Shown: positions 1-64,000 of the stretch, piece after piece
Position numbering within the stretch: position 1 is the first letter of the stretch
Layout of the letters: each line of letters starts with the position of its first letter
Source: an uncultured delta proteobacterium
GTDB lineage: Bacteria; Desulfobacterota; RBG-13-43-22
Length of the DNA: 64,000 bases
NCBI GenBank assembly: GCA_963802945.1
Contig: CAWDKY010000032.1
Span: forward strand, 43,444 to 107,443
Direction: 5' to 3'
Made by a program: the position numbers and the translations under genes
Notes under the pieces: model-generated
What the model was told of the DNA's origin: nothing
Databases searched by the model: none
What the model saw: only the letters and a program-made list of their open reading frames with translations

Positions 1-318
1 ATAAACTCCTTTTGCCTAAGGCTTCTTTCTGTGACACTTCTAAAAAATTTTAATAATGGCTTAATGCGCTTCAATGTCCTGACTTTCTTTTAAGCTTAAA
101 ACCCGATTCCCCTCCCATTTAATCTCTTTAACCCCCTTCATTAAGTTGCACCAAATTAATGGATGGGTTAGAGACTCAAACTTGATTTCTTTCTCTTTGA
201 AATTTTCCCCACATCAAGAAGATCAAATACGGCAAGGATAAAACGACGAGGGAAATGATTCATTTAAAAAAGAAGTCAGCGTCGGTTAATAATCATTCTT
301 CAATCGTTCCTGGTTATT

Positions 319-1302
319 TTAAATCATCCACTCCCTGAATACCTCTTTAGACAACTTAGCAACCTTGATCTGCCACCTTCGATCCCCTTGTCCCAATTGG
401 ACCGGAACAACCTGGTCTCCCGGTGCATCACTATAGGTCAGGCAGAGGTGGGCAAACCTTTCCCAGTCTTCCGGCTTATTCGGGCGGCCCAGGGCAAGGG
501 CCATTGGGCCCGGGTGCCCGATCACCCGGGCCCAGACGTCTTCCGGATCAGCCCATTTTTCAATAAATTCGTTTTCTTTTTTGTTTCTGCCGACAACAGC
601 TTTGAACTCCGGGCTTAAACGAAAATGACGACCGGCTTTCAGCAACTCCACTTCTCTTAAGGGAGGGTCCGGGGAGTGGGAAAATAGTTCTTTTAATCGC
701 CCGGAAAAAATGGGATCGGTTAGCAGACATCCTCCAGCCGGAGCAGGATATGTGAGTCCATAGCCTTCGGCCATAGCCATCTGCCGTTTTCGAGACCGGC
801 CTTGGATATCCAAAAGCCGAAAGCGGTCCACCAGACCTTCCTGTTCAGGTCTTGTTTCCGATAGCAGGAGGGCACTCAAGGGTCGAAGGATACGGTTAAG
901 ATGGCCGGAGGCCTTTTCAACGGCCCGCAGCGACGTTTTGGTTTGAGAAAACGGCCTTTGCCCCAGGACCTCTCCAGTAAAAAGAAAATCGGCTCGGACC
1001 TTTTCCATCCACTCCCCGGCCTTACGAATCATAAGGGCGTGACAATCAATACAGGGATTCATCCCTTTGCCGTAACCGTATCTGGGAGACTTCAGCATCA
1101 CCCAATGGTCCTGGGTGATATCCAGGACCGTTAAGGGGATATTCAATTGCTCCGCAGCCCGCCGGGCCTTTTCTTCCCCGAAAAAAGGAGTGACCAAGGC
1201 GACCCCCAAAACCTGAATCCCCTGGTCGGATAGAATTCGGGCGGCCAGCATACTGTCCAGGCCGCCTGAGAGCAAGCCGACTGCCTTAATAGGATGTTTC
1301 AT
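319..1302 (-). CDS. PP-loop (adenine nucleotide alpha-hydrolase) ATPase, MnmA/ThiI-like tRNA thiolation-type enzyme
   Basis: ORF 319..1311. SGGLDS PP-loop motif lies directly after the start, and a CIDCH cysteine motif is present. ATG at 1302 is preferred over the TTG at 1311. Confidence 0.7.
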   Translation of the reverse strand: MKHPIKAVGLLSGGLDSMLAARILSDQGIQVLGVALVTPFFGEEKARRAAEQLNIPLTVLDITQDHWVMLKSPRYGYGKGMNPCIDCHALMIRKAGEWMEKVRADFLFTGEVLGQRPFSQTKTSLRAVEKASGHLNRILRPLSALLLSETRPEQEGLVDRFRLLDIQGRSRKRQMAMAEGYGLTYPAPAGGCLLTDPIFSGRLKELFSHSPDPPLREVELLKAGRHFRLSPEFKAVVGRNKKENEFIEKWADPEDVWARVIGHPGPMALALGRPNKPEDWERFAHLCLTYSDAPGDQVVPVQLGQGDRRWQIKVAKLSKEVFREWMI

Positions 1303-1391
1303 GAATTCCAAAAGCTTTTATTAGAATGAATCGACTTTGAGCGTTCGTCGTTCAGCCTATTTTTAGAAAAATCGTCTTAGAGCTGTTTAAA

Positions 1392-1420
1392 AGTATAGCC
1401 GAGGCAGAAGGTTAGGTCAA
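1392..1420 (-). promoter_or_regulatory. sigma70-like promoter, TTGACC-N17-TATACT on the minus strand
   Basis: ggtcaa at 1415-1420 and agtata at 1392-1397 on the plus strand, with a 17-nt spacer. Lies about 90 nt upstream of the PP-loop ATPase start. Confidence 0.45.
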
Positions 1421-1462
1421 GAACTCCCTGGGGCTTTTCATTAAATGGTTCAGAATAAAACC

Positions 1463-1491
1463 TTGACATGCACAGATTTTTATATTATAAT
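1463..1491 (+). promoter_or_regulatory. consensus sigma70 promoter TTGACA-N17-TATAAT for vapBC
   Basis: TTGACA at 1463-1468, 17-nt spacer, TATAAT at 1486-1491. Followed by an AGGAGGA ribosome-binding site and the ATG at 1525. Confidence 0.6.
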
Positions 1492-1524
1492 TGTTCACAA
1501 ACAATACACAACCAGGAGGAAGAA

Positions 1525-1722
1525 ATGCGTTCAACGGTAACCTTGGATAAAGCCAGACTGGATAGGCTTCTGGAAGAAACCCATTGCCGGAGCAAGGCCT
1601 CGGCGGTTTCCCTGGCCATCGACTCGTATCTTAAGCAGAAAAAAATTGAAAAGATAAAATCCATGAAAGGTAAATTAGAATTCGCCCTGAGGGCCGAGGA
1701 GATCAGACATCGTGAAAGATAA
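1525..1722 (+). CDS. vapB: type II antitoxin, VapB-like
   Basis: 65-aa ORF from ATG 1525 with an AGGAGGA site 6 nt upstream. It overlaps the downstream PIN gene by 11 nt. The track start at 1468 lies inside the promoter. Confidence 0.7.
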   Translation: MRSTVTLDKARLDRLLEETHCRSKASAVSLAIDSYLKQKKIEKIKSMKGKLEFALRAEEIRHRER

Positions 1723-2116
1723 AAGGGTCATCATTGATACTTCGGTTTGGATTGCCTATTTTAAAGAAAACAACCGGCTGCTGGCCGAAAAGGTGGACCG
1801 GGTTTTGAGGGATTGGGAGGTCTTGGTCCCCAGAGTCGTCATGGCCGAATTAATACAAGGCGCCAAATCAGAAAAGGAAACCTCGGTCATTGCCGAGTTT
1901 ATTGATGCCTTTAAGATTATCGAGCAGACTAAAGATACCTGGCTGGAGGCCGGTCGACTTTCCTATGCCCTGAGAAAGAAAGGGATAATCATCCATCTCC
2001 TGGATTGTTATATCACTATCCTGGCTATGGAAAACCAGTGCCGGATTTTCAGCCTGGATGAACATTTTATTCTTATTAACAAGCTTAACAAACTCAAACT
2101 GATTGCCCAAATTTAA
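1712..2116 (+). CDS. vapC: PIN-domain ribonuclease toxin VapC
   Basis: N-terminus VIIDTSVWIAY carries the first acidic PIN residue. Size is 134 aa, and the GTG start overlaps the antitoxin gene. Confidence 0.85.
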   Translation: MKDKRVIIDTSVWIAYFKENNRLLAEKVDRVLRDWEVLVPRVVMAELIQGAKSEKETSVIAEFIDAFKIIEQTKDTWLEAGRLSYALRKKGIIIHLLDCYITILAMENQCRIFSLDEHFILINKLNKLKLIAQI

Positions 2117-2153
2117 TTCGACTGAAGGAAAAAAGCCCACAGGATGGCAAACG

Positions 2154-5100
2154 ATGAATAAAAAAGCCAAAACCAAGAAGGAACCCCTGGATGAAATGAC
2201 TGTCCTGCAGCAGGAGTTGGCAAAATTTAAATCCGCAAATGTCGCCCTTAAGAAAGGCAGGAAGACCCTGGAAAAAAGGGAGAAGTTCACATCCGGTATT
2301 TTTTCCAGCATCCTGGAAGGGATCAGTGTCACAGATAAAGAGATGAACATCCTTTTTGTCAACCCCACCATGGAACGATGGTTTCCTGATGTCCGGCCCC
2401 TGATCGGCAAAAAATGTTATCAGGCTTATCATGGAAGGGATCAGGTCTGTGAGGATTGTCCCTGTCGTCAAACTCTTCAGACCGGCCAGGACGCTAATGC
2501 GGTCATTCCCCGTCTGGATGCCAAGGGAGATATCTTCGGATGGTACCATCACTTCAGTTTCCCCATGCTGGATCCGAAGACAGGACGGGTTATCGGCGTT
2601 ATCGAGTACATCCGTAACGTGACCAGACGGAAACAGGCCGAGGACACCCTAAAGGCCTCGGAAGAGAAGTATCACTCCATTCTTGAAAATCTTGCCGACG
2701 GGTATTATGAAGTCGATTTGGCCGGCAACCTCACCTTTTTCAACAATGAATTGGTTAAGATCTATGGTTATCCCAGAGAATCCATGCTGGGGATAAACAA
2801 TCGCGTCTATACCGATGAAGAGAATGCCAAAAAGATGTATCAGGCCTTTAATCGGGTGTATCGCACCGGAGAATTGGCTAGAGGCGTCCAGATTGAAATT
2901 ATTACCGCAAAAAAGATCAGGAAAAATATGGAGTTTTCCATAGCTTTGATCAGGGATCCTCTTGGAAATCTGGTTGGCTTCCAGGGCATTGCCAGGGACA
3001 TTACCGACCTTATGCAGACCCAGAAAGAGTTAAAGGAGAGCGAGGAGCGATACCGGACCATTATTGAAACCATTGAAGACGGATATTATGAGGTGGACCT
3101 GAACGGCCATCTGACCTTTTTTAACGATGCCATGACGCGGATCAACGGCTATTCCAGGGAAGAAATGATGGGGATGCACGCCCGTGATTATACCGACGCC
3201 GAAAATAACAAGCTGTTGGATCGTGAATTTAGACAGGTTTATCGTACCCGAACACCTTCCAAGGGTATCCATTACGAAGTAATCACCAAAAACGGTGAAA
3301 AGAAAAACGTAGAGACTTCCATATCCTTGATCAGGGATCCTTCAGATAAACCCATTGGCTTCCGGGGCATTGCTCGAGACGTTTCCGAATTTACTAAAAT
3401 CCAGCAAGCGTTAAAGGAGAGCGAGGAGCGATACCGGACTATTATTGAAACCATTGAAGACGCTTTTTATGAAGTGGATCTGTCCGGAAACTTCACCTAT
3501 TACAACGATGCTATGATCCGAATGTTAGAATATCCTAAGGATGAACTGTTGGGGATGAATTACCGGCAATATGCCAATACCGAAAACGCCAAAATATTAT
3601 TTCAGGCCTTTAATCAGGTGTATCGCACTGGAGAACCTGCCAATGGGGTCATTTACGATGCGGTTACCAAGAATGGCAAAGGGAAAACCATTTCGACTTC
3701 CGTATCGCTGATCAGGAATCCATTAGGCAACCCGGTCGGGTTTCGGGGCATCTCCAAGGATATCACCGATCTCATACAGATCCAGACCGCTTTAAAGGAG
3801 AGCGAAGAAAGATACCGGACCATTATTGAAACCATTGAAGACGGCTATTATGAGACGGACCTGGCCGGCAACCTGACCTATTTCAATGACAGCATGTTTC
3901 GGATACATGAATATTCAAGAGAAGAACTAATGGGTATGAATAATCGGCAATATACCGATGCCGAAAATGCCAAAATTCTGTTTAAAGCCTTTAACCGGGT
4001 CTATCGAACCGGGGAACCTTCCACGGGCACCTATTATGATATTATGACCAAAGATGGTAAAAAGAAAAATTTGGAGGCCTCGGTATCGTTGATCAAAGAC
4101 CCTTCAGGTAAACCTATCGGTTTCCGGGGCATCGCCCGGGATGTAAGCGAACTTAGAAAGACAGAGAAGGCCCTACAAACCAGCGAAGAGCGTTTTCGTA
4201 TGGCCGCTGAAAGTTCCAATGATTTTATTTATGAATGGGATCTCCAATCAGGTCGAATTGATTGGTCCGGCACTGCCGGTATGAAACTTGGACATGTTTT
4301 AGGTGAACTTCCAGTCACCGCTGTTGACTTTGATAGACTGATTCATCCAGAGGACCATGAACGTTTCTCAGAAGCCGTTATAAACCATTTGAGGCACGGG
4401 AAGCCTTACATGGAAGAATACCGGATGATCAGGAAAGACGGGAATATCATCCACATGAGCGCTGCCGGAATGTGTCTGCGGAATGAAGCCGGAAGGGCTT
4501 ACAAATGGATCGGGGCCTTAAGCGACATTACCGAACGTAAAAGAGCCGAAGAAGAACTCAAAGATAGTTTAGACAAGCTGCACAAGGCCATGGGGGGGAT
4601 CATCCAGGCCATGGCCTTAACGGTAGAAAGCAAGGACCCTTACACCGCCGGGCATCAACAACGGGTCTCCAAACTGGCGCGGACTATCGCCCAGGAAATG
4701 GGCCTGTCTAAGGACCAGATTGAGGCTATCCGTATGGCCGGCGTAGTCCATGATCTGGGCAAGATATCAGTGCCGGCCGAAATCTTAAGTAAGCCGACCA
4801 AACTTTCTGATATCGAATTCAGCCTGATCAAAGGTCACTCGCAAACGAGTTATGATATCCTGAAGGATATAGAGTTCCCCTGGCCTATTGCCGAGATCAC
4901 CCTCCAGCACCACGAACGGCTGGATGGTTCCGGGTATCCTTCGGGTCTCAAAGGGGATCAAATTATGCTCGAGGCCCAAGTCCTGATGGTGGCTGATGTG
5001 GTCGAGGCCATTGCCTCCCATCGGCCTTACCGGCCGGCCCTGGGGGTTGAGGTAGCCCTGGATGAGATTTCAAAAAACAAAGGGAAATTATACAACCCGG

Positions 5101-5156
5101 CTGCGGTTGAAGCCTGTGTAAGGATTTTCAAGGAAAAGGGATACTCTTTCAATTAA
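2154..5156 (+). CDS. multi-PAS sensor protein with C-terminal HD-GYP domain (putative c-di-GMP phosphodiesterase)
   Basis: ORF 2103..5156. At least six PAS-like modules are followed by HDLGK and HHERLDGSGYP motifs. ATG 2154 is preferred over TTG 2103. Confidence 0.9.
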   Translation: MNKKAKTKKEPLDEMTVLQQELAKFKSANVALKKGRKTLEKREKFTSGIFSSILEGISVTDKEMNILFVNPTMERWFPDVRPLIGKKCYQAYHGRDQVCEDCPCRQTLQTGQDANAVIPRLDAKGDIFGWYHHFSFPMLDPKTGRVIGVIEYIRNVTRRKQAEDTLKASEEKYHSILENLADGYYEVDLAGNLTFFNNELVKIYGYPRESMLGINNRVYTDEENAKKMYQAFNRVYRTGELARGVQIEIITAKKIRKNMEFSIALIRDPLGNLVGFQGIARDITDLMQTQKELKESEERYRTIIETIEDGYYEVDLNGHLTFFNDAMTRINGYSREEMMGMHARDYTDAENNKLLDREFRQVYRTRTPSKGIHYEVITKNGEKKNVETSISLIRDPSDKPIGFRGIARDVSEFTKIQQALKESEERYRTIIETIEDAFYEVDLSGNFTYYNDAMIRMLEYPKDELLGMNYRQYANTENAKILFQAFNQVYRTGEPANGVIYDAVTKNGKGKTISTSVSLIRNPLGNPVGFRGISKDITDLIQIQTALKESEERYRTIIETIEDGYYETDLAGNLTYFNDSMFRIHEYSREELMGMNNRQYTDAENAKILFKAFNRVYRTGEPSTGTYYDIMTKDGKKKNLEASVSLIKDPSGKPIGFRGIARDVSELRKTEKALQTSEERFRMAAESSNDFIYEWDLQSGRIDWSGTAGMKLGHVLGELPVTAVDFDRLIHPEDHERFSEAVINHLRHGKPYMEEYRMIRKDGNIIHMSAAGMCLRNEAGRAYKWIGALSDITERKRAEEELKDSLDKLHKAMGGIIQAMALTVESKDPYTAGHQQRVSKLARTIAQEMGLSKDQIEAIRMAGVVHDLGKISVPAEILSKPTKLSDIEFSLIKGHSQTSYDILKDIEFPWPIAEITLQHHERLDGSGYPSGLKGDQIMLEAQVLMVADVVEAIASHRPYRPALGVEVALDEISKNKGKLYNPAAVEACVRIFKEKGYSFN
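2649..4172 (+). repeat. four in-register tandem 381-nt (127-aa) PAS modules inside the HD-GYP gene
   Basis: The unit start LK(A/E)SEE(K/R)Y..I.E...DGYYE recurs at 2649, 3030, 3411 and 3792, and the next divergent PAS starts at 4173. Antisense ORFs 2840-3073, 3272-3454, 3653-3835 and 4034-4219 echo the same period. Confidence 0.9.
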
Positions 5157-5193
5157 TTCCTTTTTACGGCCACAGACCCAAGCCCCTTTCTAT

Positions 5194-6051
5194 CTATCTG
5201 GGAACCAATCGGATCTCGAACACTTTCGGCCAATATTTTCCGGTTACAAAAATCCGGTTTTCCTGGGCATCATAGGCGATGCCGTTTAAAACATCCACGC
5301 CTTGAGCACGATCTGTTGCGGGCAATAACCCTTGCAGATCGATCCAGCCGGTTACCCGGCCGGTCTTGGGTGAAATCCTGACGATCCGATCGGTCAGATA
5401 AACATTGGCGTAAATTTTCCCTTGGATATATTCCAGCTCATTGAGCAGGGTTACGGGAAGGCCCCGGTCGTGGACTTGAATCCGTTTGACTTCCTTGAAG
5501 TTGTCAGGGTCCAGAAAATGCAAGAACGACGTACCGTCGCTCATGATCAAATATTTTCCGTCTTGGGTGATCCCCCAGCCTTCCGTGGGGTAGGTAAATT
5601 TCCTAAGCAATTGAAACGTCCCCCGGTCATAAACAAAACCCGTTCTCGTTTTCCAGGTCAGTTGAATAATTTTGTTTTGCCATAAGGTTATCCCTTCACC
5701 GAAAAATTGATAGGGTAATTGGTAAAGTTTTACTGTTTGTCCGGTCTCCAGCTTGACTTTCCGCAAAGACGATTTCCCCAAAAGGCCCGTTCCTTCATAA
5801 AGAAATCCTTGGTGAAATACCAGCCCCTGGGTAAAGGCTTTGGGGTCGTGCGGAAAGACACGGACAACCTTGAAACCGAAAACCGGCGTGGGTGATCCTG
5901 AACCTTCGGCCTTTTGTTGAAGAGAAAAGAGGGAACCTATCAGAATAAAAAAAAGTATTAATCCAAAAACAAAAACTCTCAGCCTTAAGCTTTGAGCTTT
6001 TAGCCTCCGGCTTTTAGCTTTAAAACTTTCGCCTCGTCCCTTAGGTCTCAT
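5194..6051 (-). CDS. glutaminyl-peptide cyclotransferase (bacterial/plant beta-propeller type) with N-terminal membrane anchor
   Basis: FPHDPKAFTQGL and LYEGTGLLGKSSLRKV motifs, with a hydrophobic segment near the N-terminus. The first about 25 codons are encoded by a heptamer repeat. Confidence 0.85.
   Translation of the reverse strand: MRPKGRGESFKAKSRRLKAQSLRLRVFVFGLILFFILIGSLFSLQQKAEGSGSPTPVFGFKVVRVFPHDPKAFTQGLVFHQGFLYEGTGLLGKSSLRKVKLETGQTVKLYQLPYQFFGEGITLWQNKIIQLTWKTRTGFVYDRGTFQLLRKFTYPTEGWGITQDGKYLIMSDGTSFLHFLDPDNFKEVKRIQVHDRGLPVTLLNELEYIQGKIYANVYLTDRIVRISPKTGRVTGWIDLQGLLPATDRAQGVDVLNGIAYDAQENRIFVTGKYWPKVFEIRLVPR
5981..6022. repeat. heptamer-periodic simple repeat (AGCCTTA AGCTTTG AGCTTTT AGCCTCC GGCTTTT AGCTTTA)
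   Basis: Six consecutive 7-nt units read directly from the sequence. They lie within the 5' end of the cyclase ORF. Confidence 0.75.
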
Positions 6052-6177
6052 GCCTCGTTCCTCTTATGAGTTTTCCAAACCACTACCTTTTAACTTATCA
6101 AAAATTTAACTAAATGTCATTCCTTAGATGTTTGGTTAAAAAAAGCGAGCAATTATAAAAGAAATGGTATAAACATA

Positions 6178-6211
6178 TTGACAAGGAGAAATTAATGGTA
6201 ATTATTATTAA
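6178..6211 (+). promoter_or_regulatory. rubrerythrin promoter (TTGACA-N17-ATTATT) overlapped by a 20-bp Fur/PerR-like palindrome
   Basis: TTGACA at 6178-6183. TTAATGGTAATTATTATTAA at 6192-6211 matches its own reverse complement at 16 of 20 positions. Confidence 0.4.
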
Positions 6212-6231
6212 AATCAAGATAAGGAGGGCCT

Positions 6232-6726
6232 ATGACTAAAACCGAACAAAATTTACAAGAAGCCTTTGCCGGCGAATCCCAGGCCAACCGTAAATATCTG
6301 GCCTTTGCCAAACAGGCCGATCAGGAGGGTTACCCCCAGGCGGCCGAACTGTTCCGGGCTGCGGCCGAAGCAGAAACGGTTCATGCCCATGCCCATTTGC
6401 GCGCCTTGGGAGGGATCAGGAAGACAGCGGAAAACTTGAAGGAGGCCATCTCGGGGGAGACCCATGAATTTAAAAAGATGTACCCGGGTATGATTGAGAC
6501 CGCCAAGCAAGAAGGCCATAAAGCGGCTGAAAGAAGTTTTTCCTATGCCAATGCCGTTGAAGAAGTCCATGCCAATCTCTACCAAAAGGTCCTTGACAAC
6601 CTGGAAAACAAGAAACCGGTCGATTATTATGTCTGTTCGGTGTGCGGGTATACTTGTGAAAATGGACCTCCGGAAACCTGCCCGGTTTGCGGCTCCAAGG
6701 CCAAGGCCTTTTCTAAAGTTGATTAA
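6232..6726 (+). CDS. rbr: rubrerythrin
   Basis: Ferritin-like EAFAGESQANRKY N-terminal domain plus a C-terminal CxxC...CxxC rubredoxin-like motif (CSVCGY...CPVCG). A GGAGGG ribosome-binding site is present. Confidence 0.95.
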   Translation: MTKTEQNLQEAFAGESQANRKYLAFAKQADQEGYPQAAELFRAAAEAETVHAHAHLRALGGIRKTAENLKEAISGETHEFKKMYPGMIETAKQEGHKAAERSFSYANAVEEVHANLYQKVLDNLENKKPVDYYVCSVCGYTCENGPPETCPVCGSKAKAFSKVD

Positions 6727-6767
6727 ATTTATTCATTGAAGCAGGGCAAAGGAATCCTTTCGAATTT

Positions 6768-7862
6768 ATGCGACAACAACTGATCATCTTCCTTTCCATT
6801 GCCCTGCTGATTTATTTTGGGCTCCATAGCCTCCTTTTTTCTCTCTTCATAAAATTTTTCAATCCCAGGAGGGCTACTCAATTTGAATTGGCCTTCCTTC
6901 TCTTGTTTCTGGCTTTATGTTTCATTACGGCCTTTATCTGGGCCCAATTCAGCAGTCATAGCTTTATCCGGTGGTTCTATTATTTTTCGGCCATCTGGTT
7001 TGGTGTTCTGATTAATCTATTGCTCATTTTCGCTGCCGGACTTTTGGTGATGACTATCCTTCAATGGCTTTCCTTGAGTATAAACCAACGAGCCTTCGGC
7101 GTCTTTCTGTTGGTTCTAACGGCTCTATATACCTCCTATGGTCTTTATCACGCCACTCAGTTAAAAACAAAACTCCTATCCATCCCCATTAAAAATTGCC
7201 CCAGGGAATGGCGAGGCAAAAAAATCGCCCAGCTATCGGACCTCCATCTGGGCATTATAAACGGAGAAGGATTAACTCGAAAAATCCTTTCAAAAATAAT
7301 TGAACAGAAGGCTGACTTCGTTTTTATTACCGGTGATCTTTTCGACGGCACAGGAGACGATCTCTATCAGTCCATTGAACCTTTAACTCAATTAAAAGTT
7401 CCGATTTATTATATCACCGGCAATCATGAAACCTACTTGGGTATCGATAAGGCCGTATCGGCTATTGGAAAAACAAAAATTAAATTATTGCGCGACGAGA
7501 TCGTTGACCTTGGCGGGATTCAGTTGATCGGTATCGATTACCCCCCGAGAGGATGGAGAAAAGATATTACACCCATTTTGGAGAAAATCGACCAAACTAA
7601 ACCCAGCATCCTCCTCTATCATGAGCCTGCCCAGGTTGAAACGGCCCAACGATTCAATGTCTCTTTGCAGCTTTCAGGTCATACCCATAACGGACAGATG
7701 TGGCCCATGAAAATCTTCACACATTTCATCTATAAGGGATTGGATTACGGGTTTCATCAAACAGGAGATTATTGCCTTTACACCAGCAGCGGGGCCGGCA
7801 CCTGGGGTCCGCCCATGCGCATAGGCAGCACCCCGGAAATCGTCATCATAACCGTTAAATAG
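6768..7862 (+). CDS. membrane-anchored metallophosphoesterase (YkuE-like)
   Basis: Four N-terminal hydrophobic helices, then DLHLG, GDLFDG, GNHE and GHTHNGQ motifs. Confidence 0.85.
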   Translation: MRQQLIIFLSIALLIYFGLHSLLFSLFIKFFNPRRATQFELAFLLLFLALCFITAFIWAQFSSHSFIRWFYYFSAIWFGVLINLLLIFAAGLLVMTILQWLSLSINQRAFGVFLLVLTALYTSYGLYHATQLKTKLLSIPIKNCPREWRGKKIAQLSDLHLGIINGEGLTRKILSKIIEQKADFVFITGDLFDGTGDDLYQSIEPLTQLKVPIYYITGNHETYLGIDKAVSAIGKTKIKLLRDEIVDLGGIQLIGIDYPPRGWRKDITPILEKIDQTKPSILLYHEPAQVETAQRFNVSLQLSGHTHNGQMWPMKIFTHFIYKGLDYGFHQTGDYCLYTSSGAGTWGPPMRIGSTPEIVIITVK

Positions 7863-7918
7863 GGGACTGTTTTCGTTGAAACCGGAGTCGGAAAAAGTTC
7901 GTCCTTGGAACAAAGACC

Positions 7919-8362
7919 TCACGAATCCCAGAGGATCTTCGGGGAGCGACTCGCCTTCACCCGGCTTCGTCTCTTTTTTTCAGCAATCCTTTCCTCCTGG
8001 ACTCTGCGGGAAAGCCGGGTCTTTTTTCTGAACCGGGGTTTGGTTAAGGCCTGCTCTATCAGTTCAACAAAACGCTGTAAGGCCAGTTCCCGATTGCCGA
8101 CCTGACTGCGGGTTTGTTGGGCGTTGACCCAAAGGATCCCCGCTTTATTAATACGGGTGGGGAGCTTTTTAAGGAGCTGCTGTTTTTCTTCTGCTGAAAG
8201 GGAAGGCGACTTGAGGACATCGAACCAGAGGGTGATGCGGGTACTGACCTTGTTGACGTTCTGTCCCCCGGCTCCACTGCTTCGGGAGGCGGTAAAATAA
8301 AGTTCCCCTTCGAGAATAAAAAGCCGGTCGGTAATTTTAATGCCCCGTTGTTCTGATCCCAT
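7919..8362 (-). CDS. arfB: alternative ribosome-rescue factor ArfB (peptidyl-tRNA hydrolase, GGQ class)
   Basis: SSGAGGQNVNKVST GGQ motif and a basic C-terminal tail, in a 147-aa protein. Confidence 0.85.
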   Translation of the reverse strand: MGSEQRGIKITDRLFILEGELYFTASRSSGAGGQNVNKVSTRITLWFDVLKSPSLSAEEKQQLLKKLPTRINKAGILWVNAQQTRSQVGNRELALQRFVELIEQALTKPRFRKKTRLSRRVQEERIAEKKRRSRVKASRSPKILWDS

Positions 8363-8780
8363 CCTATTTTCTTATCCTTACGTCCGAAACGGCTCGGATT
8401 ATCCTTAAAGCCGTTGGAACTTTTTGGTTTTTGGGCGCTTGTTACAGGATAGAGCGATTTTCCTGAAAAGCCAATATATCACTGCATCTTATCCGCTTCA
8501 ACTATATAAAAAGCCAATATATTGAAAATATTTTTTGACAAAACTCTTCATAATTGATTAAAAATATAAAATAAATTTAACAGGGCCATAGGGTTTGGGG
8601 ATTTCAGGAAGTTTTTGGTTTCAGGAAGGCGCCATTCGAATTCGGGGCCGGGGCCGAATCCCGCTGCGGTCTCTTGGTCTGGCCATGGTCGGGGGGGCTG
8701 GTGTTTTCCCAGCTTTTGACCCTCTATATCACACCGGTCTTTTTTGTCTACATGGAGTCCTTTCATAAAAAATTAAGACA

Positions 8781-9587
8781 GTGGAGAGAAAAAAAGTGAG
8801 TCCTACAAAAAAACAGAAACGGTTTTATCTCGGGCTAAGCCTTTTTATTTTCTTTTCGATCTCGGCCTGTGTTCAAGCCCCTTTAAACACCGTCAACCAG
8901 GTTTCGACTATTGACGCCTTACTGGCTGGCTCCTATGAAGGACAGATGTCCTTGGAGAAACTGCTGACCTATGGGAATTTTGGCATCGGGACTTTTGAGA
9001 ACCTGGATGGAGAGATGGTCCTATTGGACGGCCGTGTTTATCAAGTCAAGGCCGATGGAAAGGTCTATCGTCCACCCCTGGATTTATCGACCCCCTTTGC
9101 TTCGGTGGTCCAATTTAAAGCAGATTATAGCTTTCCGATCGACAAAGAAATGGATCTTAAAGGCCTAGAAAAAATGATCGAAGATACGATACCCAACAAG
9201 AATCTGTTTTATGCCATTAAAGTGAAAGGGATCTTCCAGACCATGAAGACCCGAAGTGTTCCGGCCCAGAAGAAACCCTATCCTCCTCTGGCCGAGGTGA
9301 CTAAAAACCAACTTATTTTTTCCTTCGAAACTATTTCCGGAACGGTGGTTGGATTCAGATCGCCGGTATTTGTGAAAGGTGTTAACGTGCCGGGCAATCA
9401 CCTCCATTTTATCTCCGATGATTTTAAATCAGGAGGGCATGTTCTGGATTTTCGACTGCAAAAAGGAATCATTGAGATTGACCGTTGCCATCAATTCTTC
9501 ATGATCCTGCCTGAAAAGGAAGGCTCATTTAGTCAGGTTGACCTTGGCCGTGATCGGACTGAGGAGTTGGAAAAAGTGGAGCACTAA
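8781..9587 (+). CDS. budA: alpha-acetolactate decarboxylase-like protein with lipoprotein-type signal peptide
   Basis: STIDALLAGSYEG...GIGTFENLDGEMV motif. The N-terminus has the lipobox-like sequence FFSISAC. The start is GTG 8781 or, better placed after GGAGAG, GTG 8796. Confidence 0.8.
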   Translation: MERKKVSPTKKQKRFYLGLSLFIFFSISACVQAPLNTVNQVSTIDALLAGSYEGQMSLEKLLTYGNFGIGTFENLDGEMVLLDGRVYQVKADGKVYRPPLDLSTPFASVVQFKADYSFPIDKEMDLKGLEKMIEDTIPNKNLFYAIKVKGIFQTMKTRSVPAQKKPYPPLAEVTKNQLIFSFETISGTVVGFRSPVFVKGVNVPGNHLHFISDDFKSGGHVLDFRLQKGIIEIDRCHQFFMILPEKEGSFSQVDLGRDRTEELEKVEH

Positions 9588-9602
9588 TTCAAAAAGGATT
9601 CA

Positions 9603-9746
9603 AGGGATCAGTGGCGCCTTTGGGATAATACCTTTCGTCGCCGTCTATCCATATCATTTCCTTCGATGCCTTGTCCTGCAAGACCATCATGGTTCCCCTG
9701 AGTAACACCCCTAAAGAACCTCTGATGAAGAAATAGACACAAGCCT
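9603..9746 (-). pseudogene. about 144-nt fragment of a PNPOx-family gene (copy of 12572-12717)
   Basis: About 90 percent nucleotide identity to the internal part of the intact gene at 12453-12911, in the same orientation. It has no start codon and an upstream stop. Confidence 0.7.
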
Positions 9747-10245
9747 GGTAGGGTCGTGAGGGCAAATCTTCAGTTATGACATTTCCGATGGATGAATATT
9801 TTCCTTATTTTTCTCTTTATATAGAAAGATATAGTGAGGAACGTTTGTACTTGTTAAGGTAAGTCAAGGTATAGAAGGTACAAGAAAAAGGTCGATTTTC
9901 AATAACGTCCCCATTTATGCATGATTATGTGTTCTGACCAATGTTGTGGTGACGGACAGTGTCAAGATAAATCTTCTTGCGACTTACAAATGGGTGCTAT
10001 TATGAAGTGCAAAGGTCAGATTATGATTTGAACTAAACAAGCTACTTACCAGAAAATGAGGCGGTCAGAATATTAGCCAGGAAGATAGTGATGAGGACCA
10101 TCTGATAGTTGCTCTGTTTCAGCTTAATCAATAGGTTCATAGTAGACCTAAGGGGTTCCGGCATTGGTTCGATGATATCCTCCCCTCCTAACCCTCTCCA
10201 CCGGGGGAAGGAAAGGGCGGGGATGCTTTATCGGACCAAAATAAA

Positions 10246-11487
10246 TTATCGCTTCTCCCAACTGGGGAAAGGATAAATAAGCTGGGAAGTTGAAAACTCA
10301 AAGGGCCAGATGACCTGTTGCTGCCCTTTCTGCCACTGGAGGATCTTCTGTTTAGTGAACCCTTGATGTTTAATTATATGGCTCGGCTCTATGGTCAGAG
10401 TTTCTCCGATAGGGGAAATATACTTCGTTTTTTCAAGCGCCTCGATTAAGGCCGCTTTATCCAGAGTTCCGGCTTTTTTAATACCCTCGGCTACGAAATA
10501 AATATTCGTGTAGGCCAAGGGAGCAAAATAAGTAGCCGGTTCCTGATTGTATTCTTTGATGTAAGCCTCCCAGAAATGTTTACTCACCGGGCTTACCTCT
10601 TTGATGGAAGGCGCCCACATACCGTATAGAACGACTCCCTCTGCCAACGGGGATTTTCCAAAAACAGCCGGCCATCCTGGAGTAGTCCCTATAAAGATTG
10701 GAGGAGCAAATTGAATCTCCTTGCTCTGCTCTATAATGGGTAGCGCATCGGCGCCATACCCGGTCCATAGGAAAATATCCGGTTTGGCTTCTTGAGCGTG
10801 CCGGAGGATGGCGCTATAGTCTCCGCCGCCTCGCGCCGCACTCTTGAAAGGTTCTCCCTCAAGTGTCCGTAATTTTCCTTCAATTGTCTTCCAGTCCTTA
10901 AACTGAGCTTTACCCGCGTTGAATGAAGCGCTGCCGTAGGCTTCTTCTTCATAGGCCTGAAACCATTTGTCTATTTTAATCTCAGGATGGTTTTTGTTGA
11001 TCGCTGTCCAGCCTTCCAGATAACTCCCTTCCTGTTGGTAATCCCAGGGATGAAGGTGAAAGTACCAATCGGCAGCCTTACCCACAGCCTGCTCACAACG
11101 AGAGGATGCAGCGCCTATCCAAACGGTTACCTTTGCGTATTTTTTCATAATCGGGATTTCGCCCAGATGTACACCACTGGACATGCCCCCGATGAGTACA
11201 TCAACTTTGTCCACAGTGACCAGTTTCTCCACCGCGGCCGCTCCTTTTATCGGCCTCATTTCATCATCGATCACGACCAGTTCGACCTGACGTCCCAGGA
11301 GACCGCCGGATTTGTTGATTTCTGTTACGGCCAACTTCATGGCTTTGGCCCCTTGCTCTCCGGTAATATCGGCCAAAGGGAGAATGGCTCCGAATTTGAT
11401 GGGGCCTTGAGCAAATACTGCCGGGACCATTAGCAAGACTGAGATGAAAATAGCCACACACTGCCGTAAAATTTTTCGATATTTCAT
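10246..11487 (-). CDS. ABC transporter substrate-binding protein (LivK/Peripla_BP_6-like)
   Basis: Signal peptide, then GPIKFGAILPL..G..GA......A..EIN..GG. Size is 413 aa. Confidence 0.85.
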   Translation of the reverse strand: MKYRKILRQCVAIFISVLLMVPAVFAQGPIKFGAILPLADITGEQGAKAMKLAVTEINKSGGLLGRQVELVVIDDEMRPIKGAAAVEKLVTVDKVDVLIGGMSSGVHLGEIPIMKKYAKVTVWIGAASSRCEQAVGKAADWYFHLHPWDYQQEGSYLEGWTAINKNHPEIKIDKWFQAYEEEAYGSASFNAGKAQFKDWKTIEGKLRTLEGEPFKSAARGGGDYSAILRHAQEAKPDIFLWTGYGADALPIIEQSKEIQFAPPIFIGTTPGWPAVFGKSPLAEGVVLYGMWAPSIKEVSPVSKHFWEAYIKEYNQEPATYFAPLAYTNIYFVAEGIKKAGTLDKAALIEALEKTKYISPIGETLTIEPSHIIKHQGFTKQKILQWQKGQQQVIWPFEFSTSQLIYPFPSWEKR

Positions 11488-11583
11488 CTGATGAGTTCCT
11501 CTTTTGTGATTGTTGGGATTTTATATTCTTTCCATCCAAAAGTTAATTCTTTTCAAATCATCGCCTTTATGTTGTGTTCCGAA

Positions 11584-12327
11584 TTATTTAGTGATTATTA
11601 CAACCAGCCCAGTAGCGTTCCATGCAGGGCTATCAATGGTCCCTATTCCTGAAAAAAATGAACCATTATCCAAAGATTTTCTACCAACTTGGAAATCGAT
11701 AACCGCATTACCTCCCATTTTTAGCACAGCATTACGGAGTTCATACTTAAGGGTTTCGGTTCTATAATCAATGTCCTTTTGTTTTCTTGAACTGTGATCC
11801 TTTAAAAACCAACAGGGGTAATTCCAAGGCCCTAAGAAGTTGGGAATTGTAATAAGAAAAGGAAAGACTGGGGCATAGCTTTGAAAATTCATTGCCTTGC
11901 AGTATTTATTCAACCGGCTTATATCTCGATTGTTAACGTATAGGTAATTATTGATCCAGATTAACGGAGATGTTTCTTCGCCCTGTACAAGATTAATGTC
12001 AACTTTGCCTAGGGTTACGATTTTATTTTCAAATTCTTTTAATACCGAGGCGTTGGCAATTCTGAATAAATCTTTATCCTTAACAAGTCCTTCTCGATAC
12101 ACCCCTTCTTCTTTTAATACTTTGATTAAATCTTCATCCTTAACAATTCCTTCGGGATAGGCCCCTTCAAATATTTCTATGTTTTCAATCTTGAAATTTG
12201 AGTCGGGTTTAATATTTTGGGATTGGCCGGCTTCAAATTTTGTGAGTTTGATGTCTGTTTTTGGGAGGTGCCCGCATCCCACCCATAAAGGCAATAAGAG
12301 TACGATAGCGATTAATTGTCTTTTCAT
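11584..12327 (-). CDS. lipoprotein with C-terminal YbjQ/UPF0145-like domain
   Basis: ATG 12327 is preceded by GGAGGAG. The lipobox is LLPLWVGC. There is an internal 20-aa tandem duplication (EGAYPEGIVKDEDL / EGVYREGLVKDKDL), and the C-terminus reads MGGNAVIDFQV. Confidence 0.65.
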   Translation of the reverse strand: MKRQLIAIVLLLPLWVGCGHLPKTDIKLTKFEAGQSQNIKPDSNFKIENIEIFEGAYPEGIVKDEDLIKVLKEEGVYREGLVKDKDLFRIANASVLKEFENKIVTLGKVDINLVQGEETSPLIWINNYLYVNNRDISRLNKYCKAMNFQSYAPVFPFLITIPNFLGPWNYPCWFLKDHSSRKQKDIDYRTETLKYELRNAVLKMGGNAVIDFQVGRKSLDNGSFFSGIGTIDSPAWNATGLVVIITK

Positions 12328-12452
12328 CCACTCCTCCTGTTTAATGGTTTGACGATCATCTATTATGACTGGTAATATACACAATTTTAGAACTTATTGG
12401 AAATGAAGAATTCAGCAAGAAGTCAACATCAAACTTGACAAGGCCTGTAAAG

Positions 12453-12911
12453 TCAAATCCTGACTTTCACCGATGATTTGTCAAGGTGTTTTTTCTCGAC
12501 TTCAAAATTTTCAGACTTGAAGTTACTGTAATATCGGCCGTTCTGAGCAGTGAACTTAAGCACGCAGTAATCGGGATCGGTGACGCCTTTGGGATAATAC
12601 CTTTCGTCGCCGTCTATCCATATCATTTCCTTCGATGCCTTGTCCTGCAAAACCTCCATGGTTCCCCTGAGCATGACACCCCTAAAGAACCTCTGGTCGA
12701 AGAAATAGACGCAAGCCTTGGGATTGGCATTGTATTGCTTGACTCTCATCGACGAGGTGTTCGTGGTAAAGAACAAATGCTTGATACCTTCTCTCTTCCG
12801 TGGAGGAAGCATGGCCTTCGAATTGGGAAAACCCGCTTTATCGACTGAGCTGATAATGGAAACGGTCACCTTGTCGATCAGATTTCCAATGGTCTTTTCA
12901 GAATCTCTCAT
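12453..12911 (-). CDS. pyridoxamine 5'-phosphate oxidase family (general stress protein 26-like) protein
   Basis: 152 aa from ATG 12911. The GTG at 12956 would start at the edge of a repeat element. The split-barrel-type sequence KACVYFFDQRFFRGVMLRG is present. Confidence 0.75.
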   Translation of the reverse strand: MRDSEKTIGNLIDKVTVSIISSVDKAGFPNSKAMLPPRKREGIKHLFFTTNTSSMRVKQYNANPKACVYFFDQRFFRGVMLRGTMEVLQDKASKEMIWIDGDERYYPKGVTDPDYCVLKFTAQNGRYYSNFKSENFEVEKKHLDKSSVKVRI

Positions 12912-12956
12912 GGTCTCGCCCTTCTTTAGATTTGAATACCTGTTAAAAGTCGTCAC

Positions 12957-13123
12957 ACCGGCCCCGCATCAAGTGCGGTGTAGGCTCCAGCCGGTGTCCA
13001 GGGAATCCTTAACTCTCGAAAATACTGGATGACGGCTTTGATGGCGCTGTCCGCTATTACGACACAGTCTCTTCGCCGGAATGACCCCAATAAGTGTTCG
13101 GTGACTTTCCACATTCCATCAAA
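12957..13123 (+). repeat. degenerate member of the structured intergenic repeat family (RIKCGAG / FAGMT / terminal GACTTTCCACATTCCATCAAA motifs)
   Basis: CCGCATCAAGTGCGG hairpin, TTCGCCGGAATGACC, and a terminal motif at 13103-13123 related to the ends of elements at 16685, 43170, 61508 and 31190. Confidence 0.5.
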
Positions 13124-13188
13124 TATTTTCAAGGGAGAAATAACATTCGTATTTATCCGTGTGGGATCGTAGTCAAAACTAAATTTGA

Positions 13189-13545
13189 TTAAGCTCTGTA
13201 TTCCACAATGACCTCGGACTCAAGATTAAATGATGGTGTATGAACCAGGATCATCTTCACCGGTTTCGGACTATTGTTGGAGTATGAGAAATGCTGCCCC
13301 CGTTTAATAACGCACAAATCCCCGGCATTGAGGATTATAGGATCACCGTCAATCTGAAACGAAATATTTCCCGATATCAGGTAATAATACTTGTCGGATC
13401 GTTTCGACCAGGCTTCCGGGTGACTCGCCCCGCCGGGGACAACGATTTCAGCCACGGATGAACTCCCCTCAAACCTGGCCGTGTAATCGCGTATCTCCAA
13501 GCCATAAAAATCAAATGGGATAATCTCTGCTTGTCTGACAATCAC
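13189..13545 (-). CDS. cupin domain protein
   Basis: 118 aa with a GTG start after GGAGAGAGG. The sequence is beta-barrel-like (YYYLISGNISFQIDGD...AGDLCVI). Confidence 0.7.
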   Translation of the reverse strand: MIVRQAEIIPFDFYGLEIRDYTARFEGSSSVAEIVVPGGASHPEAWSKRSDKYYYLISGNISFQIDGDPIILNAGDLCVIKRGQHFSYSNNSPKPVKMILVHTPSFNLESEVIVEYRA

Positions 13546-13674
13546 AGTTGTCCTCTCTCCTGTTTCAAATATTTGTCTAACAATATAGACCTGACCCTAT
13601 AACCCAAAATACTTCTCAAAAGGAGTATGTCAAGGAATTTTATCAGGGACGAGGGCAAAATCGAGATTCAAAAC

Positions 13675-14487
13675 CTATTGAATCAAGCGGCGGACCATCA
13701 GGCGTATGGCTAAGGGAAGGGTTATCAGGCAGAAGACCAGGAGATACAAAAGGCTCCAGAGTAGTTGCGGAGAAAGGACATTCAAGGCCAGGGCGCGGGT
13801 CAGTTCCACGATATGGGTCAGGGGAAAGATCCAGGCCAGGATCTTGGCCCAGAAAGGAAGCTGATCCAAAGGGAAAAAGGTGCCGGAAAAAAGAAACATG
13901 GGGGTGATGAAAAGAAAGACCGGGAAATTGAAGGCTTCGATGGTGGGCATCAAGGCCGTAAAGCACATGCCCGCAGCCGCAAAGGCCAGCCCTCCAATCA
14001 GGGAGACCAGAAGTATCCCCAGAGACCAGGGATAAGCCAGAAGTCCGAAAAATGAAAGGATGATCATCATCAAGACCGTAGCCATCAAAGAACGACTGGT
14101 GCCCCAGAAGATTTCGCCCAGGATAACCTCTTCCGCCGTCAATGGCGTGGCCATAATGGCGTCAAAAGTTTTTTGATAGTACATCCGCACATAGGAGGCG
14201 TAGGTGGTTTCAAAAAAGGCGTTCTGCATGATATTGATGGCCAGAATCCCCGGGGCAATAAAGGCCGCATAACTGATCAGCCGTCCGGCGAAGTTCAGTT
14301 GCCCCACCAGGTAACCTAATCCCGCCCCAAAGGCCAAAAGATAAAAAATCGGTTCTAAAATCGGAGGCAGGAAATTGATCTTCCAGGTCTTGATATAAAC
14401 ATCCCAATTGCGCTGCCAGACACGGATAAAACGCCAAGTGATTTTGGTCGGAATATCGAGCCCGGGGTTCGAAGCGATGAGGTTCAT
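13675..14487 (-). CDS. ABC-2 type exporter permease (NodJ/DrrB-like)
   Basis: Six predicted hydrophobic helices. ATG 14487 forms an ATGA overlap with the stop of the upstream ATPase gene. Confidence 0.85.
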   Translation of the reverse strand: MNLIASNPGLDIPTKITWRFIRVWQRNWDVYIKTWKINFLPPILEPIFYLLAFGAGLGYLVGQLNFAGRLISYAAFIAPGILAINIMQNAFFETTYASYVRMYYQKTFDAIMATPLTAEEVILGEIFWGTSRSLMATVLMMIILSFFGLLAYPWSLGILLVSLIGGLAFAAAGMCFTALMPTIEAFNFPVFLFITPMFLFSGTFFPLDQLPFWAKILAWIFPLTHIVELTRALALNVLSPQLLWSLLYLLVFCLITLPLAIRLMVRRLIQ

Positions 14488-15404
14488 TCGCGAAGCCCCC
14501 GGCCGGTAAATTTTAAGAACACATCTTCCAGAGTGGCCATCCGCAGAGTACAACCGCTGGTGCAATATTCATCGGAGATTTGACGGAACAATTTTTCTCC
14601 TTCCCGGGTCGGGATCAGCAAGAGGTGCGGGATTTGTTCAAAAGGGATCTGTTGAGCCTTGAGAAAATCCATCAGCGGTTGGCCTGGATTTTCCACCTCG
14701 ATCACATTCCCGCCGATATGCTGCAGGATGAGGGAAAGAGGTTTCCCCTCCACCAGGATATGCCCCTGATCCATAATCACCAGGCGGTCACAGATCTGTT
14801 CGGCCTCGTCCATATAATGGGTGGTCAGCAGGATACAAAGCCCCTTGGCCTTGAGCTGCCTCACCTGTTCCCAAACCTGGTGTCTGGACTGGGGGTCCAG
14901 TCCGGTAGTGGGTTCATCCAGGATCAACAGATCAGGATTATGGATCAAAGCCCGGGCAATGACCAGACGGCGCATGAGCCCGCCGGACAGCTCAGGAATC
15001 AGGGCCTGCTTCTTATTGGTCAAGCCCATAAAGGTCAGCCATTCTTCGGCCCGCTGGCGGGCGATATTCCTGGGCAGATTAAAATAGCGGGAATAAACCA
15101 TCAGGTTTTCCCAGACAGTAAGATCCGGGTCGAGGTTGTTTTCCTGCTGGCAGACCCCGGTCCTGGCTTTGATTTCCCGGAAGTGTGTTCGAATGTCTTT
15201 TCCAAAAACCAGCAGACGCCCGTCGGTTATGGGAGAAAAGCCATAGATCATGCGGATCGTACTGGTCTTGCCAGCGCCGTTGGGACCTAGAAACCCAAAG
15301 CACTCCCCGGCCTGGATCTCAAAGGAGATCCGATCCACGGCCACCATATCCGGGAAACGCTTGGTCAGGTTTTCGGCTTTTATCACCGGATTCACGAAAG
15401 ACAC
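14484..15404 (-). CDS. ABC-2 type exporter ATP-binding protein (NodI/DrrA-like)
   Basis: Walker A GPNGAGKTST, signature LSGGLMRRL and Walker B LLILDEPT. Confidence 0.9.
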   Translation of the reverse strand: MSFVNPVIKAENLTKRFPDMVAVDRISFEIQAGECFGFLGPNGAGKTSTIRMIYGFSPITDGRLLVFGKDIRTHFREIKARTGVCQQENNLDPDLTVWENLMVYSRYFNLPRNIARQRAEEWLTFMGLTNKKQALIPELSGGLMRRLVIARALIHNPDLLILDEPTTGLDPQSRHQVWEQVRQLKAKGLCILLTTHYMDEAEQICDRLVIMDQGHILVEGKPLSLILQHIGGNVIEVENPGQPLMDFLKAQQIPFEQIPHLLLIPTREGEKLFRQISDEYCTSGCTLRMATLEDVFLKFTGRGLRE

Positions 15405-15405
15405 C

Positions 15406-16707
15406 TCAGCTTTCTACTTCTTCTCGTATGGGCACCCAGAACATTAGCAGCATGGCCGGGATTGAGGCGCCAAATGCAATGAGAAACATGTTCAGATACC
15501 CCATATGCTCCACAATAACCCCGCCGAATCCTCCGAAAAAGGTGGAAAAAATAGACATGACCGCCGAGCCTACGGCATAGTGTGAGGCCTTGAATTCCGG
15601 TTTACAGGTGCGCAGAATATAGACGATCAACACGGCGTTACCCAGCCCGGCCGCCATTTGTTCGTAACAATGCACTGCGGCAATGACGGCCAAACCGAAA
15701 TGCGTGGCCGCTGAAGGAAGGGACCAGGCCAGCCAGACATAAGCCCAGATATTGAAGTTCATGAGGATGGTCAAAGGCCAGATGGCTTTTTTCAACCCTT
15801 TCTTCTTGATCCATATCCCACCAATGGACGTTCCGGCAATAGCCCCCAGCGCACCCAAAATCCCGCCAAGCCAGGAAAGCTGGGCCTTGGTCACGCCCAA
15901 CTCTCGCATAAGAAACGGCGTGCCCATGGAAAATAGGATCTCATCCCCGATTTTATAGGTAATGATGAAGATAATAACCAGGGCCACTTTCTCCTGTTCA
16001 AAGTAGGTGCTGAAGGCGCGGCCGAAATCTCGTGTAATCCCGGAAAACGATCGCACCGCCTGAGGACGATCTTTCTCGAATCGGGGAAGCTGCCAGGTAT
16101 GAAAAAGCGTGACCAGGAGCATAGTAACGGCAGCCGCCCCGAAGGCATAACCCCAGGGCCGGTATTTATCAGCCCCGCCGAGTCTGGCAGCAGCAAAGGC
16201 CGCCAAAGCCACAAATCCACTGCGGACCAGGATAACCGCCAATCTGTAAGCAAAAACGCGGTATCCGGTATAGGCGGCCTGTTCCTTGGGGTCGGTCAGG
16301 CCTTCCATATAGTATCCGTCAATGGCGATGTCGTTGGTCGCCGAGAGGAAGGCCAGAACAATAAAGGTCCCCGCAATGATGGCCAGGATCAAGCCGGCAT
16401 CGGTTTGATGCGTGGCGATAAAACAGCAGTATGAAACCCCGATGATCAGCAGACTGATGCCGGCCTGCACCGCGATCATCCAGGTCCGTTTCTTTCCAAT
16501 GATGTCCAAAAAGGGGGCCCAGAGGAATTTCAGATTCCAGGGTATGCCGAGAAAATTCAAATAACCGATGTAACGTTCCTTCAATCCGATATCGGTAAAG
16601 AAGACCGACGAAAGTATCCGAATGATCGCATAGGGCAGGCCTTCGGCCAGGTAGGTGCTGAAAACCCAGACACCGGGTTTATTTACAGGTTGTTGAAAAC
16701 GGCCCAT
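15406..16707 (-). CDS. MFS transporter, AmpG/PAT family
   Basis: 12-helix profile with an LKFLWAPFLD motif. The only usable start codon (16707) lies inside repeat element A. Confidence 0.8.
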   Translation of the reverse strand: MGRFQQPVNKPGVWVFSTYLAEGLPYAIIRILSSVFFTDIGLKERYIGYLNFLGIPWNLKFLWAPFLDIIGKKRTWMIAVQAGISLLIIGVSYCCFIATHQTDAGLILAIIAGTFIVLAFLSATNDIAIDGYYMEGLTDPKEQAAYTGYRVFAYRLAVILVRSGFVALAAFAAARLGGADKYRPWGYAFGAAAVTMLLVTLFHTWQLPRFEKDRPQAVRSFSGITRDFGRAFSTYFEQEKVALVIIFIITYKIGDEILFSMGTPFLMRELGVTKAQLSWLGGILGALGAIAGTSIGGIWIKKKGLKKAIWPLTILMNFNIWAYVWLAWSLPSAATHFGLAVIAAVHCYEQMAAGLGNAVLIVYILRTCKPEFKASHYAVGSAVMSIFSTFFGGFGGVIVEHMGYLNMFLIAFGASIPAMLLMFWVPIREEVES

Positions 16708-16865
16708 CTACTTTGTTGCCCTCATCCCTCGTTATTGCGGCGTACTATTATGTACGCCTCATTCCTCTGGATTTCTTCGCGTAAAAGACAACGCTCAGTC
16801 CCACCCCTTCGAGACGGGTTCCGGGTTTCGGGTGCCTCGTATCTGGACCTTTTTGAGCAACCCGT
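16685..16865 (-). repeat. structured MITE-like intergenic element, copy A (181 nt)
   Basis: The terminal inverted repeats ACAGGTTGTTGAAAACGGCCCA (16685-16706) and TGGACCTTTTTGAGCAACCCGT (ends 16865) match at 17 of 22 positions. There is an internal GGCGTAC...GTACGCC hairpin. The element is homologous to 43170-43294. Confidence 0.7.
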
Positions 16866-16897
16866 GAAAAACGAGATTTTCCGAAATCTGTTAAGAT

Positions 16898-17521
16898 TCA
16901 TAAAGAGGGTTGGATCGCCACAATGGCCGCCGCCAATTCTTCCAAGCCGAAAGAAAAGAAATGATCCGCTCCTTCAATAATTTTTAAGGGTGGGGAGGAT
17001 GGCATCAATCGAATTACATTCTGGATATTAAGAATAGGGGCATAAGGGTCCTGATCGCCGACAACGATCAGACGGGTTTTAGTATCCTGAGCCAAAAAAG
17101 AAAAATCCATCATACCGGCCGGAGGCGAAACCAGGATCGATCCCTGAACATCCGGATGGGTCAAGCCCGCCCGGACACTGACCCAGGCCCCGAAAGAATA
17201 ACCGGCCAGGACAATGTGTTGTAGGCCCAAGCCTTTCAGATAGGCCATGGCCGCCGAAACATCGTCTGCCTCCCCTGCCCCTTGATCAAAATCCCCTTGG
17301 CTTCGGCCTACCCCGCGGAAGTTAAAACGTAAGCTCGTCCAACCCGACTCTTCAAACGTCCGGGCGATGAGGCCAACAACATGGTTGTACATGTCACCAC
17401 CATACAGAGGATGGGGATGAGAGACGACAACGGCTTTGGACAATTCACCTTGGGTCAGGAGCCCTTCCAGATAAAGGGACCCCGAAGGAAACAGAATCTT
17501 TTTTGCTGATCCGGCTTCCAT
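16898..17521 (-). CDS. alpha/beta hydrolase (COG2945-like)
   Basis: HPHPLYGG, RFNFRGVGRSQG and the nucleophile elbow GYSFGA. Confidence 0.8.
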   Translation of the reverse strand: MEAGSAKKILFPSGSLYLEGLLTQGELSKAVVVSHPHPLYGGDMYNHVVGLIARTFEESGWTSLRFNFRGVGRSQGDFDQGAGEADDVSAAMAYLKGLGLQHIVLAGYSFGAWVSVRAGLTHPDVQGSILVSPPAGMMDFSFLAQDTKTRLIVVGDQDPYAPILNIQNVIRLMPSSPPLKIIEGADHFFSFGLEELAAAIVAIQPSL

Positions 17522-17570
17522 AAAATTCCTTCCATTTGCGGATTACACGTCGGCAATTTGCCTGTTTTTC

Positions 17571-18966
17571 TTATAGCCGGTCCTCGTATACCTCAATAAC
17601 ATCCCCGGGCACGTCTTTGACGGTGACGCGCGCTCCCTGCTTGCGGAGGGTGTCTTGCAGCAGCTTTCACATCCAGTTTCCTCGGGGTCACATTATGACG
17701 GGCGGCCAGGGCGGCGGCGGTGCCGGCTGCCTGGCCAGTGCACATGCTGGGGGCGCAATACCGGTCTGCGGCAAAGGCGTAGAAATCGGCCGAGATGGTG
17801 GCGCCGGCGGCCAAAAGGTTGTCCGTTTCGTTGGAGACCAGACAGCGATAAGGAATATCGTGGGGCCGCACTACTTCATAGACGTGTTCACCATCAGGAC
17901 CATAGATGTCCGGGCCCATATTGCTGACGGCAATGGAGTCGTCGAAAGCCCTGCCTTCATAAATGTCTTGCTCCGACAGGACATATTCCCCCAATATCCG
18001 GTGGGTATCCCTGAAGATGGGGATGGTGGCCGTCTTTTCCACCGAAGAATGTTCGAACCCAGGGATATTGTCCTTGAGCAGATGAAAGGCGGACCAGACC
18101 TGTTTTCTGAGATCCATTTCCCCGGCCGTTACATCCTCGATCATCCAACCATGATGCCCCACCGCCAGGGGATAGTTGAAGCCTTCAATCATGGCGATTC
18201 CGGGTTTAGGGGTATGGACGATCAAAGTTTCGCGGTAGCCGTGGTATCGTCCGTCAGCCTTGGCCTTTTGAACCATGCTCTTACCACCATACAAGCCGCC
18301 CCATTCTTCCGGGTTTTCTTTTTTAAATCTGTTAAATCTTTCGGCATCCACACCGCTGATATAAAAACGGCAGCCGAAACCCATATGCCGGCCTTTCTTT
18401 GGTCCCCGGCCGTGTCCCTCATCCAGGCAGGGCGTGCCGGATTTCCAGGCGATGTCGGCGTTTCCTGTGGAATCGACGATGACTTTGCCCAGGATAGCGA
18501 ATCTGCCCTGGATGCACTCGATAAAGATGCCTTTGAGGGCATTGTTTTCCTTGATCGCCCCGACGCCGGAGGTATGATACAGCAGCTTCACCTTCGCCTC
18601 GGACATCATATCGTCCAGAACCACTTTGTAGCATTCGCAATCGAAAGTGGTGGAAGTAAAGGCCCGATCCCGGGTTCGTGCAGCGGCATCTCTTAAAATG
18701 CCCCCGTCGGCCCTGAGCCGATTAACCACATCGGTAATAATGCCGCCCTGTATGGCCGGGTCAAGAAGTGAGAAGGTACTGCTCATACTGTGCGTCTGCA
18801 TGCCTCCCAAGGCACCGAACTTTTCAATGAGTATGGTCTGCGCGCCGTTCCGGGCAGAGGCTAGGGCTGCGCCGATCCCGGCCGGTCCGCCGCCGACGAC
18901 AATAACATCCGCTTCAACAAAAACGGGAATATTTTTTTGCGGCTCCATGATGGTCTTCATAGGCAT
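17571..18966 (-). pseudogene. FAD-dependent oxidoreductase (FAD_oxidored/PF12831-like), C-terminus frameshifted as sequenced
   Basis: VVGGGPAGIGAAL dinucleotide motif. It is a paralog of 19029-20567. After LDVK (about 17660) the paralog-like tail LLQDTLRKQGARVTVKDVPGDVIEVYEDRL continues in another frame to the TAA at 17571. The span is 1396 nt, which is not a multiple of 3. Confidence 0.8.
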
Positions 18967-19028
18967 TCTCCTTGGCTGAGGTAATAGGTATAATTGGGTA
19001 TACGATTACACATCTAAGATTGAAACTC

Positions 19029-20567
19029 TTAATACTTTCCTAAATCTTCTTCGGAAATAAGAACTTCTTTGGTTCTTCTGGCCACGATCTTGGCCTGTTG
19101 AATAAATTGATACGGTTCAAGGGCCTCTGGGGGAACCTCTTTCACACTAACGCGGACGCCCTGCTTACGAAGGGCTTCCTGAACCAATTTTGCATCAAGT
19201 TTTTTCGGCGTCACATGATTCTTGACGGCCAGGGCCGCGGCCGTGCCGGCTGCCTGACCGGTACAGATAGAAGGTGTACAGTATCTGATGCCGGCAGCGC
19301 CAAAAGCACCGGCCGAAATGATAGCGCCGGCGGCCATAAGGTTTTCCACTTCTTTAGAAACCAAAGAACGGTAAGGAACGTCGTAGGGCAGGATGTCATA
19401 AGCAAACCGGCCCGACACTTCATAGACGTCAGGCGGCATATTGCTGATGGCTACAGCGTCCTCAAATATTTTGCCTTGGCGCATATCCCCGTAGGTCAGA
19501 ACGTGTTCGCCGATGAGTCTGTGCTGGTTGCCCCATAGGGCGAACTGTGGAAATCGGTCGATGTAGGAGTTCTCAAATCCGCCGACGTTTTCCTTAAGAG
19601 CCTTGTGGATAGCAACAGCCTGCTTCCTCATGTCTATCTCCCCGGCCGTCAGATCTTTGGTACTCCAGCAGGCTTCGCGCGCCGCGTAAAGCAAGGTCAT
19701 GATCCAAATCTTACCGCTTTGATGCATATCCCAGTTCTGGGAAACGATAATTTTATCGACAATAATATATTCTCCCGCTGCTTTTGCCTTGGCGAGGACC
19801 TTTGCTGCGCCGTACATGCCGGACCAGTCGTCCTTGTTGGCTACTCGAAAGGCGTCGAATTTGGTCTGGTCAACGCCTCCGATATAGAATGTGCTCAAAT
19901 AACCACTCTGGCGGCCTTTGTTTTTTCCGGCAGGATAACCTTCATCGCCGCTGCAGGGCGCCCTGGATTTCCATATCATGTCCCCTGTACCCGTCGTGTC
20001 AACAACTACTTTTCCCAAAACCGCCCTCCGGCCTTCCTTGCCTTCAACGATAACGCCTTTAAGCAAGTTTTCTTCCCTGATAGCGGCCACGGCAAAGGAA
20101 TGATATAACAATTTGACGCCTGCTTCGGCCATGAGACCGTCAAGCATATACTTGTAGTACTCCGGGTCAAAACAATAGCCCCAGCGCCCCCACCAGCCGA
20201 CTTCGGTTTCAACCATTCGCTTCGGCAATTTATCGGCGCCCAACGTTGCCATAAAAACGTCCTTCATCGGGGCTCGTGTTTCCGGAGGCAACTGCTCTGC
20301 GGTCAGCATAGCCCCGGCATCTTTGAGACGCCCCAGGAACTCCTGAATGATCCCGGAATGCAGTTCAGGATCGACAAAAGCGAACATTGAGTTTTGTCCC
20401 TGCGTTTGGAGTCCGCCCAAACTGCCAAACCGGTCTATAAGAATTGTCTGGGCGCCGGTTCGCGCCGCGGCTAAAGCTGCCCCTATGCCCGACGGCCCGC
20501 CGCCGACAACAACGACATCAGCTTCATCAAGAACGCTGATCTCTCGTTGCGGTTCAATAATTTTCAT
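19029..20567 (-). CDS. FAD-dependent oxidoreductase (FAD_oxidored/PF12831-like)
   Basis: VVGGGPSGIGAAL motif. ATG 20567 is preceded by AAGGAG. The track start at 20636 lies in the promoter. Confidence 0.85.
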   Translation of the reverse strand: MKIIEPQREISVLDEADVVVVGGGPSGIGAALAAARTGAQTILIDRFGSLGGLQTQGQNSMFAFVDPELHSGIIQEFLGRLKDAGAMLTAEQLPPETRAPMKDVFMATLGADKLPKRMVETEVGWWGRWGYCFDPEYYKYMLDGLMAEAGVKLLYHSFAVAAIREENLLKGVIVEGKEGRRAVLGKVVVDTTGTGDMIWKSRAPCSGDEGYPAGKNKGRQSGYLSTFYIGGVDQTKFDAFRVANKDDWSGMYGAAKVLAKAKAAGEYIIVDKIIVSQNWDMHQSGKIWIMTLLYAAREACWSTKDLTAGEIDMRKQAVAIHKALKENVGGFENSYIDRFPQFALWGNQHRLIGEHVLTYGDMRQGKIFEDAVAISNMPPDVYEVSGRFAYDILPYDVPYRSLVSKEVENLMAAGAIISAGAFGAAGIRYCTPSICTGQAAGTAAALAVKNHVTPKKLDAKLVQEALRKQGVRVSVKEVPPEALEPYQFIQQAKIVARRTKEVLISEEDLGKY

Positions 20568-20582
20568 ACCACACTCCTTTGA

Positions 20583-20636
20583 GAAGAATTTCTGTTTTGA
20601 TGGAAAAACTTTAAACTTAGAAAAAGGCGGGGTCAA
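20583..20636 (-). promoter_or_regulatory. promoter-leader cassette copy: TTGACC-N17-TAAAGT plus TTCCATCAAAACAGAAATTCTTC leader
   Basis: ggtcaa at 20631-20636 and acttta at 20608-20613, with a 17-nt spacer. The leader is homologous to those at 23632, 39150, 39228 and 45861. Confidence 0.55.
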
Positions 20637-20663
20637 GGAGAAAATAGGAAGATGAATCCTAGA

Positions 20664-20726
20664 TTAAATCCTGATCAGAGGCATTCTCATTTTATTTTTG
20701 ACCAAACCCTCAAGAGACGTTACTAT
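20664..20726 (+). promoter_or_regulatory. plus-strand half of the divergent cassette: TTAAATCCTGATCAGAGGCAT block and TTGACC-N17-TACTAT
   Basis: TTGACC at 20698-20703 and TACTAT at 20721-20726. About 60 nt are shared with 23826-23891. Confidence 0.45.
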
Positions 20727-20732
20727 GGAAAC

Positions 20733-21000
20733 CGCAATAGCAAACCATTTGTTCGCTCTGGTCGGGGATATGGGAGGTTATGCCACCAGTCAATCTAAGG
20801 TACCAACAAAACACAGGAATACCACGCCAGTAGTCGCTTCTGACGAGTTCAATACACCAGCAACTAGGGTATGGTTCACTTCAGTTATCGCACGGGTTAT
20901 ACTATATGAGCCAATACTATCACGGCAGAGCCTTGGACATCATTGGAAGGGGTAATGGCCGACTCGCGTCGAAACTTATTTGCTAAAATAAGTATCTTTT
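20733..21000 (+). ncRNA. candidate about 270-nt non-coding transcript (promoter to intrinsic terminator)
   Basis: It starts downstream of the 20698-20726 promoter and ends at the hairpin ACTTATTT-GCTA-AAATAAGT (20974-20993) followed by ATCTTTT. No convincing ORF or ribosome-binding site is present. No RNA family was recognised. Confidence 0.2.
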
Positions 21001-21023
21001 GCCTGAAGCTTGATGTCATAACC

Positions 21024-21479
21024 CTACTTTTTCACCCGCCTGGTAGCTTTCTCTTCAAGAAGCCTTCTGATCTCCCGACGACCAAGCTTCCTCAAGGCTA
21101 CCAGCACCCTTTTCTTCTCGTCCTTCGGCTTAAACTTCCCTATCTCCCACAGGTGCGCAGCCCCAACCGAAACGCCGGCCAGCACAGCTAACTCCTTCTG
21201 GGAAATGCCCAAGTGCCTACGGAGGCTTCGAATCAACCCAGGAGAAAGCCGAGAGGCTTTTACTTCTTCAGGTGATGCTTCCAATATTCTCTCTCTTATC
21301 CCCGATACTTTTTGCTGATGAGCTGTAGATCGCTCGAGCAGTAAAACAATCTTACGAAGTTGGGAGACCTTGTTTTTCAAAAGCCGAATATCTCGAGCCA
21401 GGGGAGCTGACGTCTTATGGATCTCCCTCTTGGTCAAACGTTGAATCTCTGATTTCATAATGGATTCCATCTTGCCCAT
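21024..21479 (-). CDS. coiled-coil plus C-terminal XRE-type helix-turn-helix protein
   Basis: HTH segment LGISQKELAVLAGVSVGAAHLWEIGK and a GAGAGGAGG ribosome-binding site. Size is 151 aa. Confidence 0.75.
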   Translation of the reverse strand: MGKMESIMKSEIQRLTKREIHKTSAPLARDIRLLKNKVSQLRKIVLLLERSTAHQQKVSGIRERILEASPEEVKASRLSPGLIRSLRRHLGISQKELAVLAGVSVGAAHLWEIGKFKPKDEKKRVLVALRKLGRREIRRLLEEKATRRVKK

Positions 21480-21634
21480 GCATTCCTCCTCTCAGACAGT
21501 GCCCGGTTGGTTTACAAGGTTATTTTTGATAGAGATTATGATAGATTTTTAGTTATCAGGAAGTCCCTCTTGGGCTAATAAGCCCATATAAAAGAGATCT
21601 TATTTTCTTAAAGGAGTGGTTTTTCACTGGATAG

Positions 21635-21663
21635 AGTATAGGATAAGAAAAAAACCGGGTCAA
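21635..21663 (-). promoter_or_regulatory. sigma70-like promoter TTGACC-N17-TATACT for the 151-aa HTH gene
   Basis: ggtcaa at 21658-21663 and agtata at 21635-21640, with a 17-nt spacer. Confidence 0.55.
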
Positions 21664-22036
21664 GGAGAAAGACAGGGATAGAGGATATCTCGGTAGAAAA
21701 TGAAAAAGCTTTCCCCAAAAATTAAAAATTACGAAAGAAACCCCCAAATTTCCCCAAACATGGTCTCTCCTGACCGAACTCAGCGAGTACACCTCCTAAT
21801 GGTTGACATTAGCATGTATTTGAATTAGCGATTACGGGTTGAAATAGACAATCCGATTCATTGGACCTTGGAGCGGACTAAAGAATAAATTTCTCAAAGG
21901 GGTCTTCGATCATAGAGAAAATATCTCCACAGAATTTTGGGAATATCGAATACGAAAGGCCTATGAGGGATCTCGGGCAACTGATCTATCTATCAACGTA
22001 TTGGAAAAAGAGTGGCCCCGGAAATTTCCAGCACCT

Positions 22037-23074
22037 TCATGCTTTCAGCTTTTCAACGACATCTCGAAGCTTTTTAAAAAGTTCTCCCTCACGTTCCGCG
22101 CAGGTAAGCATTAACTCGCTGGCCTTATCAAAATTGTCTCCGGACTGGCCTCGCTGTTTGATGATGCGCACAGCGATGACGGCAAAATGACGCCATAAAT
22201 CTCCAATAGAAGTCATTTCCTGCGATAATCGGGCAAGATCATCAGAGCCGCTAAAAAGATCAGAGGCTTCCTGAAGAAAGGCCGCATACATAAAGCGAAA
22301 TCCGGCGCCGCCTGTTCCTATTTCTTCCTGCATACGAATGAGATGAGCCAGTTGCCGGCAGGCTTCATTAAAACCAAACTTGTCCGGACTATCTTTAATC
22401 TTTTTAGCCAAATAACGTATGCCCCGTATGCCAAAAAGGGGCAAAGGAATTCTCAGCATCATGTTGCAGGTATCCTTCATACCCTTGATACAGGCTGTGC
22501 GCAGATCAGGATTAGGCCGGACGGTTTTCAGATAATACATTAAACCACGCGGCTCCAGCGGCCCGCGCGCGAAACGCGCCCTTTCCAGATCTTCCGCCAG
22601 ACAATCTACCGGGTGATCCAATATCGGGTCGCTCAAGCGGAAACCGTTTTCAATCTCATGCAGAACAATCAAGTTGTGTCCGTTAAAATTAAAACGAAAA
22701 CGTTTTGGAAAATAGGAAAGCCAGTAGATGTTGGTCTTCACTGCGACAACCTGTCCGGTTCGAAGTACGCGACGCAGTTCATCCATGCCTTTTTGGGGAT
22801 TGCGAAAACGCTTAAAGACGAATTTTCCCCCCAGTCTTGTGGTAGCTTTGCGGAAGATGGCTCCCGCCTGCGTCCTGTAAGTGCTGAGTGGCATCCCGAC
22901 CCATTTAATAAACGGCAGATGGCCGAAAAAAATGCCGCTCCCAATGCCGAAAGCCATGGGTTCGGAAATATCCACGCCCTCATGACGAAACAGAGCGGAT
23001 GTAACGCCGGATTCGCAATGGGCAGAAAAACGATGGATAAAAGGTTTGCCGTTGATTATGATTTCTGTCGTCAT
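22037..23074 (-). CDS. BtrH_N (C39-like cysteine transferase/peptidase) plus DUF4872 domain protein
   Basis: N-terminal FSAHCESGVTSALFRH (catalytic Cys context) and FNGHNLIVL (His). Size is 345 aa. An AAGGAAGG ribosome-binding site overlaps the stop of the upstream HTH gene. Confidence 0.75.
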   Translation of the reverse strand: MTTEIIINGKPFIHRFSAHCESGVTSALFRHEGVDISEPMAFGIGSGIFFGHLPFIKWVGMPLSTYRTQAGAIFRKATTRLGGKFVFKRFRNPQKGMDELRRVLRTGQVVAVKTNIYWLSYFPKRFRFNFNGHNLIVLHEIENGFRLSDPILDHPVDCLAEDLERARFARGPLEPRGLMYYLKTVRPNPDLRTACIKGMKDTCNMMLRIPLPLFGIRGIRYLAKKIKDSPDKFGFNEACRQLAHLIRMQEEIGTGGAGFRFMYAAFLQEASDLFSGSDDLARLSQEMTSIGDLWRHFAVIAVRIIKQRGQSGDNFDKASELMLTCAEREGELFKKLRDVVEKLKA

Positions 23075-23093
23075 GAATAAATGAGTACCTTCC

Positions 23094-23501
23094 TTATACT
23101 TGATCAGGCACGGTTTTCAACTCTTCCAGAGTAATGGCCAACACTTTTGCGTATTGGACTAAAACCGATAATTTAAGTTTTCTAAAAATATGCGGGCGGA
23201 AATGCCTCTTGACTCTGAATTTGGCTATGCCCGCTGTCTTAGCCAGAATCTTCGGGTTCATCTGACGCCGTTCCATATGGTAAACCAGCGGGCTTTTCAT
23301 GCCCGCGAGTACGGCTTTTCTGGTTTCCTCCAAATTGGCCGCCAATTCATCTACAGCGAGGCCGTTAATTTCTTCTTCTGCCTTCCAGCCGATACTGGGC
23401 ACAATGACATATTTCCCCTCATCATTGACAGCGTAACAGGCACGTTTTTGGTCTTCATAATATTGAGGAACGTCATCCTGTGGAACTTCATTTGTTTTCA
23501 T
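23094..23501 (-). CDS. small protein with C-terminal HTH-like domain, first gene of the BtrH-like operon
   Basis: 135 aa. The C-terminal segment KILAKTAGIAKFRVKRHF....L.VLVQYAKVLAITLEEL resembles an XRE-type HTH. Confidence 0.65.
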   Translation of the reverse strand: MKTNEVPQDDVPQYYEDQKRACYAVNDEGKYVIVPSIGWKAEEEINGLAVDELAANLEETRKAVLAGMKSPLVYHMERRQMNPKILAKTAGIAKFRVKRHFRPHIFRKLKLSVLVQYAKVLAITLEELKTVPDQV

Positions 23502-23631
23502 GGTCGGTTTCTTTCAATAATAGTGACCTTTTCCGTCTAAACGTATTTTTTTATACTAAAATAGATACAACGCAAAGCAAAATTCTGTTACAATAATTAC
23601 TCATTATTTTATTAATAATCTCAATTAATTT

Positions 23632-23686
23632 ATAAGAAGTTGCTTTTTGATGGGAAGAGTATAAGGAAAGAAGAAGACACGGTCAA
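23632..23686 (-). promoter_or_regulatory. promoter-leader cassette: TTGACC-N17-TATACT plus CCCATCAAAAAGCAACTTCTTAT
   Basis: ggtcaa at 23681-23686 and agtata at 23658-23663. The leader at 23632-23657 contains the inverted repeat AAGAAG-TTG-CTTTTT. Confidence 0.6.
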
Positions 23687-23825
23687 GGATAAAAATAGGG
23701 CGGAAGGCAAGGGGACAAGGGGGGACTTTAAAGAAAATGGGACTATACAGGTCTGGACTGTACAGATAAAAGTCGATAATAGGAAAAGGAAATCCGGCTC
23801 CCAATTTCTTACAGATTTTTCCCTT

Positions 23826-23891
23826 TAAATCCTGATCAGAGGCATCCATCCTTATTTTCCTTTTGACGAAAGCCCCGGGAGGCGTTAGTAT
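23826..23891 (+). promoter_or_regulatory. plus-strand half of the divergent cassette driving parA-like gene (TTGACG-N17-TAGTAT)
   Basis: TTGACG at 23863-23868 and TAGTAT at 23886-23891. The upstream block TTAAATCCTGATCAGAGGCAT is shared with 20664-20684. Confidence 0.5.
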
Positions 23892-23957
23892 AAAACAAAT
23901 TCAAAGAACACCTGATCAAAATTCAAAAGGTTTGTTAGCTGTTAGCTGGAGACCAAC

Positions 23958-24710
23958 ATGAAACCCATCATTTTCTCCGTAATGAATCACAAGGGCGGTG
24001 TGGGCAAGACGACGACCGCAGTCAGTCTGGCCGCGGGGTGGGTGGAAAACGGTCGCCGGGTCCTATTGATCGATCATGATCCACAGGGCAGCGCCAGTCT
24101 GTCCCTGGGTATTGCAACCGACGGCCAGGACCTGATGAAGGCCCTGACCGCCTCAACCGCGCTGCCGGTAGCGGAAACCGGACTTCCCGGTTTGTATCTG
24201 GTGCCTTCCGGGCAGGGACTGGTGGAGGCCCGCCAGCGTTTCAGCGGGGCCCTCGGGCTGGAACTACTGCGGAGATGCCTAGAGCGCACGCCCTGGGATT
24301 GGGACCGGGTAATCATCGACTGCCCACCCGGAGAGGAAATCCTGACCCTGGGGGCCCTGCGGACTTCCCGGTATGTCCTTATTCCCGTAGAAGTCCACTA
24401 TCTGGGCCTGAATGGGATAAACCAGATCCATAAAACCATCTCCGCCGTCCAACGGGATAACCCTCTCCTGGAAATCGGGGCGGTCATCCCCTGCCGGTCC
24501 CATCCTCGTAGAATAATCCACAGGGTAATCATGGAGAAATTGGAAACGCTTTTTCCAGGGAAGGTAGCTCCCGGGGTACGGGAATGCGTTTCCCTGGCGG
24601 AAGTCCCGGCCTCCGGGATGTCCATTTTTCAGTATGCCCCCTGGTCCAATGGGGCCGCCGATTACCTGGAAGTGATCCGCTGGCTGGAAGGCCGGTTGAA
24701 AGGCTCTTGA
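23958..24710 (+). CDS. ParA/Soj-family P-loop ATPase (orphan, no parB seen)
   Basis: Deviant Walker A NHKGGVGKTTT and the LLIDHDPQGS motif. Confidence 0.9.
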   Translation: MKPIIFSVMNHKGGVGKTTTAVSLAAGWVENGRRVLLIDHDPQGSASLSLGIATDGQDLMKALTASTALPVAETGLPGLYLVPSGQGLVEARQRFSGALGLELLRRCLERTPWDWDRVIIDCPPGEEILTLGALRTSRYVLIPVEVHYLGLNGINQIHKTISAVQRDNPLLEIGAVIPCRSHPRRIIHRVIMEKLETLFPGKVAPGVRECVSLAEVPASGMSIFQYAPWSNGAADYLEVIRWLEGRLKGS

Positions 24711-25580
24711 CCAGCTTTTCCTCCCAGGTACCGGTAAGCAGAGGATGAGGGAAGGCTGGATCCGCCTGACCGCTATAGTTTTAAGAAAATACATGGACCA
24801 AAAAATTCAAAAGCACCTCCTCTTGGGTGTCAGTTCTCTACTTTATCCTTTTTATGCTTTTATTGATACAAGTTAGAATCAACGTCCTTTATTACGGGAC
24901 TATGCGTGTCTAAACTTCAAAATAGAAGGAGATAAGAGGAACAGAAGAGGCAGACTTTCAAAATTTGGACGAACTACCCCCTCGGTGATTTTCTAATTTT
25001 CAACCAAAAAAATGATACCTACCTATCTTGATAGTTTTGAGCCAAAAAACGGCTCTTAAAAACGATCAAATCCGCACTTTCCCGGCAGGTATCCCATGGT
25101 CAGTTTTAAGGGTAGTTTTAGGAGGGTCAATTGCAACGTTGTGTTGGGGACTTCACCTACTACTACACAGAATCAAAGCGCTAATAATTTATCAATTACC
25201 AATGGAAATATGGATGAAATAGTTAGACTACCTACGGGTTTTGAACTTGAGCTGTCATCACTCCTTTTTTAGCCAAAGCCGTCTCCTTCCTTTGGGCTAA
25301 CTCAGAGCTTATCACATGTTCAGTCGGTCCAACGACCTGGGGTTCACCCCTCGGCTCTGCCGGATGTCAAGTGACTTTTTTAAACTCATATGTTCCAGAA
25401 AGATTAAAAAAATATATGTTCACTGTCATTCCACTAAGTTAAAAGGGTCGTTGGCATTATCAAAATTTTTAAACTCGCAATTCACAACCGTAATGGTCAT
25501 ATCTGCATTATTACTTCTTTGTCCCTTGGCATCCACTACAAATCAAATTATGGGGTTCAAGGTTTGGCCTTTTGCGACCT

Positions 25581-26333
25581 TTAGGGGCGGTTGATCAGGT
25601 TGGCCAGGTACCCGGCCCCAAAGCCGTTGTCTATATTGACCACGGCCACGCCCGAGGCGCAGGAATTGAGCATCCCGAGCAGGGCGGCCAGGCCGTTGAA
25701 GCTGGCCCCGTAACCTATGCTGGTGGGAACGGCAATGACCGGACGTTCCACTAAGCCCCCCACTACGCTGGGCAGGGCCCCTTCCATCCCGGCCACCACA
25801 ATCAAGACCGAAGCCGACAAGATCTTTTCCTGATTGGCCATCAGGCGGTGCAATCCGGAAATCCCTACGTCATATAGGTACTCCGTAGGATTGCCCATGA
25901 TTTGGGCTGTAAGCATAGCTTCTTCGGCCACCGGCATATCGGATGTCCCGGCTGAAATAACCAGGACCAGCCCACGGCCTGGCAATGTTTTAACCGGTTT
26001 GGAAAGACAGGTTAAGACCCTGGAAAGGGGATGATAGACAGCCTCGGGAAATCGCTTGCAAACTAGAGCGGCCTTTTGAGCATCCAGCCGGGTGACCAGG
26101 ATGTTTTCCTTGTTTTTTTTCATCCGACCCATGATTTCTATGATCTGTTTGGCTGTCTTCCCTTCGCCGAAAATGACTTCCGGAAATCCCTGGCGCAAAG
26201 AACGATGGTGGTCGATTCGGGCAAAGTCAATATCTTCAAAAGGAAGGTATTTCATTTTTTTCACGGCCTGATCAACAGACACCTTTCCATTCTTGACCTG
26301 GTTTAAGAGTTCTTTTAAACGGTCCGGATTCAT
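25581..26333 (-). CDS. larB: nickel-pincer cofactor biosynthesis protein LarB (AIR-carboxylase-like)
   Basis: Motifs SAGTSDMPVAEEA, VAGMEGALPSVVGGL and VNIDNGFGAGY. Confidence 0.85.
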   Translation of the reverse strand: MNPDRLKELLNQVKNGKVSVDQAVKKMKYLPFEDIDFARIDHHRSLRQGFPEVIFGEGKTAKQIIEIMGRMKKNKENILVTRLDAQKAALVCKRFPEAVYHPLSRVLTCLSKPVKTLPGRGLVLVISAGTSDMPVAEEAMLTAQIMGNPTEYLYDVGISGLHRLMANQEKILSASVLIVVAGMEGALPSVVGGLVERPVIAVPTSIGYGASFNGLAALLGMLNSCASGVAVVNIDNGFGAGYLANLINRP

Positions 26334-26458
26334 TTTTTCTCCCTTTAAAATTCCCCAAGTTCGGGGCTTTCCGAATCATTTGGGAATTGGTTTGATTTTA
26401 AGTTCCTGTTCAGTTAGAATACATGGGTTCTCATATTCTGTCAAATGGTTCGGTTGGT

Positions 26459-27313
26459 ATGCAAAATCCTCTTTCCTGGATCGAGGTCTGTCTGACGGTT
26501 TCCCCGCAGTTGTGCGAGGCCTGCAGTTCGATCATCTTTGAAGAAACCGGTCAGGGCTCTTTTACGGAAGACCATCAGGACGAAGGCCAAGAAATGTCCA
26601 GGCTCAAGACTTATTTCCCCAGGGATGAGTCGTTCCGGGACAATCTGTTAAAACTGAAAAAAAGAATTTTCTTTTTATATGCTCATTTCCCGGATTTTCC
26701 TCCCCCGACCTGGGCATTCAGCCAGATCTTTGAAGAGAACTGGCAGGAAAACTGGAAGCAATTTTTTAAACCTCTGCGGGTATGTTCCAACATCATCGTC
26801 TGTCCAACCTGGGAAAGGTATGAACCTGAATTGGGAGAGATCGTTTTGAGGCTTGATCCCGGCCAGGCCTTCGGCACAGGCGGCCATGCCACTACCCGCC
26901 TTTGTTTGAAGGCCATGGAATCATTGGCCGAAGACCCTAGACAGAAGGACTTTCTTTTTTCAAGGGTCCTGGATGTAGGTACGGGAAGCGGCATCCTGGC
27001 CCTGGCCGCCGCCTGTTTTCAGGCCGGATCGGTATTGGCGATTGACAACGATCCCCTGGCCGTAGAAGCCGCCCGTGAGCATGTGCATCTGAATAAAATG
27101 GAAACACGAATCCAGGTGGAATTGGCTACACCGGAAACAGTGTCCGGCCCCTTTTCATTGATACTGGCCAATCTGACCCTTAATGATCTGGTCCCTCTGA
27201 CCCCGGTTTTTAAAAATCTGCTGTCTCCTAATGGGGTCCTGGTGACCTCAGGGGTCCTGGGCTTTCAATCCCGGGACTTGATCAGGGCCTTTGCCAAGGG
27301 AAAATACCATTGA
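26459..27313 (+). CDS. prmA: ribosomal protein L11 methyltransferase
   Basis: WIEVCL start context, FGTGGHATTRLCL and LDVGTGSGILALAA SAM motif. Confidence 0.85.
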   Translation: MQNPLSWIEVCLTVSPQLCEACSSIIFEETGQGSFTEDHQDEGQEMSRLKTYFPRDESFRDNLLKLKKRIFFLYAHFPDFPPPTWAFSQIFEENWQENWKQFFKPLRVCSNIIVCPTWERYEPELGEIVLRLDPGQAFGTGGHATTRLCLKAMESLAEDPRQKDFLFSRVLDVGTGSGILALAAACFQAGSVLAIDNDPLAVEAAREHVHLNKMETRIQVELATPETVSGPFSLILANLTLNDLVPLTPVFKNLLSPNGVLVTSGVLGFQSRDLIRAFAKGKYH

Positions 27314-27401
27314 GGACCTTGGTCCTGGAAGAGGAATGGGCCTGTATCATTTTTGGGGAATCCAGAATATAGGGAACAGGATCAGAAAAAAACCAACTTC
27401 T

Positions 27402-28151
27402 ATGCGACGATTTTTTATCCCACCTGAACAGCTCCTTGCCCCGGATCCGTATTTACAAGGAGATGAAGCCAGACATCTTTTGCAGGTACTGCGGATGAAG
27501 GTCGGAGACCAGGTCATGCTCTTTGACAATTCCAATCAGCAATATCAGGCCCGGATCAGCTCCATATCCGGGGACAAGGTTCATTTTGAAATTTTGGACC
27601 GACAGACCATCAGGAGGGAATCCCCCATCCAGATCATCCTCGGTTTGCCTTTGATTCGGTCCCAACCCTTTGAGTGGATGCTGCAAAAGGGTACGGAATT
27701 AGGGGTGGCGACCTTCCGTCCCTTTTATTCCGTCCACAGCCGTCGAAATTTTGAGAAAGCAGAAATGGAATCCCGTATGAAGCGTTGGCAACGGATTATC
27801 GTGGAGGCGGCCAAACAATGTGAGAGGAATGTCCTGCCCAAACTTTTTCCCGCTGTCTCCTTCACAGATATTCTCGAAGAAGAGCAAGAAGCCATCAAGA
27901 TCATTCCCTATGAAGAAGAATCTTCCCGGACTTTGAAAGACCTTGAACGGCAACCATCCCCCTCGGGCTCTGTTTTGGCCTTGATAGGACCCGAAGGGGG
28001 GTTTCATCAAGATGAAGTACAAGAGGCCCAGCTAAAAGGGTTTGTCCCCATTTCTTTGGGCCCCAGAACTTTACGATCAGAAACCGCTGCCCTGGCCCTG
28101 ATCTGCCTGTTTCAATTCCTTTGGGGAGATATGGGAACAGGGAAAACCTGA
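27402..28151 (+). CDS. rsmE: 16S rRNA (uracil1498-N3)-methyltransferase
   Basis: MRRFFIP N-terminus, GDEARHLLQVLR and IGPEGGF motifs. ATG 27402. Confidence 0.85.
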   Translation: MRRFFIPPEQLLAPDPYLQGDEARHLLQVLRMKVGDQVMLFDNSNQQYQARISSISGDKVHFEILDRQTIRRESPIQIILGLPLIRSQPFEWMLQKGTELGVATFRPFYSVHSRRNFEKAEMESRMKRWQRIIVEAAKQCERNVLPKLFPAVSFTDILEEEQEAIKIIPYEEESSRTLKDLERQPSPSGSVLALIGPEGGFHQDEVQEAQLKGFVPISLGPRTLRSETAALALICLFQFLWGDMGTGKT

Positions 28152-28237
28152 TTCAGGGGATTTGAAGTTATTATCTCCAATCTGATCCGCCGGAGTTGAA
28201 GGGCTGTTGAAGTCCGATCGACCGAGACTGGATTCTG

Positions 28238-28288
28238 GATACTGGATATCGGATATTTATCAAGCATCCAGTATCGGTTTTTGGTTTT
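28238..28288 (+). terminator. intrinsic terminator built from heptamer repeat (GATACTGGAT ... ATCCAGTATC + GGTTTTTGGTTTT)
   Basis: 10-bp stem at 28238-28247 / 28266-28275 followed by a T-rich tail, downstream of rsmE. Confidence 0.5.
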
Positions 28289-28395
28289 ATCCAGTATCAC
28301 TCTATAAACACTTTTGCCCCCAAGCAGTTCGAAAATTGGGGATAAATTCTCAGATTTAAGCTATAAGAATTTTATTGTTATTCAAGGAGGAAATC

Positions 28396-28788
28396 ATGCG
28401 CTGTCCTAATTGTGGCTATGTCAGTTTTGATTACCTGGATCGATGTGCCAAATGCAACGCCGATTTGACCGGGGAAAGGCGAAGGCTGAACCTTCCGGGG
28501 AGACAACCAAACCCGATTTCCTTGCAGAAAATCATGGAACGAGTGCCGATCATGACCCAAAAAGAAAAAGGGCAAGAAAGGGAAGCTTCGACCGGCAAAC
28601 CCCAAGGGCCGCTTACTTCCAACGAACCCAGGATCGACCTGGATCAAGGGCTTCCTCTGGATATATCATCCTCTTCGGATCTGAAAGCTGCTCCTCAGAA
28701 ATCAAAAATCCCCTCCCAGGAAGAGGGCGGATTGGAATTATCGTTGGAAGGGTTGGAAGCCATTATTACTCCTGAAAAAAAGAAGTAA
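28396..28788 (+). CDS. zinc-ribbon protein with disordered C-terminus
   Basis: MRCPNCGY...CAKCN has two CxxC pairs. AAGGAGG lies 6 nt upstream of ATG 28396. Confidence 0.7.
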   Translation: MRCPNCGYVSFDYLDRCAKCNADLTGERRRLNLPGRQPNPISLQKIMERVPIMTQKEKGQEREASTGKPQGPLTSNEPRIDLDQGLPLDISSSSDLKAAPQKSKIPSQEEGGLELSLEGLEAIITPEKKK

Positions 28789-28818
28789 TATTGAATTCAC
28801 TAATTCAGGTTTTTTTTC

Positions 28819-28847
28819 TTGACAAATTATTTGGAAACGTTTAATTC
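28819..28847 (+). promoter_or_regulatory. sigma70-like promoter TTGACA-N17-TAATTC for tRNA-Phe
   Basis: TTGACA at 28819-28824 and TAATTC at 28842-28847, about 10 nt before the tRNA 5' end. Confidence 0.5.
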
Positions 28848-28856
28848 TCCATGTGT

Positions 28857-28932
<76 letters not shown>

Positions 28933-28938
28933 CGGATG

Positions 28939-28975
28939 CCTGTTGATTCCCGGTCAACAGGAGTCAAAGTCTTTT
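28939..28975 (+). terminator. hairpin CCTGTTGA-N7-TCAACAGG followed by T-containing tail
   Basis: 8-bp stem at 28939-28946 / 28954-28961, directly after the tRNA. Confidence 0.4.
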
Positions 28976-29516
28976 CAATATACCTCCGCTTCAAATCGAC
29001 TGATAACATCAAAAGAGATCTCTCGTTTAAGTGTGCTGAGCCAATTTTCGGTCACACACAAAAAAACAAAGTTGTCCCTCTCGGGAAAGACGATCCCCTG
29101 CTTGATAACGCCCTCTCATTACAAAATATTTTCCGACCGGTGTAGCTATTAAGGGTCCCCAAAAAATATTGACCCAATTTGGCTGTCTGGCCCCATCTAA
29201 GGCGAACCCACCTATTTTTATGTCAAGAATATTAGGAGACTTTTAATAAAAGGGTGGGGTGTCTCTTTGTTTTATCTTTCCTGGGTAGAGAAAAAAAGAA
29301 ACGAGAATTTGTCGGACAGATGTGAATTTTGAGATGTTTTCATTATTGAACGAATAAGTCTTTTTTTTCAATTAGAATTTAAAAAATTCATTGACATTAT
29401 TTTTTTAATATTTTAACAATTAGACCAAAAAAAGACCATAGCTGTTCCCCTATCATTAACCACCCGAATTTCCTGAAAGAGATCTGGCTTGCCTCTTTTA
29501 GTTTATAAGGTAATCT

Positions 29517-31020
29517 ATGAACGTTGCCAGGAATTTAGAACGGTCGGCCCTCTTCTTTCCCGAGCACCCCGCCCTCAGCGATGGGGAACAGGAACTCACT
29601 TATCAAACCTTAAACACCTTGGCCAATCAGGTGGCCACCTCCTTGATTCAATTCGGGGTAAAACCGGGGGATTTTATAGGCCTTTGTGCGCCCAATAGCG
29701 CCGATTGGATTATTTTCTATTTCGGAGTTCTCAAAACCGGCGCAGTGGCCGTGACTTATTCCTATCTTCTCCAGGAAAAGGAACTTAACCTTCTGGTTCA
29801 TCACTCCAAACCCAAGATGATTTTTACAACCGACAGCCGAATCCCGGAAGTGGAGAAAATGAAGGCCTCGGGAGCTTCTGGAAAAAATCATCTGCCCTCA
29901 TGGTGATGTGAATCTGACTCAATTATTGGATCGGGGTCGGGAAACTTTTCAAGCCATCGATCGCGACCGAAGCGATCCCGCCGCTGTTTTATATACCGGA
30001 GGGACCACCGGGGATCCCAAAGGGGTCCTGCTGACGCATGAAAATATCAACGTCTCCAGCCATAATGTGGCCTTCTCGGAACGATCCAGTGAATTCGACC
30101 GGGCCCTTTGTTATCTCCCCTTCAATCATGTCTTTGGTCAAATGCACATCATGAATGCCACTGTTTTGAGCGCCGGATGTCTGGAAATTTTACCGGGTTT
30201 TGATTTGGATAAGGTCCTTAAGTTAATCTCCAGGGGAAAGATCACCAAGTTTTATGCAGTTCCTACAACCTATATCCGCCTGCTCACTGAGGAAAATCTC
30301 AAAGAAAAATTGGGTAAGATACGATATTGTTTTTCGGCCGCCGCCAGTCTGGCCGGGGAGATCGTCCGGCAATGGAAAGAACGTACCGGACTGACTATTT
30401 ATGAAGCCTACGGTTTGACCGAATCCGCCTCGATGGTCACCTATAACCATTTTTGTCGTCATGTGGTCGGGTCGGTCGGGGAAGTGGCACCCGGTATCGA
30501 GGTGGAGATTCGAGATCTATCGGGTAACAAACTGGGAAAAAATCAAGAAGGTGAAATTTGTATTCGAGGGCGGAACATCATGGCCGGCTACCTCAATAAT
30601 CCCAAAGATACCCAAGCGGCTTTTTGGGAGAATGACTGGTTTAGATCCGGAGATATCGGTTATCTCGATGATCAGGGATATCTTTTCATTGTCGATCGCC
30701 TCAAAGATATGATCATCACCGGCGGGGAAAATGTTTATCCCAGGGAAGTCGAAGAGATTATTTACACCCGAAGCGAAGTGCAGGAGTGTGCGGTTGTCGG
30801 TCTTCCTGACCGGGAGTGGGGTGAAAGGGTGACCGCTTTCATTATTCCGAAACCAGGACGGGTGATCAGCCCTCAAGATTTGAAATCTTTCCTAAAGTCT
30901 TCTTTATCCTCTTTCAAGGTGCCTAAAGAGGTGGTGACGCTGGAGGAAATGCCCAAGAGTCCAGCCGGCAAAATCCTGAAACGAGAACTGAAAAAAAGTT
31001 ATTTGGAGGGAAAGAGCTGA
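29517..31020 (+). pseudogene. AMP-dependent synthetase/ligase (acyl-CoA ligase), one frameshift as sequenced
   Basis: ORFs 29517-29906 and 29908-31020 are the N- and C-terminal parts of one enzyme (YTGGTTGDPKGV, GYLDDQGYLFIVDRLKD). The frame changes near 29865-29880. Confidence 0.85.
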
Positions 31021-31326
31021 AACGAGCCTAACGTGGTGCAAAAACCCCATCATTTATCTTTTATTAATTATTGACTTTTGTCCCGGAAAACCCCATCCCC
31101 CTTTTGGGGAAAGGATTGCCTGCTGGTGTTGATTCGCCTGCTTGCCGGGCGACGGGGCAGACATGGCAGGCAGACATGGAGGGGAAATTCAACTTTTAAC
31201 AAAACCGTCAAAATATAATATTTTTCATTCCATAGTTAAAGATTAAGCGTGTTAGTCTTTCCACCTCATTTTTATTGGTAAAAAATAATAGAGACGAATC
31301 CGGACCTGATTAGGAGTCTATGTCGG

Positions 31327-32142
31327 ATGGAAACTGATCAAGTAAAACTGCGGATCGAACACCTATCACTCAGCTTTGGCGGTGTCAGCGCACTGGTCGA
31401 CATTAGCCTGGACATCCGGGACAAAGAAATACTGGCCATTATCGGACCTAACGGCGCCGGAAAGACCGCCCTTCTCAACTGCATCAACGGCTTCTACAAA
31501 CCTCAAAAAGGTGAGATCGTTTATAACGGGAAAAGGATTACCCGGATGCGCCCGGACAAGCTGGCGAGCTTGGGCATTGCTAGGACCTTTCAGAACATCG
31601 AGCTGTACACAGGACTGACCACCCAGGATAATATCATGGCCGCCCGGCATGTGCTCATGAAGCAAAACTTCCTCACGGGTTCGCTATACTTCGGCTGGGC
31701 CGTCAAAGAGGAAATCAAGCATCGCCGGACCGTCGAGGAGATTATCGATTTCCTGGAAATAGCGCCCATTAGAAAGAAGGTGGTCGGTCTGCTGCCCTAC
31801 GGAATGCGAAAAAGGGTCGAGCTGGCCAGGGCTTTGGCCCTGGAGCCGAAAGTTCTGCTGCTTGACGAGCCTATGGCCGGGATGAACCTGGAGGAAAAGG
31901 AGGATATTGCCCGGTTCATCATTGATGTCTTCGAAGGCCAGGGAGACACCTATCCGGATACCCCGGTTCTGAGGGATGGGATCGGCTGCATCATCCTGGT
32001 CGAACATGATATGGGAGTGGTTATGGACATTGCCGACCGGATTATCGTCCTTGATTTCGGGCGAAAGATTGCCGAGGGCACCCCGGCCGAAATCAGCACC
32101 AATCCCGAGGTGATCAGCGCTTATCTGGGGAAAGGGAAATAG
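31327..32142 (+). CDS. livG: branched-chain-type ABC importer ATP-binding protein LivG-like
   Basis: GPNGAGKTALLN, LPYGMRKRVELARAL and LLLDEPMAG motifs. Confidence 0.9.
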   Translation: METDQVKLRIEHLSLSFGGVSALVDISLDIRDKEILAIIGPNGAGKTALLNCINGFYKPQKGEIVYNGKRITRMRPDKLASLGIARTFQNIELYTGLTTQDNIMAARHVLMKQNFLTGSLYFGWAVKEEIKHRRTVEEIIDFLEIAPIRKKVVGLLPYGMRKRVELARALALEPKVLLLDEPMAGMNLEEKEDIARFIIDVFEGQGDTYPDTPVLRDGIGCIILVEHDMGVVMDIADRIIVLDFGRKIAEGTPAEISTNPEVISAYLGKGK

Positions 32143-32189
32143 ATCCAAACCAAGAATATTTTGAGAATTTATCTCTAACTTTTTCGAAT

Positions 32190-32243
32190 GGAATATTGGA
32201 ATGGTGGTCTCAAAAATCCAATACTCCACCACTCCAATACTCC
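32190..32243. repeat. 18-bp-stem inverted repeat of heptamer-type sequence between livG and livF
   Basis: GGAATATTGGAATGGTGG (32190-32207) pairs with CCACCACTCCAATACTCC (32226-32243) at 16 of 18 positions. The two mismatches are A.C on the plus strand, which is G.U if transcribed from the minus strand. Confidence 0.65.
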
Positions 32244-32307
32244 AGTTTATATCATTGTAATTAGTTCTGGATTTATAAGATATTTCAAATAACGTTGGTA
32301 AGATTTC

Positions 32308-33103
32308 ATGCTGCAAGTCAACAATATCGAAGTGGTCTATATGAATGTCATTCAGGTGCTGCGAGGCGTATCCCTGGAGGTGGGTGATGGAAAGATCGTT
32401 GCCCTGCTCGGGGCCAATGGCGCCGGCAAGACGACCACACTCAAGGCCATATCCGGAATGCTGAAGACGGAAGAGGGAAAGGTAACCGATGGCAGCATTG
32501 ATTTTGATGGAAAGAGGATTGACCAGTATGGTCCCGAGGCCATTGCCGCTTTGGGCATCAGCCAGGCCATGGAAGGGCGAAGGGTTCTTGAGCACCTGAG
32601 TGTTGAGGAAAATTTACTGGTCGGCGCTTACTGCCGTAAAGACCGGGCCGGGGTCAAGAGGGACCTGGAAATGGTCTTTGACTACTTCCCCAGGATCAAA
32701 GACCTCCGCTACCGGATCAGCGGCTATCTGTCCGGTGGTGAACAGCAGATGCTGGTGATCGGGCGGGCGCTCATGGCCCGTCCGAAGCTGATGCTTCTGG
32801 ATGAACCTTCACTCGGTCTGGCCCCTTTGCTGGTGCAGGACATCTATGAAATCATCCAGAGAATCAGTGTCCGAGCAAAAAATGGCCATACTCCTTGTGG
32901 AGCAAAACGTCAGAGCTGCCCTGGGTATCGCTGATTATGGTTATGTGATGGAGAATGGCAGGGTGGTTCTAGGAGGTCCGGCTGAGAAGTTAAGAGATAA
33001 TGAGGATGTTCGGGAATTTTATCTGGGATTATCGGCTGTCGGCTCCCGAAAGAGCTATCGTGAAATCAAGCACTACCGGCGCAAGAAGAGGTGGTTGAGT
33101 TAG
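32308..33103 (+). pseudogene. livF: ABC importer ATP-binding protein LivF-like, one frameshift as sequenced
   Basis: ORFs 32308-32934 and 32801-33103 join as ...IYEIIQRIS / EQKMAILLVEQNV... The frame changes near 32865-32875. Confidence 0.85.
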
Positions 33104-35070
33104 AAAATGAAGACAAAGGCCATGACAGACAGGGACGAAGGCAGAGATCTCATAAAGAAAAGGGCGATACCTGGCCCAAGATACTCAAGTATAACTTTGA
33201 AAAGTATGGCGATAATCGAAGAGCCATGCGCCATAAGCACTACGGCATCTGGCAGCCTTACTCCTGGAAGGACTACTATCTCAAGGTCAAATACCTGGCC
33301 CTTGGGTTGCTGTCCCTCGGCTTTGAACCCGGGGATAAGGTGCTTATTGTCGGGGATAATGCCCCCGAGTGGTATTATGCCGAACTGGCTGCCCAGGCCA
33401 GTCATGGGGTTTCTGTGGGGGTGTGTCCGGATTTACTTCCTCGGGAGATAAAAATCATTGCCGAAAATTCCGAAGCCAGATTTGCCATCGTTGAAGATCA
33501 GGAGCAGGTGGATAAGTTTCTCCAAATCAAAGCCGAGCTTCCCTTGCTCAAAAAGGTTATTTACTGGAGCTATAAGGGACTGGCCCACTATGATGACCCT
33601 ATTTTGATGGGCTATAAACAGGTCCTGGAAAAAGGGGACAATATGAGGCGGAACACCTCGGGCTCTTTGAGCGCATAGTGGAAACCGGCAAGGCCGATGA
33701 TATCTGCGCCATGGTTTACACTTCAGGGACCAGCGGAACCGCACCCAAGGGAGCTGTCCACACCTATAGGACGATGAGGGCGGGCGCCGATCATTATTTA
33801 CATCTTGATCCCTGGTATGAAAACGACAATGTGGTCCCTTACCTGCCCCCGGCCTGGATGACTGAGCAATGGGTTGGAATCGGTTGTCACCTGCTATCGG
33901 CTTGCATCCTGAACTTTGCTGAAGCGCCGGAGACCCAACAGCGGGATACCAGGGAAACAGGACCAAGCATCGTATTCTACGATGCCCGGCTATGGGAGAG
34001 TCTGGCGGCCATGGTCCAGGCACGGATTCTTGGGGCTGATGCTATCCAAAAGCTGGCCTTCCGTCTGTTGATGCCGATCGGCTACAAGATGGCCGATCTG
34101 AGGTTTCAAAAGAAAAAACCGGACCTCTTCCAGAAAATACTCCACGGCTTGGCTGATCTCGTCCTATTCAGACCTCTTAGAAACAGTCTTGGTCTGTCCA
34201 ATGCCAGAATCTGTTATAGCACCGGGGCCGTGCTCAGTCCGGAGGCCTTCAGGTTCTACCATGCCCTGAATCTTCCCCTCAAAAGCCTATACGGGACAAC
34301 AGAGGGCGGAGCTCTCACCGGCGCCAGGGATGAGGACATCTGTACTGAGACTGTTGGGCCTGTCCCCAAGGGGACGGAGGTAAAAATAACCGATAATGGG
34401 GAACTGATTTATCGTCAGCCCGGCATTTTTGTCGGATATTATAAGGACCCGGAGAAGACTGCCGAAGTGCTAAAAGACGGGTGGTTTTATAGTGGAGACA
34501 GCGGTTTCATCCGGGAGGATGGACACATTGTATTTTTGGACAGGGTCAGAGGACTTAATTGAGCTGGAAAGTGGCGAAAAACTGGCCCCCCAATGGATTG
34601 AGAGCCGGCTGAAATTCAGTCCTTATATCAAGGAAGCCTGGGTTCTGGCCGGACCGGACCAGGCCTACGCCTCGGCAATATTAATCATTAACTATGATAC
34701 ATGTCAGAAGGTGGGCCGGACAAAAGAGGGTGGCTTATACTACCTTCGCCGAGCTTTCCCAGAAGGCCGGAGGTTTACGAGTTGGTGAAGCAGGATATCG
34801 ACAGAATAAACAGCACGCTTGCCCCCGGGTTGCAGGGTGAAGAAATATGTCAACCTGCACAAGGAATTCGATCCGGATGAGGGCGAGGTAACCAGGAACA
34901 GAAAGCTGAGGAGGACCTTTTTGGAAGAGCGTTATCGCGAGCTTATCGATGCGATCTATGGGGATAAGACCGAGGTGTCGATAGAAGCCCGGGTCAGGTA
35001 TCAGGATGGGCGGACGGGAACCATAAAGACGACTCTTAGCATCAAGTCTGTTGAAGGAGCCTTCGTATGA
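33091..35070 (+). pseudogene. long-chain acyl-CoA synthetase-like AMP-ligase typical of liv-type operons, at least five frameshifts as sequenced
   Basis: The pieces 33091-33678, 33678-34562, 34492-34788 and 34819-35070 carry consecutive parts (VYTSGTSGTAPKG, GWFYSGDSGFIREDGHIVFLDRV, KKYVNLHKEFDPDEGE). Shifts lie near 33640, 34548 and three within 34700-34830. The start is either GTG 33091 or ATG 33107 with a further shift. Confidence 0.8.
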
Positions 35071-35954
35071 CCTTCTTCCTTCAATTGGTGGTAACCGGTT
35101 TTGCCCTGGGCATGGTCTATGCCCTTGTCGCCATAGGCTTTGTTATTATTCTAAAATGCTCCAATGCCTTTAACATTGCCCAGGGACACTTTGTAATGAT
35201 TGGTGGTTACCTGGGCTATACCTTCCTGGTGCCCTTCGGCCTGCCGATATGGGCCACCCTGATTCTGGCAATAGTAGTGGCCATCATCATGGGTTTGTTA
35301 ATAGAACGCCTTACCCTGCGCCCTTTGATGGGTCAATCAGAACTGGCTGTCATCATGATGACTATTGCCTTGGCCACTGTATTGGAAGGGCTGGCAACCC
35401 TGATCTGGGGCGGCGAATATAAGACCTACCATGGAGTACTGCCGACGCTGACCCTGAAACTGGGTCAGATATCCATACCCCCGGAGTCGCTAATCGGACT
35501 CATCGTCTCTGTTGTTTGCGTAACGTTGCTCATGCTTCTCTTCCGCTATACCAAAATCGGACTGGCCATGAGGGCCACTGCCGAGGATTTGCAGGTGGTG
35601 CAGAGTGTGGGTATCAAGGCAACCACGGTCTATGCCGTCTCCTGGGTCATTGCCTGTGTCGTCGGTGTGATCGGCGGCATTCTTTTGGGCGGCGTGTCCG
35701 GCGTTATGATACCCCTCGCCGAGATCGGTTTGAAAGCATTCGCCGTGGTGCTGCTGGGAGGGGTGAACTCAATTGGCGGGGCCATTGTAGCCGGGATCAT
35801 ACTGGGTATGCTGGAAAATGTGGCTGCCGGGTACCTGGACCCATTACTGCCCGGCGGCGGGCTGGCCCAAATATTTCCGTTTATGGTCATGATCATTGTG
35901 CTCATCTTTAGGCCCTATGGTCTATTTGGTCTGGTCAGGATAGAAAGGATTTAA
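35067..35954 (+). CDS. livH: ABC importer permease LivH-like
   Basis: 295 aa, polytopic, with the FNIAQGHFVMIGGYLGY motif. Its ATGA-type start overlaps the preceding gene. Confidence 0.9.
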   Translation: MTFFLQLVVTGFALGMVYALVAIGFVIILKCSNAFNIAQGHFVMIGGYLGYTFLVPFGLPIWATLILAIVVAIIMGLLIERLTLRPLMGQSELAVIMMTIALATVLEGLATLIWGGEYKTYHGVLPTLTLKLGQISIPPESLIGLIVSVVCVTLLMLLFRYTKIGLAMRATAEDLQVVQSVGIKATTVYAVSWVIACVVGVIGGILLGGVSGVMIPLAEIGLKAFAVVLLGGVNSIGGAIVAGIILGMLENVAAGYLDPLLPGGGLAQIFPFMVMIIVLIFRPYGLFGLVRIERI

Positions 35955-35957
35955 TCA

Positions 35958-37003
35958 ATGGGTTTACGCTCCGGAACCTTTCAAGAAACCTACGCGCAGG
36001 ATATGGCTGTCTTCCGCACCAAGGCTGCAATGGGGAATGCTCCTGGTCTTTCCTCATCTTTCTTTTCACCTGCCCATTGTTATTTCAGTGACAGGATACT
36101 GACCATCATGACCATGATCGGTATTGCCATTATCAGTGTTCACGGGCTCAATATTCTGACCGGATACTGCGGCCAAATCTCCATGGGCCATGTGGGTTTT
36201 ATGGCAGTCGGCGCCTATGTCTCGGCGATCTTAACCGCCAAGCTCGGCTGGTCATTCTGGGCGGCCTTGCCCTGTGCCGCCCTGGCCGCGGGAATGGCAG
36301 GTTTGATCTTCGGTCTGCCGTCCTTAAAGATCAAGGGTTCTACCTCATTATGGCCACCATCGCCGCCCATTTTATTATTATCTGGCTGATCCTCCAGCTC
36401 CGAAGTATCACCGGCGGAGCTGACGGCATGGCTGTGCCCAAACCCCGGATAGGCAGTATCGTGTTGACGTCCAAAGCCAGCTACTTCTACCTGGTTATGA
36501 TAATGGCCTGCCTGGCCACGTTCTTGGCTGTAAACATGGTCAGGACCAGGGCAGGCAGGGCCTTCGTCGCCATCAGAGATAACGACCTGGCGGCTGAGGT
36601 CATGGGGATCAATCTGTGGAGTTATAAGCTGCAGGCATTCTTTATCGGCTGTGTTTATGCCGGAGTGGCCGGGGCCTTGCTGGTTCACTACTATGGATTC
36701 GCCAGTGTCGACCAGTTTCCCTTCATGGATTCCGTCTGGTATATGGGCATGCTGATTGTCGGCGGAATGGGCAGCATCCCGGGGGCTATTCTCGGCGCCG
36801 TATCTCTCAAGCTGCTGGATGAGCTGGTCACCATTGTCGGCCCCATCTTATCGGCAGCCGTTGCTGCCCAGGCAGCCGCTTCATTGGCCCTCATCACCCG
36901 GGGATTAGTCATTATTCTCTTTCTTATTTTTGAACCCAGGGGACTCGCACACCGGTGGGAGACTTATCAAGGCCTATTTCAGATTGTGGCCTTTCTCACA
37001 TGA
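35958..37003 (+). pseudogene. livM: ABC importer permease LivM-like, frameshifted as sequenced
   Basis: ORFs 35958-36389 and 36350-37003 join at ...LPSLKIKG / FYLIMATIAAHFII... near 36335-36345. The N-terminal region may contain further compensating indels. Confidence 0.85.
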
Positions 37004-37088
37004 AGAAACAGAGTGAAGGGGGTGATTGATCCGACAAAATACTAAACTTGTTGTTTAAACCATCAAACCATGTTGAGAGGAGGAGACA

Positions 37089-38348
37089 ATGGCTAAAATT
37101 AAATTTGGTTCAATGTGGGTCGCATTCGTAATGTTGTTTATGGTAGGTGGATTGCTGTTTTCCCCGAAGGCCAACGCTGCCGGAAAAACCGTGTATATCG
37201 GCGGCACCATGTCGCTGACCGGACCCTACGCTGAGGATTCGGCGGCAATCCTGGCTGCCTTTGAGGACTATGTTAAGTATGTAAACGAGACCAAACGTTT
37301 GGCCCCCTGGCGCAAAGAGAAATGGCCCGCCGATATAAACCTGGAACTGCTCTGGCGCGATGACGAGCTCAAACCGGCCAAGGCCCTCTCCATCTACGAG
37401 GAGCTCAAGGCCAAAGGGATGCTGGTCTACAGGATATCGGGATCGCCCATCGCCCTGGCCCTCAAGGACAGGCTGAATCAGGACCACATGGGGGCCACGA
37501 GTATGGCCTCCGGACCCTACCTCCTGAAACCACCGCAAACCGTTTTTACCTATTATCCCATTTATACCGATTCCCTGGCGGCAATCGCCGATTGGTTTAA
37601 GGCCCAATGGAAGGGGCCGGGGAAACCAAGGGTGGCTTACCTGACCGCTGATAATGCCATGGGCAAGTCGATTGAAATACCTGAGATGAAAGCCTATCTT
37701 GAGAAGGCGGGATTTGAATTTGTCGGTATCCAGTATGTGCCCCTGGTCCCCACCTCCCCGCCTACGACCCAATTAATGTGGCTGAAACAAAACAAGGTTG
37801 ACCTGGCCCTGGGTGTGATGGTCAACCCCGGCTCACAACCGACCATCAAAGAAGCGGTAAGACTGGGCATGGGCCCCCATCTGGATTACAAAATCGTTTT
37901 CGGTCAAGCCTTACCCAGCCACGCCGCCGTGTTCGCTCCGGCCATGGGTGTGCTGGGTGACGGTTTTATCTGTGCCGGGAGTTTTCCTCCATTGGATGAT
38001 CTAGCCACTCCGGGGATAAAATTCTGTGACGACCTGCAGAAGAAATATCACCCAACCAAAAGGGCCACCCATGTCATGTACGTGGGCGGTATGCTCGAGG
38101 CCATGGTCCAGGTTGAAGCCTTAAGGCTGGCCTTGCAAAAGACGCCCCTTGAAAAGCTGAAACCGGAAGATGTGCTTCAAAACGGGTTCTACAAAATTAA
38201 AAATCTTTCTACCGGGAACTTGAGTGCCACCCCAATGAGCTATGGTCCGGGGAATGTCGAAGGAGTTAGTGCAGTACGTATAGACCAGGTCCAGAAGGGA
38301 AAAGTGGTCAACCTGGGCACAACATGGCCGATTCGGCATATTTATTAA
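37089..38348 (+). CDS. ABC importer substrate-binding protein (LivK-like)
   Basis: Signal peptide ending PKANAAG. Periplasmic-binding-protein-like sequence of 419 aa, with a GAGGAGGAG ribosome-binding site. Confidence 0.9.
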   Translation: MAKIKFGSMWVAFVMLFMVGGLLFSPKANAAGKTVYIGGTMSLTGPYAEDSAAILAAFEDYVKYVNETKRLAPWRKEKWPADINLELLWRDDELKPAKALSIYEELKAKGMLVYRISGSPIALALKDRLNQDHMGATSMASGPYLLKPPQTVFTYYPIYTDSLAAIADWFKAQWKGPGKPRVAYLTADNAMGKSIEIPEMKAYLEKAGFEFVGIQYVPLVPTSPPTTQLMWLKQNKVDLALGVMVNPGSQPTIKEAVRLGMGPHLDYKIVFGQALPSHAAVFAPAMGVLGDGFICAGSFPPLDDLATPGIKFCDDLQKKYHPTKRATHVMYVGGMLEAMVQVEALRLALQKTPLEKLKPEDVLQNGFYKIKNLSTGNLSATPMSYGPGNVEGVSAVRIDQVQKGKVVNLGTTWPIRHIY

Positions 38349-38728
38349 CCCTAATCACGATCATTCCGGGGGCTCTGCGTCAAGGGCCCCTGGTTACCTC
38401 AGTCGTAAACCTTTTTTATTAGCTACGAACCCACACAGACTCACGGGACAAGTCAAGGGCGATGAACTACTTTCTCGCCCTTGACGAGGTCGGCCCTACA
38501 ACTATTCTAAAGAGACCATTCCGAAGGTTAACGATTACCATTTAAAATCTGCATAAAAAAAAGGGGGGGGCCGCATTTGCCCATCACTTTATTTGAAATG
38601 ACTAAGAGTCAAGGGTAGACTTGACCCCTTTTTTAACCATCTAGTCCATTCCAGCGATGGTGGTGTCCGACACGAGGCCTGTCTGGAACTGCTTTTTAGA
38701 CGAGTCTAAAGCGGACTGCCGGGCCGCC

Positions 38729-38996
38729 TCATTTCTTTTGATTCGCTACGATATATTCAGCCATGGTTCTTATAGAGGTGAATATCTTCCGCCCTTCTCT
38801 TAGGTTTTCGATCTTAATACCGTAATTGTTTTCCATAAGAATGGCAAGCTCCATCGCATCAATAGAATCAAGACCCAACCCGTTTCCGAAAAGAGGTGCT
38901 TCCGTTTCAATTTCTTCCGGTGTAAGGTCTAACAGGTTCAGCAGCGGTTATGATCTCTTCCTTCAGTTTGAGAATCAATTCCTCCATGATTTTCAT
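38729..38996 (-). pseudogene. acyl carrier protein, single-nucleotide frameshift as sequenced
   Basis: The minus strand reads MKIMEELILKLKEEIIT, then after a 1-nt slip near 38940-38946 reads LLNLLDLTPEEIETEAPLFGNGLGLDSIDAMELAILMENNYGIKI...ANQKK with the phosphopantetheine Ser in GLDSID. The span is 268 nt (3n+1). This gene is not in the ORF track. Confidence 0.7.
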
Positions 38997-39149
38997 TTTC
39001 CTTTAAATAGTTTTTCCAAATTAAAAAGTAAATTTTAACACATTCTTTAAATTTTTTAAATCTTTTTATCCTGTCTTCCTGCTCAACCACGAAGGGAGAA
39101 AGGAGGCTATTCTACAGGAGCGAAGAGAAAAGAAATGGTTGAATGAATG

Positions 39150-39205
39150 ATAAGAACTTGCTTTTTATGGGAGGAAGTATAAGTTGAAAAAAAAGTCGAA
39201 GTCAA
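39150..39205 (-). promoter_or_regulatory. promoter-leader cassette copy (TTGACT-N18-TATACT plus CCTCCCATAAAAAGCAAGTTCTTATC)
   Basis: agtcaa at 39200-39205 and agtata at 39176-39181. This is the copy nearest upstream of the ACP gene. Confidence 0.55.
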
Positions 39206-39227
39206 GGAGAAAATCAGGTCAAAATTT

Positions 39228-39283
39228 GATAAGAAGTTGCTTTTTGATGGGTAAAGTATAAGACAAAGAAAAGTTTAGATCAA
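39228..39283 (-). promoter_or_regulatory. promoter-leader cassette copy (TTGATC-N17-TATACT plus ACCCATCAAAAAGCAACTTCTTATC)
   Basis: gatcaa at 39278-39283 and agtata at 39255-39260. Homology to 23632-23795 continues to about 39394, where the IS30 element begins. Confidence 0.55.
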
Positions 39284-39394
39284 GAAGAAAAATAGGGCGG
39301 AAGGTAAGATGACAAAGGGGGACGTTTGAAGAAAAAAGGGACTTTGCCAGTTGGGATTATACCAAGAGTGAGAAATAAGGGGGAAAGAAGGCCT

Positions 39395-40505
39395 GGCAGA
39401 TTCTACTTGCAAGTGCGCCACATTAGATAACCGCAGGACATGATGGGATTTTCTGGTAGTGTGTGAAGCACGACCAACACGCACCCCAGAAAGGGACCCA
39501 TCATGCCCTATACCCATCTTACAGAAAAAGATCGATATGTCATCAGCCATTTGAAGGTGGCCGGTTTTTCGCTACGGGAGATTGGACGTCGTCTCGGGCG
39601 AGACCATGCCACCATTAGTCGGGAGATCAAACGTAACGGCCCAACCTATCCTGAAGGAATATACTGGTACGATTTCACACAACCCCGGGCCATTGAGCGG
39701 CGTCATAAAGCCCGGCATTATCGCCGGCATGATCACCGTACGCTGGTTGAATATGTTGAAGCTAAAATCCGTATCGAATGGCCTCCGGAAGTTATTGCTG
39801 CTCACCTAAAGCTTGATCACCCAAACGATAAAACCATGCGTATCTGCCAGGAAACTATTTATCGGTGGATATTTCAAGATGCTCAACAAGGTGGCGATCT
39901 CTACTGCTATCAGAGACGCCGTCACAAAAAACGCCGCAAACAAAGACGCTATGGCTCGGGAAGACGTTTTATCCCTGGGCGTGTTTCCATTGATCAACGT
40001 CCATCCCTGGTTGATTTACGCCAACGGTTTGGGGACTGGGAAGGGGACACGCTGGAAGGTGGAAAAGGAAAAGGGGGCCTGGCCACTCATGTCGAGCGTA
40101 AAGGCCGTTATCTATTGGCAGCCAAGCTCTCGGACAAGACCTCCAACACCATGACTCAGCAAAGCATTAAATCCTTTCGGAAAGCTCCCCGGACCCTACG
40201 CCATACCCTCACCGTTGATAATGGTAAAGAATTTTCTAATTTCAAAGAGCTCGAAAATAAAACCGGGTTAAAAGTCTATTTCGCAGACCCCTATGCAGCT
40301 TGGCAGCGGGGAATCAATGAAAATACAAATGGTCTGTTAAGACAATATTTCCCAAAAGGAACTGATTTCCAAAAGATATCGGAAAAAGAGATTGCTTTTG
40401 TCGTTAAAAAACTAAATAATCGCCCCAGAAAATGTCTCCACTACCAGACCCCTCATGCGGTCTTCTGTCAGGCTCTTAGTGGTGCACTTTGAAGTAGAAT
40501 CTGCC
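39395..40505 (+). mobile_element. IS30-family insertion sequence (1111 bp) with imperfect terminal inverted repeats
   Basis: IRL GGCAGATTCTACTTGCAAGTGC (39395-39416) matches the reverse complement of IRR at 40484-40505 (GGCAGATTCTACTTCAAAGTGC) at 20 of 22 positions. The element encloses the transposase ORF. No clear target duplication was seen. Confidence 0.9.
39503..40492 (+). CDS. IS30 family transposase
   Basis: N-terminal HTH ([21 protein letters not shown]) and DDE region ([28 protein letters not shown]). The 329-aa ORF is intact. Confidence 0.95.
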
Positions 40506-40602
40506 GTTTCACCTAAGGGGAACAACCCGAAGTATAAAAATCACCCTGCACCTTTTGAAAAAGGGAGGACCAGGGGAAATTTTAATAAGGTGTAGGACAT
40601 TC

Positions 40603-41510
40603 ATGGATCAAATTTTAAAAGGACTTTATCGCTTGGGAGTACGTGAGTTTCCTTCTTATCTCGTAGTGGGGAGCAGTCTAATTATTCAGGTTGATGCTGG
40701 AACCACATTTACGGGGCCGCAGGTCCTCCAAGATATTCAAGAAGCGCTGGGGAAAGGAAGGGGACCGGACTTTCTTTTCCACACCCATTCCCACTTCGAC
40801 CATGTAGGCAGCACCCCTTTTCTCAAGCGGCACTTTCCGGAGATAAAAATAGGCGGCAGTGAAACGTTCGCCAGGCGGCTCTCTCAGCCCAAGGCCGGGA
40901 AAGCCATAGCTGATCTCAACCGTGCGCTTGTTCAGAAAAATAATATGGACCAGGGCTTTATTCCCGGGGATTTTGACTACAGCCTCTTGACGGTTGAGCG
41001 GATTCTTAAAAACGGGGATTTGGTCGATCTGGGTGGAGGGGCATCGCTTGAGGTCCTCGCCACTCCCGGCCACACCAACGACAGCCTGAGCTTCTTTCTC
41101 CCCCATCTGGAGGTCATGCTGCCGGGCGATGCGCTCGGGATCCTTCCGGGAGATGATGTTTGGGTGGCGCCCCAGTTTCTATCTAGCTACGAGGATTATC
41201 TCGACTCCATCGATCGGGTTAGAAAAAAAGCGCCGAAAACCCTTCTCTTGGGCCATCACTCCGTGGTACGCCAAGCGGAATCGACCGATTTTTTAAGGCC
41301 GCTGTTTCCGACTGCCAGGCCTTCCGGGAGATGATCGAACAGTATCTGAACGAATTCCAGATGAAGGAAGAAATGGTCGTCCAGCGTATCCAGGCCGCCG
41401 AGTATCAGACGCTCCGCAAAAGCAAACAGCCCGAGGCGGCTTTTCTTTTAAACCTTGCCGCCCAGGTCCGCTTGATCGCGAGAGATATGAAAGGGGATCG
41501 GATGGGATAA
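40603..41510 (+). pseudogene. MBL-fold metallo-hydrolase, frameshift in a T6 run as sequenced
   Basis: HTHSHFDH metal motif. After the T run at 41289-41294 the ORF continues in another frame (FFKAAVSDCQAFREMIEQYL...) to the TAA at 41508-41510. The span is 908 nt (3n+2). Confidence 0.75.
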
Positions 41511-41562
41511 TATTATTTTCAGGCAAAATGCCTGACCTATTTAATTTTGAGCTTTGAGTTTC

Positions 41563-41585
41563 GTTCCCACCCATAGCGTGGGAAC
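41563..41585. terminator. hairpin GTTCCCAC-N7-GTGGGAAC between convergent genes
   Basis: 8-bp perfect stem flanked by heptamer-type repeats. It sits between the MBL gene (+) and the ligase gene (-). Confidence 0.4.
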
Positions 41586-41633
41586 AATAAATAGGTTTGT
41601 GGTTTACTTCAGCTTTCAGTTTTCAGCTATTTT

Positions 41634-43154
41634 TTATTTTCCGAGCTTATCCTTAAGCTCCCTTTTCAGTATTTTACCGGCACTATTGCGGGGGAATTCT
41701 TTTACAAAAACGACCTTTTTGGGAATCTTAAAGTAGGCAATTTTTTCTTGGAGGACTTCGAGCAGTACTTCTTCGGTCATCGTAGCGCCCTTGTTCAGCA
41801 AAACAAAGGCCGCCACCACTTCGCCCCGCTTGGAATCGGGCATCCCGACCGCTGCGGCCTCCGACACTTGAGGAATCGATTCGATGGCGCGCTCCACTTC
41901 GGCGGCATAGATATTCTCTCCCGAACTGATAATCATATCGATCTTTCGGCCGACAATATAAAGAAACCCCTCACGATCCTGTTTCCCTAGATCGCCAGTG
42001 TAAAACCATCCATCGCGGAAAGACGCCTGCGTCTCTTGCTCCTTATTCCAGTATCTTAAAAAAACGGTGGGGCCCTTTACCACAACCTCACCAACTTCGC
42101 CCGGCGGCACATCCTGGCCGCTTTCATCCACGATTCGCAAGTGGGTGTGGAATACCTCTTTGCCGACCGACCCGGCTTTGCGGATAGTGTCTTCGAGATC
42201 CAGGGAGGTCAGTCGCAAAGTTTCGGTCATGGCATACCCCTGCGTGAACCGGACTCCCTTTTCCTCCTGATACTTGCGGATCAGGTCAACGGACATGGAA
42301 GCCCCGCCGGCAATGAAGAAATAGACGTGGGAAAAATCAGCTCTTTCCCAGGCGTCGGTTTTGGCCATCATTTCAAACATCACCGGTACCGCAAACATGT
42401 AGTTGATTTTTTCAGCGCAGATAAGCTCAACAACTTCCGAAGGGTTGTCGAAACTTTTAAGAACCAGCGAGCCTCCGGCATAAATAGCCGGCGTGGCCGA
42501 GGCGGCCAGGGCCCCGATGTGGAAAAGGGGAGCTACTACAAGGGATTTGCAGTTGGAGCTGATGCCGTAGCCGATCAGGGAATGGATGGCCCCAAAAAGA
42601 AAGTTTTCATGCGAAAGCACGGCCCCTTTGGGATCGCCGGTCGTCCCGGATGTATACATGATGACTAAGGGATCTTTCAGGGTCAATTCCTCCGCGGGAA
42701 TCGGTTCTTCTTCCGGAAATGAGGCTGTAAAATTCGCAAGAGAAGCATCGCTGGAAAATCGGTCGCCGCCATGCTGGAGATAATGCTCAACCGCTGGGGA
42801 TGCAGCTTTAAGCCCCTCGGCCTTGTCTACAAGTTCAGCAGAATAGATCAGGGCCCGGGGAGCGGCATCTTTAATGATATAACCCATTTCCGGCAGCGCC
42901 AGTTTTAAATTAATGGGGACGATCATCGCACCGGTTTTGGCGCAGGCAAAAAAGACTTCCAGAAATTCGCTGGAGTTGACCATCAGGGTTGCCACCCGTT
43001 CACCCTTTTTGACGTCGAGCGCTGCCAGCGCATGGGCGGTTTGGTTCACCCGCGCATTGAACTGGCGGTTGGTGAATGCCCGGTCTTCCTGTTTTAGAAA
43101 AGGCCGCTGCGGATAAGTCAGCGCGCGCTTGTAAATCCACTCCCCAATGTTCAT
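41634..43154 (-). CDS. AMP-dependent acyl-CoA/acyl-ACP ligase (FadD-like)
   Basis: YTSGTTGDPKGAVLSH, GWFYTGDLGKQDREGFLYIVGRKID and C-terminal NSAGKILKREL motifs. AAGGAG lies 8 nt upstream of ATG 43154. Confidence 0.9.
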   Translation of the reverse strand: MNIGEWIYKRALTYPQRPFLKQEDRAFTNRQFNARVNQTAHALAALDVKKGERVATLMVNSSEFLEVFFACAKTGAMIVPINLKLALPEMGYIIKDAAPRALIYSAELVDKAEGLKAASPAVEHYLQHGGDRFSSDASLANFTASFPEEEPIPAEELTLKDPLVIMYTSGTTGDPKGAVLSHENFLFGAIHSLIGYGISSNCKSLVVAPLFHIGALAASATPAIYAGGSLVLKSFDNPSEVVELICAEKINYMFAVPVMFEMMAKTDAWERADFSHVYFFIAGGASMSVDLIRKYQEEKGVRFTQGYAMTETLRLTSLDLEDTIRKAGSVGKEVFHTHLRIVDESGQDVPPGEVGEVVVKGPTVFLRYWNKEQETQASFRDGWFYTGDLGKQDREGFLYIVGRKIDMIISSGENIYAAEVERAIESIPQVSEAAAVGMPDSKRGEVVAAFVLLNKGATMTEEVLLEVLQEKIAYFKIPKKVVFVKEFPRNSAGKILKRELKDKLGK

Positions 43155-43169
43155 CGAGATTACTCCTTA

Positions 43170-43294
43170 ACAGGTTGCTGAAAAAGGCCCATCTACTGTG
43201 TTGCCCTCATCCCTCGTCATTGCGGCGTACCTCTGTGTACGCCTCACAGTCTCGGAATTTCGGCGCCTTGTATCTGGACCTTTTCGAGCAACCT
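43170..43294 (-). repeat. structured MITE-like intergenic element, copy B (125 nt)
   Basis: Terminal inverted repeats ACAGGTTGCTGAAAAAGGCCCA and TGGACCTTTTCGAGCAACCT, plus an internal GGCGTAC-N6-GTACGCC hairpin. Relative to copy A it lacks about 55 nt. Confidence 0.7.
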
Positions 43295-43322
43295 TTAAAA
43301 TAAATTGGTAATACGCAAATTG

Positions 43323-44546
43323 TTAAGTAATATTTTTCAGCACCAGCGAAACAAAGGTCCCCCCGGATGAAAACCCGTTTATCAGACCGAAATTAATTGG
43401 AAGGTCTATCTTTTTTTCCATGACAAACCGCAGCGGACGGATCGGATTTTTAAGACCGACCGTGGGGGGAATGCTTCCCGCCTTTATCGATAAGGCCATG
43501 GCCGCCGTCCTTATCCCCCCGGATGAGAAGCTCTCACCCACAGCCCCTTTAATGGCGCTGATATAGGGTCGATCAGTAGCGCTTCCAAATACGATAGACA
43601 GCGCCTCGGCCTCAAGGGCGTCCAGTCTGCTGCCGCCGCTGGCGGCGGCCGAGACATAATCGATTGCGCCGGGGGCGATCCCGGCCGAATTCAGCGCCCG
43701 GGTGATCGCCAGGACCGACCCCCGGGGATCTGAAGGCCAGTCGGTGGGCGGGGCCGGCGCTGAGCTCAGGCCCCATCCGACAATTTCACAATAGGGTCTG
43801 TGCCCGCGGGCCTCGGCCTGCGAGAAGGTCTCAAGGCATACCATCCCCGCCCCCTCGCCGACTACCGGTCCGTTTCGACGGATGTCAAAGGGACGTGCTC
43901 CCTCCGGCCCGCCGCCTAACGGGGAAAGGGCCTTAAAATGGGTCAGCACTCTAAAAAAGAATTCTGAAATAATATCTACGCCACCGGCAAACATAAAATC
44001 GGCCCGGCCTTGTTTAATCTCAGAAGCGGCGTAGACGATGGCCGTCTCGGCCGAGGCCTCACGGTGATTGATGGTTGAGTTGATCCCCCTGAAGCCAAGC
44101 TCGATGGAAGTATGGCCGGCCGGCGCGTTCATCACCGTATTCGGCACCTGAAAGGGACCGACCATCCCCGGGCCTTGGCTGAGAAGCACTCCGGCAAACT
44201 GGGCGGCAACGTCGGTGCTGCCGACGGCGGTCCCCAGGATAATCCCCGTCCGATCCCGGTTGGAGACGTCTATGCTGACCCCGGCATCCTCCAGGGCCAT
44301 CCTGGCTGAAGCGCAGGCCAGAGAGGATGTCCGGTCCATCTTGCGAAGGTTTTTCACGGAGATGAACGCTCTGGGGCTAAAGTCCGTTACAGCCGCTCCC
44401 AGTTTGGAAGCAAAATGGGACGTATCAAAATGCGTAATCGGGGAGATGCCGCAGTCTCCCCGGAAAAGTTTCTGCAAGAAATCATCCTTTCCAACCCCTA
44501 AGGGAGTGACCAGGCCGACCCCGGATATGACCACACGGTTACTCAT
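43323..44546 (-). CDS. beta-ketoacyl synthase-like protein lacking the Cys-His-His triad (chain-length-factor-like partner)
   Basis: Aligned to the adjacent KS, TACSSGATAI becomes HREASAETAI, AHGTAT becomes AAASGG, and TGHTLGAAG becomes VGESFSSGG. ATG 44546 overlaps the upstream stop by 8 nt. Confidence 0.85.
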   Translation of the reverse strand: MSNRVVISGVGLVTPLGVGKDDFLQKLFRGDCGISPITHFDTSHFASKLGAAVTDFSPRAFISVKNLRKMDRTSSLACASARMALEDAGVSIDVSNRDRTGIILGTAVGSTDVAAQFAGVLLSQGPGMVGPFQVPNTVMNAPAGHTSIELGFRGINSTINHREASAETAIVYAASEIKQGRADFMFAGGVDIISEFFFRVLTHFKALSPLGGGPEGARPFDIRRNGPVVGEGAGMVCLETFSQAEARGHRPYCEIVGWGLSSAPAPPTDWPSDPRGSVLAITRALNSAGIAPGAIDYVSAAASGGSRLDALEAEALSIVFGSATDRPYISAIKGAVGESFSSGGIRTAAMALSIKAGSIPPTVGLKNPIRPLRFVMEKKIDLPINFGLINGFSSGGTFVSLVLKNIT

Positions 44547-45786
44547 GGGCAATCCCTCTCGGGGTATAACTTCCCAAAACGATGGCGGTGTTGTTTCCGC
44601 CGAAGGCAAAAGAATTGGAAAGAACGATATTCACCTCCGCCTCCCGGCAGCCTTCGGTAACATAGTCCAGATCACATTCGGGGTCGGGTTCGGTCAGGTG
44701 AATCGTCGGCGGAATAAAATGCTGAAAAATAGCCAGAACGCAAGCCACTGCTTCGATGGCGCCGGCCGCGCCCAAGGTGTGGCCCGTCATGGATTTTGTG
44801 GAACTCACCGGGAGGTGATAGGCCCGTTGGCCGAAAACCGCCTTGATCGCCTTGGTTTCTACAGGATCGTTGGCCGGGGTGGCCGTGCCATGGGCGTTGA
44901 TATAGTCCACCTGCTCAGGGGCTAGGCCGCTGTCCTGCAAGGCGGCTTCTATACAGCGCACCGCCCCCGAAGCCTCAGGGTCCGGAGCGGTCATATGGTA
45001 GCTGTCGCAACTCACCCCGTATCCGAGGACCTCCCCGTAGATGCGCGCTCCCCGCTTTTGCGCCTGGCTCAAGGCCTCCAGGATCATGATGCCGGCCCCT
45101 TCGCCGAGAGAAAGCCCCTGCCGGTTTTTGTCGAAAGGCTTGCAATATTCCGGGTCCACCGCCTGCAGCGCGTTAAAAGCGCCGTAAGTAATCCGGCAAA
45201 GGGGTTCGGTGCCTCCGGCGATAACCACGGTTGCCGTCCCCTCCCGGATCAGATCCCTGGCATACCCGATGGCCGTGGCGCCGGATGAACAGGCGGTCAT
45301 GAATGTGGTTTTGGGTCCCATCAGCCCTAAGTTTGAGGCGATCTGGTCCGCGGAAGAGGCGCAGCAAAAGGCCGAAAAAGGCGAATAGCGGACGCCTTTA
45401 CCGCTGCCCTGGAGATATTGGCGATAGGCCTCCTCGCCTTCCAGCATGCCGCCGGCCCCGCCGCCGATAACAACGCCGGTATCGGCCTGCAGGACTTCCG
45501 GAAAAGGAAAAAGTCCCGCATCGCTCAAGGCCTCCAGCGCAGCCGCCATGGCCATGCGGTCCGAACGAGACATCCGCTTTAATGAGAATTCCGGCGGGAT
45601 CATCTCGCGTGGGGCAAAATTTTTCACTTCCCCGCCGGTATGGGTTCTGAAGTCGGTCGTATCAAAGACCGTGACCGGTCCGATGCCGCATACCCCTTGC
45701 CTTAGAGCTGCGCTGAATTTAGACGCACTCCCGGCAATGGCATTGATGGTTCCCAGTCCGGTGATGACGACTCTTTCTTTTTCCAT
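44539..45786 (-). CDS. beta-ketoacyl-ACP synthase (KAS I/II-type, catalytic triad intact)
   Basis: Active-site TACSSGATAIGYA, HGTATPANDPVE, GHTLGAAG and SNSFAFGGNN motifs. Confidence 0.9.
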   Translation of the reverse strand: MEKERVVITGLGTINAIAGSASKFSAALRQGVCGIGPVTVFDTTDFRTHTGGEVKNFAPREMIPPEFSLKRMSRSDRMAMAAALEALSDAGLFPFPEVLQADTGVVIGGGAGGMLEGEEAYRQYLQGSGKGVRYSPFSAFCCASSADQIASNLGLMGPKTTFMTACSSGATAIGYARDLIREGTATVVIAGGTEPLCRITYGAFNALQAVDPEYCKPFDKNRQGLSLGEGAGIMILEALSQAQKRGARIYGEVLGYGVSCDSYHMTAPDPEASGAVRCIEAALQDSGLAPEQVDYINAHGTATPANDPVETKAIKAVFGQRAYHLPVSSTKSMTGHTLGAAGAIEAVACVLAIFQHFIPPTIHLTEPDPECDLDYVTEGCREAEVNIVLSNSFAFGGNNTAIVLGSYTPRGIAHE

Positions 45787-45860
45787 AAGAACTTATTAGT
45801 TCACAGAAAGCTGTAATAATAGGCAGACAGATTGAATGTTTTTTATTTGATATTTTTTAG

Positions 45861-45914
45861 CTAGGAACTTGCTTTTTGAGAGGAGACTATAAACCAAGGG
45901 AAAAACGGGGTCAA
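45861..45914 (-). promoter_or_regulatory. promoter-leader cassette copy (TTGACC-N17-TATAGT plus CTCCTCTCAAAAAGCAAGTTCCTAG)
   Basis: ggtcaa at 45909-45914 and actata at 45886-45891, about 100 nt upstream of the KS start. Confidence 0.55.
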
Positions 45915-45988
45915 GGAGAAAAGGGTTATAAAGCAAGAACCCAGTATGACAATTTTAACCAAAGAAGAGAAGTAACAGAAGATCAACC

Positions 45989-47947
45989 TTACTCTTCTAT
46001 AGTTTCCATTTTCAATATCGAATCTTCCCAATAAGCCGTCAGCTGATTCACTTCTTTTTCAATCCGGGTATAGTCCTGCATCAAATCCTCGAATTGAGAA
46101 CGATCCTTATAAGTCTCGGGATCGGCCAAAAGCGTTTCCATCCTTTTCTTTTCCTCAAAGGCATTCGAAAGCTGTTCCTCCAATTCTTTGATTTGTTTTA
46201 TTAAGGGCGCCTGGCGTCGAAAAAGGGCATTTCTCTGTTCCGCCTCTTGACGTTTTTCTTCCTGGGATTTTCGAACAACGGATTTATTGGCCGGGGTTCC
46301 TTCTTTCTCCCTACGGGTTCTCGGCAAGGGATAGATATCGGAGAGGCGGGCTTTCCAAATTTCTTCAAAGTCCTGGTAATTGCCTGGAAAAAGTTCCGCC
46401 TTTCCATCACGGATATAGAGGACCTTGTTGGACAGGGCATTGATCAGATGACGGTCGTGGGTTATAATACATAAGGGCCCGGAAAAGGATTTCAGGGCTT
46501 CCTCCAATACTTCCCTGGAGGGGATATCCAGGTGATTGGTCGGCTCATCGAAGAGCAAAAAATTGGCCCCGGATAAAAGCATCTTGAGGATGATTAGACG
46601 GCTCTTTTCCCCACCGGAGAGGACGGACACTTTTTTTTCAATATCTCCTTCTCGAAAAAGAAAGGCCGCCAGTAAGTTTCGCAAGGTCCCGTAGGTTCGA
46701 TCACCGGCCACCTGAGCTGCCTCCTGCCAAACGGTGTGGGTCTCCTCCAACTGTTCCAATTGATGTTGGGCGAAATAGCTGACCGTAATGTTATGACCCA
46801 GAATGCGCTGCCCGGAATCGGGTTGAATGACCCCGGCCATGATTCTTAAAAGGGTGCTTTTTCCTGCTCCGTTCGGCCCCAAGATGGCTATTCGATTTTC
46901 CCGGGTAATCATCAAATCCAATTTTTGATAGAGATGGTTTTGGCCGTAGGATTTTGAAATACCCTTCAGCTCCAACACAGCCTTTCCGGTCCTTGCCATT
47001 TTTGGAAAATGGAAGGAAATACTTTGTTCGGCCGAGGGGGGTTGGATTCGTTCCAGATGTTCAAGGGTCTTGATCCGGGATTGGACCTGTTTGGCTCGAT
47101 CTTTCCGGGAACGGTTGCGGGCAATAAAGTCTTCAAGCTGGCGTATTTTTTCCTGCTGGTTGGCAAAGGCGGCTTTTTGGAGTTGAAGCCGCTTTTGTTT
47201 TTCAATAAGATAGCGGCTGTAGTTCCCGGGAAAGGAAGTAAGGGCTCCTTTTTCCAATTCAAAAGTCTTTTGAACAACCCGATCCAAAAAGGCCCGGTCA
47301 TGGGAGATTAGGAGCAGGGCCGAGGAAGTGTTTTGTAAGAAGGTCTCCAGCCAGATCAAAGAATCCAGATCCAGGTGGTTGGTTGGTTCATCCAGAAGCA
47401 AGAGATCCGGTTGGCTCAAAAGGAGCCGGGCCAGGGCCACCCGCATGATCCAGCCCCCACTTAAAGTTTCCACCGCTGTCTGGAAAGATTCCTCTTTAAA
47501 GCCCAAACCGGCCAGGACCTGTTTGGCTCGAAATTCCAGATCATAAGCCCCGAGGCGTTCCATCTCTGCCAGCAGATGGCTTTGCCTTTTGGCCAGAACC
47601 TCCAATTGGGCCTGATCGGTTGTCATATCCAGTCTCTGGGTGATTTGCTTAAACTCAGCCAAGATTTGTTGAACAGAGGAATCGACTTCCATCACTTGCT
47701 GAAGTACGGTTTTCCCGGTCAACTCTATGACATCTTGGGGGAGATACCCGAGACGAAGCCCTTTCTTTCTGTGGACCAGACCACTGTCCGGCTCCATAAC
47801 CCCTAGCAGGATCTTAAAGAGGGTAGTCTTGCCGGCACCATTGACCCCTACCAGGGCGATTCGTTCTCCGGCATGGATGGAGAGCGAGACATCTCTCAAG
47901 ACATCTTGCTTTCCGTAGAATTTATCGACGTGACTAAGAGCAATCAT
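45989..47947 (-). CDS. ABC-F family ATPase (two ABC domains, coiled-coil C-terminus; Uup/YheS-like)
   Basis: Two Walker A motifs (GVNGAGKTTL, GPNGAGKSTL), two LSGG signatures and no membrane domain. Size is 652 aa. Confidence 0.9.
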   Translation of the reverse strand: MIALSHVDKFYGKQDVLRDVSLSIHAGERIALVGVNGAGKTTLFKILLGVMEPDSGLVHRKKGLRLGYLPQDVIELTGKTVLQQVMEVDSSVQQILAEFKQITQRLDMTTDQAQLEVLAKRQSHLLAEMERLGAYDLEFRAKQVLAGLGFKEESFQTAVETLSGGWIMRVALARLLLSQPDLLLLDEPTNHLDLDSLIWLETFLQNTSSALLLISHDRAFLDRVVQKTFELEKGALTSFPGNYSRYLIEKQKRLQLQKAAFANQQEKIRQLEDFIARNRSRKDRAKQVQSRIKTLEHLERIQPPSAEQSISFHFPKMARTGKAVLELKGISKSYGQNHLYQKLDLMITRENRIAILGPNGAGKSTLLRIMAGVIQPDSGQRILGHNITVSYFAQHQLEQLEETHTVWQEAAQVAGDRTYGTLRNLLAAFLFREGDIEKKVSVLSGGEKSRLIILKMLLSGANFLLFDEPTNHLDIPSREVLEEALKSFSGPLCIITHDRHLINALSNKVLYIRDGKAELFPGNYQDFEEIWKARLSDIYPLPRTRREKEGTPANKSVVRKSQEEKRQEAEQRNALFRRQAPLIKQIKELEEQLSNAFEEKKRMETLLADPETYKDRSQFEDLMQDYTRIEKEVNQLTAYWEDSILKMETIEE

Positions 47948-47960
47948 TTAAAGAGAGAGA

Positions 47961-48044
47961 CTGGATGCTGGATAAAAGTAAAAAGACTGATACTGGATTT
48001 CGGAAAAATCCAGCATCTAGTATCCAGTATCAGGCATCTGGCAA
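47961..48044. repeat. heptamer-periodic repeat with inverted halves (CTGGATG CTGGATA ... CCAGCAT CTAGTAT CCAGTAT)
   Basis: Read directly from the sequence. It lies between the yajD stop and the ABC-F start and can fold into hairpins (CTGGATTT-TCGGAAAA-ATCCAG). Confidence 0.7.
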
Positions 48045-48050
48045 TGTGCA

Positions 48051-48404
48051 TCAAAATGATTTCTTTTCTTTCTGCAGGTATTCCCCCAAAAGGCCCCGGG
48101 AATGGATATCCTCGTGGCAATAGGCACAAAGATTTTCCCAGTTACTTCCGTCCGGCGGGTTGTTCAGATGGTTTCCATCCTTATGGTGGACGGTCAGGAG
48201 TTGCCTCTGGGCAGGGGTAAATTCCCGGCCGCAACGGGCACAGATCAAACCGTGTAGGGTCAGCGATCGTTCCCGGTAATTCTCCTTAACGGGGATGTTG
48301 GTCCGGATTTCCTGTACAATCTCCTTGATGGTTTTATTGCCGGGTTGCCCGGGTTTTTTCCCCCGCTGGGATTGCCGGCCTGGTCCGAAAGTCATACGGC
48401 CCAT
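48051..48404 (-). CDS. yajD: HNH endonuclease family protein YajD
   Basis: LTVHHKDGNHLNNPPDGSNWENLCAYCHEDIH closely matches the YajD-type HNH core. Confidence 0.8.
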   Translation of the reverse strand: MGRMTFGPGRQSQRGKKPGQPGNKTIKEIVQEIRTNIPVKENYRERSLTLHGLICARCGREFTPAQRQLLTVHHKDGNHLNNPPDGSNWENLCAYCHEDIHSRGLLGEYLQKEKKSF

Positions 48405-48469
48405 GGCGAGTATTTTCCTCTTTGAACATTTTTAAAGGGAAGGTTAATGCAGTATCCATTCCGTCAAGC

Positions 48470-49723
48470 CTAGTCCTTCTCGGAGGTGGCTTTTTCATCA
48501 CCGCTTTTTATTTCCACGGTATCCTTTCCCTTGATCACTCTTTTAAAACAATTGGAACAAAAATTATAAGTTTGGCGTACTGCCGGTACCTGACCAAGAC
48601 CAACGCGCATTTTTAAGGGAACATAGCCGGCCAGGGTGGACCAAGGTTTATCAGGGAACAGGTACAAATTATAATAAGATCTTCTCTTCGCTTGCCAATT
48701 CTGGTTCCAGGCATAATCAGTCAGGAGATTGATTTCATCCACCTCGCCGGAATGAAAGGCCCTTTCAAACATCTTTTCCAACAGCACGGCGCCTGGAGAG
48801 TAAGAGGAATAGGCTTCATCATAGCAAATCTTTAAAATGATCAAAGACCGATTTATTTGAAAGGCCAGGTGAGCAGCAATCGTTTTCCCTTCAGCTTCCA
48901 GGAAGTGCCACTCCAACCAGCCCAGGTCCGTCAGCCGACCGGTCAAGGCTTTATAAAAAGACACCAAGGAATCGCCTTGACATAAAGCGCTGCCTTCGGT
49001 GTACTTCCAGCTGCAGGCCTCCACCGCCATGAAACGGGAAAGTTCTTGTTCGGTAAGGGAATCCCCTGTCAAAAAGGAAATTTTTGCCCCTGGAAGGGTA
49101 AACAATTTGCGTTCCAGGCGGCGTAAGTTTCGGACATATTTGGTTCCCAGGAGGGCCTTATATTCATCAAAAGATCGATCAACTTTAACAAAAGAGCCGT
49201 AACCGTCAAAAACAGACACCGCCTTAATTTTTCTTACTCCGTTATTCATGAGCTTTATGGTGGGAGAACTTTCAGGGAGGCGTCTCATCTCAAAACTAAA
49301 ACAGGTCGGTTGCATACGGGTCAGTTGAGACAGAAGTAAGGGGATGATCTCTTGTTCGCCGCCCGATTTAACCAAGAAATCAACCGAAGCAGTCTGGTCG
49401 TTATAGGGGGTCCGGAATTTATGGCAAGGCATTCCTATTCGTTTAATAGGAGTGATTACTACCGGAAGCACACCCACCAGAGTTGAATGGTCATAAGCAA
49501 AAAGACAAAACCAACCCTCTCCGGGACTCAATTGATACTCCAGGTAAGAAGCGATCCAGGCGTGGGATGGATCCGGCAATCGATGCGGGGCCTGGAAGGC
49601 CAGGTCATTCCAGGCAGTTGCATGGGGTTTAAGCCCTTCAAGGGTTCTCACCGTTTGAATTTGAAAACCATTGTGATTCTTAAAAATAGGTTCTCCTGAG
49701 GAATCTCTTTTTGGGGTGATCAT
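48470..49723 (-). CDS. GNAT-fold acyltransferase, CelD/BioF2/FemAB-like
   Basis: 417 aa. N-terminal W..L......P..S..W and C-terminal GNAT-like region (family assignment from overall resemblance, moderate certainty). Confidence 0.65.
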   Translation of the reverse strand: MITPKRDSSGEPIFKNHNGFQIQTVRTLEGLKPHATAWNDLAFQAPHRLPDPSHAWIASYLEYQLSPGEGWFCLFAYDHSTLVGVLPVVITPIKRIGMPCHKFRTPYNDQTASVDFLVKSGGEQEIIPLLLSQLTRMQPTCFSFEMRRLPESSPTIKLMNNGVRKIKAVSVFDGYGSFVKVDRSFDEYKALLGTKYVRNLRRLERKLFTLPGAKISFLTGDSLTEQELSRFMAVEACSWKYTEGSALCQGDSLVSFYKALTGRLTDLGWLEWHFLEAEGKTIAAHLAFQINRSLIILKICYDEAYSSYSPGAVLLEKMFERAFHSGEVDEINLLTDYAWNQNWQAKRRSYYNLYLFPDKPWSTLAGYVPLKMRVGLGQVPAVRQTYNFCSNCFKRVIKGKDTVEIKSGDEKATSEKD

Positions 49724-49819
49724 TCTTAAATTATCCTGTCTTCATCTACTTAAACAGTGTATTACTTCCAAGGATTCCCTCTCGCCCTTTCCGGAAAGAG
49801 GGTAAAGGACAATTACCGC

Positions 49820-50992
49820 CTACTTACTGAGGAGGCTTCGATATACTTCTACATTTTGTTTTGCAATCACATCCCAGCTAAATAATCTTGATGCCCTTTC
49901 ATACAAGCGCCGGCCTATTTCTTCTCTCTGTTGTGAGTCACGGATAAGCCTAAGCATTTTTTCTGCCAAGTCGGCCGGGTCATTCTCTTTTACAAATATC
50001 CCATCTCCACCGATATACTCCGGCAGGCCAACCGATCGAGAGGCAATAACCGGCACAGCGTTAGCCATGGCCGTAGTTACTGTCGATCCGGCTTCACTGG
50101 TTGTATAGGGGATGACCAAGAATAAACTCTTTTGGTATTCCACCCACAATTCTTGCTCATTCGTAAAGACATAGTCAAACCATTTAACCTGATCAGTCAA
50201 ACCCGATTGGGCAATGGGCTCAATTCCCTCTTCCTGACCGTATTCACGATTCAACCCGTGGATAAGGACTTTTGGGCTAATCCCCTTTTCTTTTAAGATG
50301 ACCAGGGCCTTTAAAAATAGATCGAAGCCCTTACCATGGGCCAAATGATGCCCGCCGCAAAAAATGATCTGATCTCGTGAATATGAAGTCAAATTCGGTA
50401 GGTGGGTCCCATGGGGGATGACATGAATCTTTTCAGCTTGAATACCCCAGGATTCCAATTGTTTTTTCATGGGAAGCGTTTGAACAATAAGGGCATCAGC
50501 TTTATTATAGACCCGGTTTAATCGGACTGTAGTCAGCTTGAAATTCTTTAATTTAAATTGCTTCTGGATGGAATCGATTTCATGAATGGTGACCACCCGC
50601 TTAGACTCGGTCGGGAAAGTCAAAAAAGAAAGCAAGGGTAGAAAGCCGAAAGAGCCCTGGGTCTGCTGATAATTTAATATAGGCAGCTTCAGGTGTTTCA
50701 GGTACCGAGCCCCCTTGAAGACATCCCCCCCATATTCAGGCAGGAGTCGGGCCAGCCGTTTAATCCTGGACCCCGGTTTGGGGTAAAAATCGGCAAAATG
50801 CATTTGGGGAACAAGGGAGAAGGACAAATCGGGGTTAAACGGATCGTGACCATAACACCGGCAGTTGGCCGACAGGATATGGACTTTCAGACCTGTTCGT
50901 TCAAGGGCCGAAGACAGCCTGTTGGCAAAGTTGCCGCAACTTTTCTCCTTATACCAGCAAGCAATTATCCCAATTTCCTCCAAGTGATCCAT
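49820..50992 (-). CDS. glycosyltransferase family 4 (GT-B, RfaB-like)
   Basis: C-terminal E-x7-E-type region SEAGSTVTTAMANAVPVIASRSVGLPEYI. Size is 390 aa. Confidence 0.85.
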   Translation of the reverse strand: MDHLEEIGIIACWYKEKSCGNFANRLSSALERTGLKVHILSANCRCYGHDPFNPDLSFSLVPQMHFADFYPKPGSRIKRLARLLPEYGGDVFKGARYLKHLKLPILNYQQTQGSFGFLPLLSFLTFPTESKRVVTIHEIDSIQKQFKLKNFKLTTVRLNRVYNKADALIVQTLPMKKQLESWGIQAEKIHVIPHGTHLPNLTSYSRDQIIFCGGHHLAHGKGFDLFLKALVILKEKGISPKVLIHGLNREYGQEEGIEPIAQSGLTDQVKWFDYVFTNEQELWVEYQKSLFLVIPYTTSEAGSTVTTAMANAVPVIASRSVGLPEYIGGDGIFVKENDPADLAEKMLRLIRDSQQREEIGRRLYERASRLFSWDVIAKQNVEVYRSLLSK

Positions 50993-51723
50993 TGAACCCC
51001 CTTCCTGATTAATGATTTAAGAAACCGCTTTCTTCCTTCGGTTAATTCCGGATTTAGGATGAGTTGAAGTATTTGATCAGCGACCTCCTCGGGTCTTGCC
51101 GGAGAAATATTTTTTAAAAAATCTCTTGGAAAAAGGCTTAACATCTCCGTATCGACATATCCCGGGCAGAGGTAAGCAATTTTGATATTCGTAGCGGCCA
51201 CCTCCTGTGACAAGGCTTCAGTCAAGCCAACCAGCCCGAATTTTGAGGCACAATAAACGGCTAGATTAGGGAACCCTCCTTTCCCGGCCCCAGAGACCAA
51301 ATTAATAATTTGCCCATAACCTTGCCTCAGCATGATCAACAATACTTCGCGCGAGCAAAGAAAAGCCCCTTTTAAATTGGTATCAATCATTTTATCCCAA
51401 TCCGCGCTCGTTGTCGAGACCATTGGACCATAAACCAATACTCCTGCATTATTAATCAGAACATCTATCCGCCCATAGCGATCCACGACCTGAGCGATGA
51501 GGCTCTTCACTTCCTTCTCTTGTCGGACATCGGTAGGAATTGGAATACAAGAACCACCCTTAGCCTTAATGAGGCCGCAAGCCTTTTCCAAGGCTTCCTT
51601 ATTCCGTGCCGCCAGAATCACCTGTGCGCCTTTTTCAACCAAAATCAGAGAAGTTGCCAACCCGATTCCCTTGCTGGCGCCAGTCACAATAATCACTTTG
51701 TCTTGGACTAAACTTTTATTCAT
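50965..51723 (-). CDS. SDR family oxidoreductase
   Basis: TGASKGIG cofactor motif, NNAG, and YCASK active site. Confidence 0.9.
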   Translation of the reverse strand: MNKSLVQDKVIIVTGASKGIGLATSLILVEKGAQVILAARNKEALEKACGLIKAKGGSCIPIPTDVRQEKEVKSLIAQVVDRYGRIDVLINNAGVLVYGPMVSTTSADWDKMIDTNLKGAFLCSREVLLIMLRQGYGQIINLVSGAGKGGFPNLAVYCASKFGLVGLTEALSQEVAATNIKIAYLCPGYVDTEMLSLFPRDFLKNISPARPEEVADQILQLILNPELTEGRKRFLKSLIRKGVQWITWRKLG

Positions 51724-52726
51724 TGGCTAAGATGCTCATCATCCCAACAACTGCTCGAGCGGCCTTAACTAAAAACTTGGGGTTCAGCTTATCCAAGGTA
51801 TCGTCCGCACTATGCATGTAGGGATTTCTGTAAAAGGAGGTAATGAACACCGCATTATAGCCCTTCTCCCAGAAGGATAGTTCATCCCCTCAACCACACT
51901 GAGGGCCGATATTTTTTTTGATCCCAATGTCCCCCCCCTTCAAACGGGAATAAATGTTCTCAACAAACGAGGTATTGGCCGGACGCCCGCCGACCAGTAA
52001 AATTTCATTAGGATTTTTAAATCCTGTTTGGACAAAATAAATCGGCTTTTTAATCATCTGTTTGGCCAAGTAAAGCCCTTCTCTCAAAAAGCCTGTGCCT
52101 TGAGTTTCCCGCCACAAGGCCTTCAAAGAAGGTTGCGTGTATCCGATCGTATCGATGTTGATGACTCCTTTAATGGAACGACCCTTGGCCGCCAGTTCTT
52201 GGGCATAGGCTTGGCTGCCTTTGTGGCCCTGTTCTTCATTGGAAAAAAAGACCCACTCCACCGTGTTATTACCGGGATTCCCGGCTAAGAATCGAGCCCC
52301 TTCCAATAAAACCGCCACCCCTGTGCCGTTGTCGTCGGCCCCGGGGGCCGACCTGTGGGATTCCCAGCCGGCCGGGTGCGAATCGTAATGGGCGCAGACC
52401 ACATAAACCGTTTCAGGATCTTTTTTCCCTGAAATGCGGGCCACAACATTTTTCCATATTTTGCCTTCTGCGGTATAAAAGGGGTAGTTTACATCCAAGG
52501 TTTTGTACGGTTTGAGTTTATGGTAAAGATAGTCGGCCACTTGATTCTGTTTTTCCCAGGTCGTTCGATTTCTAAAGGATTGCAGTTCCTCTAAAGTCTT
52601 GAAGATCGATCGTTCCGAGATCTCCATGGGTTCTCTTCCCGGCTGGCGGAAAAGGCTGGAAGCAACAGCTGGGCTTTGTTGAAAAAATACCCAGAGAAAA
52701 ACAAGAAGCCATAATTTAATTTTCAT
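51716..52726 (-). CDS. M28 family metallopeptidase with signal peptide, interrupted by one in-frame TGA (51890-51892)
   Basis: ORF 51890-52726 (CAHYDSH, DDNGTGVAVLLE, FSNEEQG) continues in the same frame after the TGA as GDELSFWEKGYNAVF...NPYMHSADDT..., ending at the TAA at 51716. The downstream part holds the last metal-binding His. Confidence 0.8.
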
Positions 52727-52741
52727 TAAACCCGTCCTTTT

Positions 52742-54182
52742 TTAAAACCGATGGTCTTTCTTATCCTCTTTTTTATCCGGGTTAAGGCTCTTGACTTCTT
52801 TTTCAATTCGTTCTTTCTGCTGGGGATCTTTTTCAACATATTTCAAGGCGGTTTGGAAATGAAACAAGGCCTTCTTTCTATCTCCCTTCAAACCGAACGA
52901 CTTTCCAAAATAATAATGGGCCTGTCCCAGATTGTTCAAATTTCCATAGACCATACCCAGATAATAATAAAGATCCTCTCCCTCCGAACCGAGCTTCAAG
53001 GCCCTTTGAAAATTTTCCAGGGCCAATAGATTTTCCCCTTTTTCCTGGTAGGCTCGGCCTAGAAAAAAAGCGGTGCTGGCATCTCTTGGATCAAGAATGG
53101 AGGCCTGACCCAATTTTTGAATGGCCTTTTCCAGGTCTCCCTTCATAAAAAAGGCTTGACCTAAATCTCTCACCAGGTAGATCTCTTGCGGTCTTAGCAA
53201 TAATGCCTTCTCAAATTGATCGACGGCATCGTCAAATTTCCCTTCACGGATATCAATCCAGCCTTGGCCGTAATGGACCCAAAATAAAGTTTGGGTGTCC
53301 TTGGCCCAGGACTGAAAAAGATTTCTGGCCCTTTGTAAGTCACCATAGTTGGTCAGGATAATGGTTTGGACGCGTCGGAATTCATCGGAAGTCCCCCGCC
53401 AGGGACCCTGATTGGCATATTGTTGTATCAGGCTTTCAATATGGGACATGCGGTCCACGGTCAGGGGATGGGTCATCATATAGGCCGGGATCCCTTCTGA
53501 ACCAAATGACCCCCAGCGGCGAAGGTTGTCGAACAGATCGATCATGCCCTTGGGATTGAATCCCGTCTTGGACATATATTTGAATCCAAAATTGTCTGCC
53601 TCGCTTTCGTCCTCTCGACTGTATTGCAGGAACAAGGTCTGGGCCGTGGCCATAGAACCGGCCATGGTGGCCATCAGCTATGTTGGGATCTCCGGCCAAA
53701 ATGCCGAGCAAAACCGCAGCCATGGTGGCCAGGCCGATCTTTTTTTGTTTTTCCATCTGTCTGGAAATGTGGTGGTGGGTGACATGGGTGATCTCGTGGC
53801 CGAGTAAACCGGCCAGTTCAGCTTCCGAGTTCATGATTTGAATAATGCCGGTGGTAACAAAGACATGTCCGCCCGGAACGGAAAAGGCATTCAATTGGGG
53901 ATCCTTTAAGAGGTAAAAACGAAAAGGGTAGGGTTGTGGCCCGGCTTGTTTGAGAATCTCTTGGCCCAGTCTATTGAGATATTCCAGGAGCAAAGGATCA
54001 TGGATCACGGAGAATTCCTTCTCCACTTCTCGGACTGCATCTTCTCCTAACTTTTGTTCCTCTGCGGTGGTCAGGGCGCAAATATTTCCTCCAGTTCCTG
54101 GCAACCAGAAATTGATTTGAAAAAATAGGAAAAATCCTATTAGCCCACTGATGATCTTAATCAATTTGTTGCGCATGCTCAT
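52742..54182 (-). pseudogene. M48 peptidase with C-terminal TPR domain (BepA-like), one frameshift as sequenced
   Basis: HEITHVTHHH is in the ORF 53436-54182. EDESEADNFG and the TPR repeats are in 52742-53674. The frame changes near 53675-53690. Confidence 0.8.
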
Positions 54183-55729
54183 CCAATCAAACAGCTTCCC
54201 GTCATCTCCTCGGGGATCGGAATATTTAAAATGGTCAGGATCGTCGGGGCAACATCAGCCAGTATCCCGTCTTTTAGCCGAACCTGGGGTCTTTCCGGAT
54301 CTATCAATAAAACAGGGACCGGATTGGCTGAAGTATGGGCCGTATGAGGCCCCCCATTTTTTAGGTCGATCATTTCTTCGGCGTTGCCGTGATCCCCGGT
54401 TAACAATACCATCCCTCCTTGATCGGCTACCGCTGAGATCACCTGACCCAAACAGGTGTCAACCACCTCACAGGCTTGAACAGCCGCTTCCAATTTACCG
54501 GTGTGCCCGACCATATCCAGATTAGCATAATTCAAGACCATAAATCCATAGCGCTTGAATCTTATCCGCTTGATGATCTCCACGGTCACTTCCGGGGCGC
54601 TCATAGCCGGTTTTAGATCGTAAGTAGGGACATCCCTGGTCGAGGGAATTAGACAGCGATCCTCCAAGGGGAAAGGGGTTTCTACGCCTCCATTGAAAAA
54701 ATAGGTCACATGGGCATACTTTTCGGTTTCGGCGATCCGGAGCTGAGGGATCCCTTGTTGACTGATGGTTTCTCCCAGGGTATGGGTTAGGTTTTGCGGA
54801 GGAAAGGCCACCTCTACCGCTGGAGAAAAATGGGAGTCATATTCAGTCATGGTCATAAATTTTGAAAGTTTAGGACGTCCGACCACCGAAAAGGGAGAGA
54901 AATCCTGCTCAATAAAGGCCCGGGTAATCTCTCTGGCCCGGTCGGCCCGGAAGTTAAAGAAAAAAACCGTATCCCCATTCTGAAGGGTTCCTATCGGACG
55001 GGCATCTTCTCCCATCAGAATTCGTGGAGCGATAAATTCATCCGTTTCTCCCTTTTGGTAGGCCTCCTTCATGGCCTGAACAGGATCCCGGCAAGGAATC
55101 CCCTGCCCTTCGGTCAAGGCTTGAAAGGCCTTTTCCACACGTTCCCAGCGATTGTCCCGATCCATGGCATAGAATCGTCCACAGATGGAGGCTATCCGAC
55201 CCACCCCGATCTCCCGCATCTGTTCCTGTAATTGACGTATGAACTCCACACCCTTTTGAGGAGGGGTGTCGCGTCCATCGGTGATGACCTGGATCATCAC
55301 CCGTTCCAAATTTTCTTTTTTGGCCAACTGGAGGAGAGCCAAAAGATGATTAATGTGGCTGTGAACTCCGCCATCCGAAACCAGGCCCAGAAGGTGGAGA
55401 GTTTTTCCTCCATCACGGCATTGCCGGATCATGTTAAGTAATCCGGGATGAATAAAAAATTCGCCTTTCCGGATGGACAGGTCAATCCGGGTTATATCTT
55501 GATAGACGATGCGACCGGCCCCAAGGTTAAGATGCCCCACCTCGGAATTGCCCATCTGGCCTTCCGGCAGGCCGACCGATTCACCCCAGCACTTCAGTTT
55601 TGCATGAGGCCGGGTATTAAATAATTGATTCATAATCGGGGTGTTGGCCCGGGTTATGGCATTCCCCGGATAATCAGGACCTATTCCCCAGCCGTCCAGG
55701 ATCATGAGGAGGAAAAGAGGAGAAGACAT
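54179..55729 (-). CDS. gpmI: 2,3-bisphosphoglycerate-independent phosphoglycerate mutase
   Basis: LMILDGWG, NSEVGHLNLGAGR and TGDHGNAE motifs. Size is 516 aa. Confidence 0.95.
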   Translation of the reverse strand: MSSPLFLLMILDGWGIGPDYPGNAITRANTPIMNQLFNTRPHAKLKCWGESVGLPEGQMGNSEVGHLNLGAGRIVYQDITRIDLSIRKGEFFIHPGLLNMIRQCRDGGKTLHLLGLVSDGGVHSHINHLLALLQLAKKENLERVMIQVITDGRDTPPQKGVEFIRQLQEQMREIGVGRIASICGRFYAMDRDNRWERVEKAFQALTEGQGIPCRDPVQAMKEAYQKGETDEFIAPRILMGEDARPIGTLQNGDTVFFFNFRADRAREITRAFIEQDFSPFSVVGRPKLSKFMTMTEYDSHFSPAVEVAFPPQNLTHTLGETISQQGIPQLRIAETEKYAHVTYFFNGGVETPFPLEDRCLIPSTRDVPTYDLKPAMSAPEVTVEIIKRIRFKRYGFMVLNYANLDMVGHTGKLEAAVQACEVVDTCLGQVISAVADQGGMVLLTGDHGNAEEMIDLKNGGPHTAHTSANPVPVLLIDPERPQVRLKDGILADVAPTILTILNIPIPEEMTGSCLIG

Positions 55730-56121
55730 CAGGACACCTCAGGAAGGGAATCATTCGAAGGGATAAGCAGGCGTGGGGCTTCCATCCAAAGCCCTTCCAA
55801 ATCATAGAATTCTCTAACCGACTCAAAAAAGATATGCACAATCACCTCATCATAATCCATCAAAATCCATTGCCCTGTTGCCATCCCTTCTTTTCCGCGA
55901 AGCCGGATTCCCTGCTTGCTGAGTGTCTCTTCCAAGTGACCGGCCAGGGCCTGGGTCTGACGGGTTGAACTCCCGCCCAGGATCAAAAAGAAATCGGCAA
56001 AGGAACAGCTTTTCCGCACATCAAGCAAAACAGGGTTTCGGGGCTTTCTTTGAAGGGCTGTCCGGGTCACCAACAGGGCCTTCCCCCGAGCGGATAACTT
56101 TTTATGATGTTTAGAGGGCAT
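55729..56121 (-). CDS. rsfS: ribosome silencing factor RsfS
   Basis: FADFFLILGGSSTRQ and WILMDYDEVIVHIF motifs. Size is 130 aa. Confidence 0.9.
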   Translation of the reverse strand: MPSKHHKKLSARGKALLVTRTALQRKPRNPVLLDVRKSCSFADFFLILGGSSTRQTQALAGHLEETLSKQGIRLRGKEGMATGQWILMDYDEVIVHIFFESVREFYDLEGLWMEAPRLLIPSNDSLPEVS

Positions 56122-56758
56122 AGAAATTTTTTGATAAAATATAGTCTTCCACCTTTTCAGGTAAGAGATACCGGATAGATTTTTTATGTTGTCTGAGCAA
56201 ACGAATCCGGGTTGAGGAAATGTCCATCAGGGTTATGGGAAACACATAGATCGAAAATCCCCCCGGGTGCAGGAAACGATTCTCCTTGGGAAAATAAATA
56301 ATATCAGGGGATATTTCCTGACGAATAAAATCTTTGATCCGGTTTCGATGATATCCCGGACGATCCATGACCACAAAGTGACACAAGCCAAAAAGATCCC
56401 GATACGATTTCCAGGTATTGATTTCCAAAAAGGCGTCTAACCCAACAATAAAAAAAATCCCCCATTCGGGACCGAAGGTTTTTTTAAAAAACCGCACCGT
56501 CTGGATGGTATAGGACTTTCCTTTCCTCTTTTTTTCAACATCCGAGGCCTTAAAAGAGGGATGTCCGGCGATGGCCAAACGGATCATCTTTAAACGATGG
56601 ACAAAAGGAATAAGATTCGTGGTTTCCTTGTGAGGCGGTAAGGCCGTTGGGATAAACAGGACCTGGCTTAAGGAAAAGGCCTCCTGGATTTCCAGGCCAG
56701 CCCTGAGGTGACCCAAATGGATAGGATTGAAGGCCCCGCCGAAAAGACCAAGGCGCAT
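56111..56758 (-). CDS. nadD: nicotinate-nucleotide adenylyltransferase
   Basis: The MRLGLFGGAFNPIHLGHL start is at ATG 56758. The longer track ORF (to 56941) runs through simple repeats. Confidence 0.9.
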   Translation of the reverse strand: MRLGLFGGAFNPIHLGHLRAGLEIQEAFSLSQVLFIPTALPPHKETTNLIPFVHRLKMIRLAIAGHPSFKASDVEKKRKGKSYTIQTVRFFKKTFGPEWGIFFIVGLDAFLEINTWKSYRDLFGLCHFVVMDRPGYHRNRIKDFIRQEISPDIIYFPKENRFLHPGGFSIYVFPITLMDISSTRIRLLRQHKKSIRYLLPEKVEDYILSKNFYAL

Positions 56759-56763
56759 AGATT

Positions 56764-56819
56764 GCGGATTTCGGATTACGGATTGTAGAGTTTGGAGTTC
56801 AGAGTTCGGAGTTCGGAGT
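56764..56819. repeat. eight tandem heptamers (GCGGATT TCGGATT ACGGATT GTAGAGT TTGGAGT TCAGAGT TCGGAGT TCGGAGT)
   Basis: Read directly. Further heptamer runs (CCTTGAA x2, CGTCCCT-type x3) and CCTGCAGG-type palindromes extend to about 56950, between proA and nadD. Confidence 0.85.
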
Positions 56820-56953
56820 CTTTGGCTAAAAGCAGAAGTCTGTTTTAGACCTGTGTCGGTCCTTGAACCTCCTGCACCTGCGGGCCTGCAGGCGCAGGCC
56901 TTGAACCTTGAACCTTTTGTTTCTCGTCCCTCGTCCCTCATCCCTCTTGCCTT

Positions 56954-58219
56954 CTAACTCCTCACCTGCCCCTGACCAAAGACAATAAATTTCGTGGTCG
57001 TCAATTCATTTAAACCCATAGGACCGAAGGCGTGCAGTTTGGAAGTGCTGATTCCGATTTCCGCCCCAAGACCCAACTGAAACCCGTCATTGAAACGGGT
57101 GGAGGCATTGACCAAAACCACCGAAGAATCCACCGATTTTAAAAACTCCCGGGCCCGGTCATAATCCTGAGTAACAATGGCCTCCGTATGTTTGGAACTG
57201 TATTTATTGATATGGGCTATGGCCTCTTTCAGATTAGACACTATCCGGACAGCCAGGATCAGGTCCAGATATTCTTCGTACCAGTCTTCTTCTGTGGCTT
57301 CCCGAATCCCTTTTCCTTTTCCAATGATCTTAAGGGTGGCGGGACAGCCTCGTATCTCAACCCCTTCTTTGCGGAATCGTTGTACCATGCCGGGCAGGAA
57401 TGCCTTGGCTATGTCCTTATGGACCAGGAGGGTTTCCATGGCATTACAGACCCCCGGACGCTGAACCTTGGCGTTGAGGCAAATCTGATAGGCCATAGAA
57501 ATATCCGCCCCTTGATCGACAAAAACATGACAAACCCCTTTATAGTGCTTCAGGACCGGCATACGGGCCTGGGCCGTCACCATGCGGATCAGTCCCTCCC
57601 CGCCCCTGGGGATAACCAGGTCGATGTATTCTTCCAATTTCAACAATTCGGCCGTGGCCTCCCGGTCCGTAGTCGGTATGATCTGAATTGCCCCTTTGGG
57701 TATTCCTTCCTGAATCAGGCAGTCTTGAAGTATTTTGGTCAAGATCAAGTTAGACCGGATGGCCTCGCTACCGCCTTTCAAGATGATGGCGTTGCCGGAT
57801 TTCAGGCAAAGTCCGGCCGCATCCACGGTCACATTGGGACGGGATTCATAGATGAAACCGATCACCCCCAGAGGGATACGCATGCGTCCTACCTGCAAGC
57901 CGTTGGGACGAAGCCACATTCCGGTAACCTCTCCCACCGGATCAGGCAACAGGGCGACTTCCTGAAGGCCCTGAGCTATTTCCTTTAAAATCACTTCAGT
58001 CAGTTTGAGGCGATCGAGAAAGGCATTGGGATGACCTGCTTTGGCGGCCTCTTCCAGGTCTTTTTTATTTTCTTTAAGGATAACCCTGGATTGTTTTATC
58101 AGGGCTTGGGCCATCCGTTCCAAGGTCTGGTTCTTTTGTTTGGAATTAAGTTCGGCCAAAGCTGGACAGGCCTCTTTGGCGTTTTTAGCTATTTGAAGAA
58201 TTTGTTTTTTAAGTTCCAT
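56954..58219 (-). CDS. proA: glutamate-5-semialdehyde dehydrogenase
   Basis: ATG 58219 follows TAGGAGA. ProA-typical motifs are [13 protein letters not shown] and [22 protein letters not shown]. Confidence 0.95.
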
Positions 58220-58296
58220 GAACAATCTCCTAAAGATAATACGTTGTTCTTTTCCGTTGAAAAGGATCAGTCGACGAACGCTCAACGCCGAACGAT

Positions 58297-59434
58297 TTAC
58301 CCTTCCGCCTTGGTTATGACCATATTGTCCCGGTGTATCACTTCATCCGAATGTTTGAATTCCAGTCGTCTTTCAATTTCCGAGGTCTTCAGTCCACGGA
58401 TTTTCATTATATCTGAAGACGAATAATTAACCAGTCCTTTTCCAACAACTCGATCTGTTTGATCCACAAGGCTGACACAGGCTCCGATCCCAAAACGCCC
58501 GCGCACTTCAACCACTCCTGAAGGCAGCAGACTTTTCCCCTTTTCCGTCACAGCCTTTTTAGCCCCTTCATCCACGACAATTTCCCCTTTGGGTTTAAGG
58601 GTAAAAGCGATCCAGTGTTTCTTCCGACTTAAGAGCGGTTTTTGGGGTAGGAAAAAGGTACCCAGGGGTTTCCCTTTGATGATCTCTTGTAGAACACCCG
58701 GCTTCCTTCCATTGGCGACAATGACCGGAATACCGCCGGCTGTGACCTTTCGAGCGGCCATTATCTTGGAGCGCATCCCGCCCAAACCCCACTGCTCCTG
58801 AATATTTCGAGGTATATTCGACGACCTTTCCATCGACATGTTCAACCACGGGAATTAAGCGGGCCTTGGGGTCTTCCCGAGGATCCCGATCATAAAGTCC
58901 TTCCGTATCGGTCAGAACGATTAACAGATCGCTTTCGATCAGATGAGCGATCAAGGCCGAAAGGTTGTCATTGTCGCCGAATTTAATTTCATCCACAGCC
59001 ACCGTGTCGTTTTCGTTGATAATCGGGATGATTCCCCATTCTAAAAGGGTGATCAAGGTATTTCTGGCGTTCAGATACCGTTGACGATTGGTTAGGTCTT
59101 CACGGGTCAAAAGGATCTGGGCCACCAACAACTGATGGGTATTAAAGGCCTCTTCATAAGCATACATCAAGCTTCCCTGGCCGACCGCCGCCACGGCTTG
59201 TTTCTGAGGAATGGTAACCGGTTTCCGGCTCAGACCCATCTTGCCTACACCCGAAGCAATGGCCCCTGAACTGACGATAGCCGTTTGATACCCTTTCTTT
59301 CTCAAAAAGGCGATATCATCGGCCAAACGGGCAATGGCCGGACGATGCAATACCCCGTTATCGGTCAGGACTGCGCTGCCGATTTTGATTACGATCTTTT
59401 TAATCCCTTTAATGAGGGCTTTTCGTTGTTCCAT
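58297..59434 (-). pseudogene. proB: glutamate 5-kinase, one frameshift as sequenced
   Basis: The N-terminal part (59434 downward, VIKIGSAVLT, NENDTVAVDEIKFGDND) and the C-terminal part (GLGGMRSKI..., PUA domain) join if one T is removed from GGGGTTTGGG near 58783-58792. Confidence 0.9.
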
Positions 59435-60457
59435 CAATCCGGTCCAATTCTCCAGAGTCTCTTGGTCGCAACAGTCGAAAAAAGGTGATCTATTAAAAAG
59501 GGAATACCTTCTCCGGTTTTGGCCGATATGGGAATCACATCCTGTTTGAGCTTTTTAAAAGCCCTTTGGATCCTTTTGAAATTGGCTTGCGATGGAGGTA
59601 AGTCCATCTTATTGACCACCACCAGTCGAGTTTTATCCAAAAGGGTCGTGATTATAGGCCTCCATTTCCTTTACCAGGGTCTGATAGGAAAAAAAGGTTC
59701 TTTCCCTGGTAAGGAGCCGTCAATCAAAAACACTAGAACTTCAGTCCGATCAATGTGCTTGAGGAATTTGAGTCCCAGCCCGGCCCCCTCGCTTGCACCG
59801 GCAATAATCCCAGGAATATCGGCTATAGTCAAGCGCTGTCCTTGATTATTTTCAAGAATCCCAAGGTTGGGTGCAAGGGTGGTAAAAGGATAGTCGGAAA
59901 TTTTGGGTTTGGCGTGCTGAAAGCCTGGAAAGCAGGGTAGATTTCCCGGCATTGGGCAGGCCCACCAGTCCTATCTGGGCCAATACTTTCAACTCCAGTA
60001 ACAGCCAGGCCTCGATGCCCGGCTCTCCTCTTTGGGCGAATCTCGGGGTCCGATGAGTGGCCGTGGCAAAGTGCTTATTCCCCTTGCCCCCTCTCCCACC
60101 CCGGGCAACGACTAAGGTCTGACCTTCTCTGGTTAAATCCGCTAAGACTTCCCCTGTTTCCAGCTCCCGAACCAGGGTCCCCAAGGGAACGATGAGTCGA
60201 ATGTCCTGGCCTTTTCTGCCGTCTCGATCATTACCCTGACCGTGGGCCCCTTTGGGGGCCTTAAAATGCTGATGAAAATGATAATCCTGTAAGGTCTGAC
60301 ACTGAGAGGTGGCGGTAATCAGGACGTCCCCGCCCTTGCCCCCATCGCCGCCGTCCGGACCTCCCCGGGGTTTAAATTTCTCCCGTCGGAAGCTTAGGCA
60401 CCCATTGCCCCCGTCTCCGGATCGAACAAAAATTTTGGCTTCGTCAAAGAATTTCAA
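59434..60457 (-). pseudogene. obg: GTPase Obg/CgtA, three frameshifts as sequenced
   Basis: Obg fold ([19 protein letters not shown]), G1 GLPNAGKST, then [13 protein letters not shown] in another frame (slip near 59930). Two compensating slips lie in T runs near 59690 and 59655, around [19 protein letters not shown] is in the last piece. Confidence 0.9.
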
Positions 60458-60653
60458 AGATAGCTGGAAGGAAACTGTGATGGGTTACGGTTTAATAAAT
60501 CCTCATCCGAAGAAAATGAATTCGGATGAGTGCGGTCACTTATCTGCTTTCAGCTATCAGCAAAGACCGTTAGCAGCAATGGGTTGGCTAAATCCAGATC
60601 GCTGACTGCTGGAAGCTCCATCTGGAAATCTTTGATTTCCGGATGGGCACTAA

Positions 60654-60902
60654 TTAATAGACGCTGATCCTTTTTCGGTCTTTTCCCCAGCGCTCGAAGG
60701 TCACCACCCCATCTATTTTGGCAAAGATGGTAAAATCCTTTCCCAATCCCACGTTTTCACCGGGATGAAACTGGGTGCCGACCTGCCGGACCAGGATATT
60801 TCCGGCCTTAACCTTCTGGCCGCCATATCGCTTGATTCCAAATCGTTGTCCTTCGCTATCTCGGCCGTTTCTTGAACTGCCGCCGGCTTTTTTATGTGCC
60901 AT
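60654..60902 (-). CDS. rpmA: 50S ribosomal protein L27
   Basis: [17 protein letters not shown]-terminus. Size is 82 aa. Confidence 0.97.
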
Positions 60903-60912
60903 AACAACCCCT

Positions 60913-61227
60913 CTAAACCCCTTGGATTTCTGTTATTTTAAACTGGGTATAAGGCTGCCGGTGTCCGACCATTTTCTTATACCCTTTTCTTCTCTTATGT
61001 TTAAAAATCAATATCTTCCGGTCACGGCCCTGATGGAGGATCTCCCCGACCACCGAAACCCCATCCAAATAGGGTTTGCCCACCAGAATCTCCTGCTCCC
61101 GGGCGACAAATAGGACATTGGGTATGGATACCGTTGTCCCTTTTTCGCCCTCTAAGGTTTCGATCCGAATCACGTCTCCGGGGGCTACCTGATACTGTTT
61201 TCCCCCGGTCTGAATAATGGCATACAT
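60913..61227 (-). CDS. rplU: 50S ribosomal protein L21
   Basis: The [12 protein letters not shown] start is at ATG 61227, after GAGGGA. Confidence 0.95.
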
Positions 61228-61507
61228 GGCTGTTCCCTCACAAAAATTTATAAATAAAAAGTTTAACATTTAGTAAACTTTTTGTCAAACATAAAAATAA
61301 TTTACTTTTAGAAGTCATTTTTAATTGAACGCGGATTAAAAAAGAAACTCCCAGAACCTTGGACTTATTGATTATCTTGTAATTTTAAGCTTTTATTCAA
61401 CATACTGGAGTGGTATACTGTCAGATAAGATTGGAAAAAACGAACTTCGTATATTAAATTGTTGGAGCATTTAAAGGATGATGGATTCGTAAAAAGTCAT
61501 CAAATGA

Positions 61508-61666
61508 GACGGCACAGTAAAAAGCTCCGGATACAAGGCGCACAAATCCTGAGGAATGAGGCATACAAAGAAGTACGCCGCAATAAGCTTGCCCCGCTGA
61601 AAAGCGGGGAAGGGTGCAGAGCAATCCCGCGAAACGCGGGACTGATGGACTTTTTACGAGGCCGTC
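61508..61666 (+). repeat. structured MITE-like intergenic element, copy C (159 nt, opposite genomic orientation to A and B)
   Basis: Terminal inverted repeats GACGGCACAGTAAAAAGCTCC (61508-61528) and GGACTTTTTACGAGGCCGTC (61647-61666). Internal hairpins are CCCCGC-N6-GCGGGG and TCCCGCG-AAA-CGCGGGA. The core TATTGCGGCGTAC is shared (as reverse complement) with A and B. An extra half-site lies at 61485-61502. Confidence 0.65.
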
Positions 61667-61678
61667 AAGGATGAGACC

Positions 61679-62125
61679 ATGGAATATCATGAAATACTAA
61701 AACGACTTGCACCATGCGGTCTGAGTTGCGCTAAATGTATGGCCTTTATTGATGGAGACATAAAAAAGAACGCCAATGAGCTGAAAAGATTGCTGGGAGC
61801 TTTTGACAGCTACGCTGATCGATTTTCTCGTTTCAATCCGGTTTTCGAAAACTACCCTTCCTTCAAGAAGTTGTTAGAGCATTTCGGGCAAGGCGGTTGT
61901 AAAGGTTGTCGTAATGGGGATTGTGTATATCCGAACTGCGGTGTGGTTGCCTGTTATAAACAGAAAGGAATCGATTTCTGTTTTCAATGCGATGAATTCC
62001 CCTGTGAAAAAACTAATTTTGATCTAAATCTCAAAGAGAGATGGATTAAAATGAATAATTTGATGAAGCAAAAAGGCGTCGAGGCCTACTTTGAGGAGAC
62101 GAAAGATTCGCCCCGATATATTTAG
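61679..62125 (+). CDS. DUF3795-type cysteine-rich protein
   Basis: Cys pattern CGLSCAKC...CKGCRNGDC..PNC....C.......FCFQCDEFPC. Size is 148 aa. Confidence 0.8.
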   Translation: MEYHEILKRLAPCGLSCAKCMAFIDGDIKKNANELKRLLGAFDSYADRFSRFNPVFENYPSFKKLLEHFGQGGCKGCRNGDCVYPNCGVVACYKQKGIDFCFQCDEFPCEKTNFDLNLKERWIKMNNLMKQKGVEAYFEETKDSPRYI

Positions 62126-62202
62126 CTTCTTCGATTATAGAAGGCTTTGATCCAGTTGATTGGCCTTAGAGGAATCTATACAAATAATTTAGGAGGCGGG
62201 AC

Positions 62203-62283
62203 ATGAAACGTTTATCGTCAGTATTGCGGCCTGGAAGACCATCCATTTTTTTAATAATGATTGGATTGTCGTTGCCTACATGA
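62203..62283 (+). CDS. possible 26-aa small hydrophobic peptide
   Basis: ATG 62203 lies 6 nt after AGGAGG. The peptide is MKRLSSVLRPGRPSIFLIMIGLSLPT. There is no homology evidence. Confidence 0.3.
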   Translation: MKRLSSVLRPGRPSIFLIMIGLSLPT

Positions 62284-62333
62284 AAATGAAGTAAAGTAGG
62301 TGGAAGTTCGTATATTAATTATTATGTGTCTTA

Positions 62334-63146
62334 ATGATGAATATGAAGGAGATTGAGGAAATTATGGATGAATTAATAGAAGTGAGACAGCACGAGAATA
62401 TTGTTGAAGTTGCTTTGAATCGGCCCAAAGCATTTAACGCCTTCAATCTTGAAATGATTTCGGAGCTGGCAAATATTTTAATGAGGCTATCTACGGAGAG
62501 TTCTGTGAAAGGTATTGCCCTTACAGGAAAAGGAAGGGCCTTTTGTGCCGGTGGAGATCTTAAATGGGCTGTTCATTTTTCTGAGAAGCCCGGTTCTTCG
62601 TTCCACAGGTTAGCGTCACAATTACATCAATCTGTTGTTGAAATCCGGAGAATGAATAAACCTGTTGTAGCCGCCATTAATGGTCCGGCAGCTGGAGCAG
62701 GTTTTGCCTTAGCCTTAGCCTGCGACTTTCGTGTCATGGAAGAATCGGCAGTTCTCACACAGGCCTACACCTCAAATGGTCTTAGCATGGATGGAGGTGG
62801 TAGCTTTATGTTGCCGAGAGTTGTTGGATTTGCCCGTGCTTTAGAAATTGCCGCATTTGACAAACCTATATCGGCGAAACAGGCGATGGACTGGGGATTG
62901 GCAACCAAGGTAGTTGAAGATGGGACGGCTCTGAAAGTGGCCATCGATATGTTGAATGAATTAGCAAAGGTTTCACTTCATTCTTTTGGCTGGTCGAAAA
63001 AATTGCTTAATGAATCTTTCAGCAATTCATTCGAATCACATATAGAATTAGAAAGAGAAGGACTTTCTGACTGTGCAAACCATCCTGATGGGAAGGAAGG
63101 ACTGAACGCTTTCATTGAAAAGCGAAAACCTGTCTTTAACCGTTAA
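62334..63146 (+). CDS. enoyl-CoA hydratase/isomerase family protein
   Basis: ALNRPKAFNAF, FCAGGDLK and AAINGPAAGAGFALALACD crotonase motifs. Confidence 0.9.
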   Translation: MMNMKEIEEIMDELIEVRQHENIVEVALNRPKAFNAFNLEMISELANILMRLSTESSVKGIALTGKGRAFCAGGDLKWAVHFSEKPGSSFHRLASQLHQSVVEIRRMNKPVVAAINGPAAGAGFALALACDFRVMEESAVLTQAYTSNGLSMDGGGSFMLPRVVGFARALEIAAFDKPISAKQAMDWGLATKVVEDGTALKVAIDMLNELAKVSLHSFGWSKKLLNESFSNSFESHIELEREGLSDCANHPDGKEGLNAFIEKRKPVFNR

Positions 63147-63293
63147 AAAGTTTATCGGAAATATACACATAATCGGTCGCTGACCCAGGACGCATAGACT
63201 TGGATCAGCCCTTTTGTCTTGATATCTTACTGATACCATAATAAAGGTCCTGGCCCTTTTTACATTCAACAATCATTCTCCATGGAGGGTTTT

Positions 63294-63599
63294 ATGGAAT
63301 GGTATTATTATCTCGCTGGCTTCTTCGCTGGTTTGTTTTTAACCAATGCTATTCCACATTTCGTGCATGGTATATCCGGTAATCGTTTTCCGACCCCCTT
63401 CGCAAAGCCACCGGGCAAAGGATTATCATCTCCAACAGTAAATGTTTTGTGGGCTCTTGCTAATCTCATTATCGGGTACATCCTCTTTAGAGTGGGTATG
63501 GTCTCTCAAACAAATATATGGACCCTTGTCACGTTTTTTGCCGGTGTCGCTTTCGCCAGTATAGTGTTAAGCCTTACATTCATTAATAAGGAGCATTAG
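63294..63599 (+). CDS. small integral membrane protein (three predicted helices)
   Basis: ORF 63282-63599. ATG 63294 follows GGAGGG. The profile is hydrophobic and no family was recognised. Confidence 0.55.
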   Translation: MEWYYYLAGFFAGLFLTNAIPHFVHGISGNRFPTPFAKPPGKGLSSPTVNVLWALANLIIGYILFRVGMVSQTNIWTLVTFFAGVAFASIVLSLTFINKEH

Positions 63600-63805
63600 G
63601 AACTCAAGCTAATTAAGGCTTGTAACATAAACCCTGTAAGTGAGAAACACTGTTGGGTAGAATAAGGGTAGGCCTGTTGTCTTGATTTTTTACTAACACC
63701 ATAATAAAAGACCCTATTTTCTGTGCTCGGTCGGACGAAGAACACACTCGTAAAGACTATTCGTCATTAGGGGAGGCACCCTATAAGGGAGCACGGAGGT
63801 GCACC

Positions 63806-64000
63806 ATGACATCATGGGAGGAAACACCGCTTGGTAGGCTTACAAGCCATATGCATAACCTTTTTGAAGAATACTTTAAGAAGCATCCCCAAAGAGACCA
63901 CAGTCAGGACAATGCTCTCCTCGAGGTCCGCAATCTTGTTCTTCAATCTGTTGAAATTTTTCTTAAAGAGTCCAGCATTCATAAGCAGTATGGCGTGCCG
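63806..64000 (+). CDS. hypothetical protein, 5' part only (runs off the window)
   Basis: ATG 63806 follows GGAGGTG. The frame stays open to the window end (MTSWEETPLGRLTSHMHNLFEEYFKKH...). It is not in the ORF track because it is open-ended. Confidence 0.4.
   Translation, partial: MTSWEETPLGRLTSHMHNLFEEYFKKHPQRDHSQDNALLEVRNLVLQSVEIFLKESSIHKQYGVP

Follow-up and report, generated by a model that had tools for sequence, protein, structure and literature searches.

A conserved gene cassette with an active ketosynthase, a non-catalytic partner, an adenylating ligase, a metallo-beta-lactamase-fold hydrolase and an ApeE-type acyl carrier protein in an uncultured delta proteobacterium

The window (the whole 64,000-nucleotide stretch of DNA analyzed here), which comes from a sulfate-reducer relative of soil or groundwater, contains three genes transcribed on the minus strand that code for a beta-ketoacyl synthase (KS1), a catalytically dead KS-like partner (KS2), and an acyl ligase (Table 1). 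This gene content had been proposed in a sequence-only reading of the region, and gene calls and domain searches bear it out, coordinates included. The proposal that the genes form an initiation-elongation module with no ketoreductase (KR), dehydratase (DH) or enoylreductase (ER) gene adjoining is also upheld. No pathway KR, DH, ER, LolA or exporter gene was found within the 64-kb window, and an SDR gene 5 kb upstream (50965-51723) is in a glycosyltransferase/GNAT context. The absence of a thioesterase (TE) gene, claimed at the same time, is doubtful because the neighboring hydrolase is itself a likely thioesterase (see below).

Table 1. Features of the cassette and of regions sharing its promoter/leader sequence
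Feature	Position	Strand	Description
KS1, active FabF-type beta-ketoacyl synthase	44539..45786	-	415 aa; Pfam PF00109 + PF02801
KS2, full-length non-catalytic KS paralogue (CLF-like)	43323..44546	-	407 aa from ATG 44546
REP/MITE-like hairpin repeat in KS2-ligase spacer	43167..43300	.	~134 nt; -62.4 kcal/mol, z = -6.45
Adenylating acyl/aryl ligase (ANL superfamily)	41634..43154	-	506 aa; Pfam AMP-binding + AMP-binding_C
PqsE-like metallo-beta-lactamase-fold (MBL) hydrolase	40555..41510	+	Pfam Lactamase_B; convergent with ligase
IS30-family insertion sequence	39395..40505	+	transposase with HTH_38 + rve domains
ApeE-type acyl carrier protein (ACP)	38729..38996	-	88 aa after correction for a 1-nt insertion at codon 18
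Promoter/leader cassette of KS operon	45862..45914	-	TTGACC, 17-nt spacer, TATAGT, then conserved CAAAAAGCAAGTTCCTA
Two tandem cassette copies upstream of ACP	39151..39283	-	79 nt apart
Probable distal regulon part	22037..23692	-	cassette 23633-23692; 135-aa protein 23094-23501; BtrH_N/DUF4872 protein 22037-23074

The alignment shows that KS1 retains its catalytic residues (Cys166-His299-Lys331-His336), and with Cys166, His299 and His336 present it is a complete KAS, as had been thought. It scores 437.6 bits against NCBIfam PRK07314, which is above the cut-off, and 454.9 bits against the TIGR03150 fabF model, which is below the cut-off of 493.75; KS2 also falls below the fabF cut-off. The closest solved structures are FabF (1e5m, 363 bits) and amxFabF2 (9s5h_B, 361.5 bits), and the 'RNDDPxxAS' loop of canonical FabF proteins is missing in KS1, as it is in amxFabF2. 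A neighbor-joining tree without support values places KS1 with amxFabF2 and the N-terminal halves of KS-KS fusion proteins, apart from canonical FabF.

In KS2 the Cys/His/His positions are occupied by Glu, Ala and Glu, with the Lys kept, and the motif contains no Cys at the catalytic or any other position. The pattern holds across the family, with Glu at the Cys site in 115 of 120 homologues, and the Lys and the Glu at the second His site in all 120. KS2 is under purifying selection, with a dN/dS of 0.18–0.27 that matches that of KS1; with its substitutions fixed across homologues and the dN/dS values matching, KS2 is a conserved dead partner and not a decaying copy. The two genes are coupled, with the KS1 stop codon (TAA, 44541-44539) lying within an 8-nt overlap, ATGAGTAA, that begins at the KS2 start codon and is preceded by a ribosome-binding site, GAGAGGG; both this overlap and the three replaced residues had been recognized from the sequence. 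KS1 and KS2 are adjacent in every related locus having both, and there are natural KS-KS fusion proteins of ~820 aa in which one half clusters with KS1 and the other with KS2. The suggested KS/chain-length-factor (CLF) arrangement is thus supported by the family-wide loss of the triad, the constant adjacency, the purifying selection, the fusions, and a heterodimer structure of the nearest solved relatives. We infer that KS1 and KS2 form a heterodimer, and the overlap, adjacency and fusions point to an obligate pairing.

Another view is that these are ordinary housekeeping FabF duplicates, one of them in decay, and that the ligase beside them is an unrelated fatty-acid CoA ligase. PGAP-style models would call both proteins beta-ketoacyl-ACP synthase II (PRK07314), and KS1 scores equally well against cyanobacterial FabF and amxFabF2. 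However, this view is largely refuted and we give it almost no credence: both proteins are under the fabF equivalog cut-off, KS1 has no 'RNDDPxxAS' loop, the two fall apart from housekeeping FabF in the neighbor-joining tree (which has no support values), the KS2 substitutions are fixed and maintained by selection, and synteny across genomes extends to the ligase, the MBL and the ApeE-type ACP. Moreover, no fabH, fabD, fabG or acpP was found near KS1/KS2 by gene calls and Pfam.

Among solved structures, the nearest to the KS1/KS2 pair is a heterodimer demonstrated by experiment, amxFabF2/amxFabFmut from the putative ladderane 'Cluster I' of anammox bacteria (PDB 9S5H/9S5I; Granatino et al., bioRxiv 10.64898/2026.05.19.726425), with amxFabFmut (9s5h_C) the best match of KS2 at 242.8 bits. 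Both systems have two adjacent FabF-derived paralogues, one with Cys-His-His intact and the other full-length without the triad; in both KS2 and amxFabFmut the Lys is retained and Glu replaces the second His, KS1 and amxFabF2 share the loss of the FabF loop, and the same neighbor-joining tree (without support values) separates the dead partners from the active ones, each as a clade of its own. Relatives of the cassette also carry B12 radical SAM, hotdog dehydratase and phytoene-desaturase-like flavoenzyme genes. There are nonetheless clear departures. The Cys position is Glu in KS2 and Val or Thr in the anammox proteins, KS1 comes first here whereas in anammox the mutant gene lies upstream of the active KS (bioRxiv 10.64898/2026.05.19.726425), identity is only ~35–40%, and the host is not an anammox planctomycete. 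The ACP is ApeE-like and not amxACP-like, and the cassette also includes a ligase and a PqsE-like hydrolase.

An adenylating ligase does follow KS2, as predicted, with both AMP-binding domains, and it is directly after KS2 in ~16 of ~20 informative loci. It scores 478.8 bits against NCBIfam PRK06187, a long-chain-fatty-acid--CoA ligase subfamily with a cut-off of 476, and its best PDB matches are feruloyl-CoA synthetase (8wev/8weu, 330 bits) and FadD13 (314 bits). The spacer between the two genes had been described as a 125-nt structured repeat; a structured repeat is indeed present, but the spacer is 168 nt and the hairpin ~134 nt. The spacer ranges from 16 to ~400 nt in relatives, a second copy of the hairpin repeat is at 16682-16869, and the repeat matches no Rfam family. 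The hairpin is a variable insertion outside the cassette core.

Beyond the ligase are the MBL and ACP genes, which had been treated as bystanders. Both are conserved members of the cassette, since KS1, KS2, the ligase, the MBL and the ACP are contiguous in four of the five closest relatives (L006, L008, L009 and L010), with flanks that differ in each genome; the fifth (L027) has the first four genes, and the ACP was not detected there. The MBL adjoins the ligase in all five and in L001. It contains the metal motif THSHFDH, and the intact L006 orthologue matches PqsE at 64–65 bits (E ~1e-17), with the next family at 32 bits. PqsE is a 2-aminobenzoylacetyl-CoA thioesterase, and by this relationship the MBL is a probable PqsE-like thioesterase acting on beta-ketoacyl substrates. 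The ACP is, as reported, the only one in the window, with a window-wide ORF search finding no other ACP-like ORF, and it lies 2.6 kb away beyond the MBL and an IS30 element. It is 50% identical to ApeE of E. coli CFT073, including the glycine-rich FGxGLGLDSID motif, and matches ApeE (9ls6) at 59.6 bits, with the next PDB match at 27.6 bits. ApeE is the starter ACP of aryl-polyene pathways and is loaded by an adenylating enzyme (PMC12624758).

The IS30 element, with 27-nt inverted repeats at 39395-39421 and 40479-40505, sits in the divergent MBL/ACP intergenic (promoter) region. No IS30 is present between the MBL and ACP in the four contiguous relatives; the element is an insertion that splits the cassette and not a component of it. 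In addition, the assembly has a 1-nt insertion that breaks the ACP reading frame, and the MBL changes frame near 41283-41335, with two tblastn segments in different frames; intact 88-aa ACP orthologues are found in the same four relatives. These lesions, and the absence from the window of accessory genes found in relatives, raise the possibility that the cassette is a non-functional remnant inactivated by IS30 and the frameshifts, from which nothing is made. We regard this as improbable. In the same window Obg is split into three ORFs, and ProB and LivM are also split; because essential or housekeeping genes are affected too, the breaks in the ACP and MBL frames probably reflect indel errors of the assembly rather than biology. 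The three genes from KS1 to the ligase are intact, with dN/dS of 0.17–0.27 relative to close relatives, and two intact promoter cassettes are kept before the ACP. The broken ACP and MBL frames together with IS30 in the promoter region could mean that the cassette is inactive in this strain.

The promoter of the KS operon is the best sigma-70-like match of the region (10/12), and a motif search confirms the earlier observation that the ACP carries the same promoter-leader cassette; the ACP and KS1 copies are the two best sigma-70-like sites of the region. The search gave five matches where 0.46 are expected, and the cassette is kept upstream of KS1 in L006, L008 and L010. A further copy, belonging to repeat family D4 (101 nt, 80% identity), precedes a gene pair at 22–23.5 kb, such that the shared cassette precedes all three transcription units. 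One protein of this pair has Pfam BtrH_N and DUF4872 domains and is a putative ACP-dependent acyltransferase, and the pair is probably a distal part of the KS/ACP regulon. Orthologues of the pair lie between KS1-KS2-(ligase-lyase) and an ApeE-like ACP with a second KS pair in L020 and L021, and adjoin ACP-KS-B12 radical SAM genes in L033 and L035.

In more distant relatives the set is extended by accessory genes of the aryl-polyene type, by an aromatic ammonia-lyase and by a TRAP transporter. ApeQ-, ApeK-, ApeR-, ApeD-, ApeF- and LolA-like genes and a PPTase are directly upstream in L027, and ApeP-like, LolA and B12 radical SAM genes are present in L001, L004 and L005; hotdog dehydratase, phytoene-desaturase-like flavoenzyme, LPLAT and lipid A acyltransferase genes are also carried by relatives. 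An MIO aromatic ammonia-lyase gene is directly after the orthologous ligase in nine loci and a TRAP transporter in six, neither of which occurs in the window or in its closest clade, and L021 has a tyrosine phenol-lyase/tryptophanase-family gene. The relatives' accessory genes for aryl-polyene tailoring and export were not found by tblastn within the 64-kb window. The system had been said to match no textbook cluster, but these relatives place it in an aryl-polyene/'ladderane-like' gene cluster family, a known if poorly understood class.

The aryl-polyene (APE) set (Grammbitter 2019, as cited in PMC12624758) includes the ApeO/ApeC KS-CLF pair, ApeR, the ApeE and ApeF ACPs and the adenylating enzyme ApeH. 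With the E. coli CFT073 cluster (L032) as reference, the logic is the same (adenylating enzyme, starter ACP and KS/CLF pair), and Ape-like genes are found beside KS1-KS2-ligase in both close and distant relatives. The components differ, however: KS2 is full-length and FabF-like where ApeC is short (240 aa, PF13723), with no BLAST match between them, KS1 is only 35–36% identical to ApeO and ApeR, and the ligase has no similarity to ApeH detectable by BLAST. Aromatic type II PKSs (e.g. actinorhodin, PDB 1TQY) and the highly reducing type II PKS Iga11/Iga12 (PDB 6KXD) likewise combine an active KS, an inactive KS-fold partner encoded by an adjacent, translationally coupled gene, and a dedicated ACP. 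KS2 scores only 127 bits against the actinorhodin CLF, against 243 for amxFabFmut and ~228 for FabF, and no chain labeled as the Iga12 CLF is among the best 60 of 115 KS2 PDB matches at E ≤ 1e-10. The Cys position is Glu in KS2 and reportedly Gln in KS-beta proteins, and gene calls and Pfam identified no cyclase or aromatase genes in the window. An ApeC-type or aromatic KS-beta-type CLF identity for KS2 is ruled out by the BLAST and PDB comparisons.

A third comparison is with the Pseudomonas quinolone signal pathway, in which PqsA is the ligase and condensation involves PqsD and a PqsBC heterodimer with an inactive PqsB. The shared logic is that of a ligase for aryl acids, condensation by an enzyme with a dead partner, and release of a beta-keto acid by a thioesterase of the MBL fold, and PqsE is the sole strong solved relative of the cassette MBL. 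The condensing enzymes here are of the FabF (KAS II) and not the FabH type, and an ACP is used; the PqsE likeness is modest at 64–65 bits, with neither a PqsH-like nor a PqsL-like gene and nothing that points to a quinolone.

As to the starter, an aromatic acid is suggested by the lyase in nine loci, TRAP in six, the lyase-family gene of L021, and feruloyl-CoA synthetase as the best solved relative of the ligase; against this, the window and its closest clade lack the lyase and TRAP genes, and the ligase scores nearly as well against fatty-acyl ligases such as FadD13 and PRK06187. The cassette could instead be a fatty-acid-primed specialized lipid pathway, in which the ligase would be an aliphatic acyl-ACP/acyl-CoA synthetase and KS1/KS2 would elongate an unusual membrane or envelope chain, as proposed for anammox FabF2/FabFmut and ladderane fatty acids. 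The ligase's long-chain-fatty-acid--CoA ligase and FadD13 scores fit with this, the nearest solved relatives of KS1/KS2 are the anammox pair and FabF, and the B12 radical SAM, hotdog dehydratase, LolA-like, LPLAT and lipid A acyltransferase genes of relatives suggest a lipid product. We consider it the less probable account, a real but minor contender, because the ACP is of the ApeE aryl-starter type, the MIO lyase follows orthologous ligases, the top PDB match of the ligase is feruloyl-CoA synthetase, and the MBL resembles an aroyl-acetyl-CoA thioesterase.

Our preferred reading, held with moderate confidence, is that the cassette is a compact, conserved starter-and-extension unit of a type II (dissociated) PKS/FAS-like system in Thermodesulfobacteriota, evolutionarily tied to the aryl-polyene and anammox 'ladderane cluster' systems. 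The ligase would adenylate a carboxylic acid and load it onto the ApeE-type ACP or CoA, with a cinnamate-, coumarate- or benzoate-type aromatic acid the likeliest starter and a medium-chain fatty acid less likely. KS1 would then carry out decarboxylative condensations with malonyl-ACP, only as a heterodimer with KS2, which, without a catalytic triad, may shape the acyl tunnel as a chain-length factor does. Any ketoreduction or dehydration would depend on enzymes acting in trans, either those of housekeeping FAS II or others encoded elsewhere in the genome. The PqsE-like MBL may free the (beta-keto)acyl product from its thioester; alternatively, the BtrH-like enzyme at 22 kb, behind the same promoter cassette, could move the ACP-bound acyl group to an amine acceptor. 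The cassette probably builds a polyketide- or lipid-like molecule.

KS1, an active FabF-type ketosynthase, and its full-length partner KS2 are encoded by minus-strand genes that overlap by 8 nt (ATGAGTAA), with a GAGAGGG ribosome-binding site ahead of the KS2 start, and the two are thus translationally coupled. KS1 has the full Cys-His-Lys-His catalytic set, and in KS2 the Cys is changed to Glu, the first His to Ala and the second His to Glu, with the Lys kept. The sequence-only reading of this DNA had reported a complete Cys-His-His enzyme in KS1, the 8-nt overlap, and Glu, Ala and Glu at the three catalytic positions of the second protein, and we find the same; the remainder of its sequence description also stands, except that the structured repeat ahead of the adenylating ligase gene, put at 125 nt, is ~134 nt long.

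Coordinates of features in the window and, where a locus (L) is named, in genomes compared with it
Feature	Coordinates	Strand	Details
KS1	44539-45786	-	415 aa; ketoacyl-synthase domains PF00109 and PF02801; Cys166/His299/Lys331/His336; stop TAA 44541-44539
KS2	from ATG 44546	-	407 aa; full-length KS fold; PF00109 and PF02801
Hairpin repeat	43167-43300		~134 nt; in KS2-ligase spacer
Hairpin repeat, second copy	16682-16869		intergenic
Adenylating ligase	41634-43154	-	506 aa; AMP-binding and AMP-binding_C domains
MBL gene	40555-41510	+	metallo-beta-lactamase-fold hydrolase; aligns in two frames
IS30-family element	39395-40505		complete; 27-nt inverted repeats; between MBL and ACP genes
ACP gene	38729-38996	-	268 nt (267 nt in relatives)
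Promoter/leader cassette	45862-45914	-	upstream of KS1
Promoter/leader cassette, two in tandem	39151-39283	-	upstream of ACP
Promoter/leader cassette	23633-23692	-	upstream of 135-aa/BtrH-like unit
135-aa protein, then BtrH_N/DUF4872 protein	22037-23501	-	135-aa protein has no Pfam family
SDR	50965-51723		amid GT and GNAT genes
Liv permease	35958-37003		split
ProB	58595-59437		truncated
Obg	59434-60457		three ORFs
PAS/HD-GYP ORF	2103-5156	+	1017 aa
381-nt repeats	2920-3981		three in tandem, 72-73% identical
108-nt direct repeat	9604-9711 and 12573-12680		92% identity; 3 kb apart
FAD_oxidored (PF12831) genes	17593-18966 and 19029-20636	-	adjacent paralogues
HNH endonuclease	48051-48404	-	117 aa; stand-alone
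Promoter/leader cassette, L006	8716-8731		ahead of KS1
Promoter/leader cassette, L008	254-269		ahead of KS1
Promoter/leader cassette, L010	8670-8685		ahead of KS1
Promoter/leader cassette, L027	16038-16053		ahead of SDR gene
B12-binding radical SAM genes, L001, L004 and L005	~5400-8570
B12-binding radical SAM gene, L020	6946-8496
B12-binding radical SAM gene, L010	16527-18065
B12-binding radical SAM gene, L033	13552-15009

The substitutions in KS2 are strongly conserved. A search of 5.8 billion proteins with KS2 returned 1159 relatives, of which the best 120 are 56-91% identical and belong to Desulfobacterales or Thermodesulfobacteriota MAGs. Among these 120 the Cys is replaced by Glu 115 times, by Ala four times and by Gln once, the first His site is Ser, Ala or Gly, and all 120 have the Lys and a Glu in place of the second His. 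Codon comparison with four relatives gives dN/dS values of 0.18-0.27 for KS2, 0.14-0.27 for KS1 and 0.17-0.27 for the ligase. KS2 changes somewhat faster than KS1 (e.g. 60% versus 71% identity to locus L017), as is typical of an accessory subunit, and it appears to be inactive by design and not by decay.

Several observations bear on how the two proteins work together. KS1 and KS2 are neighbours in every locus that extends far enough among the 26 genome loci, and an exhaustive representative search found many proteins of ~800-830 aa with two KS folds, the N-terminal halves of which have Cys-His-Lys-His while the C-terminal halves lack it. In a neighbour-joining tree without support values the N-terminal halves group with KS1 and the C-terminal halves fall in the clade holding KS2, which provides a Rosetta-stone argument for interaction, and we infer that KS1 and KS2 form a physical heterodimer. 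The same tree places the dead partners (pattern x-x-K-E/D) in one clade and the active partners in another, apart from canonical FabF; because it lacks support values this division is only suggestive and not proven, as is the possibility that one ancient split into active and inactive partners holds both this pair and its anammox counterpart (see below). With coupled adjacent paralogues, a conserved dead triad and purifying dN/dS values, the finding is real, and the sequence-only interpretation as a KS/chain-length-factor arrangement is essentially right. Grouping with ordinary housekeeping FabF duplicates, the result that would have told against it, is not what we see: KS1 clusters apart, both proteins score below the TIGR03150 fabF equivalog cut-off of 493.75 (KS1 454.9, KS2 303.2), and neither gene has fabH, fabD, fabG or acpP neighbours.

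The best match to KS2 in the PDB is 9S5H chain C (242.8 bits), and KS1 has joint top matches to 9S5H chain B (361.5 bits) and Synechocystis FabF (363.2 bits). We assign 9S5H to the anammox complex of active amxFabF2 and dead amxFabFmut in a 2026 preprint, the accessible text of which describes a KS/CLF-like heterodimer, demonstrated biochemically and crystallographically, that decarboxylates malonyl-ACP only when both proteins are present (Granatino et al., bioRxiv 10.64898/2026.05.19.726425). Experimental proof of KS/CLF-type heterodimers derived directly from FabF is recent and comes from anammox bacteria; the preprint calls the ladderane Cluster I gene set, to which they are assigned, unique to ladderane producers (bioRxiv 10.64898/2026.05.19.726425). 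As in KS2, the Lys of amxFabFmut is retained and its second His is replaced by Glu. The 'RNDDPxxAS' loop of canonical FabF is missing from KS1 and amxFabF2 alike, their mutual alignment being gap-free there. The two pairs are each other's closest characterised relatives and share clades in the unsupported tree, and by descent KS1-KS2 appears to be closest to amxFabF2/amxFabFmut.

There are, however, clear departures from the anammox arrangement. The Cys site of the dead partner is Glu in KS2 but Val or Thr in anammox, and the gene order is reversed, with KS1 upstream of KS2 here and the mutant gene upstream of FabF2 in anammox. The ACP is ApeE-like, whereas Cluster I has amxACP, and the amxFabZ, PDH and B12 radical SAM genes of that cluster are absent from the window. 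We note that B12-binding radical SAM genes recur beside FabF-like KS/dead-KS pairs in non-anammox Thermodesulfobacteriota (see table), and that hotdog dehydratases accompany such pairs and B12 genes, with a phytoene-desaturase-like flavoprotein in L027; this set appears to parallel the anammox 'ladderane Cluster I' genes.

The wider family is characterized by a constant core with varied accessory genes. The ligase gene directly follows KS2 in ~16 of ~20 informative loci, and is followed in turn by an MIO aromatic amino-acid ammonia-lyase in nine loci (with the ASG MIO motif; the closest structures are tyrosine aminomutase, TAL and HAL) and a DctPQM TRAP transporter in six. In the distant relatives L001, L004 and L005, KS1-KS2 lies beside genes for a divergent ApeP-like dehydratase, a LolA-like protein, a 225-aa protein and a B12-binding protein whose Radical_SAM matches are weak to faint. 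In L027, whose KS2 is 92% identical to that of the window, an aryl-polyene-like set lies immediately upstream: an SDR (47.5% identical to ApeQ), a LolA-like gene, a 4HBT thioesterase (31% to ApeK), an ApeF-like ACP, a KS (38% identical to ApeR), an LPLAT (32% to ApeD), an amine-oxidase/phytoene-desaturase-like flavoprotein and an Sfp-type PPTase. L020 and L021 have a beta-eliminating lyase of the tyrosine phenol-lyase/tryptophanase family, a FabH-like gene, and a second KS with a short PF13723 (ApeC-type) CLF. These accessory genes place the family among the aryl-polyene/'ladderane-like' BGCs in the broad sense; antiSMASH calls of such clusters already exist for Desulfobacterota, with their function acknowledged as unknown (PMC9902471). 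None of the relatives' ApeP-like, LolA, 225-aa, B12 radical SAM, lyase or DctPQM genes, nor the aryl-polyene-like genes of L027, was found by tblastn of the whole 64-kb window. The accessible text of a preprint on flavoaffinin, a possible precedent for aryl polyenes in anaerobes, holds no useful gene-cluster information.

By accessory genes the system is closest to aryl-polyene clusters, and both have an ApeE-type starter ACP. However, the aryl-polyene CLF is of the short ApeC type (240 aa, PF13723), to which the full-length KS2 has no BLAST match; KS2 matches NCBIfam PRK06519 over residues 3-115 only (49.8 bits, cut-off 320). The ligase has no BLAST match to E. coli ApeH at E ≤ 0.01, and the ApeI/ApeP dehydratases, ApeQ reductase, LolA-like, MMPL and LPLAT genes are not in the 64-kb window; such aryl-polyene genes adjoin orthologous KS1-KS2 in L001, L004, L005 and L027. 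In aromatic type II PKSs the KS-beta Cys position is Gln, whereas KS2 has Glu (Gln in one of the 120 best homologues); KS2 scores only 127 bits against the actinorhodin CLF, and no cyclase or aromatase genes are among the window ORFs scanned. On the BLAST and actinorhodin results we rejected KS2 as an orthologue of either ApeC or an aromatic KS-beta. The working logic resembles that of the Pqs system (PqsA/PqsD/PqsE/PqsBC), although the condensing enzymes are FabF-type here and FabH-type there. The earlier statement was that no textbook cluster is matched. Defining features of each known system are indeed lacking here, yet the cassette is less of an orphan than it seemed, being part of a large and conserved family that has kinship with aryl-polyene and anammox systems.

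The extent of the unit is shown by the five closest relatives. These are MAGs from soil, peat and groundwater that carry the label delta proteobacterium or Thermodesulfobacteriota, and their KS2 proteins are 88-93% identical to that of the window. In L006, L008, L009 and L010, KS1-KS2-ligase, a convergent MBL gene and an ACP are contiguous, with different flanks in each genome; in L027 KS1-KS2-ligase-MBL is present, with no ACP detected beyond the MBL gene. Gene order in the window matches that of the four complete blocks apart from the IS30 element in the divergent MBL/ACP intergenic region, and in L006, the closest relative, an IS200-type transposase lies just past the ACP; the two together suggest that the cassette borders attract mobile elements. 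The MBL gene had been taken as an obstacle between the operon and its ACP, and is instead a syntenic member, such that the unit is a five-gene cassette plus a probable distal pair described below.

The ACP is of a specific kind: it is best matched in the PDB by ApeE of Acinetobacter baumannii (9LS6, 59.6 bits; next 27.6 bits), and it is 50% identical to E. coli ApeE (84 aa, E 8e-26) and 29% to ApeF in the CFT073 aryl-polyene cluster. ApeE is the aryl-polyene starter ACP and is loaded by the adenylating enzyme ApeH (PMC12624758). The MBL ORF carries a THSHFDH metal motif (HxHxDH site), and the intact orthologue in L006 matches PqsE entries at 64-65 bits (E ~1e-17; next family 32 bits). PqsE is a 2-aminobenzoylacetyl-CoA thioesterase, and a product-release role for the MBL protein is plausible from this similarity. 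The sequence-only reading found no KR, DH, ER or TE gene beside the operon; its TE part is softened by the PqsE-like MBL, and its KR part holds. The one SDR considered as the pathway ketoreductase was rejected, being 30-37% identical to the cassette-near SDRs of relatives and situated amid GT and GNAT genes. The stand-alone HNH endonuclease gene lies between ABC-F ATPase and FemAB-like GNAT genes.

Both the ACP and MBL genes are frameshifted in the window. In the ACP gene one additional base ('ACC GCT[G] CTG AAC') shifts the reading frame beyond codon 17. One explanation is real inactivation of the two genes, with the cassette a remnant, but other genes in the window are also broken (Obg, ProB and the Liv permease). 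Obg is essential, and since the organism is unlikely to tolerate a triply split copy, indel errors in a long-read assembly are the more likely source of the ACP and MBL frameshifts; any single-gene 'pseudogene' call in the window should be made with caution.

The KS and ACP genes are further connected by a common promoter/leader cassette of ~75 nt, comprising a T-rich tract, TTGAC(C/T), 17-18 nt, TATA(C/G)T, 6-8 nt and CAAAAAGCAAGTTCTTATCA. A motif search gave five matches in the window (0.46 expected), four of which are the cassettes, all on the minus strand; the fifth lies within the ligase gene, has three mismatches and does not count as a cassette. Of the sigma-70-like sites from 38.3 to 46.1 kb, the top two are the copies ahead of KS1 and the ACP, and the cassette is also found in four relatives (see table). 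That the ACP carries the same leader as the KS operon had been noticed from the sequence, and there are two tandem copies. The invariant CAAAAAGCAAGTTCTTATCA stretch just past the -10 hexamer could serve as an operator or mark a conserved point of transcription initiation.

The remaining cassette, at 23.6 kb, precedes a gene pair encoding a 135-aa protein and a BtrH_N/DUF4872 protein. BtrH is an ACP-dependent acyltransferase onto an amine in butirosin biosynthesis. The 135-aa protein always precedes the BtrH-like protein, and such pairs occur widely among Smithellaceae, Syntrophaceae and Desulfobacterales (7513 matches, E ≤ 1e-20). The unit is kept at 70-78% identity in L033-L035, adjoins ACP-KS-(short partner)-B12 radical SAM genes in L033 and L035, and in L020 and L021 lies between KS1-KS2-(ligase-lyase) and an ApeE-like ACP. 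From the shared cassette and this conserved neighbourhood the pair is counted as a probable distal member of the KS/ACP regulon, with the BtrH-like protein as a candidate acyltransferase. A sub-threshold HTH_26 match (E 0.012) hints that the 135-aa protein may be a repressor that binds the cassette; a single-sequence AlphaFold model (pLDDT 48.8) is too low in confidence to use, and the three tandem pairs in L035 fit a partner-subunit role better. Elsewhere on the minus strand, the adjacent FAD_oxidored genes share a 202-nt stretch at 71% identity, and downstream of them are genes for an alpha/beta hydrolase, an MFS protein and an ABC ATPase, the last sharing 37-38% identity with ABC genes located after BtrH-like genes in L020, L033 and L035.

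The hairpin repeat occupies most of the 168-nt KS2-ligase spacer and folds at -62.4 kcal/mol (z = -6.45). A riboswitch or leader was considered and rejected: there is no family match in Rfam, a second copy (79-89% identical, and likewise intergenic) lies elsewhere in the window, and the spacer varies from 16 to ~400 nt across relatives, all of which argues for a REP/MITE-like intergenic insertion and not a functional part. The window contains other repeats. The tandem 381-nt repeats correspond to repeated PAS domains within a protein that carries four of these domains as well as an HD domain of HD-GYP type, and the 108-nt direct repeat flanks a periplasmic-binding-protein gene region.

From the observed gene content, conserved dead triad, synteny, family relationships and common promoter cassette, a putative pathway can be drawn. 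The ligase would activate a carboxylic acid and load it onto the ApeE-type ACP or CoA; KS1, as a heterodimer with KS2, would condense this starter with malonyl units, with KS2 setting the tunnel; and the PqsE-like hydrolase or BtrH-like transferase would off-load the product, with reduction and dehydration presumably supplied in trans. Four observations speak for an aromatic starter: the ACP is of ApeE type, lyase and TRAP genes lie beside orthologous ligases, there is the analogy with PqsE, and the top PDB match of the ligase is feruloyl-CoA synthetase (330 bits). The main rival is a fatty-acid starter, since FadD13 scores nearly as high (314 bits) and the ligase passes a long-chain fatty-acid ligase subfamily model.

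A bolder reading, which we regard as unlikely, is that the five genes form a self-contained, possibly mobile pathway that releases a free beta-keto acid or a derived methyl ketone, with the KS2 Glu residues being catalytic. One or a few condensations would take place on an aromatic or acyl starter, and the Glu residues at the Cys and second His sites would act, for example, in malonyl decarboxylation or priming, such that KS2 would not be truly 'dead'. If true, strictly anaerobic Thermodesulfobacteriota would have their own version of the PqsA/PqsD/PqsE signal-precursor logic, built on FabF-type enzymes and dependent on an ACP.

Type II PKS/FAS-like cassettes that have yet to be characterised are common, and the present findings do not conflict with current understanding. 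The cassette occurs in non-anammox Thermodesulfobacteriota with a different and very small gene set, namely a ligase, a PqsE-like thioesterase and an ApeE-like ACP, and the Glu at the KS2 Cys site, as opposed to the anammox Val or Thr, offers a comparative handle on the role of the inactive partner. The KS1-KS2-ligase core, combined with different accessory sets in different genomes, is an example of modular reuse. With five genes, the system is expression-ready for finding the products behind many 'ladderane' and 'aryl polyene' BGC calls in anaerobes, and its small size makes it a practical way into a class of anaerobe BGCs of unknown function.

Follow-up and report, generated by a model that had tools for sequence, protein, structure and literature searches.

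The window analysed here is a 64,000-nt stretch (C32:43444-107443) of a 4.37-Mb genome assembled in 72 contigs. On its minus strand, a gene with a ketoacyl-synthase fold (KS-like) is followed by an intact AMP-dependent acyl ligase gene, and the operon spacer between them holds a repeat element, B, which a first-pass annotation had assigned to the same family as a second copy, A. Both the location and the kinship held, and all letters and coordinates quoted in that annotation match the sequence; an 18-mer from the element's arm occurs four times in the window when ≤3 mismatches are allowed, where 0.11 occurrences would be expected. A 10-codon open reading frame (mini-ORF; ATG GGC CTT TTT CAG CAA CCT GTT AAG GAG TAA) does run on the minus strand from 43192 down to 43160, and its stop lies 5 nt ahead of the ligase ATG (43154), whose Shine-Dalgarno (SD) sequence is AAGGAG at 43168-43163. 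The right limit given for B (43294) was wrong. When copies were aligned with their flanks, the family reached approximately 30 nt past this boundary, and B proved to be an element of 152 nt (43171-43322) with a second, outer terminal repeat, bounded on both sides by TTAA (43167-43170 and 43323-43326). What had been overlooked is a transposon insertion, with a target duplication that also holds the stop codon of the upstream gene. The features are as follows.

16682-16894 (C32:60125-60337), plus strand: copy A, 213 nt including duplications, with an extra internal module.
41634-43154, minus strand: AMP-dependent acyl ligase gene (Pfam AMP-binding), downstream of B and intact.
43160-43192, minus strand: 10-codon ORF; codons 1-8 and most of codon 9 lie within the element or the duplicated TTAA, while codon 10 (GAG) and the TAA are ancestral flank.
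43167-43170, no strand: left TTAA of the target-site duplication, whose minus-strand sequence includes the first two bases of the ligase SD.
43171-43196, minus strand: 3' arm of the long hairpin and 'left' terminal inverted repeat (CAGGTTGCTGAAAAAGGCCCATCTAC on the plus strand), within which the mini-ORF ATG lies.
43224-43243, no strand: central conserved hairpin GGCGTAC-N6-GTACGCC, kept in all subfamilies and in copies from other phyla.
43270-43295, minus strand: 5' arm of the long hairpin in the mRNA sense, which is the inner terminal repeat AAGGTTGCTCGAAAAGGTCCAGATAC.
43296-43322, minus strand: outer terminal repeat and spacer of the 'right' end (CAATTTGCGTATTACCAATTTATTTTA in B, CAGGATGCGGAAAAACTCATTTTTA in the family consensus).
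43323-43326, no strand: right copy of the target-site duplication, TTAA, 4 bp; its last three bases on the minus strand are the TAA stop of the KS-like gene (43323-43325).
43323-44609, minus strand: KS-like gene (Pfam ketoacyl-synt N and C domains), upstream of B.

Transposition into the KS-like/ligase junction

We compared the junction among genus-mates by aligning it through orthologous ligase genes (88-92% amino-acid identity). Three relatives (G004, G006 and G011) have an empty site, consisting of a single (T/C)TAA within a 12-nt spacer; the junction in G004/G011/G006 reads ...ATTAAT/ACC TAA GGAG/GGAT TAATCTC(G/A) ATG, that is, ...(T/C)TAAGGAGTAATCTC(G/A)ATG. The present genome (G000) and one relative (G008) are filled at exactly the tetranucleotide that is single in the empty relatives. 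Their copies have several derived letters in common (CAATTTGCGTA at the right end, AAAGG for ACAGG, and the loop ACACAGAGGT), which points to one insertion in a common ancestor. In a further relative (G005), a repeat complex of >400 nt (L045:1100-1500), made up of a sister subfamily and nested hairpins, lies directly upstream of the same ligase AAGGAG. The junction was therefore hit more than once, by different although related repeats, making it a recurrent landing site. One metatranscriptome contig (run X27, from a relative) passes from ligase positions 42998-43169 straight into KS-like positions 43329-43374, omitting 159 nt, which shows the empty junction in RNA, and hence co-transcription, albeit in a type of library that can contain DNA. 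The empty site, the termini, the target duplication and membership of a dispersed family together show that B was inserted by transposition at the stop/SD junction.

The repeat family and its IS5-type relatives

Iterated nhmmer searches of the whole genome recovered about 92 family loci, 49 of them complete (157-254 nt including duplications; refined model of 158 positions). Most loci score on both strands because the element is a nearly complete palindrome. The consensus ends read TTAA-CAGGTTGCTGAAAAAGG...CCGCATCCTG-TTAA, or, over a longer stretch, TTAA-CAGGTTGCTGAAAAAGGCCCATCT ... GGACCTTTTTGAGCAACCTG TAAAAATGAGTTTTTCCGCATCCTG-TTAA, so that the right end has two tandem terminal repeats. As terminal inverted repeats, CAGGTTGCTGAAAAAGG pairs with CCTTTTTGAGCAACCTG, and the outer repeat ends in ...GCATCCTG. 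Across 100 distinct copies from this genome and relatives, TTAA flanks the left end of the element in 59 and the right end in 52, and the two flanking tetranucleotides are identical in 45, including several CTAA/CTAA pairs, indicating a 4-bp target-site duplication. With 152 nt and no transposase gene, B is of the size expected of a MITE, and the family has terminal inverted repeats, a duplication of fixed length, many dispersed copies, empty orthologous sites and insertion sequences (IS) with matching termini. Every genus-mate searched carries it.

About a dozen copies in the genome resemble copy C (window 61519-61656, minus strand), whose similarity to A and B is confined to the central core (TTATTGCGGCGTAC..GTATGCCTCATTCCTC), while its termini differ (...CGTAAAAAGTCCATCAG / ...GACTTTTTACGAATCCATCATCCTTTAA); these form a sister subfamily whose ends are presumably served by another transposase. 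The window also contains a 37-nt direct repeat ending in GGTCAAGGAGAAAA, with five copies (20608-20644, 21635-21671, 23658-23694, 39177-39213 and 45886-45922). The copies at 23658 and 39177 adjoin a second repeat pair of ~100 nt (23629-23729 and 39226-39326), and one copy lies ~290 nt upstream of an IS30-like transposase gene (39503-40492).

An exact scan for the 20-base left end CAGGTTGCTGAAAAAGGCCC, with one genome per species, returned at least 98 matches. Among the matches listed, besides relatives, were NC10 (Methylomirabilota), Rokubacteria, Eremiobacterota, Acidobacteriota, Nitrospira and Myxococcota MAGs and others; full-length homologous copies occur in Desulfobacterota, Methylomirabilota (NC10), Rokubacteria and an Eremiobacterota (Baltobacteraceae) MAG, while for the Acidobacteriota, Nitrospira and Myxococcota MAGs among these matches it is the terminal 20-mer that was found. 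Copies from NC10, Rokubacteria and Eremiobacterota have G+C-rich arms, a GCGRCGTAC-N6-GTACGCC centre, the doubled right end and CTAG or CTAA duplications, and eight NC10-type genomes had up to ~260 first-look candidates each (40 per genome were scored). The family is thus very abundant in uncultured bacteria of soil, sediment and groundwater. One contig titled as an uncultured Chloroflexia MAG (CAVYIM010000004.1, L103) carries 1.6 kb around a copy that are 99.5% identical to C16:72424 of the present genome, and on this sequence match it would be either mis-binned or from the same species.

Two complete insertion sequences link these termini to the IS5 family. In a Burkholderiales MAG (L123), a 1.34-kb element with CTAG flanks has a left inverted repeat that starts with the 20 bases of the MITE left end, identical to the first 20 nt of the left terminal repeat of B (43171-43196). 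Its 360-aa transposase has Pfam DUF772 and DDE_Tnp_1 domains and scores 256.7 bits against the NCBIfam model for the IS5 family (NF033581; cut-off 140). The second is a 1335-bp IS in L201, a Methylomirabilales MAG; its transposase shares 47% identity with that of L123, and the repeats of this IS, CAGGATGCTGAAAAACTC and CAGGCTGCGGAAAAACC, match the outer right terminus of the MITE, including positions 43296-43322 of B. The parent elements thus encode DDE transposases of the IS5 type. The target of the IS5 group is YTAR, which fits the 4-bp duplications of the family.

No cognate IS5-type transposase was found in G000 or in the genus-mates G005, G008 (20 contigs) and G013. MAGs often lose IS copies. 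Given these four genomes, we infer mobilisation within the lineage rather than see it. Pairs of facing termini 0.45-6 kb apart were considered as a possible autonomous copy in the genome, and they enclose only ordinary genes. The genome's own IS1182-like element was likewise rejected as a partner: it is 1629 bp long with a 511-aa open frame and occurs in three copies ~96% identical (C33:76734-77534, C17:15559-16359 and C30:109398-110201), and its inverted repeats (GGGTCTGTTGCCCAAA) are unrelated to the MITE termini.

Like IS5-family insertion sequences and their MITE derivatives, the family has terminal inverted repeats matching those of L123 and L201, a 4-bp duplication of TTAA, CTAA or CTAG, and small, non-coding, multicopy elements. 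It differs from them in that no cognate transposase was found in the genus (G000, G005, G008 and G013), in having two tandem terminal repeats on one end, in that the entire interior, and not the ends alone, is a covarying palindrome, in optional hairpin modules that vary even between orthologous copies, and in spanning several phyla. In Rfam 15 the sole match within the window was a tRNA, and the best hit in 43100-43400 had E = 9.9; a plasmid search gave no match for the family, and full-text searching found no publication containing its terminal sequences. As far as these searches reach, the family has no earlier description.

Folding, constraint and expression of the spacer

Pairing between the two arms of B had been proposed, and the predicted fold of the gene-strand RNA bears it out, at -62.4 kcal/mol (z = -7.2; none of 200 shuffles folding as well), compared with -47.1 kcal/mol (z = -4.9) for the opposite strand. 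The long stem does adjoin the ligase ribosome-binding site (RBS), with its 3' foot touching the SD, and the outer terminal repeat with its spacer (43296-43322) is predicted to be unpaired. The further proposal that the stems of A and B differ while remaining complementary was correct in part, as two of the four arm differences are accommodated by G-U pairs whereas the other two break pairs in A; the outer stem accordingly folds at -23.4 kcal/mol in A and -33.5 kcal/mol in B.

The suggested check for covariation across family copies gave a positive result. RNAalifold, applied to 55 canonical copies aligned in the mRNA direction of B, predicts a structure of 37 pairs, for 20 of which at least one copy has both sides changed with pairing kept; shuffles gave 7.2 such pairs and slid-partner controls 5-9, the shuffle control ignoring shared ancestry. 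For this structure, 97.1% of cells were paired, against 92.7% in shuffles (0 of 500 reached the observed value). Inner stems and copies from other phyla supply much of this covariation, which has to be read with caution at the ends, as a change in inverted terminal repeats is the same change in both and co-evolution with the transposase can yield that pattern. The sense strand pairs better than the other (146 G-U cells versus 23 A-C cells). We considered whether the G-U excess of single copies tracks the direction of transcription, and rejected this: ratios of 64:8 in B-like orientation and 29:8 in the opposite one are not clearly different, so that the excess is mainly a family-wide trait. 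Covariation across the family supports the hairpin.

Between this genome and G008, whose ligase orthologue also carries the element, the ligase has a dN/dS of 0.16 (dS = 0.25). The gene thus stayed functional and is not silenced by the insertion. Across the same pair, identity is 83.4% for B itself, compared with 85.3% at third codon positions and 96.1% at first and second positions, and two other orthologous pairs show about the same pattern (91.3% vs 84.4%, and 94.7% vs 93.3%). The outer arms of B have ~3 differences in 52 nt. There is consequently little evidence of selection on B at the sequence level, with some constraint on the stem being possible. In G008, where two additional internal G+C hairpins were gained or kept, the copy folds at -91 kcal/mol, and its predicted stem base takes in the whole AAGGAG. 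When this copy (L044:3016-3215) is set against window positions 43167-43326, the mini-hairpins CCCCGCCGAAAGGCGGGG and CCCGCCATGGCGG differ; they are optional in other copies as well. That optional mini-hairpins differ between orthologous copies indicates a modular interior that changes after insertion, and the sequences suggest that it does so either by gain and loss of modules or by conversion from other copies.

No RNA run contained this exact locus; the metatranscriptomes had relatives only, as unstranded contigs, among which family copies occur together with unique flanks. By eye, no convincing sigma-70 or sigma-54 promoter reads out of the left end, and the sole match in a promoter scan was weak and inward-reading, at the right end of B (TTAACA, 18 nt, TATTTT). 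A consensus terminator scan (loops of 3-8 nt counted) found none inside the element, which does have an inner stem followed by U5, although in the full fold this U run is itself paired.

The genome encodes RNase III, and precedents for processing exist among other mobile palindromes. Correia elements of Neisseria (CREE/NEMIS) are likewise MITEs (~100-155 bp) that insert near genes and form long hairpins when co-transcribed; RNase III cuts them at the inverted repeats, and expression of neighbouring genes can change (reviewed in PMC10969869). They differ from the present family in their TA duplication, other termini, an IHF site and confinement to Neisseria. ERIC/IRU sequences of enterobacteria are similar in being imperfect palindromes (~127 bp) within transcribed intergenic regions, and in Yersinia an ERIC insertion exposes an RNase E site within the 3' inverted repeat and so changes the levels of the transcripts that contain ERIC (PMC10969869). 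Their sequence is unrelated, however, they have no known IS partner, and their reported effects concern upstream genes (at the 3' end), whereas the bias of the present family concerns the downstream start codon. Given the processing of Correia and ERIC elements and the presence of RNase III in this genome, a modest cis effect of B on ligase expression is plausible by analogy.

Placement of copies and interpretation of the locus

The position of B relative to its neighbours recurs throughout the genus. Between co-directional genes of this genome, 30 copies have the orientation of B and seven the opposite one; with non-redundant copies of relatives included, the counts are 52 and 20 (p = 2e-4), the genes for all such context counts having been called with a simple codon-bias method. 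Element ends found ≤40 nt from a start codon are mostly left, single-repeat ends (43, against 10 right ends; p = 6e-6), while stop codons show no such asymmetry (21 vs 15). The same tendency appears in a count independent of gene calls, in which, of 100 copies, 34 have an SD-like motif beginning ≤3 nt from the left duplication and five have one that close to the right duplication. Of the occupied TTAA, 19 of 25 (76%) lie 9-20 nt before the start, compared with 12.4% of 3857 free TTAA within 150 nt upstream of starts (p = 5e-13). These counts at the left end make the arrangement of B typical of the family in this genus. An AT-rich right flank was tried as the cause of the orientation and rejected (AT 0.60 left vs 0.615 right; p = 0.31). 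NC10-type genomes show no orientation bias (11 vs 16, with 10 start-adjacent copies on the left and seven on the right), in small numbers and with a crude caller. A bias this strong is not expected from a symmetric TTAA target and hints at something beyond passive insertion; in the genus it would reflect either target choice or selection.

Taking all of this together, we consider it probable (approximately 0.82) that B is a non-autonomous IS5-family MITE that landed at the stop/SD junction, with the mini-ORF as a by-product. According to this explanation, an element of ~152 nt coding for no transposase, and derived from or mobilised by IS5-family insertion sequences, would have been inserted by a DDE transposase acting in trans into the TTAA that overlaps the TAA stop of the KS-like gene, directly before the ligase RBS, at a junction whose ancestral form would have been ACT TAA GGAG TAATCTCG ATG. 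Because the 4-bp duplication left a TTAA at each end, the KS-like gene kept its stop and the ligase its UAAGGAG. In the operon mRNA, B would fold back as an imperfect hairpin of roughly 60 pairs with the RBS at the 3' foot of its stem, which, to judge from the predicted fold, probably brings the stop codon and RBS close again. We further infer that the RNA may fold in this way in the cell and have a modest influence on the translation of the ligase or on mRNA processing; RNase III cleavage and a partly masked SD are examples of how this could come about. The mini-ORF would arise since the ATG of the terminal repeat happens to read into the flank. The spacer between the KS-like and ligase genes would accordingly represent a transposon scar rather than a designed leader.

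Several features of the element could instead reflect selection, in that the origin is mobile, as in the MITE explanation and compatible with it, while copies with the left end at an RBS were kept for a benefit as cis-acting RNA hairpins. Possible benefits include insulation of the SD, a protective 5' stem after RNase III processing, and contact between stop and SD that preserves translational coupling. The asymmetries in start-codon proximity and SD-like motifs (43 vs 10; 34 vs 5), the spacing of occupied TTAA before starts (19 of 25) and the excess of B-like orientation between co-directional genes (52 vs 20) all agree with such selection, as do the better pairing of the mRNA-sense strand (146 vs 23 cells), the few differences in the outer arms of B (~3 of 52), the presence of family copies with unique flanks in metatranscriptome contigs, and the encoded RNase III. 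Yet B as a whole diverges as fast as third codon positions, the two other orthologous pairs behave in about the same way, the G-U excess is family-wide and not clearly stronger in B-like copies, high-copy NC10-type genomes lack the bias in orientation (11 vs 16) and start adjacency (10 vs 7), and an asymmetric transposition complex, with one repeat facing two, could choose TTAAGG in one orientation without any selection. We therefore regard a selected hairpin as a tentative possibility; were the orientation bias due to selection, the family would offer a natural example of operon expression tuned by a mobile hairpin. The broader notion of a MITE that seeks RBSs, landing or being kept with one end abutting the SD as a portable module for translation or processing, appears rather unlikely, although if true it would mean that transposition spreads a ready-made element of post-transcriptional control through operon junctions.

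Other functions can be weighed against the same comparisons. The first-pass annotation had drawn attention to the mini-ORF, and a regulatory leader, in which translation of the 10 codons opens the stem and couples or gates translation of the ligase, would take advantage of an ORF that exists and ends just before the ligase ATG. About three quarters of 106 copies retain the ATG, and in ~10 copies the TGA of the frame overlaps the downstream ATG (ATGA), a frequency not far from chance (one frame in three, then an A). However, the ATG (AGATGGGCC) is conserved as part of the terminal repeat, also in the full IS, and lies inside the 3' stem arm without a good SD of its own nearby; the frame led by this ATG stops at any point between +1 and +103 nt beyond the element, or else lacks a stop or continues into the neighbouring gene; GGAGTAA, the last sense codon and stop, is already present in relatives that lack the element and so is older than the insertion; and no peptide is conserved beyond the letters of the repeat. 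With a scattered end point, no SD and an ancestral stop, leader-peptide control is very unlikely, and the mini-ORF looks like an incidental by-product of the insertion. An intrinsic, possibly bidirectional, terminator built from an A5 run, the long stem and a T5 run would agree with AAAAAGG and CCTTTTT on both arms beside a G+C-rich stem segment, and with the many copies just after stop codons, several with the stop held in the duplication. It is nevertheless improbable: the consensus scan finds none inside the element, the full fold pairs the T run with the A run, B is followed in its operon by a gene that purifying selection still maintains, and about half of the copies stand directly before start codons of co-directional genes. 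REP/BIME and REPIN sequences, moved by RAYT (Y1) transposases, resemble the family as dispersed, multicopy, extragenic palindromes in operon spacers and can stabilise upstream mRNA. They lack a target duplication, whereas the present family has 4-bp duplications, including CTAA/CTAA pairs, and 20-25-nt terminal repeats identical to those of IS5-family DDE elements, and at ~150 nt it exceeds typical REP doublets; an origin of this kind is hardly credible.

For annotation, these results imply that neither the mini-ORF nor comparable N-terminal extensions at other copies should be recorded as genes, and that the family's sites at stop codons and before RBSs will upset gene callers and operon predictions in these genomes. 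In ~15 of 106 copies the left-arm ATG opens a frame that continues for ≥40 more codons, as far as the 120-nt flank that was read. Gene callers can therefore draw predicted N-termini into the element; alternatively, the start codon may come from the element itself. One such ATG-extended case is copy A, beside an MFS transporter gene. In plus orientation, one frame of the family consensus is open throughout (TT AAC AGG TTG ... TCC TGT TAA, ~52 codons), and an element landing in the 3' end of a gene in that frame would append a tail rather than truncate the protein.
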